NCBI RefSeq assembly: GCF_037042905.1
Contig: NC_087245.1
Location: 6,016,001 to 6,080,000 of the forward strand
DNA from: Lytechinus pictus
Lineage: Eukaryota
DNA length: 64,000 nucleotides
Reading direction: 5' to 3'
Part shown: positions 1 through 64,000 of the stretch, piece by piece
How the letters are laid out: the number at the start of each line of letters is the position of its first letter
How positions within the stretch are numbered: the first letter of the stretch is position 1
Notes under the pieces: generated by a model
Told to the model about the DNA's origin: nothing
Databases searched by the model: none
The model's input: the letters and a program-made list of their open reading frames with translations, nothing else
Translations under genes and position numbers: made by a program

Positions 1-14
1 TGCATATATATACA

Positions 15-357
15 TATATTGTGAAATAAATGAATGAAGAGAACAATGGTTTTCCCAGAGCTATCTGCCCTTTGGAAAAATTGGTGATGCCGAAAAAATG
101 TCTCCGCCGGGAATCGAACCCGGACCCCAGCTTTGAACGCCGGTGCCTTAACCACTAGACCACATAGACGGGTTAGTGGCTCGGGCGACCCCGACCCGAT
201 TGACCGTCAGATAAACAGATTTTCGACGCCACCAATTAACTTTCCTATGTCGGGTGTAGGTGAGTATTGAACAATGACAAGCCGCTATGCCTCAGCTGGA
301 TCAAAGCTATTGCTTAGATACAGTACATGTATGGGACAAATTATACAAATGTGAGAC

Positions 358-362
<5 letters not shown>
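15..362 (-). repeat. Dispersed repeat carrying a tRNA-like gene, copy 1, bounded by (TA)n
   Basis: Aligns along its length with 8430-8800; followed by (TA)n at 363-396. Ends approximate. Confidence 0.85.
99..169 (-). tRNA. tRNA-like sequence, anticodon TCA, degenerate copy
   Basis: Reverse complement GTCTATG TG GTCT AGTGGTTA AGGC A CCGGC GTTCAAA GCTGG GGT CCGGG TTCGATT CCCGG CGGAGAC A then TTTTTT; A and B boxes present; one acceptor-stem mismatch and one G-T pair. Confidence 0.6.
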
Positions 363-400
<38 letters not shown>

Positions 401-528
401 TATATATACTGTAAAGAAATTGATGAAGAGATCATTGATCTCCTCATCCATTTCTTTACAATATTTAAATAAAAGAGTTACCAAAGCTGTTGTACATGTA
501 TAACTTTACACATATGTATACATTATAT

Positions 529-579
<51 letters not shown>

Positions 580-1263
580 TCTTTTTCATAAAATATTGCT
601 TAAGTTTATAATTTGATATCTTTGTTATGTGTTATCAGATTTTGATGGAATTTACGGCATTTGCTGTGTGAACTTTGCACCTTTTTCAGATATAATCACT
701 TTCTTTATTTATTTATTTATTTATTCAGTTTTATTTAAAAACAGGGTAGTCCTTTCAGAGCCCAAAGGCCTGCTTTACAAAAGAGCCATGTAGACATAGA
801 AAGATTTACAAAATAAATGAAATACAATTAATATAAAGTAAAATACAATACACAATCAAAATTACATGACATATCAATGATATCACATTAAATGAATCAA
901 AACAAAAATTAAAAACCTAGATTAAAATCAAGACAGTTTAAAAGACGAACAAAATCATAGAAATAAAGGAAATTACTTTAAAAACGTGTGACTAAAATTA
1001 AACTAAGTAAAATTTATAAATAAGTTATAAAATTGACAATTTAAAAAACTTTGAAAATTATTGATATAAAATGGAATAAAGCAGGTAGCATACAAGGACA
1101 AATAATAGAACAAAAGGTAAAATGAATCAAACAAAAAAATACATAAAGTATCACAAATACATAAAACCAAAAAGAAAAAAAAAACGTCACGATAACATCA
1201 AAACAAAAACAAAATAAATTAACATCATGGCAAAAGACATTATAAATAGGACCAGTGCATGCG

Positions 1264-4200
1264 TTAAAACAATAAAGAGAGTGGCCTGATTTGATTTTTA
1301 AACATTTGGAGTGAAGTTGCCGTACGTATATGAGTCGGTAGATTATTATAGATATTTGGAGCGATGTAAGAAAAGATCGCTTTTTAAATTCTGTCCTAGG
1401 TTTCGGAATAAATAGAGGACTTAGGGTAGAATGACGAGTAACATAAAAGAGTGGTCGTTTACAGGCAAAAGATTCTAAATAGTGTGGGGCTAGATTATTG
1501 AGAATTTTGAATACGAAAACAGAGTAGTGGTAGTTGATGCGAGTTTCAATACTTTGCCATTGAAGATTGTTTAAAAGGAAATCCTTTGTGGTACGATAGT
1601 CTGCATTGAGGACTAATCTAGCATATCTGTTTTGCGTCCTCTGTAATTTGAGCAAATCTTTCTTTTTACACTTACCCCAAACAACCGAACAATAATCTAT
1701 ATGTGGGAGAACAAGAGCATGGTAAAGGTGCTTGAGAATGCGTCGATTCAAGTAACATTTAATCCTTCTAATGCATGAAATAGCCCGGTTGATTTTATTA
1801 GTTAGATAAAAGATGTGCGGTGTCCAACTTAGACTTTGGTCAAGGGTTACCCCTAAATATTTGATATCAGAAACATTCTCAAGGTATTCTCTTCCGTGAA
1901 AGATATTCATACTTAGATTCTTAGTTTTATGTTTCGTCCCAAAAACCATCACTTTGGTTTTCTTTGCATTGATTTCCATATTATTTATTTCAAACCATTT
2001 GCACAGTAAATCATAATGTTTTTGTAATTTTTTCTGAGTGCTTTTTGAATTATTTCCTGTACAAAACAGAGCCGTGTCGTCAGCGTAAAGTGCAATCTTG
2101 ATTTGATTACTAAATTTCAAGTTACAAATATCATTTAGAAATAAACAAAACATCAGGGGGCCCAAAATTGACCCTTGCAGCACACCTGAATAGATCTGTA
2201 AAAAATCACTCTGGACGCCTTGAAACGAGACACATTGCTGTCTATCTGTTAGGTATGATGAGAACCAGTCTAATTCGACCGATGTTATACCATGATATGG
2301 CATTTTTTATAACAATATTTCGTAAGATATTACGTCGAAGGCTTTTTTCAGATCAAGGAATATCGCACCTGTTATTAAGCCACAATCAATATTATTTAAC
2401 AGGTAGTCAGTTATTTCAATTAAACAAGTTGCGGTTGAGTGCTTGGGGCGAAAACCCGATTGGCGCTGTGACAGTAGTTTGTATTCTTGTAAATAATCGT
2501 AAAGTTGGGCATGCACTGCCTTTTCAAGTATTTTTGATAGACATGACAAAAGTGAGATCGGTCTATAATTGCCGATGTCACTTGACTCACCACTCTTCGG
2601 TACTGGGATAATCTTTGCTCTTTTGAAATCACTTGGGAAACATCCTGAGCTTAAAGATTTGTTAAATATTATTGAAAGTGGTTCAGCTATAAAAGGGGCG
2701 GCGATTTTCAATAATCTTGGATGTAAATCATCCAGACCAACAGCTTTGTTTACATCGATTTTCTTAAGTTCCTTCATTACAAATTCCGGGTCTATATTTT
2801 TAAACCTAAATTTTGATACGACTTTTGATAATGTATTCATTGAATTAAAATTTTGATTGTCGGAAGGGTTATGTCTTTTACCAACATTAACAAAAAATTC
2901 GTTGAATGACTTTGCGATTTCTTGCTTGTCAGATGTCGTGTGAGTCCCAATATTTATATTAGGGTTGACTGAAACCTTTTTCTTGGGCAACACATTTTTC
3001 AGGATTTTCCAAGAATGTTGTAATTTGTTTTGACATTTTTTTATTTTGTTGCGATAAAATTCCCTTTTCAACTTCTTGTTTAGAATAAACACTTTATTTC
3101 GGAAATACTTATATTTTCCCCAAAGGTCATTGATTTCCTGACCTGTTTTTATTGATTTCTTCAGTTTGTCAAACTTTCTTTTGTAATAATCACGGTCTCT
3201 CGATAGAGCCAGGTATTCAGTTGTAATCCAGGGAGACCCACCCAATTTCTTTCTTACTGTAATATGGGGGGCGTGTTTATCAGCTAATACCTTAAAAGCT
3301 TCATTGAATTTTCCCCAATTATAATCGACGTCCTCTTCTGACGACAATAGATCACTCCATCGAATATTAGCAAGGTCATCGACAAAGTCATCCTCGACAA
3401 AGTTTCTAAACGATCTAAATGTAAAGATTTCAGGCTTAGCTTTTGGTCTATTGTAACCGAGGGTCAAATATATTAGGGAGTGGTCACTTAGTCCGCATGA
3501 GATTGTTCCAGATCGCTTTACACTTGTTACCATTGAACTAGAAACACAAATAATATCGATCAAGGTACTGCTACAAGGAGTTATTCTTGTAGGCTCTTGT
3601 GTAAGCTGGGTTAATTGAAAGGTGGAACAGAGTTCATGCACCTTATAAAGGCTATTTTTGGTTAACATGTTGGAGTTAAAATCACCTAGAACTATGACGT
3701 TATTTGTAAAAGAAAATACTTGATCCAAAGTTGCTTCAAGGCTTTCAAAGAATGATAAAGAACAATCAGGTTTACGATATACGACACATAGGAAAAATGG
3801 AAGTCGATATCGAATTTTCAATTCGAACCACATTATTTCCAAATCGTCTTTTTCAAAATCACGTCTTCTAACATATTCTACATTATTTTTTATATAACAT
3901 CCAACTCCACCACCGTGGACATTACGATCTCTCCTTTCAAAAATGTAACCTGGAATGTCTAATACATTTGAGGTAAATGTATCGTCAACCCATGTCTCAG
4001 ACATAGTGAATAAATCGACTGAATTGTTATTCATGAAATATTCGATTTCTTCCTTTTTGTTTCGTAAACTTCTGACGTTTAGATGGGATATTGACAATCC
4101 TTTATCATAAATACAAAAATTATTATCTTCGTTATTAGACAAGTTGTCGTGTTCCGAAAATGAAACATCTACGGTATCTGGTTCGCAATCAACATAAAAA

Positions 4201-4391
4201 AAGGGCAATTCTTGAAGGATACAAATAGGACAACTCCAATTTTCAAAAAGTTCTTTTCCATCATTGTATACAGATTGGGGTACATTGGCACACGTAATGT
4301 GAACCCAATTTTTACAGTTTGTACAGAGAAGGGCCTTCTGGTTGCATTTTACTGGTTTCTTGCAACTTACACACGCATACTTAATTGTCAT
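1264..4391 (-). pseudogene. LINE ORF2: PHD finger + APE endonuclease + reverse transcriptase, disrupted
   Basis: ATG at 4391; CVSC..CTNC..HITC..CPIC; HLNVRSL, SETW, GDFN, SDH; YRPISLL, DLKKAFD, QGSILGP, YADD. In-frame TAA at 2307-2309 joins ORFs 2307..4475 and 1041..2303. A 1-nt frameshift near 1372 restores SYIAPNIYNNLP...LLF* ending at 1264. Confidence 0.92.
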
Positions 4392-4589
4392 GAAACAAAT
4401 AACATGAAATATACTATGAAACAAGAAGTTTAATAACGAAAAATGAGCGTCGTTAACCAAAATCACATAAAACAAAATAACATGAATTTAAAATAAAGAA
4501 AACAACAACATTCAACAAAGACAAAGCTATTTGACAATAAACACCACGATTTACCTCTAGCTTTGACAGTCTGTATAGAGTTCGAGTGT

Positions 4590-5405
4590 TCAGTTTACTT
4601 TGGACAGGTCCTTTTCACTGGCAATAGACACCTTTTCGCCGTTTGGTTTTTTGACAATTATTTTACCATCTTGTGTCCAGAGTTTGTAATCATTGCTTCT
4701 GAGACTTTTCTTTACTTTCCAATATAGTTTATTCCGCTTCTGTGTTAGGCTTTCATTGATATAAATATGCTTTGACTTACTCGATGACTTTCGCAGGTTG
4801 AATCTAGCCTTGTAGATGGAGTCTCTCTTCCGATAGTTCGTGAATTTTACGATGACGTCCCGATGTTGTTTGCGAGTTTTCTGTCCTTTGTTGTTTGGGC
4901 TCCCGAGTCGGTGGCATCTGTCGACGTCGCTTTCATCGATGGTTACCCCGAGGTCCTCTTTACATATGTTCACTATTTTCCTCTCCACGTCCTCGTCTTG
5001 CGTCTCGTTGATACCAGCAAAGATTAGGCAGTTTCTTCGAGAGTACTGCTCTGCTTCGTCCATGGCGTCCTCGACGACATCTACTCGTTTTTCGAGCAAC
5101 GCCATTTTGTCGTTGGCGTTGTCAATGTCAAATTTCAACGAGTCTCTCACTTCCGATCTCAGAGATTCACATATCTCATCCAGCAGCTTTGTCTTGATAG
5201 CCGAAACCAGCTTAGATATAAAATTCTCATTGGTGAGTAGTTTATCGATGGCTGCTTGGATAGCATTGGATAGTGTGGAGTCGTCGCCGTCAGTGTCGTC
5301 ATTTTGGGCAGCAGAGTTGTCAGCGGGAGACGGACGCTTGGGCTTAGGGGAGTTATCGGCCAACGATCCCCCCTTTCCTCGTCTTGGTCTATCGGGTCCA
5401 CCCAT
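4590..5405 (-). CDS. LINE ORF1p (coiled coil + RRM, L1/Transposase_22-like type)
   Basis: Intact ORF from ATG 5405; motifs EQYSRRNCLIFAGINE, DRCHRLG, VIVKF, IYINESLT, WTQDGKI are typical of this ORF1 class. Confidence 0.88.
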   Translation of the reverse strand: MGGPDRPRRGKGGSLADNSPKPKRPSPADNSAAQNDDTDGDDSTLSNAIQAAIDKLLTNENFISKLVSAIKTKLLDEICESLRSEVRDSLKFDIDNANDKMALLEKRVDVVEDAMDEAEQYSRRNCLIFAGINETQDEDVERKIVNICKEDLGVTIDESDVDRCHRLGSPNNKGQKTRKQHRDVIVKFTNYRKRDSIYKARFNLRKSSSKSKHIYINESLTQKRNKLYWKVKKSLRSNDYKLWTQDGKIIVKKPNGEKVSIASEKDLSKVN

Positions 5406-8379
5406 AATGGTCAAGATTATCTGGACAATTGTTAATTGTATGCTTGGCGGAGGCTTCGTCACACACGTCCGTTCATCCCGACGTCAGCCCGGAATACCCT
5501 TAAAATGAGATCCATTACCTTTTTAGAACTGCGTTTTCTTATTTCGGAAATTAGTTAAATAGTGAATTATACTACCTTGTAGATTTTGAAAATACCCTTT
5601 ACCAAAATGTTTGGGGATATACCCCGATCCCCCGACCCCCGTCGCTCTTGTCTAAAACTTAATTTGTTCACTCTGTGCCTTAATAGACAAACAACTATTT
5701 TGAGTGGGTTTCAGACCGATTTCCGCCATTGATTCAGAGGAATGCAATATTCCACTCTTTATTGTTTGAATATCTTTATCGTCAACAAAGTATGTCGTCT
5801 ATGTAGTTAGCAACACACCCTAACGTTGGATGTGCATATGACAACTGGAATTGAAGAAAACAAAACACTTGTCTCGCCAGCGCCCCGTTGCATAAAAGTC
5901 ACCGTTATGGTAACTTTGCCATCCAATGGTAACTATCACGGTAACGATGATCAACAGCCAATCCCTAATATTATGGATATATCATGCATTGTCATTATTT
6001 TTTCTAATACGGAAATGTACTACCTTACCACCCACTCTTCAGTCTAACCCTGTTAGTTCTCGATACCCTGATTGTCTCCGTGCATGCACGGAGAGAAGGT
6101 GCGCCAAATGGCACACATTTTTTACCGAAAGGCATACTGGTAATTGACAAGCAAACACGATATACATATTCAAAGATATTACAAGGGGCAGATCGGACAC
6201 TTCTAAAAGGCGATGTTTTGAAACGCTCGATAAATGCTCATGGGAAGGGCGCCATTAGCGTTGAGTAAAGTAACCATCGCATATCGGCACATCGGCTGTG
6301 CATAAAACATAAGGAGGAATGAGAGAGGGGATTCCGGAGAGGGCTCAAGGGCGGCGCATGGGAATAACTCCACCTTTTATTACCCATAAACCTCTGAAAT
6401 ATATTAATCTTTAATTTAAGGGAAAAATGATTTAAAAAAAATGAATGTAAAAATCGTCTATTGTGACCCTCACCATTTTATATGTTTTGTACACAACCAT
6501 ATCGCGATACGCAAAGGTAAAAAAAAAGGTCGATACTCATCGCTGTACTTGGGCGCTCTTTCTAAGCGTTCAAGGCCCAATATATAGGGCCTTGTAAGCG
6601 TTGTGAAGTGCGCATGTAATCCAAGCTATGTGGGGAAGTTACAAATTGATGCAGAGGTTCGAGCCCCGGTCACGTCTTTCGGTCCCAGACGTAAATAATC
6701 ATATCTGATTGATACACGTCTGACAAAACTCAAATACACACACATTCATTGTTTCATTGCGCGCTCTCTGTACTGTCCGATCTTCCCCTTAGTATCTTTG
6801 ATATATTGCAAAGTGATAAGGAAATTTTAAGCATTTTATTTTAAATTAAAACAACCATGTTTAGTTTCAAATCTATTTTGTTTAAAAGTTCGACATTGTT
6901 AAATAATTTTCTAAACGAGTCAAGAATAACTATTAGTAAGGACAACAAATCAGACTGTATAGGCCCGAATAATTTGTACGGGTTTGGAACATTCATTTGC
7001 ATTTTGGGGCAATAATAGTCGTATATACATTATTCCTTCTCCGATGTGTCTATTCATATGTATGCACTTTTCTATCATACCAAGGGAGCAAATCCACATT
7101 TTTGAAAAATATCAAGCTGTGGTCCATGCGTTATACCTCTGAGGTGACTAATATTACTATCCCATATAGCTCTATACGGGGAGAGTAAATTTACTCTGAC
7201 ATTCTCAGCATGGTATATCCATATAAATCAAATCTTAAAGTCAAACTTTGAGGACTGCCTCGAATTTTTCTGCATAAAGCAATATAAATTATATCTAATA
7301 TATACAATGTGTATTTTTTTTTAATTCAAGATATATTTATAGCATTTTGTTTACGTGTTTTTCTGTGTTCATATATTAAAGAACTGTTGCTGGGCTGGCG
7401 CCATGAGCGTCTTCGGACGGTTTGTGCGCTCTTACAACCAGCTGTGATATAATAGGGAAGATGGCGTGCTTCATATTCAACAAATTAGTACCTTTACATC
7501 ATAATGGTTTGTTTTAAAGAAATCGGAGTCCCATTCGACCAGAAGAGTTACAAGATCGTTTAAAACTTAAAAAAAGTCACTCAGGTAAACGCAGGGATTT
7601 TTTGGGGGGTTGGTGTAAATCATTGCATAAATTTTTACTTAATCATTTTTGGGAATGTCTTGATGATTTCATATCTTATGTACCCAAATAATTATTGATG
7701 CTGAATATTAGATGTCCATTGAAACTAATCAGAGACAAAAACCTTCACTCGGGGTTGATATTCTGGTTGCTAAATGAAAATTTCTATCAGTCATTTTGTA
7801 AAACCTTCAGGTAATTTTTATCAACACACATTTATCCATATAAAAACGATAAACATCGTGAGAAGACGGGGTATTTTTATCCATGTGACAGATCTCGGAA
7901 ATCGTATTCTCAACAAAGGGGAAGATAGCTATGATTATGCATAGGCAACAAATTCTTAAAGGCACGCATTGTATTTTTTTATCGCTTGAAGAATCATAAA
8001 AAAAATGCTATAGTCACACCACTGGAACTGACTCCAGACCGATCAAAGCTATTTCAAATGGTATATCATTGGTTAGTTTGGATCCAGTATGCGTTGGTGT
8101 GTGACTGAGGCAGGAAGTCATTTGAGGCTGTTTAACGTTCGTAGAGCACGCCATCACATTCCTATATTTATATATCATGTTTGGCTTTCATCTGCCCAAA
8201 CATGTAGGAAACTTACCGTCAAAATCTTACCACTGGTCAGGGGCGTCGATCCATTTTTCAGATTGGGGGGGGGCAAAATCATGAATCGTTCTAAAGGCGC
8301 TCGATCACACCAAACAAACTCACCCACACACACACACACACACACAGGCCTAATTATATATATATATATATATATATAT

Positions 8380-8815
8380 AAATGTGTGAAGTTATACATG
8401 TACTACAGCTTTGGCAACTCTTTTATATTTAAATATTGTGTGAAAGAAATGGATGAAGAGAACAATGGTATGCGTAGCTTAAATCAAGGTTCCCCAGAGC
8501 TATCTACCCTTTTTGGAAAAATTGGTGATGCCGAAAAAATGTCTCTGCCGGGAATCGAACCCGGGCCCCCAGCTTTGAACGCCGGTGCCTTAACCACTAG
8601 ACCACAGAGACGGGTTAGTGGCTAGGGCGACCACGATCCAATTGACCGTCAGATAGACAGATTTTCGACACCATACCAATTATAATTTCCTTTGTCGGGT
8701 GAAGGTGGGTTTTGAACAATGACAAGCCGCCATGCCTCAGTTGGATCAAAGCTATTGCTTTGATACAGTACACGTATGGGAGAAAGTATACAAATGTGTG
8801 AAGTTATACATGTAC

Positions 8816-8819
<4 letters not shown>
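8380..8819 (-). repeat. Dispersed repeat carrying a tRNA-like gene, copy 2, nested in (TA)n inside the hAT-like element
   Basis: Homologous to 15-362; identical 28-bp direct repeats at 8380-8407 and 8792-8819; (TA)n on both sides. Confidence 0.88.
8540..8611 (-). tRNA. tRNA-like gene with complete cloverleaf, anticodon TCA (opal-suppressor-like, not Sec-type)
   Basis: GTCTCTG TG GTCT AGTGGTTA AGGC A CCGGC GTTCAAA GCTGG GGGC CCGGG TTCGATT CCCGG CAGAGAC A, 72 nt, all four stems pair, T6 immediately 3'. Function unproven. Confidence 0.7.
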
Positions 8820-8847
<28 letters not shown>

Positions 8848-10162
8848 AGAAAGAGACTCGGACACATATCTCACCAACAAATTAATGCGAGCGCGAAGCG
8901 TGAGCTGAAAGTTGTTAGAATGCTGACCTGAAAACAGGAATGGTACCTGTTTATAGGACTGTTTGTAGCAGTAACTCATGTGGAGGATACATATCTCACT
9001 ACACAGATAATGTGAGTACCGAGAGCGAGCTGAAATTTCTTTATATTCTGACCTTAAAGATTCATTTTTTGGAACTAATGATTAGGATGGGTTTCTAAAA
9101 TAATATAGATGCGAGCGCGAAGCGCGAGCTGAAAATTTTGATATTTCGATCTGAAAAAATTGACAGGTTAATGGACGTTTTTAATAAAGAGCAAGATATA
9201 TATTCAACACAAGATTATTGCAAATCGGAACTGGAGTTCTTTTTAGGTTTAGAACTGAGAACGGGACATTCTGTTCACCTAATTAATCATGAAAAGTATG
9301 GGTTTTGGTACATAAATGATGCGAGCGCGAAGCGCGAGCTGAAAATTTTTATATTCCAATCTGAAAAACTGACATTTTGAGCACGATTTTAAATAAAGAA
9401 CGAGTTGTGTATCTCAATCTCGCTTGCTGATTTTTGTGTAACACTGCAATCTTATTTTATTTTTGCACATGCATTCGGAATTATTGGGGGGGGGGGGGCA
9501 AAACGATATGTTTGCCCCCCCGATATTTTCATTGGTGGGGCGATCGCCCCCCCCCCTGCCCCCCCAGGATCGACGCCTCTGCCACTGGTGAAACCCCTGG
9601 GTAACTCTCGATATACATACCGAGAGTTGCGTGAATATTTGTACCAATCGCTCTGACATATTTTTATGATATAATGTAAAGAGAAGATGATGGTCAAGAA
9701 TGAAGCAGAGTAATACACCGTGTTGCAAAGCCTTCGCCCTGGCCTTCTTGAGTTCTTATTTGCTAAATAAAACAAATAAAGCAAATTATAGAATAAGAAA
9801 CACATAACAAACATAATGGTAAATAACAGCAAATTAAAGCAAAACCAAAACAATTGTGAGAGATCGTAATTACAATTATGACAACGATGGCCAACCATAT
9901 ACTTCCGCGCCCAATCTCACATGTACCTTTGAATTTGGCCATATTTATATGATCATAATTGTCAGGAATATGTCACCTTTATTCCTGTTACAGTGAGTAA
10001 ATAAGTATTCATTAAATATATTTCGACCGCTGTATTCTCAATTTCTCGTTTAATGTAATGTGATTTTTTTTACTGTAAAGTTTGCTTGCCGCGACCGCAT
10101 GTCTGTCCAACTTTAATTCATGTCAACATTCAAACCATTAAAACAGCCATCTTTAAAAAAAA

Positions 10163-10275
10163 ATGCCACTAAAATTGCTGGTTAATAATAATAATAATAA
10201 TAATAGGCATTTATATAGCGCCTATAAATGCCTATTATTATTATTATTATTATTAACTAGCAATTTTAGTGGCAT
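10163..10275. repeat. Near-perfect inverted repeat (53-bp arms, 7-nt spacer)
   Basis: 10163-10215 versus 10223-10275, one mismatch; includes (AAT)n/(ATT)n. Confidence 0.9.
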
Positions 10276-10459
10276 AATACTTAATATTGTATCCCGTATA
10301 CATAGCCTTAATGTGGAGGTGCCCCAAATATTTTAAATTTTATTTTTTAGCTCACTTTATTGGTTTGACCCCCTTCCCAAACTGCTCGGACCGGATTTAC
10401 GACAGTGTTAATTATTACCAACATCGTATAGGGGTAATTGTTGAGTGGCATCTTATCTG

Positions 10460-12767
10460 CAATGGCGGATCCAGGGGGGCACAGGGGGCGCACGCCCCCC
10501 CCCCCGCCTACTATTTGAGCGGCGCCTTCAAAAAAATAAAAGAAAAGTAAAAGAAAGAAAAGGCGCCGCTTAAAAAATAAAAATAAAGGAAAGAAAAGAA
10601 AAGGCGCCGCTTAAAAAAAATTTACACTGATATAATATTAGCAACAGTAAAGGAAAGACTATCCCCCAGCAAAGCACAATCATATCATCTTCCTTATCTT
10701 TTCTTTTAACTACCCTTTTCCCAACAACTTCGCCGGTTAAAAATAATCAGCAGTGCGCTGCCTGCATATAACTGGCGCCAATCAAGAATAATCAGCGCCA
10801 CCTAAATCTAAATCGGCGCCAGACAAGAATAATCAGCGCCATTTGGTTATAAATCGGCGCCAGTCAAGAAAAATTGACACTGCCAGAGTCTTAACCGGCG
10901 CCGATCAAGGATAATCAGCGCCACCTAAATCTAAATCGGCACCGGACAAGAATAATCGGCGCCATCTGGTTATAAATCGGCGGTGCCTGAGTTCTTAACC
11001 GGCGCCGATCAAGGATAATCAGCTCCACCTAACTCTAAATCGGCAACGGACAAGCAAAATCAGCACCGCTGATCAAGAATAATCAGCTCCGCCTAAATCC
11101 AAATCGGCGCCACGAAAGAACGATCAGCACCATCTGGTTATAAATCGGCGCCAGTCAAGATTAATCAGCGCCCCCAGGTTCTAAATCGGCGCCGGTAAAG
11201 AAAAATCAGCGCTGCCTGAGTCTTAACCGGCGCCGATCAAGAATAACCAGCGCCACCTAAATTTAAATAGGCGCCGGTCAAGAATAATCAGCGTCCCCTG
11301 GTTCCAATAAATAGGCGCCGGTAGAATAATGAAGAAGGGCCTATTGCCAACCAAATCTAGATCGGCGCCGGTCAAGAATGATCAGCGGCACCTGGTTATA
11401 CATTTTATTGTTGAATGGTCATAACGAATAACAAAGCTTATCGCATGCCCTTACAAAGTGGACTGGGGCGGGGCAGTTGCCCACAGATATCATGAAATCT
11501 TTAATTTCTTATTTAAAAAATCCCAGAATCATACAACAGTGTAGAGCAAATCCTTTAATTTTGATCTTATTTTCCAATGCTTTGATAAAAAAGTCAGACG
11601 GTTGCTAATACCGGGAGTGTATACTTACGCAACCAGACGTACATGTATATCCGTTAGACCTTAAACCACTAAATATAATTTTCAATGTATAAATACAGTT
11701 TGTCGATACCTTTGTTTTAACGTTTAAATGTTTACGCCACAAAATTTGATTTATTTTCATCTTCCATTACGTTAAATATTATTCATCTGATCACTCAGGA
11801 AGAAGTTAAAAACAAAGATAACGATACCTGTAAAACTAGAAAACTATTTCCAAAGCTCTGTCTTGAAGGATCTCTTTCTGAATTCAGGTCATAAGCATCA
11901 TATCCAGTTTCATCAAAGTAATTAGATAAAAATTACTCATCATTACAAATTTCATTAGATTTAGTGAAAAGCATCACAATATATATATAAATACCAATTT
12001 CTGTATGTAGGCCTATACATCATGTACATGAAAATTGAATGATAATATATAAACCTGGATTGGTGATGTATTCCAAATGATTCATGATATAGTCTCATTG
12101 TATATATATAGTAAAACAAAACTTGTATCTCAATTAATATACAAAAGTATTGGCCTCATCGCAATAAAAGGGTTGGTACACGAGATTGTGAAATCGCACA
12201 TAACATGCATAATTTGTATTACTTTTTGCTTGTTTCTTTCTTTAATAAGTTTTTCAATCTCTCTCTATGTATGTTTTAGAAATATTATATGTTTAAATTG
12301 ATATTTTCTGTTATAATGAGATATGTTTCAGTGGATTTCAGGGAATGGTCGTACGCAGCAAGGGGGAAGGGGGGCAAATTCCCGATCAGCTGTTGTGAAA
12401 ACACATTTTTCCCTCAACATTTCATGAAATCTACGAAAAATGTGCAAATGTGAGATGTACACCAAATACTTTTATTACACTTGTAAAAAAAAAGAAATCG
12501 CCCCATTGAGCAGTTCGGTCCGTTTACTCTATCGTTTTTTTTTTTCAAAAATATGTTCGAGTCTTGCCCCCCCCCCCCCCCCTTGCGTGTGGTCATGCAA
12601 AATGGCATGAATGGAAATCCTACATTTTGAAAAGAGCATTTGACAGGGTCAGACTTTACCCCTTTTTCAACATTTTCTTTTATGGCGCCGTTGAAGTGCA
12701 AAAATATGTGCGCCGCTTGGCAGTACGCCTCCCCCCCCCCTTTCGCCAAAAGCTGGATCCGCCTATG
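10460..12767. mobile_element. Non-autonomous TIR DNA element with 5-bp TSD
   Basis: TIRs CAATGGCGGATCCAG / CTGGATCCGCCTATG (13/15); ATCTG at 10455-10459 and 12768-12772; no transposase ORF. Confidence 0.8.
10740..11400. repeat. Minisatellite, ~41-bp unit (CAAGAATAATCAGCGCCACCTAAATCTAAATCGGCGCCAGW and variants)
   Basis: About 16 diverged tandem units rich in GGCGCC, inside the TIR element. Confidence 0.9.
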
Positions 12768-13127
12768 ATCTGCTAATCATATTCTTTGTCGCACAAATAA
12801 CACTTTCATTTATATAATACTTCATTTTGAATTTATAACTGTATTGTAATACTTGAGTGATTTTTCTTTCTAAAAATATATTTCATATACCCGAACATTG
12901 CGGATATTAGCCGGAGCGAATTCCATTAAAACACGGAAGTATAAATTAAAAATAGTGCGTCTATCATACGGGATTGTATAGCAGCATTAAGCAGTCGTGT
13001 TGGTTCATATTTCACTTTTGGTTTTGGTGCCACTTCAAATTGCATTCATAGAATACCACAAGAAAACGACTGAACTTGATCTTGATCATTATAGGGGAAA
13101 AACCCTTCCAAGAAGACGTTCGGTCAT

Positions 13128-13499
13128 ACCGTGTTTACACACAACTCGGCTCGAGAGTTGAATCCTCAAGCAGCGTCGAATGCTGCGACCCACGCTGCGA
13201 AAAGGGCAACTGTGATCGCGTTCATACTGAAACAAAAAAGGCGAGTTCGACACGGTCCACGGATCACTAACGGAAGTAAAAGACGTCACAAATAATTTTA
13301 TGCCGTGTTTGACCTAGGTCATGCGGGTTCGACGGCGAGTCTGACTCGGCTCGCGGGTTGAAACCAACGATTTTGGCGGATCAAAAAATCCGTGTTCGAC
13401 ACGGCTCGCGGATCGGTTGCATTTACACAACATAAAATTGCCGTGTTGAGCACGGCTCGCGTGTCGAACCCCCGAGCCGAGTCACTGTGTAAACACGGT
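13128..13499. mobile_element. MITE (PIF/Harbinger-like termini)
   Basis: TIR ACCGTGTTTACACA..ACTCGGCTCG at 13128 and its reverse complement ending 13499; internal TTCGACACGG repeats. Superfamily call is tentative. Confidence 0.7.
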
Positions 13500-14885
13500 T
13501 TACTCACGACGATCATTTTCATATTACCCGAGTTAATGCACATGTATCTTAACAAAAAGATTATTAGGCCTGTGAATAAATGCCTTGTTTTATTTCATTA
13601 GGAGAATATTTACACGCAGAAGCCTGTGTTTCTTTTTCAATATGAAGCATTTAATTTGTTATTGAAACATTGATGGTTAATTTGTGTGAGGGCGTGTGTG
13701 TGGGTGATTTTTTTTTTACATCTATTGCAAATAAACCAATCGAACTATAAATTTGACATTGTAAATTCTTCACTCAACATCAAATAAAGACGAAAAATTA
13801 TAAAATTACTACAGATTCAAGAGCATACAAATTTGATAATAAAAGAAGAAATCCCTCGATATAAATTCCAGTAAAATCAAACCTGTATAGAATTTTTCAC
13901 ATAATTTTTTTTATAGTCTGTATTTTCTTGAAATTTAATAATGATTGTGGTCACGACGAAAAAATGAACGTTATCTGTGAATTCATCTGAATAATCAAAG
14001 TGCCATTTTGACAGGAGCCAATATAGTGAGAACGTGTTGGTCAAGATTCCATGAAAAAAACCTGGTTTCAATTGATTAAATTTGAATTCTGATTAGTTAT
14101 ACGTATGATATACTTTTTTAAACAAGTTAAAGCATACATTCAATTGATCACACACTCAAAACGTTTAACCCTTTATTTTGTGAAAATACCAGTTTATCGA
14201 ATTTCGTTTGCATCGCCCATTTGCAACCGTAAAGTTCAAAGCTTTGGTTTGATTTTGTTTATCACTCATTTTCATTTCTGAGTTTCTCATTTGTAAGTTG
14301 CAAAAATAATCCCACATAAAGAAATGTCCGTTAGTATTCCTATCTAGGAAGGTGGGAATAAAGACAACATATCTAGCTCTCAAATAAGATATAAAGGTGA
14401 CTGTACACATATAGTTATCACCAAAAGGCTTCAACAAATATACACATTGTAGTAGAATGATAGAATCTAACATAATTATATACTGTGGAGTAATTTATTC
14501 ATATTTTCAAATACTTTGAGAACAATAAATCTTGTTTTGAGTGTTTGTTTGAAAATTGTATAGTTTCTGAAACTGATTTTTCTCTTAAAAAACTATTGGA
14601 AGGCACAACAAGGAACTGATAATAAATTGTCCTGATACGGTTCGTCCGTAGATTCACTAATCGTGCATCGTCATGACAGTGTAACACTAGCTTGGAGGTA
14701 TATATTATGATGATCAATCATATTTTCCTCGTTAAAAATATGGAAGATCACAAAGATGCAACCTTTTTCATTCTTCCACAAACATTACAAGGTAGGCCTA
14801 TATTTCGAAGGAAGCAACTTGTAAGAGTTCTAAAGCTCATTTCGCTTTTATACTCACAATATGATTCACCGGTTATGATACTCAA

Positions 14886-15194
14886 TTAAATCAAGTCCGT
14901 GTAGGCACTTTCTTCGCGTTTAGATAGAGTTTGATAACCATACTCATCACGATTATCAACTCGAGATCGTTCCATCGTACTCATCGATGCTGAGGAGGAA
15001 GATAGCAAGTACCCAAAAGCATCAACGTCGGTATCAGCGACCGCATCAGGTGTTGGTATTATGTTGACTGGTATGCCTATTCGTTGATCAGAAGAGGTGT
15101 CGTTTCCAAAGTTTGAAGATTCGCGTAACCTCGTTGCGTTGGGACAATCACTTACCCTTGCTGGAATGTTACCCATATCGATATAGTCATGAAC
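14886..15194 (-). CDS. Receptor last exon (HDYIDM, C-terminal ITAM)
   Basis: ttacag|GTT CAT GAC TAT, phase 0; ends [19 protein letters not shown]. Confidence 0.8.
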   Translation of the reverse strand, partial: VHDYIDMGNIPARVSDCPNATRLRESSNFGNDTSSDQRIGIPVNIIPTPDAVADTDVDAFGYLLSSSSASMSTMERSRVDNRDEYGYQTLSKREESAYTDLI

Positions 15195-18100
15195 CTGTAA
15201 ATACATGTATATTCAACTATTAGTGCACAATTCGTAAAACATAAATCAATATACTTCTTCTTAAAAAATGTGTATATAATATCATATTCGACGACTGAAT
15301 GAATTCATTGAAATTAAACTTATCTCATGGTTTGGTTGAAACGTCACAATCAAGCAACCTAGGTTTTCAAAATAGTTATTATTTATTTATTTATTGTGTT
15401 TTATTTATCTTATACTGCAGGGTAGGAAAGTTCAGTTCTTAAAACTGCTTTACAAAGGCGCCCTGCAGTTTAAAATACATGTCAAGATAACTATGAACAA
15501 CAACAACAACAACAAACAACATCAAAAATACAAAATACAAAATATCTAACATCAGAAACAATTAATACCAAAATATAGAGTGGGAAGTGACAATTTAAAC
15601 ATACGTACAGGAGGTTTGATTAATCCACCCTTTGGACAGTCCGGGAGTGGTCGGTTCTTCATGGTGTGGGATTTAACACACGATGGGATCTGAGTCAACT
15701 TGGTGGGTATGTCAGTGTAAACATCATCATCATCTGTCCGTGATCCGCATTTGATGAGGTCTGTAGACGAATTTCGAGTGTCGTGATTATCCTTGTTGAC
15801 CGTAGCGCATTCAACCACTGAGAGCATTGCTACAGAAGTATCTTCTCCTTTAACCCTACTTTGTTGCTCGTCCTGTCTGTTGGGTTCAGGCGGATTTAGG
15901 CATACCTGTGATGAGTTGACATGTAGATATTTTTCAGAAGTAGACATGTTGGAGCTGAGTGATATATCATCGCCATAACGAGTCGCTTGTCTTTTTCTTG
16001 GAAATGTCTTGGTAAATCCCAAACATATTTTTCGACAATCCTTTGACTTGCAGTATCCGTATCTGCATAATAGTTTTAAAAAATGATTATCATATTTTCC
16101 TTTCCGTCCTGTTTATCCTTCAGAAGTTACAACTTGCATCATTATATATTTATATAAAAAGTTTAAGATTTTGAGAATTGATTGGAATTGAGCAAAAATG
16201 TTTTTAAGAAAACATTAGGTTAAAATAGTGATCATGTATGATGGTATATTTAAAAAGGCAATATATGATTCCAAAACTGTGTAAAGCCATTTCTCCCCCA
16301 ACGGTATTCCAATGTAGAAAGAATTATTTAGCATTCGAGAAATCTTAGTTTGCAGTTAAGAGATAGGAAGATGTCATTATACAGACTTAATTGGTTCAGT
16401 TGAAAGATACAATGAATAATTACATACATCACAACCCCAGCAACGATTGATGAAAGAGAAACAATGATGATAGTAATCAATGACCATGGCTCTAGAAGTG
16501 GACCTTCCCCGATGGATTCTAAGAAGGAATAAAGGAAATATCAGATCAAATTTACTTTTTGCTTAATCTTGATATAATTCATAGAGTAAGAAAACTATTG
16601 ATATCGGTGGAAATGATAAGACCACTAAATTCGATTGCGATCTACAAGTAGCTTTATACATGTTCATTCTCTACCTGAAACCAAAACGCTTAATATTTCA
16701 ATTTTGAAACAAATGATCGTAAAGAAGTATGATATCTTGAAGGCTGGAGAAAGAATAGAAAACTTACTTTCTACTGAATGGACGGTATCGGCGAGAAGTA
16801 TATGACAATCGACTAACTACACAAACGATCATAGTTGCAGTAAACACTGATTTCATGAGAAAGTATGTAAAACCAGGCTTAATTGTCAGTATATCATCGA
16901 GGATCTAGATCTGGTACAGTTACATAAACTGAACTTTGTGAAATCTTGAAATCTACGCTGAATAATGTTCAGACTGAACTTCCCCAACACAGATAAGCGC
17001 ACGTGGGACAGTGTATAATTATTGCTTTGAGCGTCGGGCCCGACGCTCTACCCGAATCCTGTGCTTATTTGCTGATTTCTCAGCAATTACACAATTTCTT
17101 CCAGAATCCTTTGGCACATGCGTTTTATTTATACAAACAGACACTTTGGTGGTCATTTCATTGGATTCTGTACGAACTCATTTTGATATCGTTACCAAAA
17201 CTAGCATTTACTTTTAATATGAAAATAAACTAGTGGTTGCAGCACATTATTAAAATGATATTGAATTATAGAAATGATAGTAGTTTCCAGGGGAAAACTT
17301 CATTAAAATGTTTCTTCACAAGTAAAATGATGCATTAGATCATCGGTTTTTTAATCATGTAAATTACGTCATGATAAACTCATATTTATGGTATATAATT
17401 TTTATAGATTTCATAAATGTGCAGTGTGTTATAACTCCTCTTCATTAATTTTTATTAATTTCATCTTACTTGAACATACAGTAATACTACCAAATTAGAC
17501 CGTCTTGTTTGCCTTCTATTACTCATGTTACAAGTAGTAACTAGTATTATTGATTTGTTTAAAAGGAGATAGAAACACCACCTTGGTACTTTCCGTTGTA
17601 AGCGATTTGAGCCTAATGGGAAAAATCAACTACAATATGATACCGTCTTCACACTGGCCACAAACACCGCTACAGTATCGGGACTGTCCCGAGACTATTA
17701 GCAGTGTTGCTTTCAGGTGCCACGAGCCTAATTACATCAGGAGGGCTAAAGATATTCGTTCGACCCAACCCGTTCGAATTTTTTCAATTTGATATTGCTG
17801 ATTGACAAAAGTGTATGAATATGATTCAAAATCTAACACTGATTCTAGAAATGGTAACTACTGAACTTCCTTTGCCCAAATTGGGAAGATATATCAATGA
17901 TTTGGAACTATTTTTTGACTGGCGGAAGAATTGGGGCTATTTTACTGTTTCAGTTGATGAATTTGATCCCATCATAGTTATCTTCATAAATGGCGATTTA
18001 TTTTTAAAATGAGCTGGCTACGATACCCTTCTCTGGTCAGATATGGAATGTCAGATATATATCCTATCCAAAGGTAGTAAACATTCGACCCTCTAATTTC

Positions 18101-21100
18101 ACATTTATTTTTTATGAATTTTTCTTAAGTGCCATTTTAACACACAAGTCTATGGGGAATGTTTTACGCGCGTGACACCTTCAGTATAAATTCTTGGACC
18201 CGCCGCCTTCGTAACAAACTACCGCTAGGCAAGCCAGCAGCGGGATAGCCCCGTTCCTTCAGTGTGAAGGCACACCGATACAACACCGGGCTAAACCACT
18301 TGTGACATGTTTACTATAATGTGGGGGCGTCGTGCGGGTCTTGTGGTATGACTCTCGTCTTTCAATTTGAAGGACTTGGGTTCGATTATACCCGCCCTCA
18401 AGTATTTCCGGTGTACCAGAGTCGGATCACTCACGGAGTCACAAGTCTACGGTCTACACGTGTTTTGTTACGGAGTTTCTAAAAATCACCTGCTGCAGTG
18501 TCACGGGACTGTACCGGGATAACTTTTCTACTGTGAATGCATTTCTAGCGGGTTTATAGCGGTGTCGTCGTCCCGCGACAGCACCGAGATAAATTTGAAA
18601 AACAGCGGGAATACAGTATTGGTAAGTTATAACAATAATTAATCACATGACTAAAAAAAAGGGCTTTATATTTTCAAAATTATCTAAACCAAACTTAGAC
18701 ATGTGTTCCATCGCTATTGAAAACATGACATGTAATTTGCTTGTAAGTTTTTTTCCTAAACATTGAAATAGTTTTGTGTCGTATGTATATTGTATGTTCT
18801 TTATGGTGACTATGTTTATACTGTATCGGGGGCCCCGTTTATCACTTGGTTAAATGTTGCGCATGTATCGATTTTTATTTTAAACGGTATAATAAATGAT
18901 CTCAACTGAAAATATCAAACACCTTGTGTCGGTTTTGGGGTTTCTGTTGCCCTCTGACATTCTGGAATCGTCTTGTCCCAATCTTGGCCTCCCTTCATGG
19001 AGATCACATTTGGTTTGCATTCGATGAATTCACTTCCATTGACGACGTAACCAGTTTGACATGATAATTTTAGTGTAGATCCTAGATGTGTGTAGTTTGA
19101 TGACCACCATCCATTATCAACATCACCAGGGTGTTCACAGACCCCGACAGTAGCTGTACACGGAAAATTGAGAAAATCTGAAAATTAACTGGAGAATTCA
19201 CAACATTTTACAAATTTGCCAATTTGTATTTATTTGTTCTGATCTTAACATTTTAATAGGAAAGAAATCAATGTGATTCATGTCATTTACTTTCAGACAT
19301 TAATTGATCAGCCAGTGATCTAATCATCACAATAAAACTGGTGTGAGAGTTATAACCAGGTTTCTGCACTTGTAATGTCAAATAACTGTAATTGTTTTTT
19401 ATCATTAAAAAAATCCCGCATACAAGTTTTAGAGCAAGTTAGACTTAGTTTGGATTATCATATATTCCGAAACAATTATTAATTAGGGTTCCGTTTCAGG
19501 AATGTAACAAATGTACCATTTCAATAACTATCAGTCATTCAAATTGAGTGGTAGCTTTAAAGTATCATTGCAAAATTATTATTACATAAAACTGAGGTAA
19601 TCATGACTACACTTTATTTTTATTCAAGCGCAGACGAGGCCTAATTTGAAAGAAGACAGCTAGACCGTCTCTATCTTTAGACTTAACCTGTAATCCACAA
19701 ATCATTTCTTTCATGCATTTGATAATTCATACCATTGTAATGAAAGGCCCATATCTTAATGCCATCTCCTACATGGATGCTGTATCCTGTTCGAGCACAC
19801 ATGCTATCGTCTGGATATTCAGTGTGGATCGAGGATTGAGAAACATTGAAACAGTAGCATCCGTCTCCTGTGATCGCTGCTAGTTCTGAGGATGTCATAG
19901 AGCACTTGTGTATGCATTCATCTACGTCAGTGTCATTGGATCTCAGGTAGAGTTTGTAGTTAGTAGCAAGTAGGTAGCACCCACGATATGCAAAATCTGA
20001 GGATCGTAAGAAATATTAATATACTATTTGAGTGGTTCACAAAAACAATCAATAATTTCATAAAACAATATGAAAATAACCATAAAAACACGAATGATGT
20101 TTGCGATGCGAAAGTATCTATCCGTCCTTTCACACGGTAAAAAATATCGTAATTTGAATGATTCCAGTGAAAAGTAAGGCTAATGACGAAGTATCTAAAT
20201 GAGCAAAAAAATACTTACTGAAACATTGTAACCTGCTAGCTTTGGATGGTTCTTGTTGTGTCATATTCCAAACACACTGTTGAAGTAAAAAGTTTGCTGG
20301 AAAAAAAAAACCGTAGTGAAAAAAAAATGATAGGAAAAACAAGCTCTCACCAAATATCAATATTCAGCTTAGATTCTCTAAATGCTGATAATCGGATTAT
20401 CCGAAGATGGTTGCAAGAATAATGAAGCAAATGAAGTAAAAAAAAATTGTCATTTATAAAAACATCAGGATAATCCTACAGTCATGACAGTATTTGCATG
20501 TTAAGTCAAATTCCTAATAATGTCAACCATTTTACCTGACACAAACACACACATTGTGTGTGGGGGTGAGGTGTGTGTATATATCACTTAAATTATACAT
20601 AGATACTAAAACGTGTAAGAATGCAAGAAAGCAAAATATAAACATGACAAAGAATGAACATAATGCAAAAGAAAGAACAGTCGGAAATCTGATAACTTAT
20701 TCTAATAATTTTTACGAACCTTTATTGATAAAACACAGTAGATATAATGATGCATAAGACTTAAACTGAGCGTAAGTCTACCACTATAATGTAAAGAAAT
20801 AACGATTTTTTTTTGGGGGGGGGGCAAGCAACTTATGACTGATCAAGATGTTAACGTATTAAAGCTCTATATATTATTAAAGGACCAGGGGACCAGTTAT
20901 AACACTTTTACTTACATTTATCACAGACGATGCTGGCGCAAGTAGAGTCCTTGTATTGAATGTTTGTTTCATTTGTAAGTTGATAGACCCCAGGGAATCC
21001 TAGCTGTCGGCAGGTGAGCTCTGCAAGATATGAGTTTAAGCTTTCTGTGCAAACTGGAATCCAGTGGTCCCGAAGACGAGGACCTCTAACATGTCTAAAG

Positions 21101-24100
21101 ACCTCCAAGATTCCCTCATTAGCCTTCATACTGCTCTTGAGTCTTACGTTTTGTGTTCGTTCTGAATGATGAGACAGATATTTAACCTTTTAACTTCCTA
21201 ACCAAATTCTGAGAAGAAAAATATTTTCTTTTATAAACTATACATTGATACCTACTGTAAGTGGGCTTCTGGGTGCTCAACCAGAAAACAGAATCGATTG
21301 AACAGTGCAAAGGAGAATATGGAGAAAGGGTTTGCCTGTCAAAATGTTGATCTTGACCCTATTTTGGCATCAATATTGTCCAATTCTTTTTTCGAACACA
21401 TCTTTTTAAATAGGGAGGGAGTAAAATTATTATACTTATTCATCATTTTCATTATCAAAATACGTAATAAGTCCATTTGTCAAAACTTGCAAAAGTGTTC
21501 GTTTCCGAAAATCTGCTCTCGATGCAATCATGTACGTGTCTAACTTTGTATCCATTGACATTGCTGATATTGTTTAATTGCCAAACATACCGTATCTTGA
21601 TATCATGCAAGCGATGGCAGTGAGTAAGTACATCTTCGTGGAGTAGGCCAACATGATTACCATCAGCCTGATAGGTCTCAGATATCAATTTATTCCGACC
21701 AGAATTAATTTTAATCATGTTTAACTGTTAAATACCGACTCTATCCACAACGGGCAGCACAGTGGCAGAGAACTTTCTAAAGTAGGTCTACTTGTTTTAC
21801 TCATGATGGTTAAATCCCCCGGATTCGAAATGGTGATATTAATTCTGATTCTAAAATAACACAAGGAAAGCCCAAAACGTAAAGGAAGAAGGATCAGTTC
21901 ATGCTTATCTTCTACAATAATCAGTCATAACCAATAAATCATATCCAGCTCTGATAAAAAAAATCATCGAAAGTAGTGTTTTAATAAACCTATCGACATT
22001 TCACGAATGAGACTTTTCCTCTATACATATATTATGGATTTTTATTTATAGTTTTCCATTTTTATTTTTTAAAAACGACCACAAACTGGACAATGTGCAT
22101 GGTAAAGCACAAACCTGATTTATCAAAACAATGAAGTGCTAGATGGAATCCTGAACAGTCTTGATTGCCGTCTGATTGAAAAGTGAGACGAAGATACGAC
22201 CCTGTTGATAGAAATGGAGGAACATTTAGGCCTGTTCCAGAATAGTTGCGGCTATTGAAGGCTCTTACAGGATCACGGACTCCCAACACGTCATCAAATT
22301 TCTCAGTACTGAATTTTTGAAAGAGAATCGCGATCCCTTTGTTTAGCGGTGCTGTGATATTCCACATGATGTTTAAGTTGTAGCCATAATGCTGGGGATA
22401 TCCAGGAGATGTCAGATTTGAAGCTGAAGAGTCATTACAAGTTAACCTCACCATTTCTCCTGTTAACGATACAGAAATCATACAGTGTAATTTAGATAAC
22501 AGCACAATTATATAACACTCATTCAATCAGAAAACATCGACGAAAGCATATTCTTTTTTAACTGAATTGGAAACACTTCCTTAAAAAAAATGAGTCCTGT
22601 CACATTTTTCGGAATCAAATGAATTTTCAATGTGTTGCGATATTGGACAAATAAATAATAGAGAAATTGTTTGCCTTTTCTATTTAGAGGTAAATAGATC
22701 ATACACTACACAAGGCAAAAAAAACATATTTAGAAGAGTCAGTTCGGATTAATCCAAAATTATGAAAATCCAAATAATCCGAATTGGCTGACAAGGTGTT
22801 CCTTAAGTTAAAGTCCACAATGCTGGCGATGATGAAATTGATTTTGAAACGCGATGAATAATTAGTACAGTCACTGTAACAAGTTGAAATGTCTGTGAAG
22901 ACGAAGTTGATGATTTTTTTGGTAATAGTATTTTTTAAATCATTCAGTTCAAAATCATACAAGTAATAGCATATCAACAAAACACTGTTCACAGAGTCAA
23001 ATAATTATTCATAATACAAAAAACTGTACAAAAAATACAGAATATAACATTAGTTCATTTTATTTGTCTTCCAACTTTAAGTTTGAATACATGACAAACA
23101 TACAAGTGTGTATGAAACAATGAGCAGAGTACATGATAAAACATACAGGTATACATAAAACAGAGTATGCAGAAAACATTGTTTTTAAATACATTATACA
23201 GCTTAAGACAGAAAAGAAATAATTTTAAAGGAAGACGAGGAGACCTAAGTGAAGCAATGCTTGTAAATTAAGGTTCCTCATTACGAATTCAAAGAACATT
23301 GGATAAACAACACAGAAATGGCAATATGATAACTAAAGAGAGAGGCGGGAAGAGAAGAGGGACACATTTATGTACAAAAGGGACAAAAAAGGGGACATGA
23401 GGACAGAGACCAGCCAGGCCCGGGAAAGGGGGGGGGGGGTGAAACGTATTGATAATTTAGCATTAACTGATAAATAACACACGAAAAATAGGCTTTACGA
23501 ATCACTTCCATAGTTACTCAGTAAATAAGATTTCAATTTTCGTTTAAACACTGTAGAACTGACAGCATGTGTAATGTCAGGGTCAAGTGCATTCCAAAAC
23601 CTGGGTCCAGTGCAAACTAGAGTGCCCAAAGTGAACTTTGTTCTTGCACGAGATATATGGAGAGTGGAAGATTGTCTAGTATTGTAATTGTGTACTTGAC
23701 TATTTTTCTTAAATATCAGTGCCAGGGCTGAAGGGAGACTTCCTGAATCAAAATCATACATAAGAGATCCTAGCTGCATAAAGCAAATATCTTCCACTTT
23801 CAATAAGTGATTGTCATGAAATAAAACATTTGTATGAGCACAATAACTGACATTACATATACTTCTAATAGCTCTCTTCTGAACGATGAATAATTTTTGC
23901 AATTGCGTTTTAAGTGAGTTGCCCCAGGCAAGCACACCGTAGTTTAAGTAAGGAACAATTAATGAGGAATATAATATAAATAAAATTTCTTTAGGGAAAA
24001 CTGATCTCAATTGTATATAACACCGGTATTTTTTTACAACAGTTTGCAGAGATGATTTACATGAAGTGTCCAGTTCAATTTTTCATCAATAAATAACCCA

Positions 24101-26775
24101 AGAAATTTAGTTTAGGTTACACTTTCAAGACAGACATTATTAAACATTGCATTGCCAGGCAGCATTTTTAAGGAATTACTAAAAAGCATATAATTTGTCT
24201 TTTTAAAATTAAGTGATAATTTATTGGCTTGAACCCACAAGATAACATTCTTCAATTCACAATTCACTGTTTCTATCAGGGTTAGAGGATTCCTATGTGA
24301 AAAAAATAAAATACACTAGAATCATCAGCAAAGAAAATAAAGGATAATTTGTTTGATGAATTTTGAAAATCATTTATATACAGTATGAATAAGAGAGGTC
24401 CTAGAAGAGACCCCTGAGGTACACCACATGTAACAGTTTGCAAGCTGGAATTAATTCTATTCAAAGATACAAATTGTCTCCTGTCAGTGAGATAACTCCT
24501 AAACTACTCAAGGGCAACACCTCTCACTCCATAATGGGATAACTTATGTAGCAAAATTTTATGATCAACTGTATCAAAAGCCTTTGAAAAATCCAAGAAC
24601 ATACCAATTGTGCTCAAGTAATTATCCAAGGCAGTGGCAACCTTATCAACAAAGTGCAAAATGGCATGTGTAGTTGTATGCTTCTCGCGAAACCCAAATT
24701 GAAAATTCGAAAAGATATTTGACTTTTTAAAGAATTGTATGACCCTTGCATATATTTTTTGAAAAAGATGTCAACAAAGAAATTGGACGATAATTGGTCA
24801 ACAATTCAGGGTTGCCTTTCTTAAAAATTGGCACAACTTTTGCAATTTTCATGCTTCTAGGCACAATGCCATTTGACATTGTAAGATTAAAGATGTGAGT
24901 AAGAGGTGTCAAGATTCCTACAATAACATGTTTAATAAGTTCATTTTTAATATTATCACAGCCTGGGCTCTTTTTACTTTTGAGAGATCTAACCACATCA
25001 GTCAACTCTTCCTCACTTGTAGGCAAAAAAATAGATTTTCCAAAGTAGGCTCAGACAAGAAGTCAGCACAGGTTTTTTGACAGGGTGGAATAGTCGCCTG
25101 TAAATTTGGACCAATATTACAAAAATAATTGTTGAACTCTTCTACAATAACACTGTTATCATCCACAACTTGATCATTTATGATTACCTGTTTTATCTTT
25201 GAAACCTTAAGTGGCGCTTTAAAAACATTTCTGATCACTTTCCAGGTATCCTTAATATTATTAAATGTCGCTTGGAATTGAGCACAGTAATATTGCTTTT
25301 TTGCATTACGCAATGTAGCAGTTAAAGTATTTCTATATGCTGAATTTCCTATTCCCTTTCCTATACAAAAATGCTGACTTTGTTTTTTTATATTGGTAAT
25401 GCACCTTATTTTTCTTATTAATTGAGTTTAACAAAGATTTGGTAATCCACGGCATACGTGGAACTCTAAATCGACTCTTATTTGTACAATTAATCACAGG
25501 TACGCTCTCGTCATATAAAACCATTATTTTTTTCATGAAATTATCAAAGGCACTCTCTACACTTTGGTCTGAGAGTATGTCACTCCAATCAGCCGAAGTT
25601 AACGCTTCTCTGAGCCGAGCGATATTTTCAGAATTGCTTTGGCGAGTATGGGTGTTGTAAATATTTGGATCCTTATATTGTCCTAAAGCTAGTTTAGTAA
25701 AAACAGGAATGTGGTCAGATAAGTCAGAAATTACTACTCCACAAGACGGAGCTGGTTGCGAATTACTAAAAATATTATCAATAAGTGTGGAAGATGTATC
25801 AGTCACTCTGGTAGGCTTTGTGATTAAGGGTAACAATGAAAAAGACATTAACAGATTCAAGAAGTCATCAACGTGAACATTATCACTGCAGTGTAATAGA
25901 TTTATGTAAAAATCCCCCATCAAAAATAATGATTGATGAGAAAGCAAAGCTTTTTCCAATATATTTTGCATGTCATCTATAAAACTTGTGAAATTACCAT
26001 GGGGATGGTCTGTAGATTTCTCCAAGAACAACATTTCTTTTACCAGGAAGCAAAATTTCTATAAATACAGCTTCCAAATGATCGGTCATTAAATTAAGAT
26101 CATGACAAACCTGATAATCTAACTGAGAAGGGACATATATTGCAACACCACCACCTCTTTTATTTTTCCTATTATTACAAATTATATCATAACCAAGTCT
26201 CAGAGACGCCAATAGGGACAAGCCCTGGGTTGATATTACTACTGAATGCTAATACATTATCAAAGTTCTTACACAAGCTGCGAATATTCATATGGAGAGT
26301 TAGGTCAGTGCTCATTCTGGTATTACAAACTAATTCAAAAGACTGTTTTTCTGTGCAATAGTTACAATCAGGGACAGCATTATGCATGTTACCATTTATA
26401 CTACAGTGATTATCTTCAACAAAATTCAAATCATCTAGAACAAAGTAAATACTTAGTCTGAAGAAAAATTTAAAAATATACAGATATAACAAAAAGAATT
26501 TATAGCGACGCAATTGAACTGAATGAGTATTAATGATAAACAGTCGATTTCAGCAATCCATGGGTTGACAAAATGTTCTTTAGAACAGGATGATGATCTA
26601 GATGAGAACTGAGAATTCCTCAAAATAACTGCAAACAGTTCATTGATGGTGTGCAAACATTTCCACAGAAGTTAATGTTGTATTGCAGGTGGAGATAAAC
26701 TATGCTCTGACATGAAGTCTAGCCTGAAACTCAGAGTTCTGATCTGATGATGATCCTTGAGGAAACTGCCAGCTT

Positions 26776-26847
<72 letters not shown>

Positions 26848-27265
26848 TTGCACTATTCTGCAAGCTTCTAGTATTGTCTTTAAAAAGAGCATTCTCCTTC
26901 TTTCTTGAATATTCCAGTTCTAGAAGACTCTTGAATGACCTCAGTGAAATGAACAAAAATGAACAAAAATGTAGCTAATCATATTGACCCGTTTCCTAGC
27001 CAACAGTCTCTACTGTCTGCCAATCATTATTCTGTCTCATGCCTACATACCAAAGCTTAACTGAGACTCTCTGGAATATTCTTCAATCACATGCAATGAA
27101 TATCCTTAGAGAGAGAGAGAAAATGAATGGATGAATGAATGAAATTTCTCTTACAATTCTTACATACATCAATTGTTACATACCATTTGTATGTTCCCAT
27201 GGTAATTGCAAGATTCCAAAGAAGATTATTATACCCAAGTGTTTTCTCAACGCCATGCTTCCCAT
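14886..27265 (-). CDS. Type-I membrane receptor, SP-CUB-SRCR-like-WSC-Sushi-TM-tyrosine-motif tail, ~714 aa, 10 exons
   Basis: Exons 27265-27184, 22459-22115, 21161-20916, 20296-20219, 19996-19733, 19153-18923, 16812-16768, 16518-16428, 16062-15609, 15194-14886. All introns GT-AG with compatible phases; total 2145 nt, open. The 45-nt exon and the first exon are the least certain. Confidence 0.8.
15376..15604 (-). mobile_element. 5'-truncated LINE 3'-end fragment in a receptor intron
   Basis: Nearly identical to 56770-57006; (TTTA)n tail on plus. Confidence 0.9.
15609..16062 (-). CDS. Receptor cytoplasmic exon
   Basis: atgcag|A TAC GGA TAC continues the TM exon in phase 2; contains DVYTDI and RPLPDCP; donor CCT|gtacgt. 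Confidence 0.78.
16428..16518 (-). CDS. Receptor transmembrane exon
   Basis: cttcttag|..[21 protein letters not shown]|gtatgt. Confidence 0.8.
18323..18392 (+). mobile_element. Degenerate tRNA-derived SINE head
   Basis: GGTCTTGTGG A-box-like and GGTTCGATT B-box; does not fold as a full tRNA. Confidence 0.45.
18923..19153 (-). CDS. Receptor Sushi/CCP exon
   Basis: [10 protein letters not shown]...[16 protein letters not shown]...EC...WDKTIPEC; phase 1-1; not in the supplied ORF track. Confidence 0.88.
19733..19996 (-). CDS. Receptor WSC-like exon
   Basis: YRGCY...VDECIHKC...[10 protein letters not shown]...C; phase 1-1. Confidence 0.8.
20219..21161 (-). CDS. Receptor SRCR-like domain split over two exons (21161-20916, 20296-20219)
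   Basis: VRL...EGILEV...WIPVC...[10 protein letters not shown]...C; second exon LQQC...ASRLQC. Confidence 0.8.
22115..22459 (-). CDS. Receptor CUB exon
   Basis: [11 protein letters not shown]...WNITAP...[12 protein letters not shown]...YSG...[13 protein letters not shown]...GF; phase 1-1. Confidence 0.9.
23054..26500 (-). mobile_element. Decayed LINE (CR1/L2 group, Crack-like) in receptor intron 1
   Basis: Frameshifted APE-RT pieces ([50 protein letters not shown]) in ORFs between 26513 and 23495; 3'UTR to ~23054. 5' end uncertain. Confidence 0.9.
26776..26843. repeat. (TA)n microsatellite
   Basis: Direct reading. Confidence 0.95.
27184..27265 (-). CDS. Probable signal-peptide exon of the receptor
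   Basis: [28 protein letters not shown]|gtatgt; phase 1 matches the CUB exon. Confidence 0.65.
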
Positions 27266-28549
27266 GCAGAGGCATTCATTATAAGCTCGTATAAGAAGAC
27301 TTCGTTGTTTCAAAGTAATGATAATTGCTGGTGGCTGAGATTCAATTTCGATACTGTACTTAATAACCATATGCGGATGTGCAAAACTAGACACGATCGA
27401 TGATCGGTGGCATAACCTGGTATCCTCATCATGGGGCAGGCAACATGTAGTAATGTTTAATGGATATGGATACGGGTATATATGGATTATGGATGATTAT
27501 GTCTGGATTAATTGAGTAAGATATTAATGATGTTAATCTCCTTCCATTCAGATGATCCTCTCTATCTAGTTAAGGAAGAAGTTCTGTGTTTTTAAACATT
27601 GAAATATTAAACTAAATTTATTTCTATAATATTCGGGGACGATCCGGGGGTTTCGAAAACACTTTGCAATGGGTCATGCTTTCTAGTAATCATAGAAAGA
27701 ATTTGTCATAAGAAAGTGAATTGTACATTTGTGGGGAATATAGGGGGAGTTTTATTCATGTGGTCTACAAGCAGTTGGTCTTCTTCTATGATAGTCTTGA
27801 TACCACATGGGCTAAAACTATTTGATCTAGTTTCCGTTTGGTTTCACTAATCCTCATCTAATAACCACCAAGTCTAATTGCCGTTTTGTCTAATGCCCGA
27901 TGATTTTATTTCTATTTCGTCTGCCTTTGCATTTCGTCTCAGGAAAGTTGCAGAAAAACAGTTTATCTAATCATAAAGACGAAGTGGCGTTAGACCAATT
28001 GGATTTGAGACGAAATTGGCATACCCTAACTTGACATGCTGGATATTGGACAAGATGACATATGGACTATTTAAAAAAATTATTATTTGACATTGATCAC
28101 GTGGGATGAGACCAAACGGAAAGTAGACCAAGTGGCAATTTACCAATGTGTAAATGAGAGTTTGGATGTGTGTGAGGGTGACAGACTAAAGGATATTGAT
28201 ATGGTATGTCATTTAATGAAAAAGGGAAAAGCAATTAAATTTATGAGAATAATCTTTTTCTTTCGTTTACAAGTGGAAACAATGGAGTGGGTCTACAATG
28301 CCAAAGTTTATCACGGGATTATCAAAAATTGATAGCACATAAACCCAATAATGAATAAATACGGCCAGAAACGCACACGAATATTGGAAATATAACACTG
28401 GCAGATATTTATATTCATAAATGGTCATTCTCAAAACTATAGCATCCTTAATTTTGCAAAGTAATGTAATTCCATAAAAAATGAAGCTAGACAAAAATGT
28501 CTTGCCCATTGAGTACTTAAATAGTTAGCAGCAGTTGAATAGATAGATA

Positions 28550-29712
28550 GGGGAGATTGGGGTTAGTTGGAACGCGGGGTAAGTTGAAACATTGTAATTT
28601 TCTTTAACACCTTTAAATAAATTTTTGCAATACTGACCTCAATTTATTGCCATTATCAACAGCCATCCACCATATTACAGACAACACATGTGCAACAAAC
28701 CTGGTGAAGATAAAAAGGTATTTTTATTTTTTCACCTTTTGAGTAATTTTTTTCTCTTTCAGAAATGTTTTATTATCTCAGAGAAGTTCATAGATCAAAT
28801 TGGCCAGTTTGGGGTATAATAGACACTTGTACCAAGCTACAAAATAAGGTTATTGATATACCATGGTGCAGTCCCTTTTTGTGCTGTAAGCTTATAAATG
28901 TCAAATGGGCATCTGGGGTTAGTTAGAACAAAATTGAAGGGGTTAGTTGGAACATGTTCCAACAAAAGGTTTGACAAAAAAACAAAGAAATACAAATTTA
29001 AAAACAAAAATATATATAAGAAATTATATTTTTTGCAATTTTTTGTGGGTATTTGTTATAAATGTAAAAATTGATATTCTCACCAAAAATTAGCATTCTA
29101 CTAGTTTAATAAATAGAGATAAAGGCAAAAACATACAAAACAAAACACATTTAGGGCAAATTTCCTATGCTTATTTGCATAATTAAAAAATATAAACAAG
29201 TAATTTGTGTCATGTAGATTTGATGCAGAAGTACATGAAATTGCTGATAGTATTCTTAATTGCATAAAATCAAACGCACACAAATACGCATAATTATCCT
29301 ACACAGTCGGCTTGCGTGAGTGCCTGTATAATAGAATACATAAAGTTCAACAAATCCACTTTTAATATTTTGAATTTGAAAAAATAAAGCAAATAGGCTA
29401 AAACCATGTAATAATATACAATTGTAAGTAGTTTCAGTATAATTCTTAATTGAACATGCAGTGTTCCAACTTTAATACCCCATACCATGTTCCAACTTAC
29501 CCCGTATATGGGGTAAGTTGGAACGCTTGCGATGGTCTTGTTTGAGGTGGATTTTTTTTCAGGAACCATCATTCATAGAGTTAACAAATTTATGGGGTAC
29601 ATTTGAACCCCTTATATATGCTTCAAGCTGATGTATTGTTTCTCAATTAAAATCTATTTGGATTTTACAGCCATTTTTGTCAAAAATGTTCCAACTAACC
29701 CCGACCTCCATC
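28550..29712. mobile_element. Non-autonomous TIR element (Tc1/mariner-pogo-like)
   Basis: Imperfect TIR GGAG..GGGGTTAGTTGGAAC at both ends, flanked by TA; the GGGGTWAGTTGGAAC motif recurs internally in both orientations. Confidence 0.7.
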
Positions 29713-29835
29713 TAACACCTTCAAATTGATTCGAAAATTGTTCTGAATCTTCACCGAAATATACATAAATTGTAAACCATAAATCTTATCAAAGAGTTGA
29801 CGAATTATATTATATGTTAGGATCTAAAAATAAGA

Positions 29836-29958
29836 GGCGAGATAGCTCAGTCGGTAGAGCTGGTGACCTGGGTTCGATTCCCACTTGGTGTGCTAGTGCC
29901 CTTATGTGAGGATTGCATCTTCATTACCAGGTCCCTCGTAGAGGACCTTAATCCGTCG
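29836..29958 (+). mobile_element. tRNA-derived SINE fragment
   Basis: TAGCTCAGTCGG A box and GGTTCGATTCC B box with the anticodon arm missing, followed by a non-tRNA body. Confidence 0.65.
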
Positions 29959-31127
29959 CGACTTAGATAAGATCGATTTAGCCTTTATTTAAAAAAAATG
30001 CTAAGAACTTTATTCACTCAGTTATATAATTATGATACTGTCACATAGGAGTGACTTTTTAAAAAATTATTTACCTACTGCTACTAATTGACACCAAATA
30101 AGGAATACGTAAAACTGATAAATACCGTTATTAAAAGATTTAATCAAATCACTTCAATCATTGTTTTGCTTTCTTTTGATTTGTTTTACAATAATTGTAC
30201 ATGGAAATATATATGAATATTGATAACAAAATATAACTTAACTTAACAATAAATAGTTGACTCGAGCCCCCATCATCTCTTCTGGCCTGACATGCCCCAC
30301 TCGGCCCTGGAGGTTGGTCCAGTGAATGTATTCGACGTCTATCTCTGGTTATCTATTTTGTTCCTAAATGAGCACATTTGACCCCTTTTTATCTAATGGA
30401 TAATGTCTTCTTAGAGACTTTTCAGAATAAAGAACCTACTTCTAAGATTCTAACCGCTTTTAGTGTATTTTGGCTACCAATGAAAGTTTGTTGACCTTTC
30501 TCTGACCTTGTCTTGACCCTTAATATCTTCTGGATAAGGACCTCTGAAGATGAACTTATTAAAATCGAAAATAACAAAGTACACTCATGCAAAAAAGAAA
30601 AGAAAAAAAATATTAGTTTTCTTAACACCTTTAGTGTAATTTGTCATATAACGAAAGTTCGCTGACCTTTTGACATTTCCGGTCATAACTTCTTTAACGG
30701 GAGGTCAAGAGTATAGGGTTATGTACACTTTTTTTTGTTCAATATAACCATACAAACAATTTGATGTATGACTGGACACATTCGGGGCAATTCCAAAAAT
30801 TGACCCCATTTTGCCCCTCACATGGTCAAGATGACCATTAGATATTTGTCACCAAGTTGAAAGTTGTTCCTTGTGATGTCACCAATCACATAAAAGTGAA
30901 AAATCGGTCTTAGCCAATTTGTCGAAGTAGATAACAGATTATGCTGCCTGACTATAAGCGATGTATACGGTATTCAGAACGAGCAAAATGTCGGGTTCGG
31001 TTTTTTTTTTTAGTTTGGCAGAAGTTAGTCTATTTATGTAATGTAATCTTGTAATGCATACAATAAAAAAAAAACTCATACAATGTAAATTTCAGGATCT
31101 GATTTCTTCATATAATCTCGGTACCCT

Positions 31128-32336
31128 TCATAGTTTACAACACTTCATATTACAAGCCCAACGATCAAAAAGCAGAAAATGTCGAAATTTTCGCCGAAAG
31201 TGCACATTAGTGGCGGCATATATGAACGGGTTAATAAATGAAATGCACCACACGAGAGAATTTGTGATCTCCCAACTGAGCGTAGACACACAACTGTCAC
31301 CACAAATGGCATACATGATGGTGGTTACTTGGATAGGCAACCAACAGATCAGGAAACCTCCTACAAGAATGGCAAGGACAACAGCGGCTTTACGATGTCT
31401 TGCCAATGTTCTTTCCTTTGTTTCCGAAATGTTGCCTATTGCATTGTTACCTGATGTCCGTTCATTTGCCCTTCCTTCGATAGTGTCAGCGACTAGATTA
31501 GATGAGGTGGCGATCCGATCTTCCTCGTTTTGATTATTCAAAACATTTCCAGATTGAACGACATTTCTGTTCTCTGAAAAATGGGTGGATTGTTCCTGAT
31601 TTCTAGAAATGGATAGAGTCAGTTGGTTTGTAAGGGGGCTCGGTCCCACAATACCCTTCGATCGCCGTTTGATATTGACATATACGGCTATGTTCATGAT
31701 TAGCAAGGCTGTAAGCGGGATGAAGAACTCTAGAACATTCACGAGAACTGTTCCACCAAGGCTGTATGTAAATTCCATTTCACAGTTATAAGCATAATTT
31801 ACAGAAGACATCCCAGTTACTGGACTCCACGCAAATGCAAGTACAGTATACCATGTAAAAACAACTATCCAGATGCCAAGTACAATTAGTGTCACCCTTT
31901 TATTGGTCTGATACGTCTGATACTGGACCCCCATTGTCAATAGACAGTACCGGTCCCAACTAATGAGTACCATGGTCAAAACAGACACCACACTCACCGT
32001 ATAGTCCGTAATCAACCAAACCTTGCAAAGGACTTCACCAAATGACCAGTAACCTTTGATGAGCCATGTAAGATTAATTGGCCACATGAAAGCTCCTACG
32101 ATAAAATCAGTTACGGATAGATTTAAAATGAAGATATTAGCCACATTAGCACGGATGCGATTACTTCGGATATAAGCAGCATTCACCATGGTATTCCCCA
32201 ATACTGTCACGCATGCTATGATAGAAATAATCAAAGGAACTGTTGCCAACCAAACATTTGAGTTAGGTTTTTCATAGCTGTATTCATAAGAATAAGAAGT
32301 GCTCTCGGATGAATAATCATTCATATTTCGTGCCAT
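31128..32336 (-). CDS. Intronless class A aminergic GPCR, histamine H3-like, 402 aa
   Basis: Seven hydrophobic segments; GN (TM1), NLSVTD (TM2), CKVWLITDY with D3.32, SWDRY, LEFFIP (TM5 Glu as in H3/H4), CWLP, NPFIY. First ATG at 32336. Confidence 0.93.
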   Translation of the reverse strand: MARNMNDYSSESTSYSYEYSYEKPNSNVWLATVPLIISIIACVTVLGNTMVNAAYIRSNRIRANVANIFILNLSVTDFIVGAFMWPINLTWLIKGYWSFGEVLCKVWLITDYTVSVVSVLTMVLISWDRYCLLTMGVQYQTYQTNKRVTLIVLGIWIVVFTWYTVLAFAWSPVTGMSSVNYAYNCEMEFTYSLGGTVLVNVLEFFIPLTALLIMNIAVYVNIKRRSKGIVGPSPLTNQLTLSISRNQEQSTHFSENRNVVQSGNVLNNQNEEDRIATSSNLVADTIEGRANERTSGNNAIGNISETKERTLARHRKAAVVLAILVGGFLICWLPIQVTTIMYAICGDSCVSTLSWEITNSLVWCISFINPFIYAATNVHFRRKFRHFLLFDRWACNMKCCKL

Positions 32337-35300
32337 GATGGAAGTAATCCCCAAACCCAGATGCAGAAGAAAATATATGTCTTATGCAGTTGTTAAAGAT
32401 ATGTCTTCATAAATTATGCTTGTACAAAGTTTCGTTGACGACTTGACGTTGGCAGAAGAAAGTCCACACGAAATATTCAGACAGAGTCGTTGACAGTCAC
32501 AAAGACATGAAGTATGAACGAATACCATTGCTAGGTGAGAGGAAATGAAATATTAATGATGACCACTTTTACCACCAATTGCCACACCCGCTCTGACAGA
32601 ACAAGCTGCACAAGTTCAATCGTATATCGCGCACCCAATTCCATTCCTTATCACAACAAGGGTGTAGCCGTCTAATACCAATATTGCTAATTGGTACGTG
32701 CAGGGTTACATAATCTTAAATAGCCTTGACTGGTACCGAGATATGATTTGCATATTTCTTGATACCAACAAACATAACAAAAAATCAATAGTGTGGACAC
32801 AGAGTTAGGTTGCGCCATGGTAAAGGAATACTCATAACTTGAATTTTAGGGGGAGGGGAAAGCCTTATGTGTCAATTACTGTTCGTTCACCAATGTCGTC
32901 GTGTGTATGCGTGTGAGGGAGCTTGTGGGAGTAGGGATGCGGATAAGCCCGGGGATGAGCCTCCATAGCATTATTGAAAGTCGCTGAAAATAAATACTTT
33001 GATGACATGTAATGATAAATGACATATGACAATAAGTCAATTAGGTAAATATATTTCAAAGGATGAAAACTTGTTTAGTGACAGATCGTTAACTCATCAT
33101 AATACTGCGTGCAAGCAGTCATATTTACTTTGATGACAAGAAAAGCCAGTTAAAACCCAGATTTAGATAAAGGTGAGTGGTATTATTGATCGAAAGTCAG
33201 AAGAAATGGATATATCTCATGACAGGACAGCTATATTTGATTTGTTGATAATAATTTACATGATGTTAATAGGGAAATTTAGATGGTGTTATTATCAGTA
33301 TATGCCATGAATCCTTGATTTCCATTGTCGAAAAACAGCTTCTCATTCGTAATATACTTGTGATATGGGATTAATAGATGATATTCATAGGAGCCATGTA
33401 TCGATTTTTCAATCCGACATTCAAAATGTTGACTTTATCTTTCATATCCGGAAGTGTACACTACTGGACCAATTGGTATGAATGCATAGTTTTGTTTTAT
33501 TTTGCTAGATATCATAGGCTTCGGAGCAGAGGATTATCCGTTGTTCATGGGGGGTGGGGACATCTAATGTTGTGCCCCCCCCCCCTAAACACAAAATATA
33601 ATCCTGTGCTCCGCCACCCATGTCAGCAACCCTTAAACGAATGTTGATATGTGAAACTGTTGGATTTATTACTTCTTCACTGTTGACTAATACATTCTAA
33701 ATTTAAATTCCTAGTTCCCTCCCACGAGATGTACCACCCATTCAAATCAATCAAGTTAAACGAAAACTTAAATTTTAGCCTATTTTCATTGATTAAAGAT
33801 TATAAACATTGCAATTGATATATCACAGCGTTTTCGTTCATTTGTCTAGGATTGTGTCATTATTCATATGCTTTGTCTATTTTGCTATCTGATATCGTAA
33901 AATCGAACAATCATCATGATCATGATTTATGATCTCTTCTCTACTAGTCCCTTCATTTACTTCTTTATATCACTTTGTTAAATTTTGCGGTGGCTGTCCA
34001 GACAAATCCTCAAAGAGTTTTATAAGGCAGCAAAATTTCTTATCTAAATCATTTAATATTTATTTGAATATTTTATTTATATTTGATTTTACTAATTTCA
34101 TATGGAGTCAAAATAAGCAAAGTCGAATTGAACGGGAATTAATTATACCCAGATGAGATGCAGAAGGCGACCTTTCGAAATGTGTATAATCGTTTAGTTA
34201 AAATTAGAACATATTTCTATGATCCCGACTCCCGAGAAATTTGATTAAAGTAGTCTCATTTTAATTGGAATGTTTGATGTATATATTATTTACTTATTCG
34301 AATAAGAATATTTGAGGATGTGGATGTCGGTTATGTGTGGATGAGGATGTTTGTGGAACGTGGGTGGGTGTGTATATTTGTGTGAGAAAGGCAGCGTGTG
34401 GGAGTGTCTGTATGTGCAAATTCAAATAAAAAAAACGTGAATTCTACCGGTATATGATTTCTGTCAAACATGCATTTTTTATTCTAGAGCTCAAGCAAGA
34501 TACCTTCACTTAGTGTTGAGATGGAAATAACGCGAAAAATACATTAAATTTTGATTAAATTGTAATTTAAGGGTGCATTCTTTATTTACCCTCTCGTTTC
34601 ATTTAGATGAAGTTTATTGTGGGAGTTAAAAAGGAAAGGGGGAAGAAAAGCAATGTCAAGGTATTATTCTTATTGTGGGGCTCAGGCAGGGCGGCAGGAA
34701 GGAGCGTATACGTCAGGAATGTTATACATTATATTACTTTTATTTAAGTGATTAGTTTTACTTCATTCGGGGTGGCGTTTTCAGCTATATTTGATATTGA
34801 AAAAAAATGTGTGTGTTTGAGAGAGGGAGGGAAAGATGGATGGTGTGCTTGAGTGGGTTGGTATTTGTGAGAACATCTTGTGATCAAATATGTGTTTCGT
34901 TACTAGTAAATGTTTATGTATATTATTCGAAACCTCATTTTCATTTTCTTTTCGTTCTCTATACATGTATAATTAAAGATGAATACATATCGAAGGTTAG
35001 GATGGAAATGCAAATATTGCAAAAATTACATAAAAACAATTTTGTTGTGTTAGTATGTTATCAGAGCAGCTACATAGGAAAAAACATGGATCAAAATGTA
35101 AAGAGCATGGGGATGAAGGTTGCTTAATATTCGGAATTTAAACAAATCAGGGCAAACATTGTAGCTTACCTGAATTTCAAATTGGAGCAAATCTCTAGAG
35201 AGATGTCTCCCTAACTTTAAAAAAAGGATATGTCAATAAAACATTTGAAAGGTTGGAGGAGTGACATTTTCGAAATTTTGCATTTATCACTTTAAATAGT

Positions 35301-36557
35301 TCGATCATATTAGATTTCAGCTTTACATAAGGTTTGATATGACATTAGGAAAAGGTTTCCTCTCCAACCTTTCAAATGTTGATTTAACATTTCATTTTTA
35401 GAGAGTTCCAGAGCTTTGTAATTGACAGCATCAAACCTCTATGTTTGCTTTACCAAACAAAGATACAAAACTGAATACTCTCTTGTAAAAGAGCTGTCAA
35501 TATATACATTCATTGTCGTTTTCTTGTTCCATTGTAGACATCCGATTACAAGACCTTGATCTAGATATGTGCAATATGGCTTTATATAATAGTTTGATCA
35601 AAATATTAGGCGAATAGGCCCATCGTATGCATTCATCTTTCATAACGACAACTGATAAATAGTTGTCAGTACGATTTATAGAACTGATTCGAAAAATAAC
35701 CGTATATGAGCAACCAAGTCGGTTTTTTATTATGACATTTGAAAAGCATTTTGAGGAAGTGGAGCTCCATTCTAAAATAATCTAAAACCAATGAAGACAT
35801 ACCAATTTCTGATGGTTTCATAAATTTCTTTTCCTCCTCAAATTGTGTTCAATTGCATTTGTGGAGAACAAAAATAAGACAACTGTGATAAGATTGCTGA
35901 CGACGTGATCAAAAGCACTAAGTGGCTAAAATGATTTTATCAGTTTATTTGGAGTAGGGTGGATCTGCAATTTTTCCAAAATGGTTTTGTCTAAAGAAAC
36001 ATAGAAATAGCTATCATTGACTGAAATGACAAGTTAAAATGATAACATAATAATAAGTGGTCAAAAAAGAACTTGATAATAAAAGTAGACCAAATTCGAT
36101 TGAGTGGTTACAAATAAAAACTTTACATGTAAGTGGAGCAAAATTAAAATTGATCGTGGTCGGTGAGTTTATTATTCAGTGGATCTGAACTGAGCAATTA
36201 CGTATCATGTTTGATGCAATTTGATAGCAAATTCATATATGCATTACTCGCAATGGAGTGATAAACCGCAAACTCGATTTCATTATCTTGGCTACGCAGC
36301 TCCCCCCCCCCCTCCCCCACACACACACACATACACACACTCATTGAACATTCAACATTCACCCCGAATACAGATATCAGCAGTGGCACGAGTCTCCCTC
36401 TCTCCAGGTCTACTTTCTCACATTTCTCTCTCACTCCCCCTGGGTGTGTATAGATGGGTAATCCCTTCCCCTTTATATAGGCCTGCCTCTTTTTTCCCCT
36501 TATATCTGCTTCAGCAATTTTTGCCTTTTTCATGTTTGTCATACTCGCAATAAGAAA

Positions 36558-37369
36558 TTAAAGGAGAATGAAACCCTCGGAACAAGTTAGGTTAATTGTA
36601 TTAAATAGAAAATCGGAGGATAAGATCAATGAGAACAATTGGACAAACAATAAGAAAGTTATGCGCATTTGAATGTCGAAAACGGTAACGCTATGGAGAT
36701 CCTCCAATTGGCAACGCGACCAAGATTTGTGATGTCACAGGTCAACTCTCCCATTTGTACATTGAAAATATACCCCAAAACATATATTATTGCTCATTCT
36801 AATGATATCAAAAAACTCTTTTCCATGATGTATCTTATATGTTATATTCATCCCATTAAAATATATATCTGATCTATAGATAGACTTAATTGACAAAAAT
36901 GACAACTTAGGTGAAACATGTACAGTATAACAGTAATTGGGGAGTTGTAAAAGTTTGACATAAAGCCTACTGAACTCCCTACTTTTTGATGCAGCTGGAT
37001 TACCCGTTACAGGTAAGAAAATTGTGCACCCCCTTCCATCCATTTATCTGAAGAGCACTGCATACTAGGTCAATAGTTCTAGATTGATTTAAGGAACGGA
37101 AGACTAGTTAACTCCCGCTTCCTCATGCACATGCACTCAGCCTTAGCCCTACGCTGTGACATCCGGGAGCTAGTCTAAATGCTTATAGGGTGACGTGCCA
37201 GTTCATTTTCACTAACTTACATCATTACAGTGCATTAAGTAACGAAGTAACTCCTTTTATTCTCTGTTGGAATTTCTCTATGCCATAGGAAAACGAGAAA
37301 GGGGTAAGTCCTTTGCAACAAAAGACTCTAACGTTTGAAAGAATGTTGGTTTCACAGATTTCATTTAAT
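36558..37369. mobile_element. Probable TTAA-flanked non-autonomous DNA element (Kolobok-like)
   Basis: TTAAAGGAGAATGAAACC at left; degenerate GGTTTCAC...ATTTAA at right. Confidence 0.45.
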
Positions 37370-37581
37370 ACCCGGTGAATTCGGACCTAAATTATTATCC
37401 GCAACTCATTCACAAAATGCAGTAGCAGGTAGGCCCGATGAACGGGATAATTTGTAGGTATGTCCCGTCGATTACTGTCACCAGCGGAAATCACTTTCTA
37501 AAACTCAGCAACTCACCAAAGATCGAACCTCATGGTGATGATGCTGCAAACTAAAAAGTTTAATAGTTGATTTCAACCAAC

Positions 37582-37619
<38 letters not shown>

Positions 37620-37622
<3 letters not shown>

Positions 37623-38623
37623 AGCCGAACCGACTTTCTTTCCTGACGAGCTGGTTCGTTTCGGCTGCAATATACAACCAGTTGATGTAAAGTCCGTCTT
37701 TCTTCACTTCTGACTCTTTACTCCTTCACAATATCTTATATCATATCTCGTGGAACCGCACAACCATGTTGAAGACCGAATACCCAGCATTCAGTATTTC
37801 CGTAATTTCAGTATCTTGGTAAGAACTTTCAAGCATCCTCACTCATCTCGGAATCTCGGTAAGATCAGTAATTCCCGTCTATTCTCTCGACTCAGTACTT
37901 TCCGTATCTTCTCTCGAGTCAGTATTTTCAGTATCTCAGGAAAGTCGGTATTTTCCGTACTTCAGTAAAGTCAGTATTTTCCGTACTTCGGTAAAGTCAG
38001 TATTTTCCGTACTTCTCACTTTTTCCAGTAAGTACTTCCAACACTTTCGTGCTTCTGCTTTTCAGACCATGCATTCTGTAGCTCCGTACTCAATATAATG
38101 ACAGGCATGAAAACGAAGTATTTCTTTCTTCAAACTTTACTAGAATACATGCTTACCCTGGCGCAGCAGGATCAAACAGGACTTGAGCAGAGTTTCAGGC
38201 AGAAATTACTACTTGTAGGCCTAATAGCCTGGTTTGTGATCGAGCATAAAGAAGACCTATATTGATCTAGCTCATCGATTGAGGAGGGAGCTTGTCAGGC
38301 CATACAATTTTATCACTATTTAAAAATAGTTAAAGTCATAGAATAAATCTTTTCAGTAAGACAATGGTGATTGTCACTTATTTTGTGTATCCAAACAGTG
38401 TGAAATTATTAAACATAAAGAGCTAAAACAATCATACAGTTGTAAACTTCGATACTTCTCAGCAAAAAGGCATAATTACATTTTTACAGAAAATCACCAC
38501 ATAATCGATTACAAGCGATTACTGAATTTCGCTATACAACTATAAATATGGGTTAAAAATTATTCTAGTCTTTGTCGTTCCAAAACAACACTGATAATTA
38601 AATAAACCTTTCATTTCGTTACA
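37620..38623 (-). repeat. 3' LTR
   Basis: TGTAGCC...CGTTACA; 3 substitutions versus 45759-46762 by manual comparison; three ~26-bp tandem units at 37941-38015. Confidence 0.97.
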
Positions 38624-38638
38624 CAACTCCCTCCTTCG
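38624..38638 (-). other. Polypurine tract
   Basis: GAAGGAGGGAG on minus, 3 nt from the 3' LTR. Confidence 0.8.
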
Positions 38639-39021
38639 AAAAGCTCGGTCCCCGAGCTGTCCAATTTCCTAGCAAAGAAACACTTGCAAATTCAGTTTCT
38701 TTACATTTTGTAACAATTCCATAAGAAATTATCATGTTTAATATGAGCAAGATAACCACTCCGCATTTTCTAATTTCAAACTTCCTATGGATATAACATT
38801 CGAGATGATTTTTTTTTCCTTCCATCTGAGTTTGTAAACAATATTTCTAAAGATGAACTAAACTACATACAACTTCTATGTACACAAACGTTAACATCAT
38901 CATACATTAAAAGGCTACAACAAACGATGCAGAATTTTCTTCTCAAGAGTCCTTTTCCGTTTTGTTTAATTCTGCATTTTATGCAAGAGTCTTTTGAGAG
39001 TCATTTTCAGTTTATATAGAA

Positions 39022-39768
39022 TTATGGTTCATCCGGCACTCTTTTGATTTCTTCTGTGAAAATTTCAACGAGCTCTCCTTGTTTGGTGATATATCTTTCA
39101 GTTTTACGTGTAAGGATCACATCTCTGGGTATTTTGATGGATGATGTGGTATACTCCAAAACCGATCCCCCATCATGTCCAGCTTCCCTCAGCTTAGCTG
39201 TCAGATTCCTGACGCGCTTCCGGAGTTCTCCGTCTTCCTCTGTCTGGCAACTGGCGTCGCAGCACCTTGAAGGAGTCTTCTCTGCAGATCTAAATCTTTG
39301 GTGAGATTTCCCTCGGTCGTTCCGATGAGAAGATTGAGGTGTATTAGATGCGGGTGACCGAGAGCGGCTTCTGCTTCTTCGTCGAATGACACTTCTTACA
39401 GACCTTTCCGGACTTCTTGATGACCTAGGTGCTGAGTGGGAATATATTCCGCTATCCCTAGGAGATCTCGGGCTCCGGTGTCGGAATGGTGACCTGTCTA
39501 AACGGGACCTAGATTCCGGAGTGTGAACTGGAGTTTTTCCATACTTTCTGGTTGGGACTGGCTCTGCATGGGTCGCTTCATGTTTTTCCAAGTCGCCCTT
39601 CCTTCCACATCTGTAATCGCATTTGGTGCATCTGAACCTTTTCACATGACATTCCCGGTGATGGCGATTAAGCTGTGCCAGTTTCTCAAACGTTTTGCTG
39701 CATTCCCCACAGGAAAATTCATTGTGTGATACTTTGCTGGAAATGCTGATCTCGTCGTCACTCACCAT
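39022..39768 (-). CDS. Gypsy ORF3: two C2H2 zinc fingers + RS-rich region + short coiled coil, 248 aa
   Basis: Open from ATG 39768; FSCGECSKTF..L..H....H and FRCTKC...L..H...H; RSPRSP, RRRSRSRSRSP; lies between the pol stop and the PPT. Confidence 0.85.
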   Translation of the reverse strand: MVSDDEISISSKVSHNEFSCGECSKTFEKLAQLNRHHRECHVKRFRCTKCDYRCGRKGDLEKHEATHAEPVPTRKYGKTPVHTPESRSRLDRSPFRHRSPRSPRDSGIYSHSAPRSSRSPERSVRSVIRRRSRSRSRSPASNTPQSSHRNDRGKSHQRFRSAEKTPSRCCDASCQTEEDGELRKRVRNLTAKLREAGHDGGSVLEYTTSSIKIPRDVILTRKTERYITKQGELVEIFTEEIKRVPDEP

Positions 39769-39968
39769 CTTCTGCAATAAAAATTGGAGAAGAGCATAAA
39801 ATTGGTCATAATTCTGGGCCCGAAATTCGATTTAATTTGTAGCGTGAAACAAAACAGCTGAATTTCATATTCTTCATCTTATTTTACATCTAAACGACAG
39901 AGTGCATGGTCAAAGCAGAAATACGTTTGTTGTTGGTGAATAATCAATCAACTGTGGTCGTTGTAAGT

Positions 39969-42900
39969 TTAGTTGTTATTGGTTGTTCTGAATTGCCATA
40001 CTGGAAGCTCAACACCTTGGTATTTCTTCATGCGATCTGCATGGACCACAAGTGGTAGAGATCTAGGAGATTGTTGAAGACGAAATGTGACAGCAGAGAG
40101 CTTCGAAACGATAAGAAACGGTCCGAGCCATCGGGGTTCCAATTTTGGAGATACTCCTTTTTTTCTAGTTTTCTTTCTGAGCCACACATATTGCCCCACG
40201 TTGAAGTCGGCCTCGGATGCCCTTCTGTTGTATAGAGTGCGTTGTCGGCTTCCAGCATCCTTTAGGTTTCTTCTTGCTCTTTCATGTACTGTCCGTAGTG
40301 TATCTCTGAGATTGAAGGCGTAGTCAGTATTAACTTCTTCATCTAGTGGGGTGGGCGGCATTACCAGATCTATTGGTAAGGTGACTTCTCTTCCTAGCAT
40401 AAGCATGTTCGGAGTTTCTCCAGTGGACTCTTGAGGACTGCTCCGGTATGCTGCTGTGGCAAAGGGGATATATTTATCCCAGTCACGTTGATGCGACTCT
40501 GAATCCATCATAGAGGCAACCGTGTTGAGAAGAGTCCGATTAAATCTTTCAATTAGGCCATCGGACTTCGGGTTATAGGGCGTTGTCCGAGTCTTCTTTA
40601 CACCCATCAGGCGGCATACCTCTTTGAATACATCCGACTCGAAGTTTCGGCCCTGGTCAGAATGGATGACTGAGGGGACTCCGAATCTACAGAGGACTTC
40701 CTTCACTAGCTTTTCTGCCACGGTGTCGGCTCGTTCATCAGGTATAGCAAATGCTTCCATCCATTTAGTGAAATAATCCCCAACAACTAAGACATATTTA
40801 TTGCCATTTGTAGATTCGGGTAACGGACCAAGGATGTCTAGGGCTATACGGTCCATTGGAGATCCACTTATTTGTTGTTGCAAGGGTGCTCTGGTATGTA
40901 CTCCGCTAGCTTTTCTTTTTGCACAGATGTCGCACTGGCGTATTCCAGATCGGAAATCTTCTGTCATCCCGACCCAGAAATACTTCAATCGTGCTTTCTC
41001 GAGGCACTTCTTGATGCCGAAATGGCCTGCGGTAGTAGCTGAATGCATTTCTTTCACCATCTCTTGTACCATGACTCGGGGCACCACAAGTTGCCACCTG
41101 GTTATTTCCCCATCACTTGACTCCCACCTGCGGTAGAGCACTTCATTCTTGATGTGTAGTGAATCCCAGTATTCTAAGAGACGCTTAGCTTCTCTTGGCC
41201 AGGCAGATGTTTGGGCATCGCTTGGTTTCTGCCCATCCAGTTTGGCCTGTACTACCGGCTTGATCCCGACATCACTTCTCTGTTGGTCTTTGAGTTCTTT
41301 TTGTTCTTCCTCAGTATCAACTGATAATATCCGTACTTGTTCTGGATCTGAGTCTGCTTTGCTATCTTCACGCCCGCACTGCTTACATGGTCGTCGGGAC
41401 AAACTGTCTGCATTACTATGGTTCCTTCCAGGTCGGTGAATGATGTCCATGTCGTACTCTGAAATAACCTCAAGCCAGCGGGCAAGTTGTCCGGCGGGTT
41501 CTTTGAAACTTGTCAACCACCTGAGAGATCTGTGATCGGTTCTCACAGTGATATGACGTCCATATAAGTACTGGCGAAAATGTTTCAAGAAGATGACGAT
41601 GGCAAGTAATTCCTTCCTAGTGACACAATAGTTTCTTTCAGTTTTCTTGAGTGTCTTGCTTGCGTACGCAATTACTTTCTCTTGCCCATCCTGGATCTGA
41701 GACAAGACTGCACCTACTGCAAAATCACTAGCATCAGTGTCCAGAATCATCTGTCCATCGGGCTCAGGGTATGCTAATATGGGCTAAGTGGTGAGTCTCT
41801 CCTTAAGCTGATCGAAAGCTGACTGGCATTCTTCTGTCCAATCAAAGTGTCTGTTCTTTTCCATAAGCTGATGCAAAGGTCTGGCGATCTCTGCAAATCC
41901 CTTGACATAACGTCGGTAATAGGATGCTAAACCCATGAAGCTCCTGAGCTCTGATACAGAAGTTGGGTAATCCCAGTCACGTACAGAGCTTATCTTCTCT
42001 GGATCTGTGCTCACACCTTCAGCCGAGACGACGTGTCCGAGATATCGTACACTTCTACAGAACAGATGACACTTTGATGGTTTCAGTTTAAGGCCTGCTT
42101 CTTTCAGCCGTTGGAATACCATTCTCAGCCTTGTCAGTTCTTCTTCTATTGTTCTGCCATACACGATGACATCGTCCAGATACACAAGCAAGATCTCCCA
42201 CTTTAAACCGGCTACCACTCGGTCCATCAGCCTTTCAAACGTGGCCGGCGCATTACATAGCCCGAAAGGCATAGCGCGCCAGGTATATAACCTTCCATTC
42301 GCGAAGAATGCAGATTTCTGTCTTGCCTGTTCGTCCAATTCCACTTGCCAATATCCACTGGCTAAGTCTAATGTGGAGAACCACTTCGCCCCGCCTAACG
42401 CATCTAAGGTGTCACTTATTCTTGGTAGCGGGTAAGCGTCTTTAATGGTGCTAGCATTTAGTTGGCGGTAGTCAACACAAAACCGCTTGCTTCCATCCTT
42501 CTTGGATACCAACACTACATTTGATGCCCATGGGCTAGAAGTAGGTTCTATCAAACCATGTTGCAGCAAATCCTGAACTTGCCGTTCAATCTCTTCCCTC
42601 TGTTGGGCTGGATATCTTCTATGTGCTTGTCGAAACGGTGGTGTATCTCCGGTGTTGATGCTATGCTGCACATAGTCAGTTCTCCCAATATCAAACGAAC
42701 CCTTCGAAAAGATATCACTGAAGTCCCCTAGTAACTGTGATATGGATTCCTGATATTCTACTGGGACATTCTGCATGGTTCTAGCGAATAGATCAGTCAG
42801 GTGTTCTGGTATGCCAGTCGTAGGTTGTTTACCACATGAGTCCAGGCCCGTGGTTTCCTCTTTCTTCAGAGATGTCATACTAGCTACACAAGTTCCTTTC

Positions 42901-43437
42901 TTGATGACTCTATGTTGTTGGGTTGTGTTGAGAATCCGTACAGGGAGGATCTTTTCCTCGGCGCTTACAACAGCTCGTGCAACCATCAAACCTTTACCGA
43001 GTAATTCCGTACCATCTCGCGGTCCTTCCAGTAAAGCCGAACCACTAAGGAACTGAGTGTTCCTAGCTTCGCCTGGTAGAATGACTTCACAGCCGGCCGG
43101 AATAGTACTTGTTTGCTGTGCAACAATTCTACAGCAAAATGAATTCCCTTCGTGATCTTGGCATGCTATGGTTCCCTTCGGAGTTCTCAACTCCAACATT
43201 CTGAGATCTAGTACCACATTCATCTGGATGAGTAAGTCCAGTCCAATGATTCCTTGATTCTTCAGCGCAGCTACTATGACTTCGGAGGCCGCCGCCATAC
43301 CTCCAATTTCTAAGACGATCGATGCTCTCCCCATTGTTTCTAGCGGTGAACCGTCTGCCTGGTAAACCATGTCTGTAATTCTACGAAGAGGAGGTCTCCT
43401 TGACTCAATGATGTTGCCGTATACCTCGTTTGATACT
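39969..43437 (-). pseudogene. pol: Gypsy pol (rest of protease, RT, RNase H, integrase) with one premature stop
   Basis: RFCVDYRQLN, LDLASGYWQ, MPFGL, YLDD; DTDAS, TDH; HHCC, LDILGP, SDQG, ERFNRT, GPF. In-frame TAG at 41784-41786. Confidence 0.95.
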
Positions 43438-44270
43438 CATATCGAAAACTTGCATACAGTGTACCGGACATGTAAAAACATAGCAGACGACGTTTGCAGA
43501 CCTCGCGATCATCGTATGACTAGTGGTGTAGAATGTTCCATTGTGGCTTTATGGGGGAGATAGCATTACAGAGGGATAAAATGTATACACAAATAATGTT
43601 TCAGCGTTGATTCGCAATATTTTGTGTCAATTTCATAAATTATCGTTGTTTGAACGTTTAAAACATCATTATGAAGTGAAAGGATTAAGCAAAACTTTAT
43701 TTTCAGACTCACCTATACAGTGGTAAGCTAGGATGCACCCCTCGTATACATAATGGACCCGTCACGAGTGTAGGTTTGCTCTTCGGATATCACTATCACA
43801 AAGAAAATCTCCTCTGATTTGATGATAAAAGTGCACTATTTCCTTATTAACCAATCTCCATGGTTCTTTCATGAGTATTTGCCTTACAATCTGCCCTTTA
43901 TTATAATCTGGGCGGAAATTCTTGATACCATCATCCGCCGATGTGACGACGGATATAATCCTACCGGGTACTATAAAAATGCCCCCCAAACCCATTATCC
44001 CAATACATATTCCTGACTATGGATGGTTTTGAGTGGTTTTAATGTAATAAAGTGCCATATTTCCCACCAGTTGAATTACAAAAAAATTATAATCATCTGA
44101 TAGAAGAAGTTGTTAACATTCATTTCAGGGGGGCGGAAATTCTATATGAATCAACGCTTGTCCTTGATACACATTTGTTTGTGAAAAAAGGGTATGATGC
44201 AAGGAAATTCTGCGTGTTATAAGTGTGCGCGCGTGCAGCGAGGACCTTCTGTCCGCTAGTTTTCCATATG
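43438..44270. mobile_element. ~833-bp TIR insertion interrupting the Gypsy protease
   Basis: TIR CATATCGAAAACTTGC / GCTAGTTTTCCATATG (14/16); splits DTGSSHT from VSNEVYG. Confidence 0.85.
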
Positions 44271-45717
44271 GAGTATGTGAAGAACCAGTATCTATCAGAA
44301 ATTTTACTGACTGCCCGTTAAGCTTCGCATTAACGAACAAACCCTGTCTCTTGGCATCCTCTGATGTTCCAACTCTAGCCTGGCCGGGTTCAGGATTGTT
44401 CTCTCCTAAATTTCCGTCATCCGGCTCTTGCTCTTTATTACTGACTTCTTCATGGATATCATCCGTGTTGGATTCAGATGTGATCATGGAGACATGAGCA
44501 TTTGACTTTGGACAATTCTTGATGAGATGTCCCGTTTGGTTACAGTTGTGACATCGTCTCTCAGTAGTCTGATCACTTGTTTTCTCCTTCCTAGGATGTG
44601 GACACTTGTTAGCAAAATGGCCAGATTCTCCACAATTGTAGCAATTGTTGTTTTCCCGGTTGGTCTGCTGTCCAGCTCCATGAGATGCTGTATTCTGTCT
44701 TGGCCTTTCAGTAGTTTTGGATTCCATTTCCAGAATGAGATCTTTAAGGAACTTTTTCATTCTCACTTCCCATGAGGCTTCTTCAGTAGGGGAAGGGTTT
44801 CCGGCATTATCCCCTGAAACAGCTCGGCTGTACCTGGTTTGTCGGTAGTCCCTCCTGTCTCCTTCCATCCTTAGGAACGCCTCCGTATTCAGGGCAGCTT
44901 CTATTGCCTCGTCCAATGATCTTGGTTGCGAGCGAAACAGTCCTTCCCGAATCTTACTATCCATAATTGCATCTAGGAAATGCCCCCTCGCCAACCGGTC
45001 TTGTCCGTCTTCATCGAATTCGGGATAGGCGAGAGCCGTCATATCTCTAACACTCTGTCCTAATTCCTGGAGGGTCTCTTTAGGCTTTCTCCGTCTCTGT
45101 CGCAACTCGGCGAGATAGACTTCCGCTTTTCCACCTGGACCATATCTTTTTCTCATTCTGTCAACCAGTTCACAGTAACTCAGTCTTCTTCCCGTTTTCT
45201 GGGTTAGCAATTTAACAGCAGAACCTCTTAAGCTGGCTGCCAGATATTTCATCGCTTCGGATTCTCCCCATTCATTCACTACAATGCATGCCTCAAAATG
45301 GTTGATATAGTCTTCAACTGGCGAGCGACCATCGAACCGATCTGGTATCACATTTGGTTTCTTTGATCTTACATCAGGATAATTCGGTTGACTTGACAAA
45401 GGATTTTCTGATTCGGTTCTCAACTGTGCTGTTGGTCTGTGTTGTGTATTTGATAGCCTGGTTCCGTGAAATTCTTGTTCAAGACTAGTGGGTTGCGGTA
45501 CTTGTGCTGTTGCTCCGAAGTTTTCAATTGGTGAAGACTGGAACTGAACTCTTGGCCCTTGCCTACTGCTTGCCTCATCAGTCCCCCATGATGGCGTGAA
45601 CCCCACACTGGTTCGCAACTCCGCCATCATCTGGTCAATCTCCGCCATACTGCTTTCCAACCTCTCCATCACTTCAGCTGGCGATACCGCACGCCCTCTT
45701 TGTCCTCTGACATCCAT
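44271..45717 (-). CDS. gag: Gypsy gag with two CCHC knuckles, running in frame into the protease start
   Basis: ATG 45717 just after the PBS; PDRFDG..F..NEW..L.G.A; CYNCGESGHFANKC, CHNCNQTGHLIKNC; FLIDTGSS. Confidence 0.93.
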
Positions 45718-45738
45718 TTCTGAACTTCTACACCAACT

Positions 45739-45756
45739 ATCCCACTTCTGACACCA
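45739..45756 (-). other. Primer-binding site, tRNA-Leu type
   Basis: TGGTGTCAGAAGTGGGAT, 2 nt from the 5' LTR; complementary to the metazoan tRNA-Leu 3' end as I recall it. Confidence 0.85.
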
Positions 45757-45758
45757 CG

Positions 45759-46762
45759 TGTAGCCGAACCGACTTTCTTTCCTGACGAGCTGGTTCGTTT
45801 CGGCTGCAATATACAACCAGTTGATGTAAAGTCCGTCTTTCTTCACTTCTGACTCTTTACTCCTTCACAATATCTTATATCATATCTCGTGGAACCGCAC
45901 AACCATGTTGAAGACCGAATACCCAGCATTCAGTATTTCCGTAATTTCAGTATCTTGGTAAGAACTTTCAAGCATCCTCACTCATCTCGGAATCTCGGTA
46001 AGATCAGTAATTCCCGTCTATTCTCTCGACTCAGTACTTTCCGTATCTTCTCTCGAGTCAGTATTTTCAGTATCTCAGGAAAGTCGGTATTTTCCGTACT
46101 TCAGTAAAGTCAGTATTTTCCGTACTTCGGTAAAGTCAGTATTTTCCGTACTTCTCACTTTTTCCAGTCAGTACTTCCAACACTTTCGTGCTTCTGCTTT
46201 TCAGACCATGCATTCTGTAGCTCCGTACTCAATATAATGACAGGCATGAAAACGAAGTATTTCTTTCTTCAAACTTTACTAGAATACATGCTTACCCTGG
46301 CGCAGCAGGATCAAACAGGACTTGAGCAGAGTTTCAGGCAGAAATTACTTCTTGTAGGCCTAATAGCCTGGTTTGTGATCGAGCATAAAGAAGACCTATA
46401 TTGATCTAGCTCATCGATTGAGGAGGGAGCTTGTCAGGCCATAAAATTTTATCACTATTTAAAAATAGTTAAAGTCATAGAATAAATCTTTTCAGTAAGA
46501 CAATGGTGATTGTCACTTATTTTGTGTATCCAAACAGTGTGAAATTATTAAACATAAAGAGCTAAAACAATCATACAGTTGTAAACTTCGATACTTCTCA
46601 GCAAAAAGGCATAATTACATTTTTACAGAAAATCACCACATAATCGATTACAAGCGATTACTGAATTTCGCTATACAACTATAAATATGGGTTAAAAATT
46701 ATTCTAGTCTTTGTCGTTCCAAAACAACACTGATAATTAAATAAACCTTTCATTTCGTTACA
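45759..46762 (-). repeat. 5' LTR
   Basis: 1004 bp, adjacent to the PBS. Confidence 0.97.
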
Positions 46763-46949
46763 ATATATATATGGGATCATAGTTTCACCAAACCTCCGAT
46801 CGAAGACCGTATATATTTGATTTATATCCGTCATCGGAATTAAATACATCAGATAGTAATGTAGAATGAATAGCAATCTTGAAGAGACGATTAATTAATA
46901 CTTTTATTAGCTTTCATGTGGCCCCTGCATGGCTATCACATACGCGCTT

Positions 46950-47030
46950 TGTACGTGCGCATGAGTTTGGGTTAAGCCCCGCCCACCCGTAAATAGTATT
47001 TGAAATATTTACGTCTGACGTCACGGCTCG
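46950..47030 (+). promoter_or_regulatory. Putative proximal promoter of the NWD-like gene
   Basis: GC box CCCCGCCC at 46977-46984 and palindromic CRE TGACGTCA at 47016-47023 in a CpG-richer patch ~200 nt before the ATG. Confidence 0.45.
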
Positions 47031-47648
47031 GGGTACTATTCACTGTTGTGATGTCAGAAGTCGGGATTCATGGCATTTTTGCCAATTTCGTGACATTGGT
47101 TGGAACTATCTTTGGTCACATGACGGGGTTTAGACCAATCATCTGTCTAGATTATTATTATGACGGATATGATCATTTATATTTGTAACAGGTTACCATC
47201 AGGTACAGACATGGCGGACGAGCCTACAATGTCAGCTAGATCAGCGTTCTTCCAGTCTCTGGTGAACGGTGAGACTGAAAACCTACCCGATCAAGAATCG
47301 AACACCGTGAGGATCTTCCTGAGTTCTACTTTTACAGGTACTGCAATATAAATCAAAAGACTTGACATATCTATGTCTTATATCATATTTCTTTAAAAAG
47401 AATAACACTTTTAGTGTCTTAACACCTCACCAAATGTTATATTGAGTCAGAGTAATTAAGGTCAGATGTTTTTTGTGTGTAAATCATGGACCTACTAGTA
47501 GGTAAAATTTACAGTGAACCAATTTCCGGGTATTCAAAGTCCAAGTTGTGCAATAACCCCTCTATACCTTCATTGTGCTCCCATGTACAATGACACATTC
47601 CTTTGAATTCCTTTGATAATACAATAACCCACTCCCTTCTCTCTCTCT

Positions 47649-47697
<49 letters not shown>

Positions 47698-48826
47698 TGT
47701 GTGTGTGTGTGTGTGTGGGTGCGTGCGTGTTTGTAAGCATTCCCCTCTTGGTGCTATGATTACTCTCTTTTTTTAATTCCTCCAATTCAATAGGCCTGAT
47801 TGTAGCTTAGTTTTCGGTCTCATTTCTTTTCAGGCTTTTACTATAATTCCGATCATCATTTCCGAATAATTATTCATTTCAAATATTATGTTAAACATGG
47901 ATAAAGTCTGGGTCAAAATTCAAGTAAAGGTCAAGTAAAAGAGATTATTATTTTACTGGTATATCGTCATACACATGTCGCTGAAAGAACTCTAAAGCTT
48001 GAAAGATCACTCGTGATAGACCCAACAGGTACACTATCCCATGCATGTCTTTATTGATAGACCTATAATTAAAAGCTTTTGTGACAACAGGCAAAGAGTA
48101 CTTAGGGGCTCTATATAGACTCACACAACTCATCGATTGCGGAAATAGATATAAAGCTATTTAAAAAAAAACCTGGTTCCATGACATTTGCTCCGGCAAC
48201 AATTGTTCCGATGTGAAATCTCCACGTTAAGCATGTTAAGCCAAACATAAAACCTAACCTCCGAAAAAAAATAAACCCTAATCCTAAATCTTTACTTAAT
48301 TCTGAACTAAAAAGTATATTACACTCCTAACTCTTACCCTATTCCCTTTAAGATATCAAGACCGGAGCAAATGGTATCTCTATAATCAAGAGGAAAATCC
48401 TCTCCCTGAACCACAGCTAAAAATTTACTTGATTTAGAACCGTTACACATTTTCTGTATAGTATTCACTGTAAGTTTTTACATCATCATTATTGCACTAA
48501 AATTACAGGAATGTACCAGAGTAGAGAAAGATGTTTTTAAATGAAGAGATGTTGCAATCAGCATGCAAAACTGGAGAAGATAGTTAGACAAGCAAGAATA
48601 AAGGAGGTGTCACTACTAAATAAAGGTTATTTGGGTCCCCAGAAATTCGACAAGCAATTAAAACAAATGAAAAAGGAGGGTTCACCACAAAATGTAAGTC
48701 AAAAATGGTTTCACTAAAGAAATATAGGTCTTTCTGGTTACATTTCTCCATTTTGCAACGCTTACCAGAATTCCAGAGGGTGCTGCCTATGAAAAATGTC
48801 ACGCAGCTTGCCAGGGCCATGTTCAT

Positions 48827-48885
48827 CGATAGATAGATAAATAGACAGACATATTTGTATATATACAGATGGAAAGATAGATAGT

Positions 48886-48932
<47 letters not shown>

Positions 48933-48933
48933 T

Positions 48934-48988
<55 letters not shown>

Positions 48989-48989
48989 T

Positions 48990-49044
<55 letters not shown>

Positions 49045-49066
49045 ATGGATGGATGGATGGATGGAT
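48827..49066. repeat. (GATA)n microsatellite grading into (GGAT)n
   Basis: Direct reading. Confidence 0.95.
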
Positions 49067-52000
49067 CAATTTTAACAGAATAAGGTAGATATAAGAGGAA
49101 AAACTACAAAATTGAAATATTTTTCATCGACATAAAATCTTTCTCGGAATGCGTTATATTCCGGCAACGCATTCCATTTTAAGTACTGCCGAGACTTCAT
49201 AAGATAGGATGTTATTACCGTTTGTCTTGCAGATATGAAAGAAGAAAGAAACAAATTGATGCAGGAAGTATTTCCAGAGCTTCGACGGTATTGTCAACAG
49301 AGGCAGCTTGAGTTTGAAGTGGTTGATATGAGATGGGGTGTACGAGATAGTGCCACAGCAGATCACCTGACATCGTTCCTATGCCTTAATGAAATTGACA
49401 GGTGTAACGTATGTCTCAGGGACCTTACTTCGTGGTAAGATTGGTTATTGGCTCATGTGCTAGGCTAACCCAGGACGATGGACAAACAGATCTATTGCAG
49501 TTTTTAATTTCACACAATGATACAATCACTTGAGAAAATTTCAAGGTTTTAATACAACTGATTTTCGAACATAATTCATAGAAGTCAATGAAATATTCAA
49601 TACTATATATCAAATCACGCAAAATAAGGCAAATATTATGTTCTTGGTCTAAGTTAATCAATTCAGCTTTAAAAAGCGTGGAATTACTTTGTCTTTGGTA
49701 ATCAATTATTCACTTTGATAAACTTAACTCATCATACATCCACTATGCAACGAAGGTGGTATAGGACCTATGATAACCGATTACATTGACAAAACAAGGA
49801 GGCAAAGCGCTAGCGCTTCAAATCCCCTTTCTCCATTTCTCTCTTCTCGAAGGTTTACCTTGATATAACCATAATCATTTCCTTAAAATTGAGCATATTC
49901 ATGAAAGTTCTGGAGAAATATCGTTAATTCTCAAAAACCTGTCGAATTTGCACAGGGTTTTCTTGGAAACAAGTATGGCTACCGACCATTGAAATCAACC
50001 ATTCAATCACGGATCTTTAAGAAGCTCATGACAATCATATCACAAAACGATCGCATAACCCAAGACGACATCAATCTTCTGAAGATGTGGTATGCAGAGG
50101 ATGCAAACGCCATTCCTCCTGTATACGCACTTCGACCTATCACAGCACTTCTTCCACATTTCCACAACAAGAGTGAACCAGACAAAGAGGGGCAGGCAAG
50201 GAGAACCTGGTGGGAAATGTATACCAAGATGAGGAATGTCTTTGACGAATTTGCCAGATCGTCAGCAGCGATGGAAGTTTACAGCGAACAGGAAATCCAT
50301 TCCTTCGTCATGTCAGGTAATTTCAAGTTCTAAAAAATACACGTATTGAAGTTGGGGATTTGAAATGTGGTATATGTGCTTTGAAACAATTCACATACCT
50401 TTAGTTACCATGTCCTAATTGATATGTCTATGAAGACCTCATGATCCATCTCCTAAGCATACCTTTATAGACCAGTTTAGAATGTCATGAACAAGTTTTC
50501 TCATGATATTACGTAAACAAGTATGACATAGCAGGATGTAGAAATTACATAGACCAGGTGACTAAAGTAGCACATAAACGAACATCATTTATGGGGGTAT
50601 TTGTTGCATTTTTTACTTTGAAAATGAAAATGAAAATCTATATTTATAGTTCTAAATAGAAATATAAAATAGAAATACTCCAAATACTCGTTTTGCCCAT
50701 TTGATAGTGGGACCAGCAGTCACTAGCTGTGTAGCGCCATATCGATAAATTCTATGGTTTGAAGAGATAGATAACAATGAGACAAATAAAACACTGACAA
50801 TTTTATTAATATCGGACAAGGAATAACAAAGTGATGACATTATAAAACTTTGTATTATTTTGGTGGAGCAGTTCTATGTATGTCTCAAAAAAAATTCAAT
50901 GAGCAAATCGATGATGTCATATCCCACTTTTATTACATGGAAAGATGTTTATTCAATTTATTTCCTCCAATGCATATTCATTGCTGTAACTTACTTTAAA
51001 ATAAGGGAGACATATCATATACACATGTATGAAAATATCAAATGATTATGATTTCATAAGTTAAACAGCAGTCACTATTTAATGCATTGCTTTCCAGTGG
51101 ATCTAATAAAACACAATTTAAAAGAATAACCAAAAATTCAATTTGATGTTTATCTCATTGATTATGAAACCATCATTCAATATGAGTACAAATTACCTTC
51201 TTCTGAAGCATAAAAGTATTCTATTCTGGTCTACTCCTTTCGTGTTAATGCCCGTAATCCCTCTTTGAATGAAAATGTCTACTTCATTTTTCCATTTGTG
51301 ATTATGTTCATTTACGGAAGAGGAAATAAGACATGCCCTGAAAGACAACACAAACATTCAAGATACATGTTTGTTCTTTATACGAGATTTTCAGAATCTT
51401 GTTCCTTCTAGAGAAAATAGAGGTTTAGTTGCAGACTATGCTGACGTGGAAATGATAAAGTGAGTATCGCTCATCTACATTTTGTACTAAGTCATTCATT
51501 CTTCCAAAGTACCAATGCGTACAACATATTCTGGTTTGGAGGGGGAGTCCACGGAATAATTCTAAACAACATGAATAAGTGATTACCTTTTTCATGTGTA
51601 TTTTAGTACTTGCTTAAATCTGCTAGAGTTTGAATATAAGTTTCTTCTTTATTTGGGATGGCTTTCTGGTCTAAAACTTCAATCCTTTCTCGAGAACGTA
51701 GGGAAAGTTTGTCCTGGATAAAATTCATTCAAATTTTTTTTCGTCTTCAAGGGATGGAGATGATGTCCAATTCAACAGGTTTCCTCAAGACAAACTCTCC
51801 ACATTGAAGGCAAATTACATTCCAAGTGTAGTCCCATCTGATTCAGTCATGAAGTACAATATACCCTGGACCGAGAAGGGTTTCAACCCAACAGATTGTA
51901 AGGAGCACATAAAGTATCTGAACGACATGTGCAAAGTCTTTGAAAAGCGGATGAAGGATATGATAGAGAAGAGCCTGCAGAATCGAAAGATGTTTACTAG

Positions 52001-55000
52001 AAATTTACTCCAGATAAACATATACAAAGAACTTCTACACCATTCATCCTTCTGTAAAATCAAATACAGGTTGGTATAGCCCCAGCCCTTGCTCTTTAGC
52101 TGAAAGCATATGTAACTAATTAAACATAAAAATTCTGAGTGCATATAATAATTCAATCAGAAAGTATTTGGTATTGAATTAAAACTGTGTTCAGAAATAT
52201 TGCAACATATTATGTAAGGGTACGTGTTGATATGGGTAGAAGTAATTGGGTATTTACACAAATTCAACATTTATATATTAATATCTGGGACAGGCCTAGC
52301 TTGACCGACCAGACAGGGTCCGAAAAACGAAACATGAATCGGGGCTCGAACTTCAGACCTCTCAACAAGTTTGCAACTTCCACGCGTAGCTAGCTCGTGT
52401 CTGGAGAATGATGACATGCAAATGATGTGCTGATTTTCATTACCTTTTATATACTGCAGCACATTTCAAGGACGAGAGGATTTGATGGGTTCAATCCAGG
52501 CTTGCCTTACAGCTAATCTTGGAAGGCCATTGATTATTCATGGTGTGTCCGGATCAGGAAAGACCTCTATCATGGGAATGGTAGCCAAACACAGCAAATA
52601 ATTTTTTGGAAGGAATTGCGTGACAGTTCTACGATTCCTTGGAACGTCAGTACAGACATCTTCAATACACATGACACTTCAAAGCATATGTAGACAGGTA
52701 GCTGACTCATCTGAAATTAAACGTTTAACAAGCTTTTTTTTTCATTTCCGTTTACTCATTGAAAGCTACTTAAAGCATTGGAGTAATTCAACCCACGAAG
52801 TATTCACATTTGCTTCTATAATATTTATAATTATGTCCGAAGTATTTCTTGTATTCTTAAGGGCATGGATTTCATAACCATATAATTATTTTTCATTTAC
52901 TTCAATCACACTGAAAACCTCTCTGAACCACCAGAACAAAGTCTTTTCATAAATAGCATGGGAAAGATCCAGTGTATAACTCACACAATCTTATACCAAG
53001 AATAAAATATTCGAATCCATCCAGAGCAACTGTAATTAGTGTGATAGTTGATTAATATACCCAGTGGATATTTCATGGATTCTTCTCATTTATTTTATCT
53101 AGATCTGCATTGCATATGGAGTGGAGCAACCTGCAGATGATCACCTGGATGATTTCTCAGAAACAGTTCAGACATTCAACAACTTGATCAGAACAGTTCC
53201 ATCCAAAGAAAGGTCTCTTCTATTACTCCTAGATAGCATTGACCAACTGGCTTCCAATAATAATGCTCATATGATGAACTGGTTACCCAAACACCTCCAT
53301 GAAAACACCCATATTGTTGTCTCCATGCTTGAAGAAGAGCACCAATGCCTTAAAAATATCAAAGTGGCTTTGAAGGATAACAGATGCTACATTAAAATGG
53401 ACCCTTTGGAAAAAGATAATGGTCTTGCAATCATGAAGAGTTTGCTAAAGAGCAGAGACAGAACACTGACGCGTGAGCAAGTCGACATTGTGACAGATGC
53501 CTTCATAAAATGTCCTCAGCCCTTGTTCTTGAAACTGTTGTTTGAAGAATTTGTGAGCTGGCCATCTTTCAAGAAGATAGAAGAGATAAATCTTCCTGGT
53601 AATATTTCTGAAGCTATATTGTCCTTGTTCAAAGATCTAGAAGATCGACATGGAAGACTCTTTGTAGCCCATGCTCTTGGTTATCTGACAGCAGGAAAGA
53701 GTGGTCTGACAGAAGCAGAGATAGAAGACGTCCTTTCGTGTGATGACAAAGTCCTCAATGATGTCTATCAGTACTGGGATCCTCCTGATGAAGACATTGT
53801 TCGAATTCCTCCATCTCTGTGGAAGAGGTTACGTCTGGACATTGACGAATTCATTACTGAACGTCAAGCAGGTGGAAAGACTGTGCTCGCTTGGTATCAC
53901 CGACAGTTCATTGAAACTGCTCAGAAAATGTATCTTGGCGACCCTTATACCAATGTAGCTAGGCACCAGCTACTTGCTGACATGTTTAGGGGAGAGTATA
54001 GTGATAGTGCTATCAAACCAATTACACTACATGGTCGTAAGAAGGAATTCAGAAAGGCTGATCGCCAAGCAGCAGCTCAACCACTAATGTTCGGAGACGA
54101 TGTTTTCAATTTGCGCAAGTTGCAAGAACTTCCATATCACCTCATGCAATGTACACCTGTAGATTGCTTTCCAAATGGTTTGATTAAGTACGTGATGTAA
54201 AACTATGAATGGATTTTAGCCAAGTTGAGAGCTTTAAGTTTAATAGAGCTTGTAGATGACTTCATGCAGTATGATGACGAGAGCGCTCTTCTGATAGATG
54301 CACTTTACCTCTCGGGGAGCAATATCAAGGAGGACCCGTTTGCATTGGCAGGCCAGTTAATTGGTCGATTGACTGACTTCGAGGATGTATATCCAAATAT
54401 TGGAAGACTTCTTCAAGAAGCCAAGTCCTGGATGCAAACAACTACTCTGTCTCTCATAATTCCCAGAGGTGCATGTCTTATCCCTCCTGGAGGGCAGTTA
54501 AAAGCATATCTTGCAGGTCATCCAAATAGAGTCGAGGCCATTCGATATGCATGTTCTGTAGGCATGCTTGTAACCATCTGTAAAGATAATGATGGACAAC
54601 CAATGGCAAATGTATGGGATGAACCAAAGATAGAACTCATTCACACCCTCGAGATAAAAGCTAAGCAAAAAGCTTCAGGTAAATTGACACTCGTTCTGAG
54701 CCCTGATGGGAAACATGTTGTCTTTGGTTGTCAAGTGCTTGGTGTGTTCGCTCTTTCTAGTGGGTCACTGGTTTGCAAGTTGGAAACTGGAAAGAACCAT
54801 GCTATCAGCTCATGCACGATACAAGAAGATGGGTGTCATGCTGTAGCTGGTGCAGAAAAGGGCACAAATGTGTACTTGTGGGATTTGAGAAATGGGCGAC
54901 TCCTGATGAGCTTGAATCATCCTGCAGCTGTTCATTTTACCTTTTTCGAAGGCAATTCTGAGATTCTGTCCGTCTGTCAAGATGGCCGTATCAGACGATG

Positions 55001-56769
55001 GTCAATCAATACCAAGGACTGCATTCACTGTTTTGAGGTTCATAGGGCTGGTGATATCAGGGAAGCAACTCGCTCAGCAATGAATAAGACCATGATCACG
55101 GGAAGTTACGATGGAACTATCAAGATATCAAGCTATCTCCATGAAGAACACAATTCAAGCATTACGCTCAAAGCACACAGGAAAGCCATATCATGCCTCT
55201 TGATTTTGTCAGAAAACCGACTTGCTTCTGGTTCTGGAGACTCTGTTGTTTACATCTGGGATATGGTGACAGGAATGGCGATATTGTCCTTCAAAGGTTA
55301 GTCGTAATTTTGTAGTCAATTGTCTCTCAGAAAGCTGTAAACCTGTAGATTTCTGCGTTTTTAGATAAATCTTCTGTTACAGTAGGTACATTGAAATAAT
55401 TTTTTTGTTAAAGAAGGTGCATCTACTTTATAACGTGCAAAATCTTATATGGAAATTAAATTATTATTAAGGAGTACGTTTAGAGGTTTTCCTCAAGACT
55501 GGAGATATATCCTCTTTATTTAATACATGTAGGTCATGTTGGGATGATCACATCTCTATGGTTTGGTGAAGCTGACCAGAGTGTTGCTGACTCACGAGAG
55601 ATTCTGGTAACTGGATCAAAGGATGATTGCCTGAATGTGTGGAGTCTGAACACTGACCACACTGAGAATTCTCTCATCACCTCCTTAGAAGGACATTCAT
55701 CATTGATTACATATGTAACAGGATCAAGCAGTCAGAAAATATACTCTGCATCTAATGATAAAAGTGCTAAAGTATGGGACTACAAACGAAATACGGTGAG
55801 CATGGCCTGGAAGTTGATTAGCTTTACACTAAAAAAAGAAAATATCACATCTAATCTCAGGCATTGTCGATCATTTCTCTTTCACATCACAGGTGATAAA
55901 AAGGGAGAGGCACAAAGAGCATGTATTTGGACTTGTCTTTGGACCTGACAAATCAACAGTCATTACGAGTGGACAAGAAGGAACTGTCAAGTTCTCAAGA
56001 TTCTCTGACTGCCAGGTGATCCGCCAAGAATCTGGGTTTGCATACACTCTCTTGATAAGCAGTGATGGCAAGAAGCTGATAGGTGGAATGGTCGATGAAG
56101 GCGTGGTCCGTGTATGGGATGTTGTTCAATCAGAGGACAGGAATAGTACATTCGATCTTAAAGGTCATGACAAGGATGTTCTGTGTATTATCCAAGGTCA
56201 TGATGACGAGATCATCACAGGGTCACTGGATACAACGGTTAAACTGTGGTCACTGGAATTAAAGTCTTGTCTGAAAACACTCGAAGGTAACTATGTGTGT
56301 CTAAACATGTAAGGGAAATCCAACCTTTGTGACAAATAATTTGCATGAAAGAAGATATGTGAAAGCATATCAGTGAAGGTATTTTTTAAGGTATGCCTAT
56401 TTGAAAACTGAGACCACAAAGGCTTTGTAAGTATAAATTTGGGAGCAGATTGGGATTGTGGTTGGGAAAACTCCCCCATTTGTCGTGTCCTAATTTATGA
56501 GCAATATGTGGTTTTCTCCTAAGCACCTTTCCACCAGGGAGGTTGTACAACATAAACAGATTCTTGTTATATTCCCTTATAAAAGAAAACATATTAATAC
56601 CATAACTTTGAAAAATATGACCATTTGAAATTTTTATTGGAACAAATTTTGAGTTTTGTTAAAATGGACGATTTTAAAAATTAATCAGAAATCAATTTTA
56701 GGTATCTATTTTACACTGACATAAACCTGCTTCCCTGGATATAAATCAAACAGTAGATTAATGTTGTAG

Positions 56770-57440
56770 TTTATTATTTATTATTTATTTATTTATTTTG
56801 TTTTATTTATCTTATACTGCAGGGTAGGCCTGTTCAGTTCTTAAAACTGCTTTACAAAGGCGCCCTGCAGTTTAAAATACATGTCAAGATAACTATGAAC
56901 AACAACAACAACAACAAACAACATCAAAAATACAAAATACAAAATATCTAACATCAGAAACAATTAACACCAAATTATAGAGTGGGAAGTGACAATTTAA
57001 ACATACATAGCATTGTAAATCAATGGAATATCATTTCGCTCTTTATCAATTCGTATGAAAGGCTTTGCATAATTTTTTAAAAACTAACAAGGAGGTACAA
57101 ACTTGTAAATTTGAAGGAAGTGCATTAAATAATTTGGGTCCGACATATGCGAAAGATTTTCTTTTATGTTAAATTCTAGCTTTGGGAAGCTGAAGGGGGC
57201 ATCGTAAAGAAAACCGTATCCTGTATTTCACGGGCCGTTTACATACTAAAGGTTTTAAATAATTTGGAACTAAATCATTCATTATTTTATATACAAGAAC
57301 ACATACTGATATTTTATACGCTGATCTACTGATTGCCACTTCAGTGACTGCAACAAAGAAATTTGTGATGTATTATAATCTTTTTTCAAAAGCATTCTGG
57401 CATATTTATTTTGAAGTTTTTGTATCTTATCTAAGTTTAA
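56770..57440 (-). mobile_element. 5'-truncated LINE (ORF2 C-terminus + 3'UTR) in an NWD intron
   Basis: Minus strand reads LDKIQKLQNKYAR..LKWQSV..KSFAYVGPKLFNALP, homologous to the ORF2 end at 1264-1660; (TTTA)n tail. Confidence 0.88.
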
Positions 57441-58082
57441 TGAGTTTAATTAAGGTTTTAATGACTTTTATTTCTTGACAACTTCCAAAATTTCCTAAAT
57501 ATGATTTCTGTTTCATTTCTTAATTAAGGGCACAAAGGTTCTGTTGAAATTGTGAAAGTGACAAAGCAAGAAGCAGTCACTCTGATCCTATCAGCAGATA
57601 GTAAGGGTATGCTGAATATCTGGAAATATAAGACAGGAGATTGTCTGCTATCAGCTAAAGAGCACAGGGCATCAATACGATGTCTTTCTGTATCTGATGA
57701 TGGTAAGAAGTGTTTCTATTTGTTCATACTCTGGGATTATATATTTTTCCTTTCATGTCATTAGAGCAGTCTCTAACATTGCTGTTTGTTTAGGGGTTTG
57801 GGGGATGTTACTAAATTTACTTCTGAGGTACATTTAATACTTGTTTGTATTGTGACAAAACATTATTAGCAGTACCCTAGAAACAAAAAATGACACAACA
57901 AATATTATGCTAATAATACATAATATTGAGAGCATTATACAGATTTACATGTGCAAGGTAACTTTAGAATATTTCTAAGTAGTCCAGATGTTAGAACTTA
58001 GTCCAGATTGGACTTTGATGTGTGGAAGCTCTCTTTCCCAAAGCTAACATACAGTAGAGGGATCCAGACTCCCAGTCCTTAA

Positions 58083-58587
58083 CCCTAAAAGGACTTGGCT
58101 ATTTGAGATGTATTGAGGACTGGGGGCATGATGCCCCCCCCCCCCCCTCCCCTTCTGATCTCGGCCGCCGTTCGTGCGATCGCGCCAAAATTTGGCACGC
58201 ACATTCTTTTCCACGTAAACTACAAGCCAGTACAAAAAAATCTGAAAACGATTATTTTCTATTTATTATGAATAAAATATGCACATTTATTTTTTGTGAA
58301 AAACATTATTTGCATATTTAACACCCAATTTCACTTCAAATTGTCTTCTTTTCTTTCCAGATGTCATCTTTTTAATCTAATTTAAAGGTTTCCACAAAGA
58401 AAAATTGCAAAAGCTAATTTTTTCCTTATGTATTTCTTTGTTTTTTTTATTTCTTACGTATTTCTATGTTGTTTCATCTTTTGTTTTTCATTGTTTTTTT
58501 AATAGAAATTATTACAGAGCATTTACCAACTAAATTAAACCCTAAATTAATTAAGGGGACCGATCAGATTGAAAAGTCATTTTAGGG
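58083..58587. mobile_element. piggyBac-type MITE
   Basis: TTAA|CCCTAAAAGGACT ... AGTCATTTTAGGG|TTAA (12/13 TIR; TTAA at 58079-58082 and 58588-58591). Confidence 0.8.
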
Positions 58588-59120
58588 TTAAAGGACAAGT
58601 CCACCCCTACTACATGTTGATACGAATAAAAAGAAAAAATCCGACAGGCATGACACTGAAAATTTCATCAAAATTGGATGTAGAATAAGAAAGAAATAAC
58701 ATTTGAAGTTTTGCTTAATTTCACAAAACAGTTGTACATCCTGGGACCCATTGCATAAAAAATATTATCAGAATCAAGGATTTTATGAAAGTTACCAGTA
58801 GACGGCGAAGTTACCATAATGGTATCTTTTAGGCAACGGAGCCCTGGACGGTATGCAAATGAGGGGACTGATGACATCTCCCACTATTTCTTTATATTTC
58901 ATAATATTTTATGAAATATGGAACATTATAATTTCATACTCATTGTTCTAACATAGCTGAGGAAATTTGTACTGCTCGAAATTTAACAAGTATTTGTAAT
59001 TTTTCTAATGCCTGAGCAAAATGATGTTTATTATATGTTTAAAAATAAAGTGGTTTGGATCCCTATTATTTGATAAATCATCCTTATCTCAAACCATGAA
59101 TAGTCAATAGACCTGGGGGT

Positions 59121-59178
59121 GTTTCACAAAGATTTAAGTATGACTTAGATTTAAGTCATACTTAAATCTTTGTGAAAC
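59121..59178. repeat. Perfect 27-bp hairpin, probably a collapsed MITE
   Basis: GTTTCACAAAGATTTAAGTATGACTTA-gatt-TAAGTCATACTTAAATCTTTGTGAAAC. Confidence 0.85.
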
Positions 59179-59391
59179 AAAGGTCATTGGTACCAGTCAT
59201 AGGCAAATTTTCATTTCAGCTGAAATATATGACTGGTCACATGGTTAAAAATCAACCAATTATCGGGATATTTATCAACATTTTATAATATATGCTATCT
59301 CTAAAGAAACAAACTACATGTTAAAATATCATTTCCCTTTAATAAAACTTTAATATATCTGCATGTACGATTGTCTTCCTGGCTAAAGATC

Positions 59392-62167
59392 TTGGAGATC
59401 TGAACTGTGATATGTCTCCATGCTATATTGATTCTATGTCTCGATCTCTTGATGAAATCATGACTGGTTTTTTATTTGATCAATTAATTGATATACCAAC
59501 ACGAGTGACGACAACGTCACAAACTATTATTGATCTTATATATTCCACTGATATAGACAACCACTTAATGAATGGAGTAATAAAAACATCTTTCAGTGAT
59601 CACTATATGATTTTTACTGTCTACGGTGATACAGATATTAATCAAAAAGAAAATATTATAGAATGGAGAGAGTTTAAAGGCTTTGAATTCTCTGAATTTC
59701 AGTCTTTATTATCCCAAGTTCATTTTGAAGATGTATATCAATGTGAAGATGTAAATTGTGCATGGGACATATGGTACAAGCCGCTGATGGAAATTATAAA
59801 CAAATGTGCACCATACAAAAGAAAACGTATACGAAACAAGGCGTGCCCGTGGGTGACAGGTGATGTAATTGCATTGATGAATACTAGGGATTACTTACAT
59901 GAAAAAGCAATCAAACTGTCGTCATCATATCTTTGGAATCAATATAAAAGGTATAGAAACCTGGTGACAAGGTAACTCAATAAGCTTAAAAAATCATATA
60001 TTACATCTTTATTAGATGTTAAATCATGTAACGCAAATGCACTGTGGGATGTTATGCGGCGTCTGACTAAGAAAAAGCAACCTAAAAATATGACATTGAA
60101 CGTAAACGATGCCGAAATATCTGACTTGAAAGAAATTGTTGAGCTCTTCAATACATATTTTATTGACTCAGTTCAGGAACTCACTAACAATTTTGAACAA
60201 AGTGTTGAGAATTCCAAAGAGTGTGAACACATTAATGAAGAAAATTCGGAAAAGCAGACAAAAAGTGATTTGTTTAATTTCTCTATTATTTCTATAGATT
60301 TCGTCATCAAAGAGATAAAATCTTATAGTTGCAAAAAAGCAACTGGATATGACGAACTCTCCGTCAAAATACTGAAATATATTTGTGATATTCCTTGTGT
60401 AATTGGAAGCTTAGTATATATATTGAATTTGTCCTTAAAGTCTTCTGTATACCCTGATGCTTGGACAATAGCCAGAGTCCAACCGATTCCAAAAGGAGGG
60501 GATTCAGCCACACTGAAACACTACAGGCCTGTATCTATACTGCCGATTTTATCTAAAATAATCGAAAGGGCAGTGTATTTAAACGTATTTGATTATATAT
60601 CTCAGAAAGACTACTTATATAAGAATCAGTTTGGGTTTCGCCCTAAGCATTCATGCGAAACAGCTTTACTATGCATGGTGAATCAATGGTCAGAGAATGT
60701 AGATAAAGGACACCTGAATGGTATAGCTTTTATAGACCTTCGACGTGCATTTGATACGGTTAACCACTCCCTACTATTAGATAAATTATATCAATATGGA
60801 TTCTCACCTAGTGTCATCAAATGGTTTGATTCTTACTTGAAAAACCGCCGACAATATGTATCTTTAGGAAAAGAAAAATCTACTCTACGAAACATTACAA
60901 TGGGTGTGCCACAGGGTTCGATCTTAGCCCCGATACTTTTCACTTTATTCATTAATGATCTCCCAAACGCTATACCAAAATGGCACCGTTTACATGTATG
61001 CTGACGATACTACTATTTTTGTTTGTGGGGATCGACGCAAGAGGTTGAGCTAAAACTGTCAAAAGCTCTAGGGATTTGGACTCTTGGCTCAATAAAAACA
61101 AGTTGATTTTGAATAGTGACAAGACCAAAACGATGCTACTAGGATCAAAACAAAAGCTAAGGTCACTAGACAGCAATATGCTATCGATAGTGTTAAATGG
61201 ATGTCAATTGGAATGTGTAAATGAATATAAATGTTTAGGAGTTATCATAGATAACAATCTCGACTTTAAAAAACATGTTGACAGCATAGCTTTAATTGTA
61301 AAACAAAAACTAGGAACTATTCGCCGCTGTAAACAGTATTTTGATAAAGCACAATTGAATAAGCTGTATTGGGCTTTTTTAATGCCCCATATAATGTATT
61401 GCTGTACCGTCTGGTCGGGAAGATCTGAAATTAATCACAGTAAGTTAGAGATATTACATAAGAGGGCAGCATACATGGTATCTAACTTCTCTTGGGAAAC
61501 TCCATCTGAACAAATTTTCAAAATATTATCCTGGCCCAAAATACGCAATGTCTTTTTTAGAGCATCTCGCTTAAAGGTTCATAAATGTTTACACGAAGCT
61601 GCTCCCCAGGTGCTTTGTGATAAGTTTATTTATATAGAGAAAATATCCTCCCGAACAACTAGAAGCACAAATAAGATGATAATCAGGGTGCCATATGCTC
61701 GTACAACCTTTTATCAGAAATCATTTTTTGTCAGAGGCCCATTACATTGGAATAAACTACCCGAACACCTCCGATTCATAGAAAACATTAAACAGTTCAA
61801 ACGGGAAATGGCTAAATGGGAAAAAACCTTTAATATGTAATAGGGACTAATGGTGGAATCTATTTTATTCTTTCTCCTCATTTTGTACTTATTTTATCTC
61901 TTTTCATATGTATATAATGTTTTCGTTTAGTTTTAGGTAACATCTGTACAGTATCATATTTTATTTGTTCTGTTATTTTCCATAGTTAATTATGCTTATT
62001 TCATTTCATTTTTTTTCAATATTAGTATTTATGCTCTATTCTTTGTTTATATTTGAATATGTTACCATGTTTTATATTTGTGTTTGTTCACGAAGGGCCT
62101 CAACGAAAACCAGCTTGTTGCTGATTGAGCTACCCTTCTTTTAAATATTTGAAATAAATAAATAAAC
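59392..62167 (+). mobile_element. 5'-truncated LINE (CR1/L2 group) in NWD intron 10
   Basis: Starts at APE GDLN; SDH, YRPVSIL, DLRRAFD, PQGSILAP, YADD; TAA at 59973-59975; frameshifts near 60977 and ~61030; ORF end 61840; (AATA)n tail at 62153-62167. Confidence 0.92.
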
Positions 62168-62619
62168 TTCTTTTGCACAATATTGTCTTTGCTGTACGAG
62201 ATTTTAATCAAAGCCCCATATTCAATTTCACAAGAGTGGAAAAAAGTCACAGCTTTATAGCTTCATAATGAGTTGTATATGTATTTTAAAAAGTATAATT
62301 GCATATCATCTCCGCAGGTAAATATGCGGTTACAGGAGGAAATGACAAGAAGGCCCTACTCTGGTCATTGGATTCATCAGATGGTTTTTTGGTAAGGTGC
62401 TACAACGTTTGGCAGTACATACATCAGAGGTAACGTGTGCTATCTTCATGCACGATGGTAGAATGATTATCACAGCTTCACATTCAGGAAGCAAACAGCT
62501 CTATATGTGGAATATATCAGGAGATGAAACAGACAAACAGTAAGTAATCTGTCTTTCTTTCTTAAACTACAAACTTCATCCTTTATTCTTTTTCTCCTTT
62601 GAGTGTCCAACCCTACATT

Positions 62620-62705
62620 ATAATAATAATAATAATAGCGGTATATTTACCCAGGGTAGCCGCTTCAGTTCCGAAAACTGTTCTCCCAGCGGGCCCTGCT
62701 ATTTG
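62620..62705 (-). mobile_element. Short L2-type LINE/SINE 3' tail fragment
   Basis: Minus strand GGGCCCGCTGGGAGAACAG..CTGAAGCGGCTACCCTGGGTAAAT..(ATT)n. Confidence 0.6.
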
Positions 62706-64000
62706 TAATTTAATCAAATTCCCCAAATTCCCCAAACAAACAAATTCCCCAAACAAATATATATCAATGTCAAATATGGGCGTTTCTTAATCTAGAGGGG
62801 AAATTTAAAAAAAAAAGATATTCATGGTGTCGTGTGTACAGAGTGGGAGTTGGCCACTATAAATTGGTTTCTAGTGATTAGCTATAATTATAGAGCTCAA
62901 CTTCAGTGACATTAAAGTCAATTACAATGCCAAGTGGTCTCAACTTTCAGTTAACAATGACAGATCTTTGTTTTACTCTCGATCTTGTTAGTTTCATCTA
63001 TGGACATTCCCACGCAATCCTAGATATGCATATATCAGCAAACGATTGTTACTTGGTTACAGCATCCCGTGACTGCACTGTCAAGGCTTGGCATCTTCCA
63101 TCCCGACAGTTGATGGCGTCCTTTGACTGCAAATCAGCGATAAAGCACATAGATGTGGTTTACATCAATGAAGATCACTACCGTATAGCAGGAGAAAACA
63201 AAACTGGAACTATTCTCCTACTGGATCTGTTTCTCCCAAAAGCAGACAGGTCTGAAGCCTACTATCAATCACCAGTAATGTAATGAAAAATGTTAATAGG
63301 CCACCTTATTTTAATATTTGTATACATACATATGCTTTTAGATTTCTGTGATACATTACAACAAATTTCATTAATGATCGATGGAACAAGAACATCTTGA
63401 TCATCTATTCATATACTGTATTCCTGTAAATTAAATGCAAACAATAAAGGGTTACTGGATCCAAATTTAGAAAACATGTTATCAACAACAATCGCAAGAA
63501 GTCTGTGTAAAAAATAATCAAATGATGTGGCTTTAGTAGAGGAAGTGAACAGAGAAGTTGTGAAACAGGACTCTTATGCATGTAAACACTCCAGGATTGA
63601 AAAGAGAGATGGTTGATAAAATTGATAGTGAACTGATGACAATCTTGTTCATGGGTCGTTTTAAGATAAAATGGTGCATGATAATTTCATCTTTCTTTTC
63701 AGTCAGAAGTCAGAGTATGAATACTAGAAGCTTTAATGCACCACTTTTAAAGAAAAATCCAGAATCAATGTGTTCAAACATGAAGCTTAATTAAAACTTA
63801 CACCCGCTCTGATACCAAAATGGTGGCAAAATTTGAATGAAAAAAAAGTGCCATTGCATCCAGGGTTTTCTACATATTACATAAGTGAATAGGATTCAAA
63901 GTGGAGGTCTTATGAAACCAGCTCTTTTCAGCTGAAAAGCAGCTTTAATTACATATTTATGAAAAGCAATTACATCTTAGCTTTTTATCTATGATATAAG

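Follow-up and report, generated by a model that had tools for sequence, protein, structure and literature searches.

The repeat described here is probably a non-autonomous, non-coding passenger, ribozyme-free and retrozyme-like, that relies on a Penelope-like element (PLE) to copy it in trans. It lies in a stretch of 64,000 nucleotides of Lytechinus pictus DNA (contig NC_087245.1), which we refer to as the window. An earlier note on this DNA had reported a tRNA cloverleaf and had taken it to be repeat-borne. This is the case: the tRNA occupies the middle of a unit of 412 bp, and the two copies in the window (named here after the positions of their tRNAs, 8540 and 99) are 85% identical over ~420 bp. 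The antisense leader, the head-to-tail organisation and the head-to-head fragment at ~400-524 are absent from that note. All coordinates are collected in Table 1.

Table 1. Features of the repeat and its flanks in the window.
Feature	Position	Strand	Basis or remark
tRNA cloverleaf, 72 nt, short variable loop, G32, A73	8540..8611	-	ARAGORN, Rfam, inspection
TCA anticodon of the cloverleaf	8576..8578	-	other letters <5% in 4/4 runs examined
T6 Pol III terminator-like run	8534..8539	-	sequence
Antisense leader, core of the predicted rod	8612..8692	-	fold and arm alignment
One repeat copy, ~1.07 units of the 412-bp unit	8380..8819	-	RNA sense presumed to be that of the tRNA strand
33-nt terminal direct repeat, copy 1 (partial tandem, tail-like)	8375..8407	.	
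33-nt terminal direct repeat, copy 2	8787..8819	.	412 bp from copy 1
(TA)n tract, left flank of the 8540 copy	8355..8380	.	
(TA)n tract, right flank of the 8540 copy	8822..8845	.	
Hairpin, 12 bp, with 28-nt A/C/U-rich loop at 8805-8778	8766..8817	-	
Second, more diverged repeat copy (tRNA 99-169)	5..362	-	adjoins (TA)n 364-397
Two truncated 3'-part fragments, head-to-head joint at ~435	400..524	.	flanked by (TA)n

Read on the minus strand from 8611 to 8540, the tRNA has a 7/7 acceptor stem, a 5/5 T stem, a 4-bp D stem and a 5-bp anticodon stem (the latter two with one G·U pair each), a 4-nt variable loop, discriminator A and the anticodon loop GT-TCA-AA. With this geometry and 60.9 bits against Rfam model RF00005 (E 9.8e-11, gathering score 29), the complete cloverleaf with TCA anticodon and T6 run that the earlier note had described is confirmed. 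A second T run, T5, stands further downstream at 8521-8517 on the minus strand. The sister tRNA at 99-169 does share the anticodon arm and the T6, as had been claimed, but it has one mismatch in the acceptor stem, a variable loop one base shorter and a score of 47.6 bits. ARAGORN makes these two tRNA calls and no others in the window; it names both SeC(tca), a label that apparently derives from the anticodon. Counts of SeC and suppressor tRNAs in sea urchin annotations may consist mostly of this 412-bp repeat. A tRNA-Sec identity, against which the note had already argued, is rejected since length, fold, variable arm and discriminator all differ: tRNA-Sec measures 90-101 nt and has a long variable arm and G73 according to the excerpts of PMC5330540 used here, whereas the repeat tRNA has 72 nt, a 7/5 fold, a 4-nt variable loop and A73, so that the UCA anticodon is the only common feature. 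The mascRNA model was likewise rejected, at 28.9 bits against a gathering score of 42.5. Elsewhere in the window, a decayed tRNA-like or B-box-like piece at 29840-29900 contains a 25-nt match to the T arm of the repeat and receives no ARAGORN or Rfam call.

An indication of how the repeat spreads comes from the way in which its copies are inserted. (TA)n flanks the 8540 copy on both sides and the 99 copy on its visible side; all three insertions in the window are in contact with a TA tract, and five of the eight window TA tracts of at least 16 bp are involved. The ends of the copies vary, and the TA tracts around them would mask any target duplication. In the head-to-head pair, the long arm runs across the unit junction. 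We took outward-facing ends as 3' ends, as in PLE insertions, which would give the element RNA the sense of the tRNA. Four 3' ends were mapped, two of them in the 28-nt loop of the hairpin and two near 8430, which gives two classes ~50-60 nt apart (based on only these four ends) beside a terminal duplication of 33 nt.

This pattern of TA tracts, head-to-tail units, a 33-nt duplication and head-to-head fragments matches that of Penelope-like insertions. PLEs form partial tandems and inverted truncated copies, carry an optional tail of 30-40 bp bounded by two RT start sites and target (TA)n, and the Naiad elements among them have no canonical hammerhead (PMC8557442, in the part drawn on here). 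In the repeat we find partial tandem and head-to-tail copies, (TA)n sites and, in one case, a head-to-head inverted truncated copy. The insertions of the Chlamys MRC1-type and Naiad PLEs treated in that part of PMC8557442 share with it the partial tandems, the multicopy head-to-tail arrangement, the inverted truncated copies, (TA)n and the absence of a canonical hammerhead. They differ in that the repeat alone carries a whole tRNA gene with terminator and antisense leader; the same part of the paper names tRNA only in connection with Sec decoding. Within a transcript of several copies, PLE reverse transcription has its internal start in an AC-rich stem loop (PMC11167929), and two of the four 3' ends of the repeat lie in an A/C/U-rich stem-loop. 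Against the PLE reading stands the distance between the 3'-end classes, since 50-60 nt exceeds a tail of 30-40 nt. No autonomous PLE was found among the 10 of 32 window ORFs that were run against Pfam. As judged by analogy, the repeat works most like a non-autonomous PLE derivative, and its membership of the PLEs awaits a partner element.

The family was followed in public sequencing runs. Parts of the repeat are present in 20 of the 24 runs listed, from 11 studies and with five organism labels; the remaining runs, X21-X24, contain next to no words of it. Four of the 24 (X3, X9, X13 and X14, with four organism labels) were examined in detail as assembled contigs. In X3, 9,050 contigs fit the repeat, and the summed depth over the tRNA amounts to ~7-9 x 10^5, compared with 32-46 for the long single contigs listed, a ratio that is not a copy number. 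These figures indicate that the repeat family is very abundant. Contig joints in X3 that lead from 8798/8799 to 8387 place the units head-to-tail, and a loose end in X13 continues into the start of the unit. The copies are thus unbroken across both ends of the tRNA and extend over more than one unit, from which we infer that the template is multimeric or circular and is not a Pol III product ending at the T6. The contigs of X9 span the whole unit as well; this run is an RNA run only by guess and has no bearing on expression or on a mature tRNA.

Although the leader is made of the same material as the tRNA, being an imperfect inverted copy of the D arm, the T arm, the 3' acceptor strand, the T run and the trailer, it is without an anticodon arm. 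Its similarity to the arms lies above 2,000/2,000 shuffles. The predicted fold of the 412-nt unit has −130.2 kcal/mol (z −5.8), a stability that none of 100 shuffles attained, with z −6.2 when the flanks alone are shuffled and the tRNA is kept and z −5.2 when the unit is folded as a circle. The predicted structure is a rod, in which the anticodon hairpin has a probability of 0.97 and the acceptor, D and T stems have probabilities below 0.05; forcing the cloverleaf upon the unit RNA is predicted to cost ~17 kcal/mol. The length of the leader matters. A leader of at most 10 nt leaves the cloverleaf no more than 0.8 kcal/mol short of the optimum, and with at least 20 nt the alternative is favoured by 6.5-13 kcal/mol. 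In this model the cloverleaf remains accessible to a short Pol III product; for the isolated 72-mer, the minimum free energy structure is not the cloverleaf (z −2.0), which lies at most 0.8 kcal/mol above it. The second copy, which is not independent of the first, has the same predicted fold (z −2.8). Control windows taken at 3-kb steps reached z −6.5 in one case out of 20 (217 nt), probably another inverted repeat.

A decayed DNA palindrome would also fold in this manner, and the rod could then be without a role. The repeat would in that case be a DNA-level foldback, a MITE or a dispersed satellite unit that spreads by DNA-based means, its palindrome being a neutral relic of an inverted duplication. 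The unit does match its own reverse complement (E 3e-4), the opposite strand also folds well (z −4.2), and covariation in the rod core has no support, given that of 17 X3 variants five keep a pair, six break one and six are unpaired (depth-weighted). Polymerase slippage can delete a hairpin exactly, which also counts for this reading. We nevertheless consider it unlikely, because terminal inverted repeats other than the TA tracts are missing, the ends differ among the copies, and PLE insertions would account for both the head-to-tail runs and the truncated head-to-head pairs. In addition, the tRNA strand folds with about double the significance of the opposite strand, with core z values of −6.3 versus −3.2 in the 8540 copy and −4.1 versus −1.9 in the second copy.

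The tests of a role as RNA, by strand, by mismatch and by majority letter, were chosen after the fold had been seen, and they give a divided picture. The ratio of G·U to A·C mismatches is 6:0 (8540 copy) and 9:1 (second copy) in the outer arm, and 1:2 in the inner arm of both copies, where there is no excess of G·U. Automatic alignment of the whole arms yielded 4:6 for the 8540 copy and 10:3 for the second copy; the 4:6 alignment had the anticodon arm mis-set, and a split alignment of this copy gives 7:2 overall. At 8471, 8633, 8640 and 8741, about 80% or more of the X3 depth carries a letter other than that of the window, and each of these letters stabilises the predicted fold by 2.1-4.5 kcal/mol; 10% of random changes (n=220) stabilise it by at least 2 kcal/mol. 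Of the three remaining X3 majority letters, the one at 8672 destabilises the fold by 1.9 kcal/mol and those at 8761 and 8425 are about neutral.

Turning to the tRNA itself, TCA is the majority anticodon in 4/4 runs, with no alternative letter reaching 5% at 8576-8578, so the majority anticodon of the family is that of the window copy. A 120-nt contig of X13 covers the tRNA without other letters, a 173-nt contig of X14 has two changes, both outside the tRNA, and the tRNA carries five changes in a single variant contig of X9. Whether the tRNA is better conserved than its flanks is less clear. Among the X3 rows listed, sites with 5-95% variant number 0/72 in the tRNA versus 22/359 in the flanks (Fisher p=0.034; p=0.011 without the edges), which agrees with the expectation of fewer high-frequency variants in the tRNA. 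On the other hand, p is 0.13 in a longest-gap test on the X3 variable sites, and a comparison of the two window copies shows differences at 3/71 tRNA sites versus 25/272 others (p=0.23). The contrast between tRNA and flank is therefore weak. Any X3 variant of at least 5% beyond those listed probably lies outside the tRNA, since a 5% variant in the tRNA would exceed the depth of the rows listed. Changes at low frequency (0.06-0.5% of the depth) are as common in the tRNA as in comparable flank rows listed in X3. Together with the modest signal at high frequency, this points to constraint on source copies, or to youth, rather than to protection of each copy. A perfect 7/7 acceptor stem is needless for a promoter or for the rod and is unexplained except by youth.

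The tRNA might be a Pol III promoter and nothing else, in a SINE-like or Helenus/TRIMp3-like element whose transposition RNA arises by read-through into the next unit. Sequences resembling the A box and the B box are intact in the 8540 tRNA. In addition, the 30 nt just ahead of the tRNA account for 8 of the 22 X3 variable sites (p=1e-4), a situation similar to the variable 5' flank seen at transcribed tRNA genes (PMC6130373, in the part considered); CpG decay or the palindrome are alternative causes. Tandem T residues directly after a head also occur elsewhere, as an unrelated SINE family from metagenomes has T5 in this place. We regard the promoter-only explanation as quite improbable, because ~200 nt upstream of the tRNA are common to the copies, T6 and T5 follow downstream of it, no pair of LTRs containing the tRNA exists, and the entire cloverleaf has been kept, whereas Helenus keeps mainly the boxes, judging from the portion of PMC10886601 used. 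tRNA-derived SINEs (SINE2) have in common with the repeat the internal promoter boxes derived from a tRNA and a high copy number; their head, however, is 5'-terminal, while the tRNA of the repeat is complete, stands mid-unit behind the shared upstream sequence and is followed immediately by T6. The doubt that the earlier note had cast on a SINE head was thus justified, and membership tests failed for SINEs (no 5' head, internal T6/T5) as for retrozymes (no hammerhead). The resemblance to Helenus/TRIMp3 is that these are also mobile, contain an internal tRNA and inflate predicted tRNA counts, including calls with suppressor anticodons. They possess two LTRs, each with a tRNA (again from part of PMC10886601); the repeat has a 33-nt terminal repeat without a tRNA and an intact cloverleaf. 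Helenus/TRIMp3 elements are further marked by fixed termini with a target duplication of 4-5 bp, a PBS and a PPT, and the ends of the repeat vary among its copies.

Beyond the sequencing runs, the family was searched for by means of its motifs. Viral contigs yielded 0 matches to the D-arm motif, 0 to the trailer motif and one match to the anticodon-arm motif, without a tRNA. In prokaryote genomes there were three matches to the trailer motif, none with a tRNA, which we took as chance. Of at least 120 loci with the D-arm motif in metagenome contigs, none matched the flanks of the unit at E 1e-3 among the matches listed. These loci were rejected as relatives, being unrelated SINE-like families: three group profiles match the window over the tRNA only, one of them with ~14 nt in addition. 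The largest contribution, 76 of the 122 motif matches listed, comes from the abundant L010 family. Its members contain the 20-nt D-arm motif, and their head is followed at once by a comparable T run and comparable bases, with no similarity beyond.

To place the tRNA among tRNAs in general, it was compared with 50 distinct tRNAs of viral contigs that had been retrieved by D-arm and T-arm motifs. Without gaps, Gly(TCC) L147 and Glu(TTC) L139 come closest, with 52/72 identical positions each. From position 30 through the T arm, L147 is identical at 32 of 35 positions, the differences being position 32, position 36 and one base of the variable loop; a single change from TCC is therefore the simplest origin of TCA. 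Relative to both viral tRNAs, the repeat tRNA shows C32>G and C36>A, and its acceptor stem is unlike theirs. The earlier note had likened the D and T arms to tRNA-Glu; over the whole tRNA Gly(TCC) matches equally well, and the parent appears at least as likely to be Gly(TCC) as Glu. This call is tentative, as the tRNAs compared are viral and motif-chosen.

The same comparison bears on decoding. Position 32 is C or T in 50/50 viral tRNAs and G in 0/50, so the suspicion that G32 is atypical was well founded. The repeat tRNA lacks the Gly determinants C2-G71, G3-C70 and C36. TrpRS could be served by G1-C72 and by A73, the main determinant of the human enzyme, but the C34 found in the Trp anticodon is missing; these determinant sets, taken from part of PMC9976931, come from other species. 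Any short Pol III transcript would probably be uncharged or a poor decoder, and decoding of UGA by the repeat tRNA is very unlikely.

A functional tRNA that suppresses opal stops or reads UGA as sense, whose number the repeat has raised and which is retained through selection acting on the host or on an element containing in-frame UGA codons, would agree with the complete cloverleaf, the terminator, the TCA majority in 4/4 runs with four organism labels, the lack of X3 sites of at least 5% within the tRNA among the rows listed, and A73. Some Naiad PLEs do have an in-frame UGA, though it is read as Sec via SECIS (PMC8557442, same part). To meet a highly amplified opal suppressor in an animal would be a great surprise, and the evidence points away from it: G32, the lost Gly elements, the missing Trp C34, the abundance of the family and the predicted masking of the cloverleaf in the long RNA all argue against the working suppressor that the earlier note had proposed. 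A very abundant active suppressor should moreover harm its host, single copies look unprotected to judge from the low-frequency changes in X3, and the 99 copy in the window is already damaged. We thus hold this explanation to be highly improbable; of the two options in the note, a tRNA mimic is the closer one. A further stop codon in the window is found in a long NWD1-like NACHT/WD40 coding stretch at 53103-55301 (+), which is interrupted in frame by a TAA at 54198-54200 (either a premature stop, or an allele, or an error in the sequence). As this stop is a TAA, it has no bearing on UGA decoding.

The passenger reading can be spelled out as follows. The first step would have been the capture of a tRNA gene along with its terminator; this gene was probably a Gly(TCC) one that bears the changes C36>A and C32>G. 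An inverted duplication would then have given rise to the antisense leader. The template would be an RNA of tRNA sense, longer than the unit or circular, that results from read-through of the terminator. In this RNA the leader would pair with the tRNA into the rod, hiding the cloverleaf and exposing only the anticodon hairpin. The rod may plausibly shield the template from RNase P and RNase Z, an argument from cloverleaf masking that draws on the enzymology of these two nucleases. A PLE reverse transcriptase would then start at A/T-rich or AC-rich loop sites and insert into (TA)n. The TCA anticodon would be an inherited change carried by the source copies.

Animal retrozymes are the other known group of small self-paired repeats. 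They consist of 150-450-bp tandem units whose RNA pairs with itself and is probably circularised by tRNA ligase (PMC7229834, in part), and they have been proposed to be non-autonomous PLE derivatives (10.64898/2026.07.22.740005, in part). According to these partial sources, the animal non-LTR retrozymes resemble the repeat in having a non-coding 150-450-bp unit (here 412 bp), tandem or monomeric, a self-paired predicted RNA and a proposed dependence on PLEs. The difference is that they have a type I hammerhead in each unit, for which the repeat has the tRNA module instead: no exact CTGANGA core was found on either strand, and no hammerhead occurs among 19 Rfam matches up to E 10. Abundant circular RNA is a further mark of these retrozymes. 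One may ask if the tRNA module plays the role of the hammerhead, in a ribozyme-free retrozyme with RtcB-closed 412-nt circles, PLE copying into TA microsatellites and a two-state switch under selection. Folded as a rod, the multimeric transcript would present a single anticodon hairpin in each unit. The loop of this hairpin would be cut by a nuclease of the host, either a tRNA-splicing or an anticodon nuclease, and the tRNA ligase RtcB would close the circles; the same DNA would also give rise to a short Pol III RNA, a cloverleaf whose anticodon reads UGA, the switch being selected in source copies. This more elaborate scheme seems to us doubtful.

If the passenger reading is true, a tRNA-bearing, hammerhead-free PLE passenger is a combination new to the literature searched. 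Neither such a passenger nor this family was found in that literature; Repbase, Dfam, GtRNAdb and the supplements of papers were outside the scope of the search. The repeat would then offer a small and very abundant model for the processing of hammerhead-less PLE templates and for the RNA features that PLE reverse transcriptases recognise.

The window contains several other elements. An LTR retrotransposon at 37620-46762, with 1004-bp LTRs that are 99.7% identical, adjoins a TA tract at 37589-37618, and a stop at ~41784 splits its pol. A LINE at 1041-5483 (-) has ORF1, a PHD finger, an AP endonuclease and an RT, the RT being split over two ORFs; other LINE fragments lie at ~23500-26500 and 59300-61800. 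Imperfect short-period tandem repeats occupy 10731-11393, and a 235-bp dispersed repeat is present in two copies (15373-15607 and 56775-57009) that are 97% identical. Finally, the window encodes a single-exon GPCR, 83% of whose length matches a Lytechinus pictus protein at 100% identity.

What the first reader, a model, noticed from the sequence alone, without database searches (positions are those of the whole stretch)
39022..39768. Gypsy element carries a third ORF in the env slot encoding a C2H2 zinc-finger / RS-domain protein
Seen: between the pol stop (39969) and the PPT there is an intact, sense-strand 248-codon ORF. It has two tandem C2H2 fingers (39568-39717), a long Arg/Ser/Pro-rich block (RSPRSP, RRRSRSRSRSP), a short predicted coiled coil (ELRKRVRNLTAKLRE) and a distinct C-terminal segment. 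It has no signal peptide or TM helix, so it is not Env. It is open even though gag-pol has two lesions. Established: Gypsy ORF3s are usually env-like; C2H2 fingers bind nucleic acids; RS domains mark splicing/RNA-export factors. Inference: this is a dedicated accessory regulator, e.g. an LTR trans-activator, a Rev-like splicing/export switch or an anti-silencing factor, giving a non-enveloped retrotransposon a complex-retrovirus-like organisation. I cannot tell from sequence alone whether this has been described.
Basis: partly seen in the sequence, partly recalled or inferred. Interest (0 to 1): 0.88.

Follow-up and report, generated by a model that had tools for sequence, protein, structure and literature searches.

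The report
Gypsy retrotransposon zinc-finger accessory gene
A young sea-urchin Gypsy retrotransposon carries, in the place where retroviruses keep env, a conserved gene for a small zinc-finger and arginine/serine-rich protein; it is probably a regulator of the element itself, an extra gene of a kind known from a few other retrotransposons but not in this form.

Summary
Window 39768..39022 (- strand) is an intact 248-codon ORF between pol and the polypurine tract of a 9,143-bp Ty3/Gypsy element, whose 1,004-bp LTRs differ at 3 positions. The protein has two C2H2 fingers, a roughly 100-residue disordered RS-rich linker and a conserved C-terminal helix plus three-strand domain with no recognisable fold. 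It has no signal peptide or TM helix.

It is not a one-off capture:
- ORF3 is intact in 6 of 11 family loci in this genome.
- It sits in the same slot in a second Gypsy family (Pol 65%, ORF3 33% identical).
- Homologues at 35-61% identity exist in other, unnamed sources.
- All eight zinc ligands are invariant in 6 of 6 aligned proteins.
- Variants shared between copies are depleted in non-synonymous changes (6 of 13 against 0.775 expected, P=0.014).

In all three lineages with DNA, a top-ranked splice-acceptor-like site lies 1-4 nt before the ATG. No RNA evidence was obtained and function is untested.

The "intact despite gag-pol lesions" argument carries no weight. A non-Env regulator in the env slot has a precedent in Cer1 CERV, so this is a new variant of a known kind. 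Interest is moderate to high.

The parts
45759..46762 (-). 5' LTR (1,004 bp, TG...CA)
   Evidence: Alignment of the two LTR regions: 3 mismatches, no indels.
45739..45756 (-). Primer-binding site TGGTGTCAGAAGTGGGAT, 2 nt after the 5' LTR
   Evidence: Read. The identical 18-mer follows the LTR of the second family (L031).
44125..45717 (-). gag frame (two CCHC knuckles, start of protease). It runs into the nested insert at 44270 and ends at a stop inside it.
43438..44270 (.). 833-bp nested repeat, absent from the other copies (lesion 1)
   Evidence: In all 7 other copies that span this point, element positions 2492 and 3326 are adjacent. RNA reads lie on the opposite strand, with loose ends of differing sequence at both borders.
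39969..43370 (-). pol (RT, RNase H, integrase), with one in-frame stop at 41786-41784 (lesion 2)
39772..39793 (-). Splice-acceptor-like site TCTTCTCCAATTTTTATTGCAG, ending 3 nt before the ORF3 ATG
   Evidence: Ranks 1 of 716 AGs of the element by a crude home-made acceptor score. The equivalent AG ranks 2 of 755 in L031 and 2 of 115 in L056. Inference only; no junction reads.
39022..39768 (-). ORF3, 248 aa
39568..39717 (-). Two tandem C2H2 zinc fingers (residues 18-67)
   Evidence: All 8 ligands are invariant in 6 of 6 aligned proteins.
39241..39543 (-). Disordered Arg/Ser/Pro-rich linker (residues 76-176)
   Evidence: Length and sequence vary between lineages but the composition is kept.
39025..39240 (-). 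Conserved C-terminal domain: a helix followed by three beta strands
   Evidence: No clear fold relative.
38627..38637 (-). Polypurine tract GAAGGAGGGAG
37620..38623 (-). 3' LTR
37892..38015 (-). 26-bp tandem repeat (4.7 copies) in the LTR, with 3 copies of AGTACGGAA on the sense strand. The same array is in the 5' LTR at 46031-46154.

Best explanation
ORF3 is a genuine, selectively retained accessory gene of a lineage of sea-urchin Ty3/Gypsy elements.

Proposed mechanism (inferred):
1. ORF3 is translated from its own ATG on a singly spliced subgenomic mRNA. The acceptor of that mRNA lies 1-4 nt upstream of the ATG.
2. The protein enters the nucleus through its basic RS region.
3. Its two C2H2 fingers tether it to a specific sequence of the element's own nucleic acid.
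4. The phosphorylatable RS linker and the small C-terminal domain engage host splicing or export machinery.
5. This sets the balance between unspliced genomic RNA (gag-pol, packaging) and spliced ORF3 mRNA. The role would be CERV/Rev-like, played by an SR-protein-like adaptor.

Shown: the ORF, its domains, its slot, its recurrence and its conservation.
Inferred: splicing, nuclear location, the target and the effect.

My odds are about 0.85 that it is a retained functional accessory gene, about 0.6 that it is expressed by splicing at that acceptor, and about 0.35 that it acts on RNA processing or export. The confidence given is for the whole statement.
For: Part of the element:
- ORF3 lies inside LTR-LTR, with a PBS, a PPT and 4-bp target duplications.
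- Full or partial copies with different flanks carry it.

Recurrence:
- ORF3 is intact in 6 of 11 family-1 loci.
- A second family (L031; Pol 65%, Gag-PR 43%, ORF3 33% aa identity) has the same fingers, RS linker and C-terminal domain between the pol stop and the 3' LTR.
- Four further protein clusters at 35-61% identity come from other sources, with 14 members in all (1, 4, 4 and 5); 11 of the 14 are full-length.

Constraint:
- All 8 zinc ligands are invariant in 6 of 6 proteins.
- In the 3 deep pairwise comparisons, dN is 0.30-0.44 in the fingers and 0.48-0.62 in the C-terminal domain, against 0.82-1.03 in the linker. Synonymous sites are saturated.
- Among 7 clean family-1 copies, variants shared by 2 or more copies are 6 non-synonymous to 7 synonymous (0.46 against 0.775 expected, one-sided binomial P=0.014). 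Singletons are 9 to 0, as expected for neutral decay after insertion.

Expression signal:
- The best or second-best acceptor-like AG of each sequence lies 1-4 nt before the ATG in 3 of 3 lineages with DNA.
- A is at position -3 of the ATG in all three.

Architecture:
- DNA-type tandem fingers.
- An RS linker with 20 RS/SR dipeptides.

Precedent:
- Cer1 CERV is an env-slot ORF made from a spliced mRNA. It is nuclear and required for genomic RNA export (PMC10309623; abstract and passages).
Against: - In 3 raw RNA-seq runs of the same species label (about 6% of each run read) there were no reads over 38363-39967 and no joints. Only a handful of reads fell on gag-pol, so expected coverage was about 2 reads and the blank is uninformative.
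- No convincing, positionally conserved splice donor was found in the leader or early gag of either family.
- The only full-length family-2 copy found has a 1-nt frameshift and a TGA in ORF3.
- Family-2 deletion derivatives that lack the fingers have multiplied.
- One family-1 insertion has lost ORF3 (L032 = L033, one event).
- At shallow depth the non-coding spacers are as conserved as ORF3, at about 99%. The pairwise omega of 0.38 rests on 16 changes.
- Two fingers alone give limited specificity.
- No NES-like motif was found by a simple pattern.
- The family is small: no members beyond 5 clusters among 5.8 billion proteins.
- Genomic context could be checked in only 2 lineages. L056 is too short to show pol.
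Confidence: 0.35

Rival explanations
1. ORF3 is a DNA-level trans-activator, analogous to foamy-virus Tas or HTLV Tax in role. The finger pair would bind the tandem repeats in U3 of the LTR, and the RS and C-terminal parts would recruit transcription machinery.
For: - The fingers are of the classical DNA-binding tandem type.
- Both families have tandem repeats in the LTR. The units are otherwise unalike (26 bp x 4.7 against 22 bp x 8.3) but share the sense-strand 9-mer AGTACGGAA. It occurs 3 times per LTR in family 1 and 2 times per LTR in family 2, and nowhere else in the 64-kb window or the 10-kb locus. Shuffles expect 0.20 and 0.04.
- The LTRs are otherwise not alignable by blastn.
- The recognition-helix positions of finger 2 (R at -1, D/E at +3, K/R at +6) are kept in all 6 lineages read.
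Against: - The 9-mer was picked post hoc. My rough estimate is about 0.004 for two random units of 26 and 22 nt sharing a 9-mer on either strand.
- The motif could equally be a host-factor site.
- RS domains are typical of RNA-processing proteins, not of activators.
- There is no binding evidence.
Confidence: 0.25
2. ORF3 is a functionless passenger: a fragment of a host zinc-finger or SR-like gene captured once and carried along.
For: - C2H2 fingers and RS tracts are abundant in the host.
- NCBI names the protein as a host zinc-finger or SRRM2-like protein.
- Some copies lack or have broken ORF3.
- No RNA was seen.
Against: - ORF3 has stayed in the same slot while Gag fell to 43% and Pol to 65% identity.
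- The ligands are invariant and the C-terminal domain is conserved.
- Shared variants are depleted in non-synonymous changes.
- The acceptor-like site and start context are conserved.
- No host locus carries the C-terminal domain. All hits to it in this genome are in Gypsy copies or fragments of them.
Confidence: 0.12
3. ORF3 is an integration-targeting factor. The fingers would read (AT)n or ATAT target DNA and the C-terminal domain would hold the integrase or pre-integration complex.
For: 9 of 11 family-1 loci are flanked by ATAT, most within longer AT-rich or (AT)n sequence; the other two (L022, L025) have CTAT. L022 has CTAT on both sides, which gives a 4-bp duplication.
Against: - Target choice in known LTR elements is usually set by integrase (established knowledge).
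- Finger residues with R, D and K at the contact positions do not suggest A/T reading (recalled recognition code).
- The target preference of family 2 could not be read, because L031 has an extra partial LTR upstream.
Confidence: 0.08

Closest known systems
CERV of Cer1, a Ty3/Gypsy element of C. elegans (PMC10309623; abstract and passages read)
   Same: [quoted passage not shown] CERV is made from a spliced mRNA and is a nuclear regulator of the element's own RNA. It has a cysteine-rich, possibly zinc-binding, loop and is controlled by phosphorylation. Here the slot is the same, an acceptor-like site precedes the ATG, and zinc fingers plus a phosphorylatable RS tract are present.
   Different: No sequence or domain relation is evident: this protein has C2H2 fingers, an RS linker and a small alpha/beta domain. 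The CERV env-slot ORF is only the C-terminal half of a larger spliced protein, whereas this ORF appears to start at its own ATG, because the acceptor phase is not conserved between lineages. The CERV sequence was not fetched, so homology was not tested directly. Function here is untested.
Non-Env ORF3s of bdelloid rotifer LTR retrotransposons (GDSL esterase, DEDDy exonuclease; PMC5408684, passages read) and additional ORFs of plant LTR retrotransposons (PMC7264820 and PMC9289625, search listing only)
   Same: Family-specific extra ORFs downstream of pol that lack TM domains and are thought to have auxiliary roles. That paper describes such ORF3s as typically expressed from spliced messages.
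   Different: Those are enzymes or unrelated proteins. No zinc-finger/RS protein is mentioned: 'zinc' and 'C2H2' each occur 0 times in PMC5408684.
Retroviral post-transcriptional and transcriptional regulators (Rev, Rex, Tas, Tax; recalled, with Rev as summarised in PMC10309623)
   Same: Small, basic, nuclear accessory proteins made from spliced mRNAs that act on the element's own RNA or LTR.
   Different: No homology. Those belong to Retroviridae. No NES-like motif was found here.
Host zinc-finger plus RS-domain splicing factors such as ZRANB2/ZNF265
   Same: Two N-terminal zinc fingers followed by an RS domain.
   Different: Those fingers are of the RanBP2 type and bind single-stranded RNA. 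Here the fingers are C2H2, an extra conserved C-terminal domain is present, and the gene is carried by a retrotransposon.

Membership tests
Ty3/Gypsy (Metaviridae) LTR retrotransposon | Paired LTRs ending TG...CA, with a PBS, a PPT and a target-site duplication | tested here: met
   The LTRs are 1,004 bp with 3 mismatches. The PBS lies 2 nt after the 5' LTR and the PPT 3 nt before the 3' LTR. A 4-bp duplication (CTAT) is readable in L022.
Ty3/Gypsy (Metaviridae) LTR retrotransposon | Gag with CCHC knuckles, and pol in the order PR-RT-RNase H-IN | tested here: met
   Pfam zf-CCHC, Asp_protease_2, RVT_1, RT_RNaseH, Integrase_H2C2 and rve are found in that order. The frame is a single uninterrupted one of 1,684-1,687 codons in 3 of 11 loci.
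C2H2 zinc finger (PF00096) | C-x2-C-x12-H-x3-5-H with a profile match above the curated cut-off | tested here: met
   29.8 bits against a cut-off of 25.2, with 2 stretches. Both patterns were found. The ligands are invariant in 6 of 6 proteins.
Envelope glycoprotein (retroviral or errantiviral Env) | Signal peptide and transmembrane or fusion segments | tested here: not met
   The highest 19-residue hydropathy mean is 0.37 and the N-terminus is hydrophilic. There is no Env Pfam match at E<=0.1.
SR proteins (SRSF family) | N-terminal RRM(s) plus a C-terminal RS domain | tested here: not met
   There is no RRM match. An RS-like tract is present (20 RS/SR dipeptides), but it is internal. The protein is SR-like in composition only.
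Cer1 CERV-type regulator | Encoded in the env slot of a Gypsy element | tested here: met
Cer1 CERV-type regulator | Translated from a spliced subgenomic mRNA | tested here: inconclusive
   A top-ranked acceptor-like site is present in 3 of 3 lineages, but no junction reads were seen and no clear donor was found.
Cer1 CERV-type regulator | Sequence or fold homology to CERV | not tested
   The CERV sequence was not fetched. No Pfam family covers the C-terminal domain, and fold searches gave no clear match.
Cer1 CERV-type regulator | Nuclear location and a requirement for genomic RNA export | not testable with these tools
   This needs experiments.

The most novel reading that the evidence does not exclude
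A deuterostome Gypsy lineage has evolved its own sequence-specific SR-like regulator. The finger pair would recognise a short motif kept in the LTR repeats or their RNA copy (AGTACGGAA is the candidate). The RS tract would hijack the host SR-kinase, spliceosome or export machinery to switch between spliced ORF3 mRNA and unspliced genomic RNA. That would be an origin of 'complex retrovirus' regulation independent of both Retroviridae and nematode Cer1, in a phylum where a 2026 survey found no env-carrying Gypsy elements (PMC13524379, passages read).
Probability: 0.25. Interest if true: 0.8.

Novelty: new variant of a known kind. Interest (0 to 1): 0.6.

Why it matters
Extra genes in LTR retrotransposons show how simple retroelements acquire the regulatory layers seen in complex retroviruses. 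So far the only experimentally dissected non-Env case in an animal Gypsy element that my searches turned up is Cer1 CERV.

This case offers a compact, domain-legible protein (fingers, RS tract, small folded domain) in young elements, and uninterrupted copies exist in the genome of a laboratory sea urchin. The questions "what does it bind" and "does it control splicing or export" are therefore directly testable.

There is also a practical point. Genome annotation currently names these ORFs as host zinc-finger or SRRM2-like genes, which mislabels transposon genes as host genes.

Tried and rejected
RNA evidence:
- No listed holder of the element is on record as RNA.
- Laying 3 raw RNA runs plus one contig set gave no reads on ORF3 and no joints. 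Depth was too low to mean anything.
- One 351-nt contig of a run only guessed to be RNA crosses 39649-39989 unspliced. It is not interpretable.

Self-association:
- The C-terminal domain submitted as two copies to complex prediction gave no verdict.

Fold searches:
- Whole model: Foldseek against PDB gave nothing at E<=0.001, BFVD nothing at E<=0.001, and VIA-align wide a best Z of 4.8 to a COMMD-like chain.
- C-terminal domain alone (pLDDT 76.8): best Z 4.6 to an NTF2-like chain and best Foldseek E 0.045.
- No fold assignment was made.

Wider homologue searches:
- Representative library: besides P0001, P0005 and P0033, the other 147 of the 150 listed hits are to the finger region of unrelated, mostly much longer proteins.
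- 'Longer' search with residues 165-248: none.
- C-terminal profile, 'longer': the same 4 clusters.
- ESM Atlas: no usable hit.
- Earlier findings of this scan: nothing by sequence, and 8 unrelated notes by words.

Context in other lineages:
- The one metagenome locus (L056, 1,547 bp) has only 368 bp upstream of the ORF and no detectable pol.

Other points:
- Donor search with a rough, recalled 5' splice-site matrix found no conserved strong site.
- The GTGAGT right after the ATG is not conserved in L031 or L056. I take it as coding sequence only.
- The 'ORF3 intact although gag-pol is broken' argument is rejected as a matter of target size.
- The ORF3-deleted pair L032/L033 is rejected as evidence for ORF3-independent transposition. 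The two loci are 99.88% identical over 10 kb including flanks, so they are one duplicated locus.
- A first count of singleton variants was inflated by misaligned truncated copies and was replaced.

Literature:
- 7 searches were sent.
- No paper holds 'LTR retrotransposon' + 'C2H2' + 'ORF3' together.
- Repbase, Dfam and GyDB could not be searched, so a deposited consensus with this ORF may exist.

Full report
**1. The observation**

On the - strand an ATG at 39768 opens a 248-codon frame that ends with TAA at 39024-39022. The stop-to-stop frame is 269 codons. In 1000 dinucleotide-preserving shuffles of the 1,345 bases between the pol stop and the polypurine tract, the longest frame averaged 101 codons and never exceeded 242. 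The other five frames of the real sequence carry 13-32 stops.

The protein has these parts:
- **Fingers.** Pfam finds zf-C2H2 (E 6.9e-7, above the curated cut-off, two stretches). All 36 PDB sequence matches fall on residues ~10-73 and are classical tandem DNA-binding fingers such as Aart, ZNF568, CTCF and Ikaros.
- **Linker.** Residues 76-176 are 22% Arg, 24% Ser and 10% Pro, with 20 RS/SR dipeptides and 9 S/T-P sites. AlphaFold2 predicts them disordered, with pLDDT below 50.
- **C-terminal domain.** Residues 179-243 are predicted as one helix followed by a three-stranded antiparallel sheet. pLDDT is about 80 in the whole-protein model and 76.8 when the domain is folded alone.
- **Not Env.** No hydrophobic segment exists: the highest 19-residue hydropathy mean is 0.37. 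The protein is not an envelope protein.

**2. The element**

The ORF lies in a 9,143-bp Ty3/Gypsy element on the - strand.
- The LTRs are 46762-45759 and 38623-37620. Each is 1,004 bp, TG...CA, and they differ at 3 positions with no indels.
- A primer-binding site lies 2 nt after the 5' LTR. The polypurine tract GAAGGAGGGAG lies 3 nt before the 3' LTR. Both flanks are (AT)n.
- Pfam gives CCHC knuckles, protease, RT, RNase H and integrase, in that order.

- An 833-bp insertion at 43438-44270 is absent from all 7 other copies that span the point. It behaves as a separate repeat in RNA data.
- One in-frame stop lies at 41786-41784.

**3. Copies in the same genome**

The window lies in an 812-Mb, 368-contig assembly. 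NCBI-named proteins 96-100% identical to ORF3 are from Lytechinus pictus. Of 11 family-1 loci examined (the window and 10 others):
- ORF3 is intact in 6.
- It is damaged or truncated in 3.
- It is deleted in 2, but those two loci are 99.88% identical over 10 kb including flanks, so they represent one event.
- Three loci have a single uninterrupted gag-pol frame of 1,684-1,687 codons followed by an intact ORF3.

ORF3 being open in the window copy is therefore unremarkable. It is a 0.75-kb target next to a 5-kb one in a very young insertion.

The best matches to ORF3 outside Gypsy copies are 29-36% identical. They cover only the fingers or low-complexity parts of long multi-finger host genes. 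No host locus carries the C-terminal domain.

**4. A second family and other lineages**

Locus L031 holds a different Gypsy family.
- Its Pol is 65% and its Gag-PR 43% identical to family 1.
- Its 1.46-kb LTRs are 99.5% alike.
- The primer-binding site is identical to that of family 1.
- Between its pol stop (7076) and its 3' LTR (from 8424) lies a homologue of ORF3, starting at ATG 7285. It has two fingers, an RS tract and the C-terminal domain, and is 33% identical to ORF3.
- In this copy the homologue is broken by a 1-nt frameshift in finger 1 and by one TGA.

Other family-2 loci are internally deleted derivatives that keep only the RS and C-terminal part.

Outside this genome, a 5.8-billion-protein collection holds four further clusters at 61, 50, 39 and 35% identity (5, 1, 4 and 4 members). 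Most members are full-length, and they come from Logan, ENA and JGI assemblies without names. The alignment shows conserved fingers, with all eight zinc ligands invariant in 6 of 6 proteins. The linker is variable and indel-rich but always RS-rich, and the C-terminal domain is conserved.

More sensitive or differently aimed searches added no members and no fused forms. The family is narrow.

Context could be checked only in the two families of this genome. The one fetchable foreign contig (L056, 1,547 bp) is too short to reach pol.

**5. Selection**

Deep comparisons among family 1, family 2 and L056 have saturated synonymous sites. Even so, dN is 0.30-0.44 in the fingers and 0.48-0.62 in the C-terminal domain, against 0.82-1.03 in the linker.

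Among 7 cleanly aligned family-1 copies:
- Variants present in two or more copies, which arose in replicating lineages, are 6 non-synonymous to 7 synonymous. That is 0.46 against 0.775 expected for random changes (one-sided binomial P=0.014).
- Singletons, which arose after insertion, are 9 to 0.
- Shared variants in gag and pol are likewise depleted in non-synonymous changes (10 non-synonymous to 21 synonymous in gag; 0 to 2 in each pol part); their singletons are also depleted, unlike those of ORF3.

The numbers are small. At this depth the non-coding spacers are as conserved as ORF3. The best pairwise estimate (omega 0.38) rests on 16 changes. Taken together with retention across families, I read this as real but modest evidence of constraint.

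**6. Expression**

In family 1, family 2 and L056 a pyrimidine-rich tract ending in CAG lies 3, 4 and 1 nt before the ATG. I used a crude score of my own: pyrimidine count, YAG and an AG-exclusion zone. By that score these AGs rank 1 of 716, 2 of 755 and 2 of 115 among the AGs of their sequences.

The number of bases between the AG and the ATG differs modulo 3 between lineages. Translation therefore probably begins at the ORF's own ATG, which has A at -3 in all three. I infer a spliced subgenomic mRNA, as for env genes and for Cer1 CERV.

This is not shown:
- I found no conserved strong donor.
- Three raw RNA-seq runs of the same species label, each about 6% read, gave no reads on ORF3 and no joints. 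They also gave only a handful of reads on gag-pol, so the blank is uninformative.

**7. What it most likely does**

The anatomy is a specific nucleic-acid-binding module, then a long phosphorylatable RS tract of the kind that targets proteins to the splicing and export machinery, then a small conserved domain of unknown fold. That domain's best structural scores are Z 4.6-4.8, with Foldseek E no better than 0.014.

An element that must make both an unspliced genomic RNA and a spliced ORF3 mRNA has the regulatory problem that Rev and CERV solve. I therefore put an RNA-level adaptor first (about 0.35).

An LTR-binding trans-activator comes second (about 0.25). It is supported by the 9-mer AGTACGGAA, shared between the otherwise unlike LTR tandem repeats of the two families (a post hoc observation). 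It is also supported by conserved contact residues in finger 2.

A functionless passenger (about 0.12) and an integration-targeting factor (about 0.08) remain possible. A self-association test of the C-terminal domain gave no verdict.

**8. Comparison with what is known**

Non-Env ORFs downstream of pol are known:
- Enzymatic ORF3s in rotifer elements (PMC5408684, passages read).
- Additional ORFs in plants (PMC7264820 and PMC9289625, listing only).
- Most pertinently, CERV of Cer1, a nuclear protein from a spliced mRNA that is needed for export of genomic RNA (PMC10309623, abstract and passages).

A 2026 survey reports env-carrying Gypsy elements in most animal phyla but not in echinoderms (PMC13524379, passages read). 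One search found 0 papers with the three terms together. Repbase, Dfam and GyDB could not be searched. Public annotation names these ORFs as host zinc-finger or SRRM2-like proteins.

**9. Verdict**

It is a new variant of a known kind, and my interest score is 0.6.

Noticed in passing
window 37616-37619 and 46763-46766; loci L021-L028, L032, L033: Family-1 insertions sit in ATAT or (AT)n sequence. 9 of 11 loci have ATAT at a readable flank and the other two (L022, L025) have CTAT. L022 has CTAT on both sides, giving a 4-bp duplication. This suggests a strong target preference for AT-dinucleotide repeats.
   Followed up: partly
window 37953-38013 and 46092-46152; L031 1981-2038 and 9314-9371: The LTR tandem repeats of the two Gypsy families differ in unit (26 bp against 22 bp) but share the sense-strand 9-mer AGTACGGAA, which is found nowhere else in the window or the locus. 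It is a candidate conserved cis-element. The motif was chosen post hoc.
   Followed up: partly
window 43438-44270: An 833-bp nested repeat interrupts the protease region. RNA reads lie on the strand opposite to the Gypsy element, and reads and contigs continue into several different flanks, so it is a separate multi-copy element that is transcribed somewhere in the genome.
   Followed up: partly
L038, L039, L040, L041, L030/L037, L042 (own genome): Family 2 has spawned internally deleted derivatives. Most of RT-RNase H-IN and the ORF3 fingers are missing, and the remaining pol frame is fused to the RS and C-terminal part of ORF3. At least 6 loci are 86-89% identical to L031 in that part.
   Followed up: partly
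window 45739-45756; L031 about 2549-2566: The 18-nt primer-binding site is identical in the two families although their LTRs are unalignable. From memory it resembles the complement of a tRNA-Leu 3' end; this was not checked.
   Followed up: no
L032 and L033 (contig C11, about 3 Mb apart, opposite strands): The two 10-kb stretches, including the element and its flanks, are 99.88% identical. This is an inverted segmental duplication or an assembly duplicate.
   Followed up: partly
window 31128-32336 (-): An intronless 402-aa rhodopsin-family GPCR gene (Pfam 7tm_1, E 7e-48) lies about 5 kb from the element.
   Followed up: partly
family-1 copies against the window element: The LTRs of other copies are only 91-97% identical to the window's. 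The internal parts of the six best-preserved copies, non-coding spacers included, are mostly 98-100% identical. This suggests LTR exchange between subfamilies or faster LTR turnover.
   Followed up: no
window 48809-48996: A (GATA)n microsatellite lies about 2 kb beyond the 5' LTR.
   Followed up: no

Follow-up and report, generated by a model that had tools for sequence, protein, structure and literature searches.

We report that, in a contig from sequencing run X9, the LTR of a Ty3/gypsy retrotransposon of Lytechinus pictus is joined directly to the third open reading frame of the element, ORF3. The contig joins position 46296 to position 39771 and skips 6,524 nt between GT and AG (CT..AC on the plus strand), at a depth of 11. 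The joint had been predicted from splice signals in an initial annotation of the 64-kb window, the whole stretch of DNA analysed here, and it is present to the base in this one of the four runs examined. The library type of X9 is not on record, its depth pattern is cDNA-like, and the joint is very probably derived from RNA. As a tentative model, to which we give somewhat less than an even chance as a complete chain, we propose that a spliced LTR-to-ORF3 mRNA exists and that ORF3 acts as a nuclear, Rev/CERV-like regulator of the unspliced RNA of the element.

The element and its splice signals

The element is a young LTR retrotransposon on the minus strand. Direct LTRs with TG...CA ends, a primer-binding site (PBS) and a polypurine tract are all present (Table 1), and the two LTRs differ at three positions (46444, 46350 and 46169). 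The domain order is gag-PR-RT-RH-IN, the reverse transcriptase is nearest to that of Ty3, and the best solved relatives of pol are 4ol8 (E 5e-60) and the Ty3-G Gag-Pol structure 7q5b (E 5e-59). Because both flanks consist of TA repeats, a target-site duplication cannot be delimited. For pairing of the PBS, the tRNA-Leu end sequence was taken from the supplements of PMC13524379. Self-priming built by the splice was considered and rejected, the PBS being a plain tRNA-Leu site; its longest complement between 47200 and 37500 (10 nt, at 47061) falls beyond the element. Neither ORF3 nor the 833-nt insertion was found in a second copy in the 64-kb window, and near the element there is no tRNA gene and no Rfam family at gathering level.

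Table 1. Features of the element, in coordinates of the window
Feature	Position	Strand	Evidence or remark
5' LTR, 1,004 nt, TG...CA	45759..46762	-	LTR-LTR comparison; TA microsatellite beside
TATA-like TTTAAATA, putative promoter element	46456..46463	-	sequence
Predicted non-coding exon 1, 5' end approximate	46296..46430	-	last 23 nt (46318-46296) in joined contig
Donor AGG/GTAAGC inside LTR (GT 46295-46294)	46290..46298	-	sequence and joined contig
26-nt tandem repeats (family D7) within LTR and intron; speculative response element	46030..46180	-	
tRNA-Leu primer-binding site, lost in splice	45739..45756	-	first 12 nt pair with tRNA-Leu end
gag with two CCHC knuckles, and protease start	44271..45717	-	
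833-nt insertion with inverted ends, splits protease	43438..44270	-	absent from X9 and X1 contigs
pol: rest of PR, RT, RNase H, integrase	39969..43437	-	broken by in-frame stop at 41786-41784
Acceptor: TTATGAC word, pyrimidine tract, TTGCAG (AG 39773-39772)	39772..39815	-	
ORF3, 248 aa, intact	39022..39768	-	ORF translation
Two C2H2 zinc fingers, residues 20-67	39568..39711	-	Pfam PF00096, E 7e-07
RS/SP-rich disordered middle: 23% R, 23% S, 13 RS dipeptides	39265..39564	-	
Putative LC8/DYNLL-type motif D-x-x-C-Q-T-E, residues 171-177	39238..39258	-	position shared by 7 of 7 proteins
Conserved C-terminal domain: one helix and three strands	39040..39237	-	
Polypurine tract	38627..38637	-	
3' LTR, holds second donor copy (GT 38156-38155)	37620..38623	-	LTR-LTR comparison

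The coordinates originally given for donor, acceptor and TATA-like box hold, and the skipped stretch comprises U5 and PBS as well as gag, the stop in pol and the 833-nt insertion. The acceptor AG lies 3 nt ahead of the ORF3 ATG (39768), with 40 nt upstream that contain no AG. In a related LTR variant, donor position +3 (place 46293) is G, which still gives GTRAG. According to a rough matrix of splice-site frequencies, the acceptor ranks first among 644 AG and the donor third among 407 GT on the sense strand of the element. Equal or better scores are reached in the window by 14 donors per strand and by 17 acceptors on the plus and 11 on the minus strand, and on the antisense strand of the element, which is rich in T, at least seven acceptors outscore the one of the sense strand. 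TTGCAG within 3 nt ahead of an ATG occurs at only 4 of the 2,716 ATGs in the window. By sequence alone the sites are thus only moderately special; the splice call rises above chance because of the exact joint in X9 and the same acceptor word in a distant relative, locus L001. A second donor-like word at 39765 (rank 2 of 407) would allow a 6-nt micro-exon; we set this option aside for now, since the joined contig continues unspliced to 38942 and L001 does not have this word.

Transcription would likely start some 30 nt downstream of the TATA-like box. The initial annotation had named a start downstream of the donor as evidence against the splice; sense LTR reads appear to begin upstream of the donor, at about 46425-46435, a rough estimate based on read thinning in the related LTR variant with only 7 and 5 reads. 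The spliced leader would then measure about 135 nt with two ATGs, compared to 6.7 kb and 148 ATGs in the unspliced RNA. Both ATGs open short upstream frames that had been noted before (46414, 2 aa; 46386, 8 aa, in a leader from about 46430) and that end before the donor. Leader and donor region together show moderately good folding (z -2.4).

The joint in the sequencing runs

Four of the 15 listed runs were examined; among the 15 no holder is recorded as RNA, which is uninformative either way. The joint was found in a single contig whose short side measures 23 nt, below the 31-letter bridging rule. The chance that a random deletion would produce this exact donor/acceptor pair is about 6e-8, and only one letter fits both sides. 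In X9 the depth is 11 over ORF3 and 3.2 over gag-pol; the bin of the acceptor has a depth of 1.67, the value expected from the exon side alone, and the depth between 40006 and 40557 is 0. At 46319, in the exon, about 7/17 of the depth is of the window type, while at 46293 and 46233, in the intron, the whole depth belongs to the diverged LTR variant. Window-type sequence thus seems to drop out at the donor. At the insertion and in the variant LTR, X9 has the same alleles as the raw RNA reads from runs X13 and X14.

Absence of junction reads had been named as evidence against the splice, and here the runs are divided: the X9 contig carries the joint, and the raw RNA runs X13 and X14, each covered to about 6% (91 and 43 reads placed), contain no junction read and no read from ORF3. 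At 46293 their sense LTR reads (9 and 3) continue past the donor without splicing, and most of them belong to the variant LTR. In X1 an unspliced contig spans the acceptor (39649-39989), and no joint is listed.

It had also been suggested that the window copy, although dead for transposition, could make ORF3. Its signals and its ORF3 are indeed intact, but the joined contig does not carry its private letters: it departs from the window copy at 39446 and at 39715, and at 46350 the letter specific to the 5' LTR of the window copy accounts for 0/17 of the depth in X9 and 0 of 7 reads in X13. For this reason we assign the probable splicing to the family; that the window copy itself makes the spliced message is rather doubtful. 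The insertion may simply be absent from the X9 and X13 animals.

The ORF3 protein and its relatives

RefSeq models of Lytechinus pictus annotated as “zinc finger protein” match ORF3 at 96-99% identity, and the ORF3 layout is conserved across seven proteins with approximately 28-64% identity. All seven have the two fingers and 11-17 RS dipeptides; in the five measured, an RS region of at least 100 residues is kept and the net charge ranges from +20 to +29. No hydrophobic segment was found in five proteins, the best 19-residue hydropathy of ORF3 being 0.37 (0.06-1.27 in four relatives). ORF3 is not an envelope, and the env analogy that was drawn initially appears to hold for the mode of expression and fails for the protein. 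Pfam recognizes only the C2H2 fingers in ORF3, with no RRM in either the Pfam scan or the structure model. A simple pattern for a leucine-rich nuclear export signal matched the last 85 residues of one of the seven proteins, which is not P0001; export might also proceed independently of CRM1.

The LC8 motif has been described as [D/S]-K-x-[T/V/I]-Q-[T/V]-[D/E] within a disordered stretch (PMC3078936, PMC6607443). In all seven proteins the Q at position 0, position +1 and an acidic residue at -4 fit this pattern; position -3 is never K, and position -1 is C or S in four of them. P0001 has C instead of T/V/I at -1 and A instead of K at -3. The relaxed pattern was written after the alignment and occurs in 2-7% of shuffles. 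The C-terminal domain gave no Pfam match under E 0.01, no solved relative under E 0.8 and no Atlas match. Its best fold comparison among 48,161 chains has a Z of 4.5, and no viral fold was found at E 0.001 or better, which is not proof of a new fold.

In a profile search, all but five of the 150 best matches covered mostly the fingers and were set aside; two of these, upon inspection, were ordinary many-finger proteins. A metagenome scan for ORF3 returned three loci, namely L001, which is a true relative, an unrelated many-finger gene (L003) and a finger-only match (L002). L001 encodes a 35%-identical protein behind TTATGAC...TTGCAG-A-ATG, with an acceptor that ranks second among 115 AG and 61 AG-free nt upstream; its upstream frame does not align with the pol tail of our element. 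Conservation of the acceptor, another point raised initially, is thus seen as a recurrent TTGCAG in one distant relative with DNA, a putative retrotransposon gene. Viral contigs searched with ORF3, the C-terminal domain and the RNase H-integrase piece gave no match. No C2H2-RS ORF3 is described in the literature searched, which did not include Repbase and subscription journals, where an entry is possible. The zinc-finger/RS cargo of ORF3 therefore appears to be undescribed, while spliced ORF3 messages are known already.

A possible role in RNA export

How could such a protein serve the element? In our model, the LTR donor is joined to the acceptor just ahead of ORF3, as in the contig of very probable RNA origin, and the strong sites would make the spliced form the default. 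By comparison with retroviral biology, the element would then need a route to keep and export its full-length RNA. ORF3 could supply this route, with the fingers binding the RNA of the element, the phosphorylated RS region engaging splicing or export factors, and the LC8 site aiding dimerisation. The spliced message cannot be primed for copying, because the splice removes the PBS. If the model is true, broken copies could keep tuning the family, since the protein would act in trans and the message skips every gag-pol lesion.

Classical C2H2 fingers are mostly DNA-binding. With the splice taken as real, ORF3 might regulate transcription from the LTR, as activator or repressor, and use the RS region for localisation. 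The nearest structures to its two canonical fingers are DNA-bound, the transcription factor ASCIZ is likewise described as having an LC8 motif within a disordered region, and the 26-nt LTR repeats could serve as sites. We nevertheless consider this unlikely, as positions 2 and 3 of the finger 1 helix vary among the seven proteins and the long RS region points to RNA processing; moreover, two C2H2 fingers read only about 6 bp. Roles outside RNA processing, such as protamine-like condensing, particle trafficking or a counter to host silencing, would fit the strong basic charge, the RSP (SP-R-R) repeats, the LC8-type motif as a dynein link in seven of seven proteins, and the description of LC8 as part of the Drosophila Piwi silencing complex. 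To our knowledge this complex is not known from echinoderms. A separate spliced message would leave the amount of protein untied to Gag, and we regard such roles as unlikely. Finally, the X9 joint could reflect an artefact of the library, or DNA from a copy that was deleted or retroposed, with ORF3 made from an internal promoter or not at all. This is very unlikely, even given the unrecorded library type, the raw RNA runs and the internal env promoters of Oikopleura Tor3b/4b (PMC4402516), because the two ends of the joint coincide with the predicted GT and AG, retroposition of such a form would in itself demonstrate splicing, and X9 has neither window-type U5 nor anything upstream of the acceptor, both of which whole-copy DNA should show.

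Comparison with known systems

The splice mechanism as such is ordinary. Retroviruses, errantiviruses and Oikopleura Tor3a (PMC4402516) use an env-type mRNA to express a third frame past pol by one splice that removes gag-pol, as we propose for our element; the product of our element differs in having no hydrophobic segment. The donor, described near the gag start in Tor3a (PMC4402516), here lies inside the LTR, and it is therefore duplicated at the 3' end and its use would also remove the PBS. No env-carrying gypsy elements were reported in echinoderms, both Lytechinus genomes included (PMC13524379). Echinoderm gypsy elements, reported as env-less, still use the env-type slot.

The RNA-export model has a precedent in CERV of the C. 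elegans element Cer1, a Ty3/gypsy accessory protein made from a spliced mRNA and needed for export of genomic RNA, which is also a zinc-binding candidate with phosphorylatable Ser-Pro sites (PMC10309623). CERV has 517 aa, five exons overlapping gag and H/M/G domains, compared to 248 aa, one coding exon past pol and C2H2 plus RS in ORF3. The described domains make no homology evident, and the function is shown for CERV and proposed for ORF3. In the literature searched, CERV is the one protein-based case of spliced/unspliced balance in elements without Rev-like genes. The ORF3 family would add another candidate, apparently unrelated to CERV, from a deuterostome whose embryo is tractable, and it offers an exact junction to test and letters that distinguish its copies. 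HIV Rev resembles the proposed role functionally. SR and SR-related proteins share the RS-rich, basic, disordered region; ORF3 lacks their RRM, has fingers and is encoded by an element. In its fullest form the proposal is of an env-less Ty3/gypsy lineage with a circuit like that of complex retroviruses, in which the LTR donor would make the ORF3-only message the default and an SR-like, C2H2, LC8-clamped protein with a new domain would switch the family to keeping and exporting unspliced RNA; we consider this a possibility, yet a rather doubtful one.

Bdelloid LTR retrotransposons carry non-envelope cargo in the same slot (GDSL, DEDDy, coiled-coil and TM proteins), typically expressed through spliced messages (PMC5408684). 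These ORF3s are enzymes or membrane proteins, and no zinc-finger ORF3 appears in the text searched. The sORF1 of the Drosophila MDG1 group (10.1101/2025.03.14.642691) resembles ORF3 as proposed here: it is described as a small accessory protein of the nucleus, its predicted fold binds nucleic acid, and it has a short transcript of its own. It differs from the C2H2-RS protein in its helix-turn-helix, its location upstream of gag and its origin by early polyadenylation without splicing. Some RefSeq Lytechinus pictus models named “zinc finger protein 672/774-like” are, at the identity given above, matches to retrotransposon cargo.

Structure of the element and its splice sites

RNA-level splicing very probably occurs in the family of this minus-strand element, whose sequence marks it as a young Ty3/gypsy retrotransposon. 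Its LTRs, embedded in a TA microsatellite, differ at 3 of 1,004 positions. Pfam domains (gag with two CCHC knuckles, protease, RT, RNase H and integrase) follow the gypsy order, Ty3 is among the best solved relatives of the RT, and the PBS is complementary to a tRNA-Leu end tabulated in supplements of PMC13524379. As read from its sequence, the window copy is broken twice, by an insertion and by a stop.

Coordinates of the element, its lesions and the signals proposed for splicing
Feature	Position	Strand	Remark
5' LTR	46762-45759	-	1,004 nt
TATA-like word	46463-46456	-	
Donor GT	46295-46294	-	
Insertion	43438-44270		833 nt, inverted ends, inside protease
In-frame stop in pol	41786-41784	-	
Acceptor AG	39773-39772	-	
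ORF3 ATG	39768	-	
3' LTR	38623-37620	-	1,004 nt

The initial annotation had proposed that an LTR donor is spliced to an acceptor just before ORF3, skipping gag-pol, and all its coordinates hold on re-reading of the sequence, as do two short uORFs in the putative leader (start ~46430), both closed ahead of the donor. Scored on the element's sense strand with a rough frequency matrix, the acceptor ranks first of 644 AG and the donor third of 407 GT. In the window, donors with equally high scores number 14 on each strand, and such acceptors 17 on the plus and 11 on the minus strand, and better acceptors than that of ORF3 are present on the antisense strand of the element; the motifs are thus good without being unique, and sequence alone is insufficient for a splice claim. 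The acceptor region (39770-39760, minus strand) holds a tandem CAG-AAG, with a donor-like ATG/GTGAGT next to it at 39765, and ORF3 relatives within one cluster occur as MVSDDE and MSDDE forms.

Neither AATAAA nor ATTAAA is found in the LTR (37620-38623); the 3' LTR also carries a second donor, at 38156. Two ATTAAA (38970 and 38742) lie in the ORF3 3' UTR ahead of the 3' LTR, and an X9 contig continues from the PPT into the LTR despite this pair further up.

The ORF3 protein and its proposed role

RefSeq models of Lytechinus pictus named "zinc finger protein 672/774-like" share 96-99% identity and the start Met with ORF3, which makes Lytechinus the likely host. We compared the window protein (P0001) with six relatives (P0003-P0006, P0064 and P0169) in a set ~28-64% identical to P0001 in alignments. 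Two C2H2 fingers are common to all seven, as are a middle part rich in RS/SP (11-17 RS dipeptides), the motif [DE]-x-x-[TCVS]-Q-[TV] in one fixed position, and a C-terminal domain, which is cut short in P0004. No hydrophobic segment was found in the five proteins measured and no RRM in ORF3. The motif, a pattern composed after the alignment had been viewed, resembles the LC8/DYNLL site (PMC3078936, PMC6607443) and is a candidate of that kind. In the predicted structures (mean pLDDT 60 and 68) the two fingers are followed by an extended disordered stretch and, after it, by one helix and three strands; a fold search with these models gave no clear match.

The acceptor is kept in L001, a metagenome locus encoding a protein 35% identical to ORF3 and the only distant relative with DNA. 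Its ATG is directly preceded by TTGCAG plus one base, with TTATGAC at a window-like distance and 61 AG-free bases; in the window, TTGCAG stands this close before 4 of 2,716 ATGs. Upstream of the L001 ATG, at a distance of 228 nt, an open frame closes with a motif reminiscent of integrase tails; this frame gave no alignment with window pol.

Of 148 upstream ATGs the splice would leave 2, and it would take out the PBS, so that the product would be a translation-only message. With such strong splice sites the element would need a means of retaining full-length RNA, and the natural candidate for this would be a basic finger-RS protein translated from the spliced RNA, as CERV is for Cer1 (PMC10309623). 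By this analogy we tentatively propose the whole chain, LTR-ORF3 splicing with ORF3 as a Rev/CERV-like regulator of unspliced element RNA, which may well be right but which we would not quite call probable. That the 26-nt repeats within the intron (46030-46180) are the response element is speculation. ORF3, with its two fingers, might instead be a DNA-binding regulator of the LTR, which seems unlikely, and a role in condensing, trafficking or anti-silencing we consider about as unlikely.

Spliced ORF3 messages are known for env in Tor3a (PMC4402516), and PMC5408684 states them as typical and also catalogues non-env cargo. PMC13524379 reports no echinoderm gypsy elements with env. MDG1 sORF1, a nuclear accessory protein, is made without splicing (10.1101/2025.03.14.642691). 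PMC12440569, PMC12801592 and PMC8615465 contained nothing of relevance. Literature searches, with Repbase outside their range, returned no description of a C2H2-RS ORF3, and this cargo thus appears undescribed.

The joint in public sequencing runs

Four of 15 runs from a run search were compared with 38626-46900: X13 and X14 (raw RNA; ~6% of either run was read, giving 91 and 43 reads on the element), X9 (a contig set of unrecorded kind) and X1 (a contig set of a second organism, guessed to be RNA). The predicted junction was found exactly in X9, but in none of the other three. An 853-nt X9 contig of depth 11 contains 23 nt of LTR up to 46296 and continues with 39771-38942, skipping 6,524 nt; the CT..AC ends of the gap read GT..AG on the minus strand. 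A random deletion would strike this exact pair with a chance of ~6e-8, the two sides have a single fitting letter in common, and the 23-mer is confined to the two LTRs. The joint comes from one contig of one run with no library record, and its short side is below the 31-letter bridging threshold.

At the sampling stated, X13 and X14 gave no ORF3 read and no joint. Sense LTR reads crossing the donor unspliced at 46293 (9 in X13, 3 in X14) are mostly of a variant LTR, the donor of which has G at +3. Because internal gag-pol depth outside the insertion is ~1 or less in both runs, the abundant unspliced RNA lacking junctions that the initial annotation had considered adverse was not encountered. 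In X1, a contig spans the acceptor unspliced, and no joint is among those listed. The sense LTR reads of X13 and X14 thin out at ~46425-46435 (only 7 and 5 reads), as expected if transcription begins 30 nt below the TATA-like word.

Depth in X9 is 11 over ORF3 and 3.2 over gag-pol, dropping to 0. The acceptor bin has 1.67, exactly the value from the exon side alone, and depth is zero over the 550 nt of intron that come next. At the intron positions 46293 and 46233 the entire depth (9.94) comes from the diverged LTR variant. At 46319, an exon position, ~7 of 17 is of window type, so that coverage by such sequence seems to stop at the donor, which would not be expected of DNA with whole LTRs. 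These absences are soft, as contigs lose rare variants. X9 alleles at the insertion and in the variant LTR match those of the raw RNA reads, and from depth and alleles we infer that X9 is RNA. A DNA-level or artefactual joint we consider highly improbable.

The joined contig mismatches the window at 39446 and 39715. At 46350, the letter specific to the window 5' LTR is missing from X9 (0 of depth 17) and from X13 (0 of 7 reads), and the other letter occurs in 3 of 5 X14 reads; gag-pol contigs lacking the insertion are present in X9 and X1. The splicing evidence thus concerns sister copies. The window copy has its signals and ORF intact and might be expressed; it may be absent from the sampled animals.

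Additional observations

The diverged LTR variant (differences at 46233, 46293 and 46319) is transcribed in sense with the donor crossed unspliced (45526-46400; all four runs), and X9 and X1 have extra depth across the PBS and gag start; this is perhaps a sister or non-autonomous subfamily. X1 record 4, which joins RT sequence (42349-42676) to mid-LTR (46082-46333) in one contig, represents a copy with an internal deletion in the second organism.

The 833-nt insertion, whose inverted ends begin CATAT and around which no target duplication is evident, is best described as an unclassified non-autonomous DNA element; transcripts in X13 and X14 include its relatives, embedded in other sequences. 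A stretch at 47070-47050 (minus strand), ~300 nt upstream of the element, resembles a tRNA-Leu 3' end: 10 nt at 47061 are exactly complementary to the PBS, and no tRNA gene or Rfam match was obtained there.

The strand of the element also carries, 5.3 kb past the 3' LTR in the downstream direction, an intact single-exon rhodopsin-family GPCR ORF (32336-31128, minus strand). Among the 236 AG that separate the two, an acceptor-like site at 32532 scores best, so that splicing from the 3' LTR donor (38156) into this host gene is conceivable; alternatively, the first intron of the gene may contain the element.

A LINE-like element (1041-5483, minus strand) has an ORF2 opening with a PHD finger ahead of the endonuclease and an upstream ORF matching Baculo_FP_2nd. 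At 53103-55301 (plus strand), a NACHT/NWD1-like winged helix precedes WD40 repeats within a single frame that is interrupted by a stop at ~54200. Two tRNA-like sequences with TCA anticodon (99-169 and 8540-8611, minus strand), inside a duplicated block ~8.44 kb apart, are probably tRNA-derived SINEs, and 10733-11400 is an array of 41-nt repeats with GGCGCC cores.
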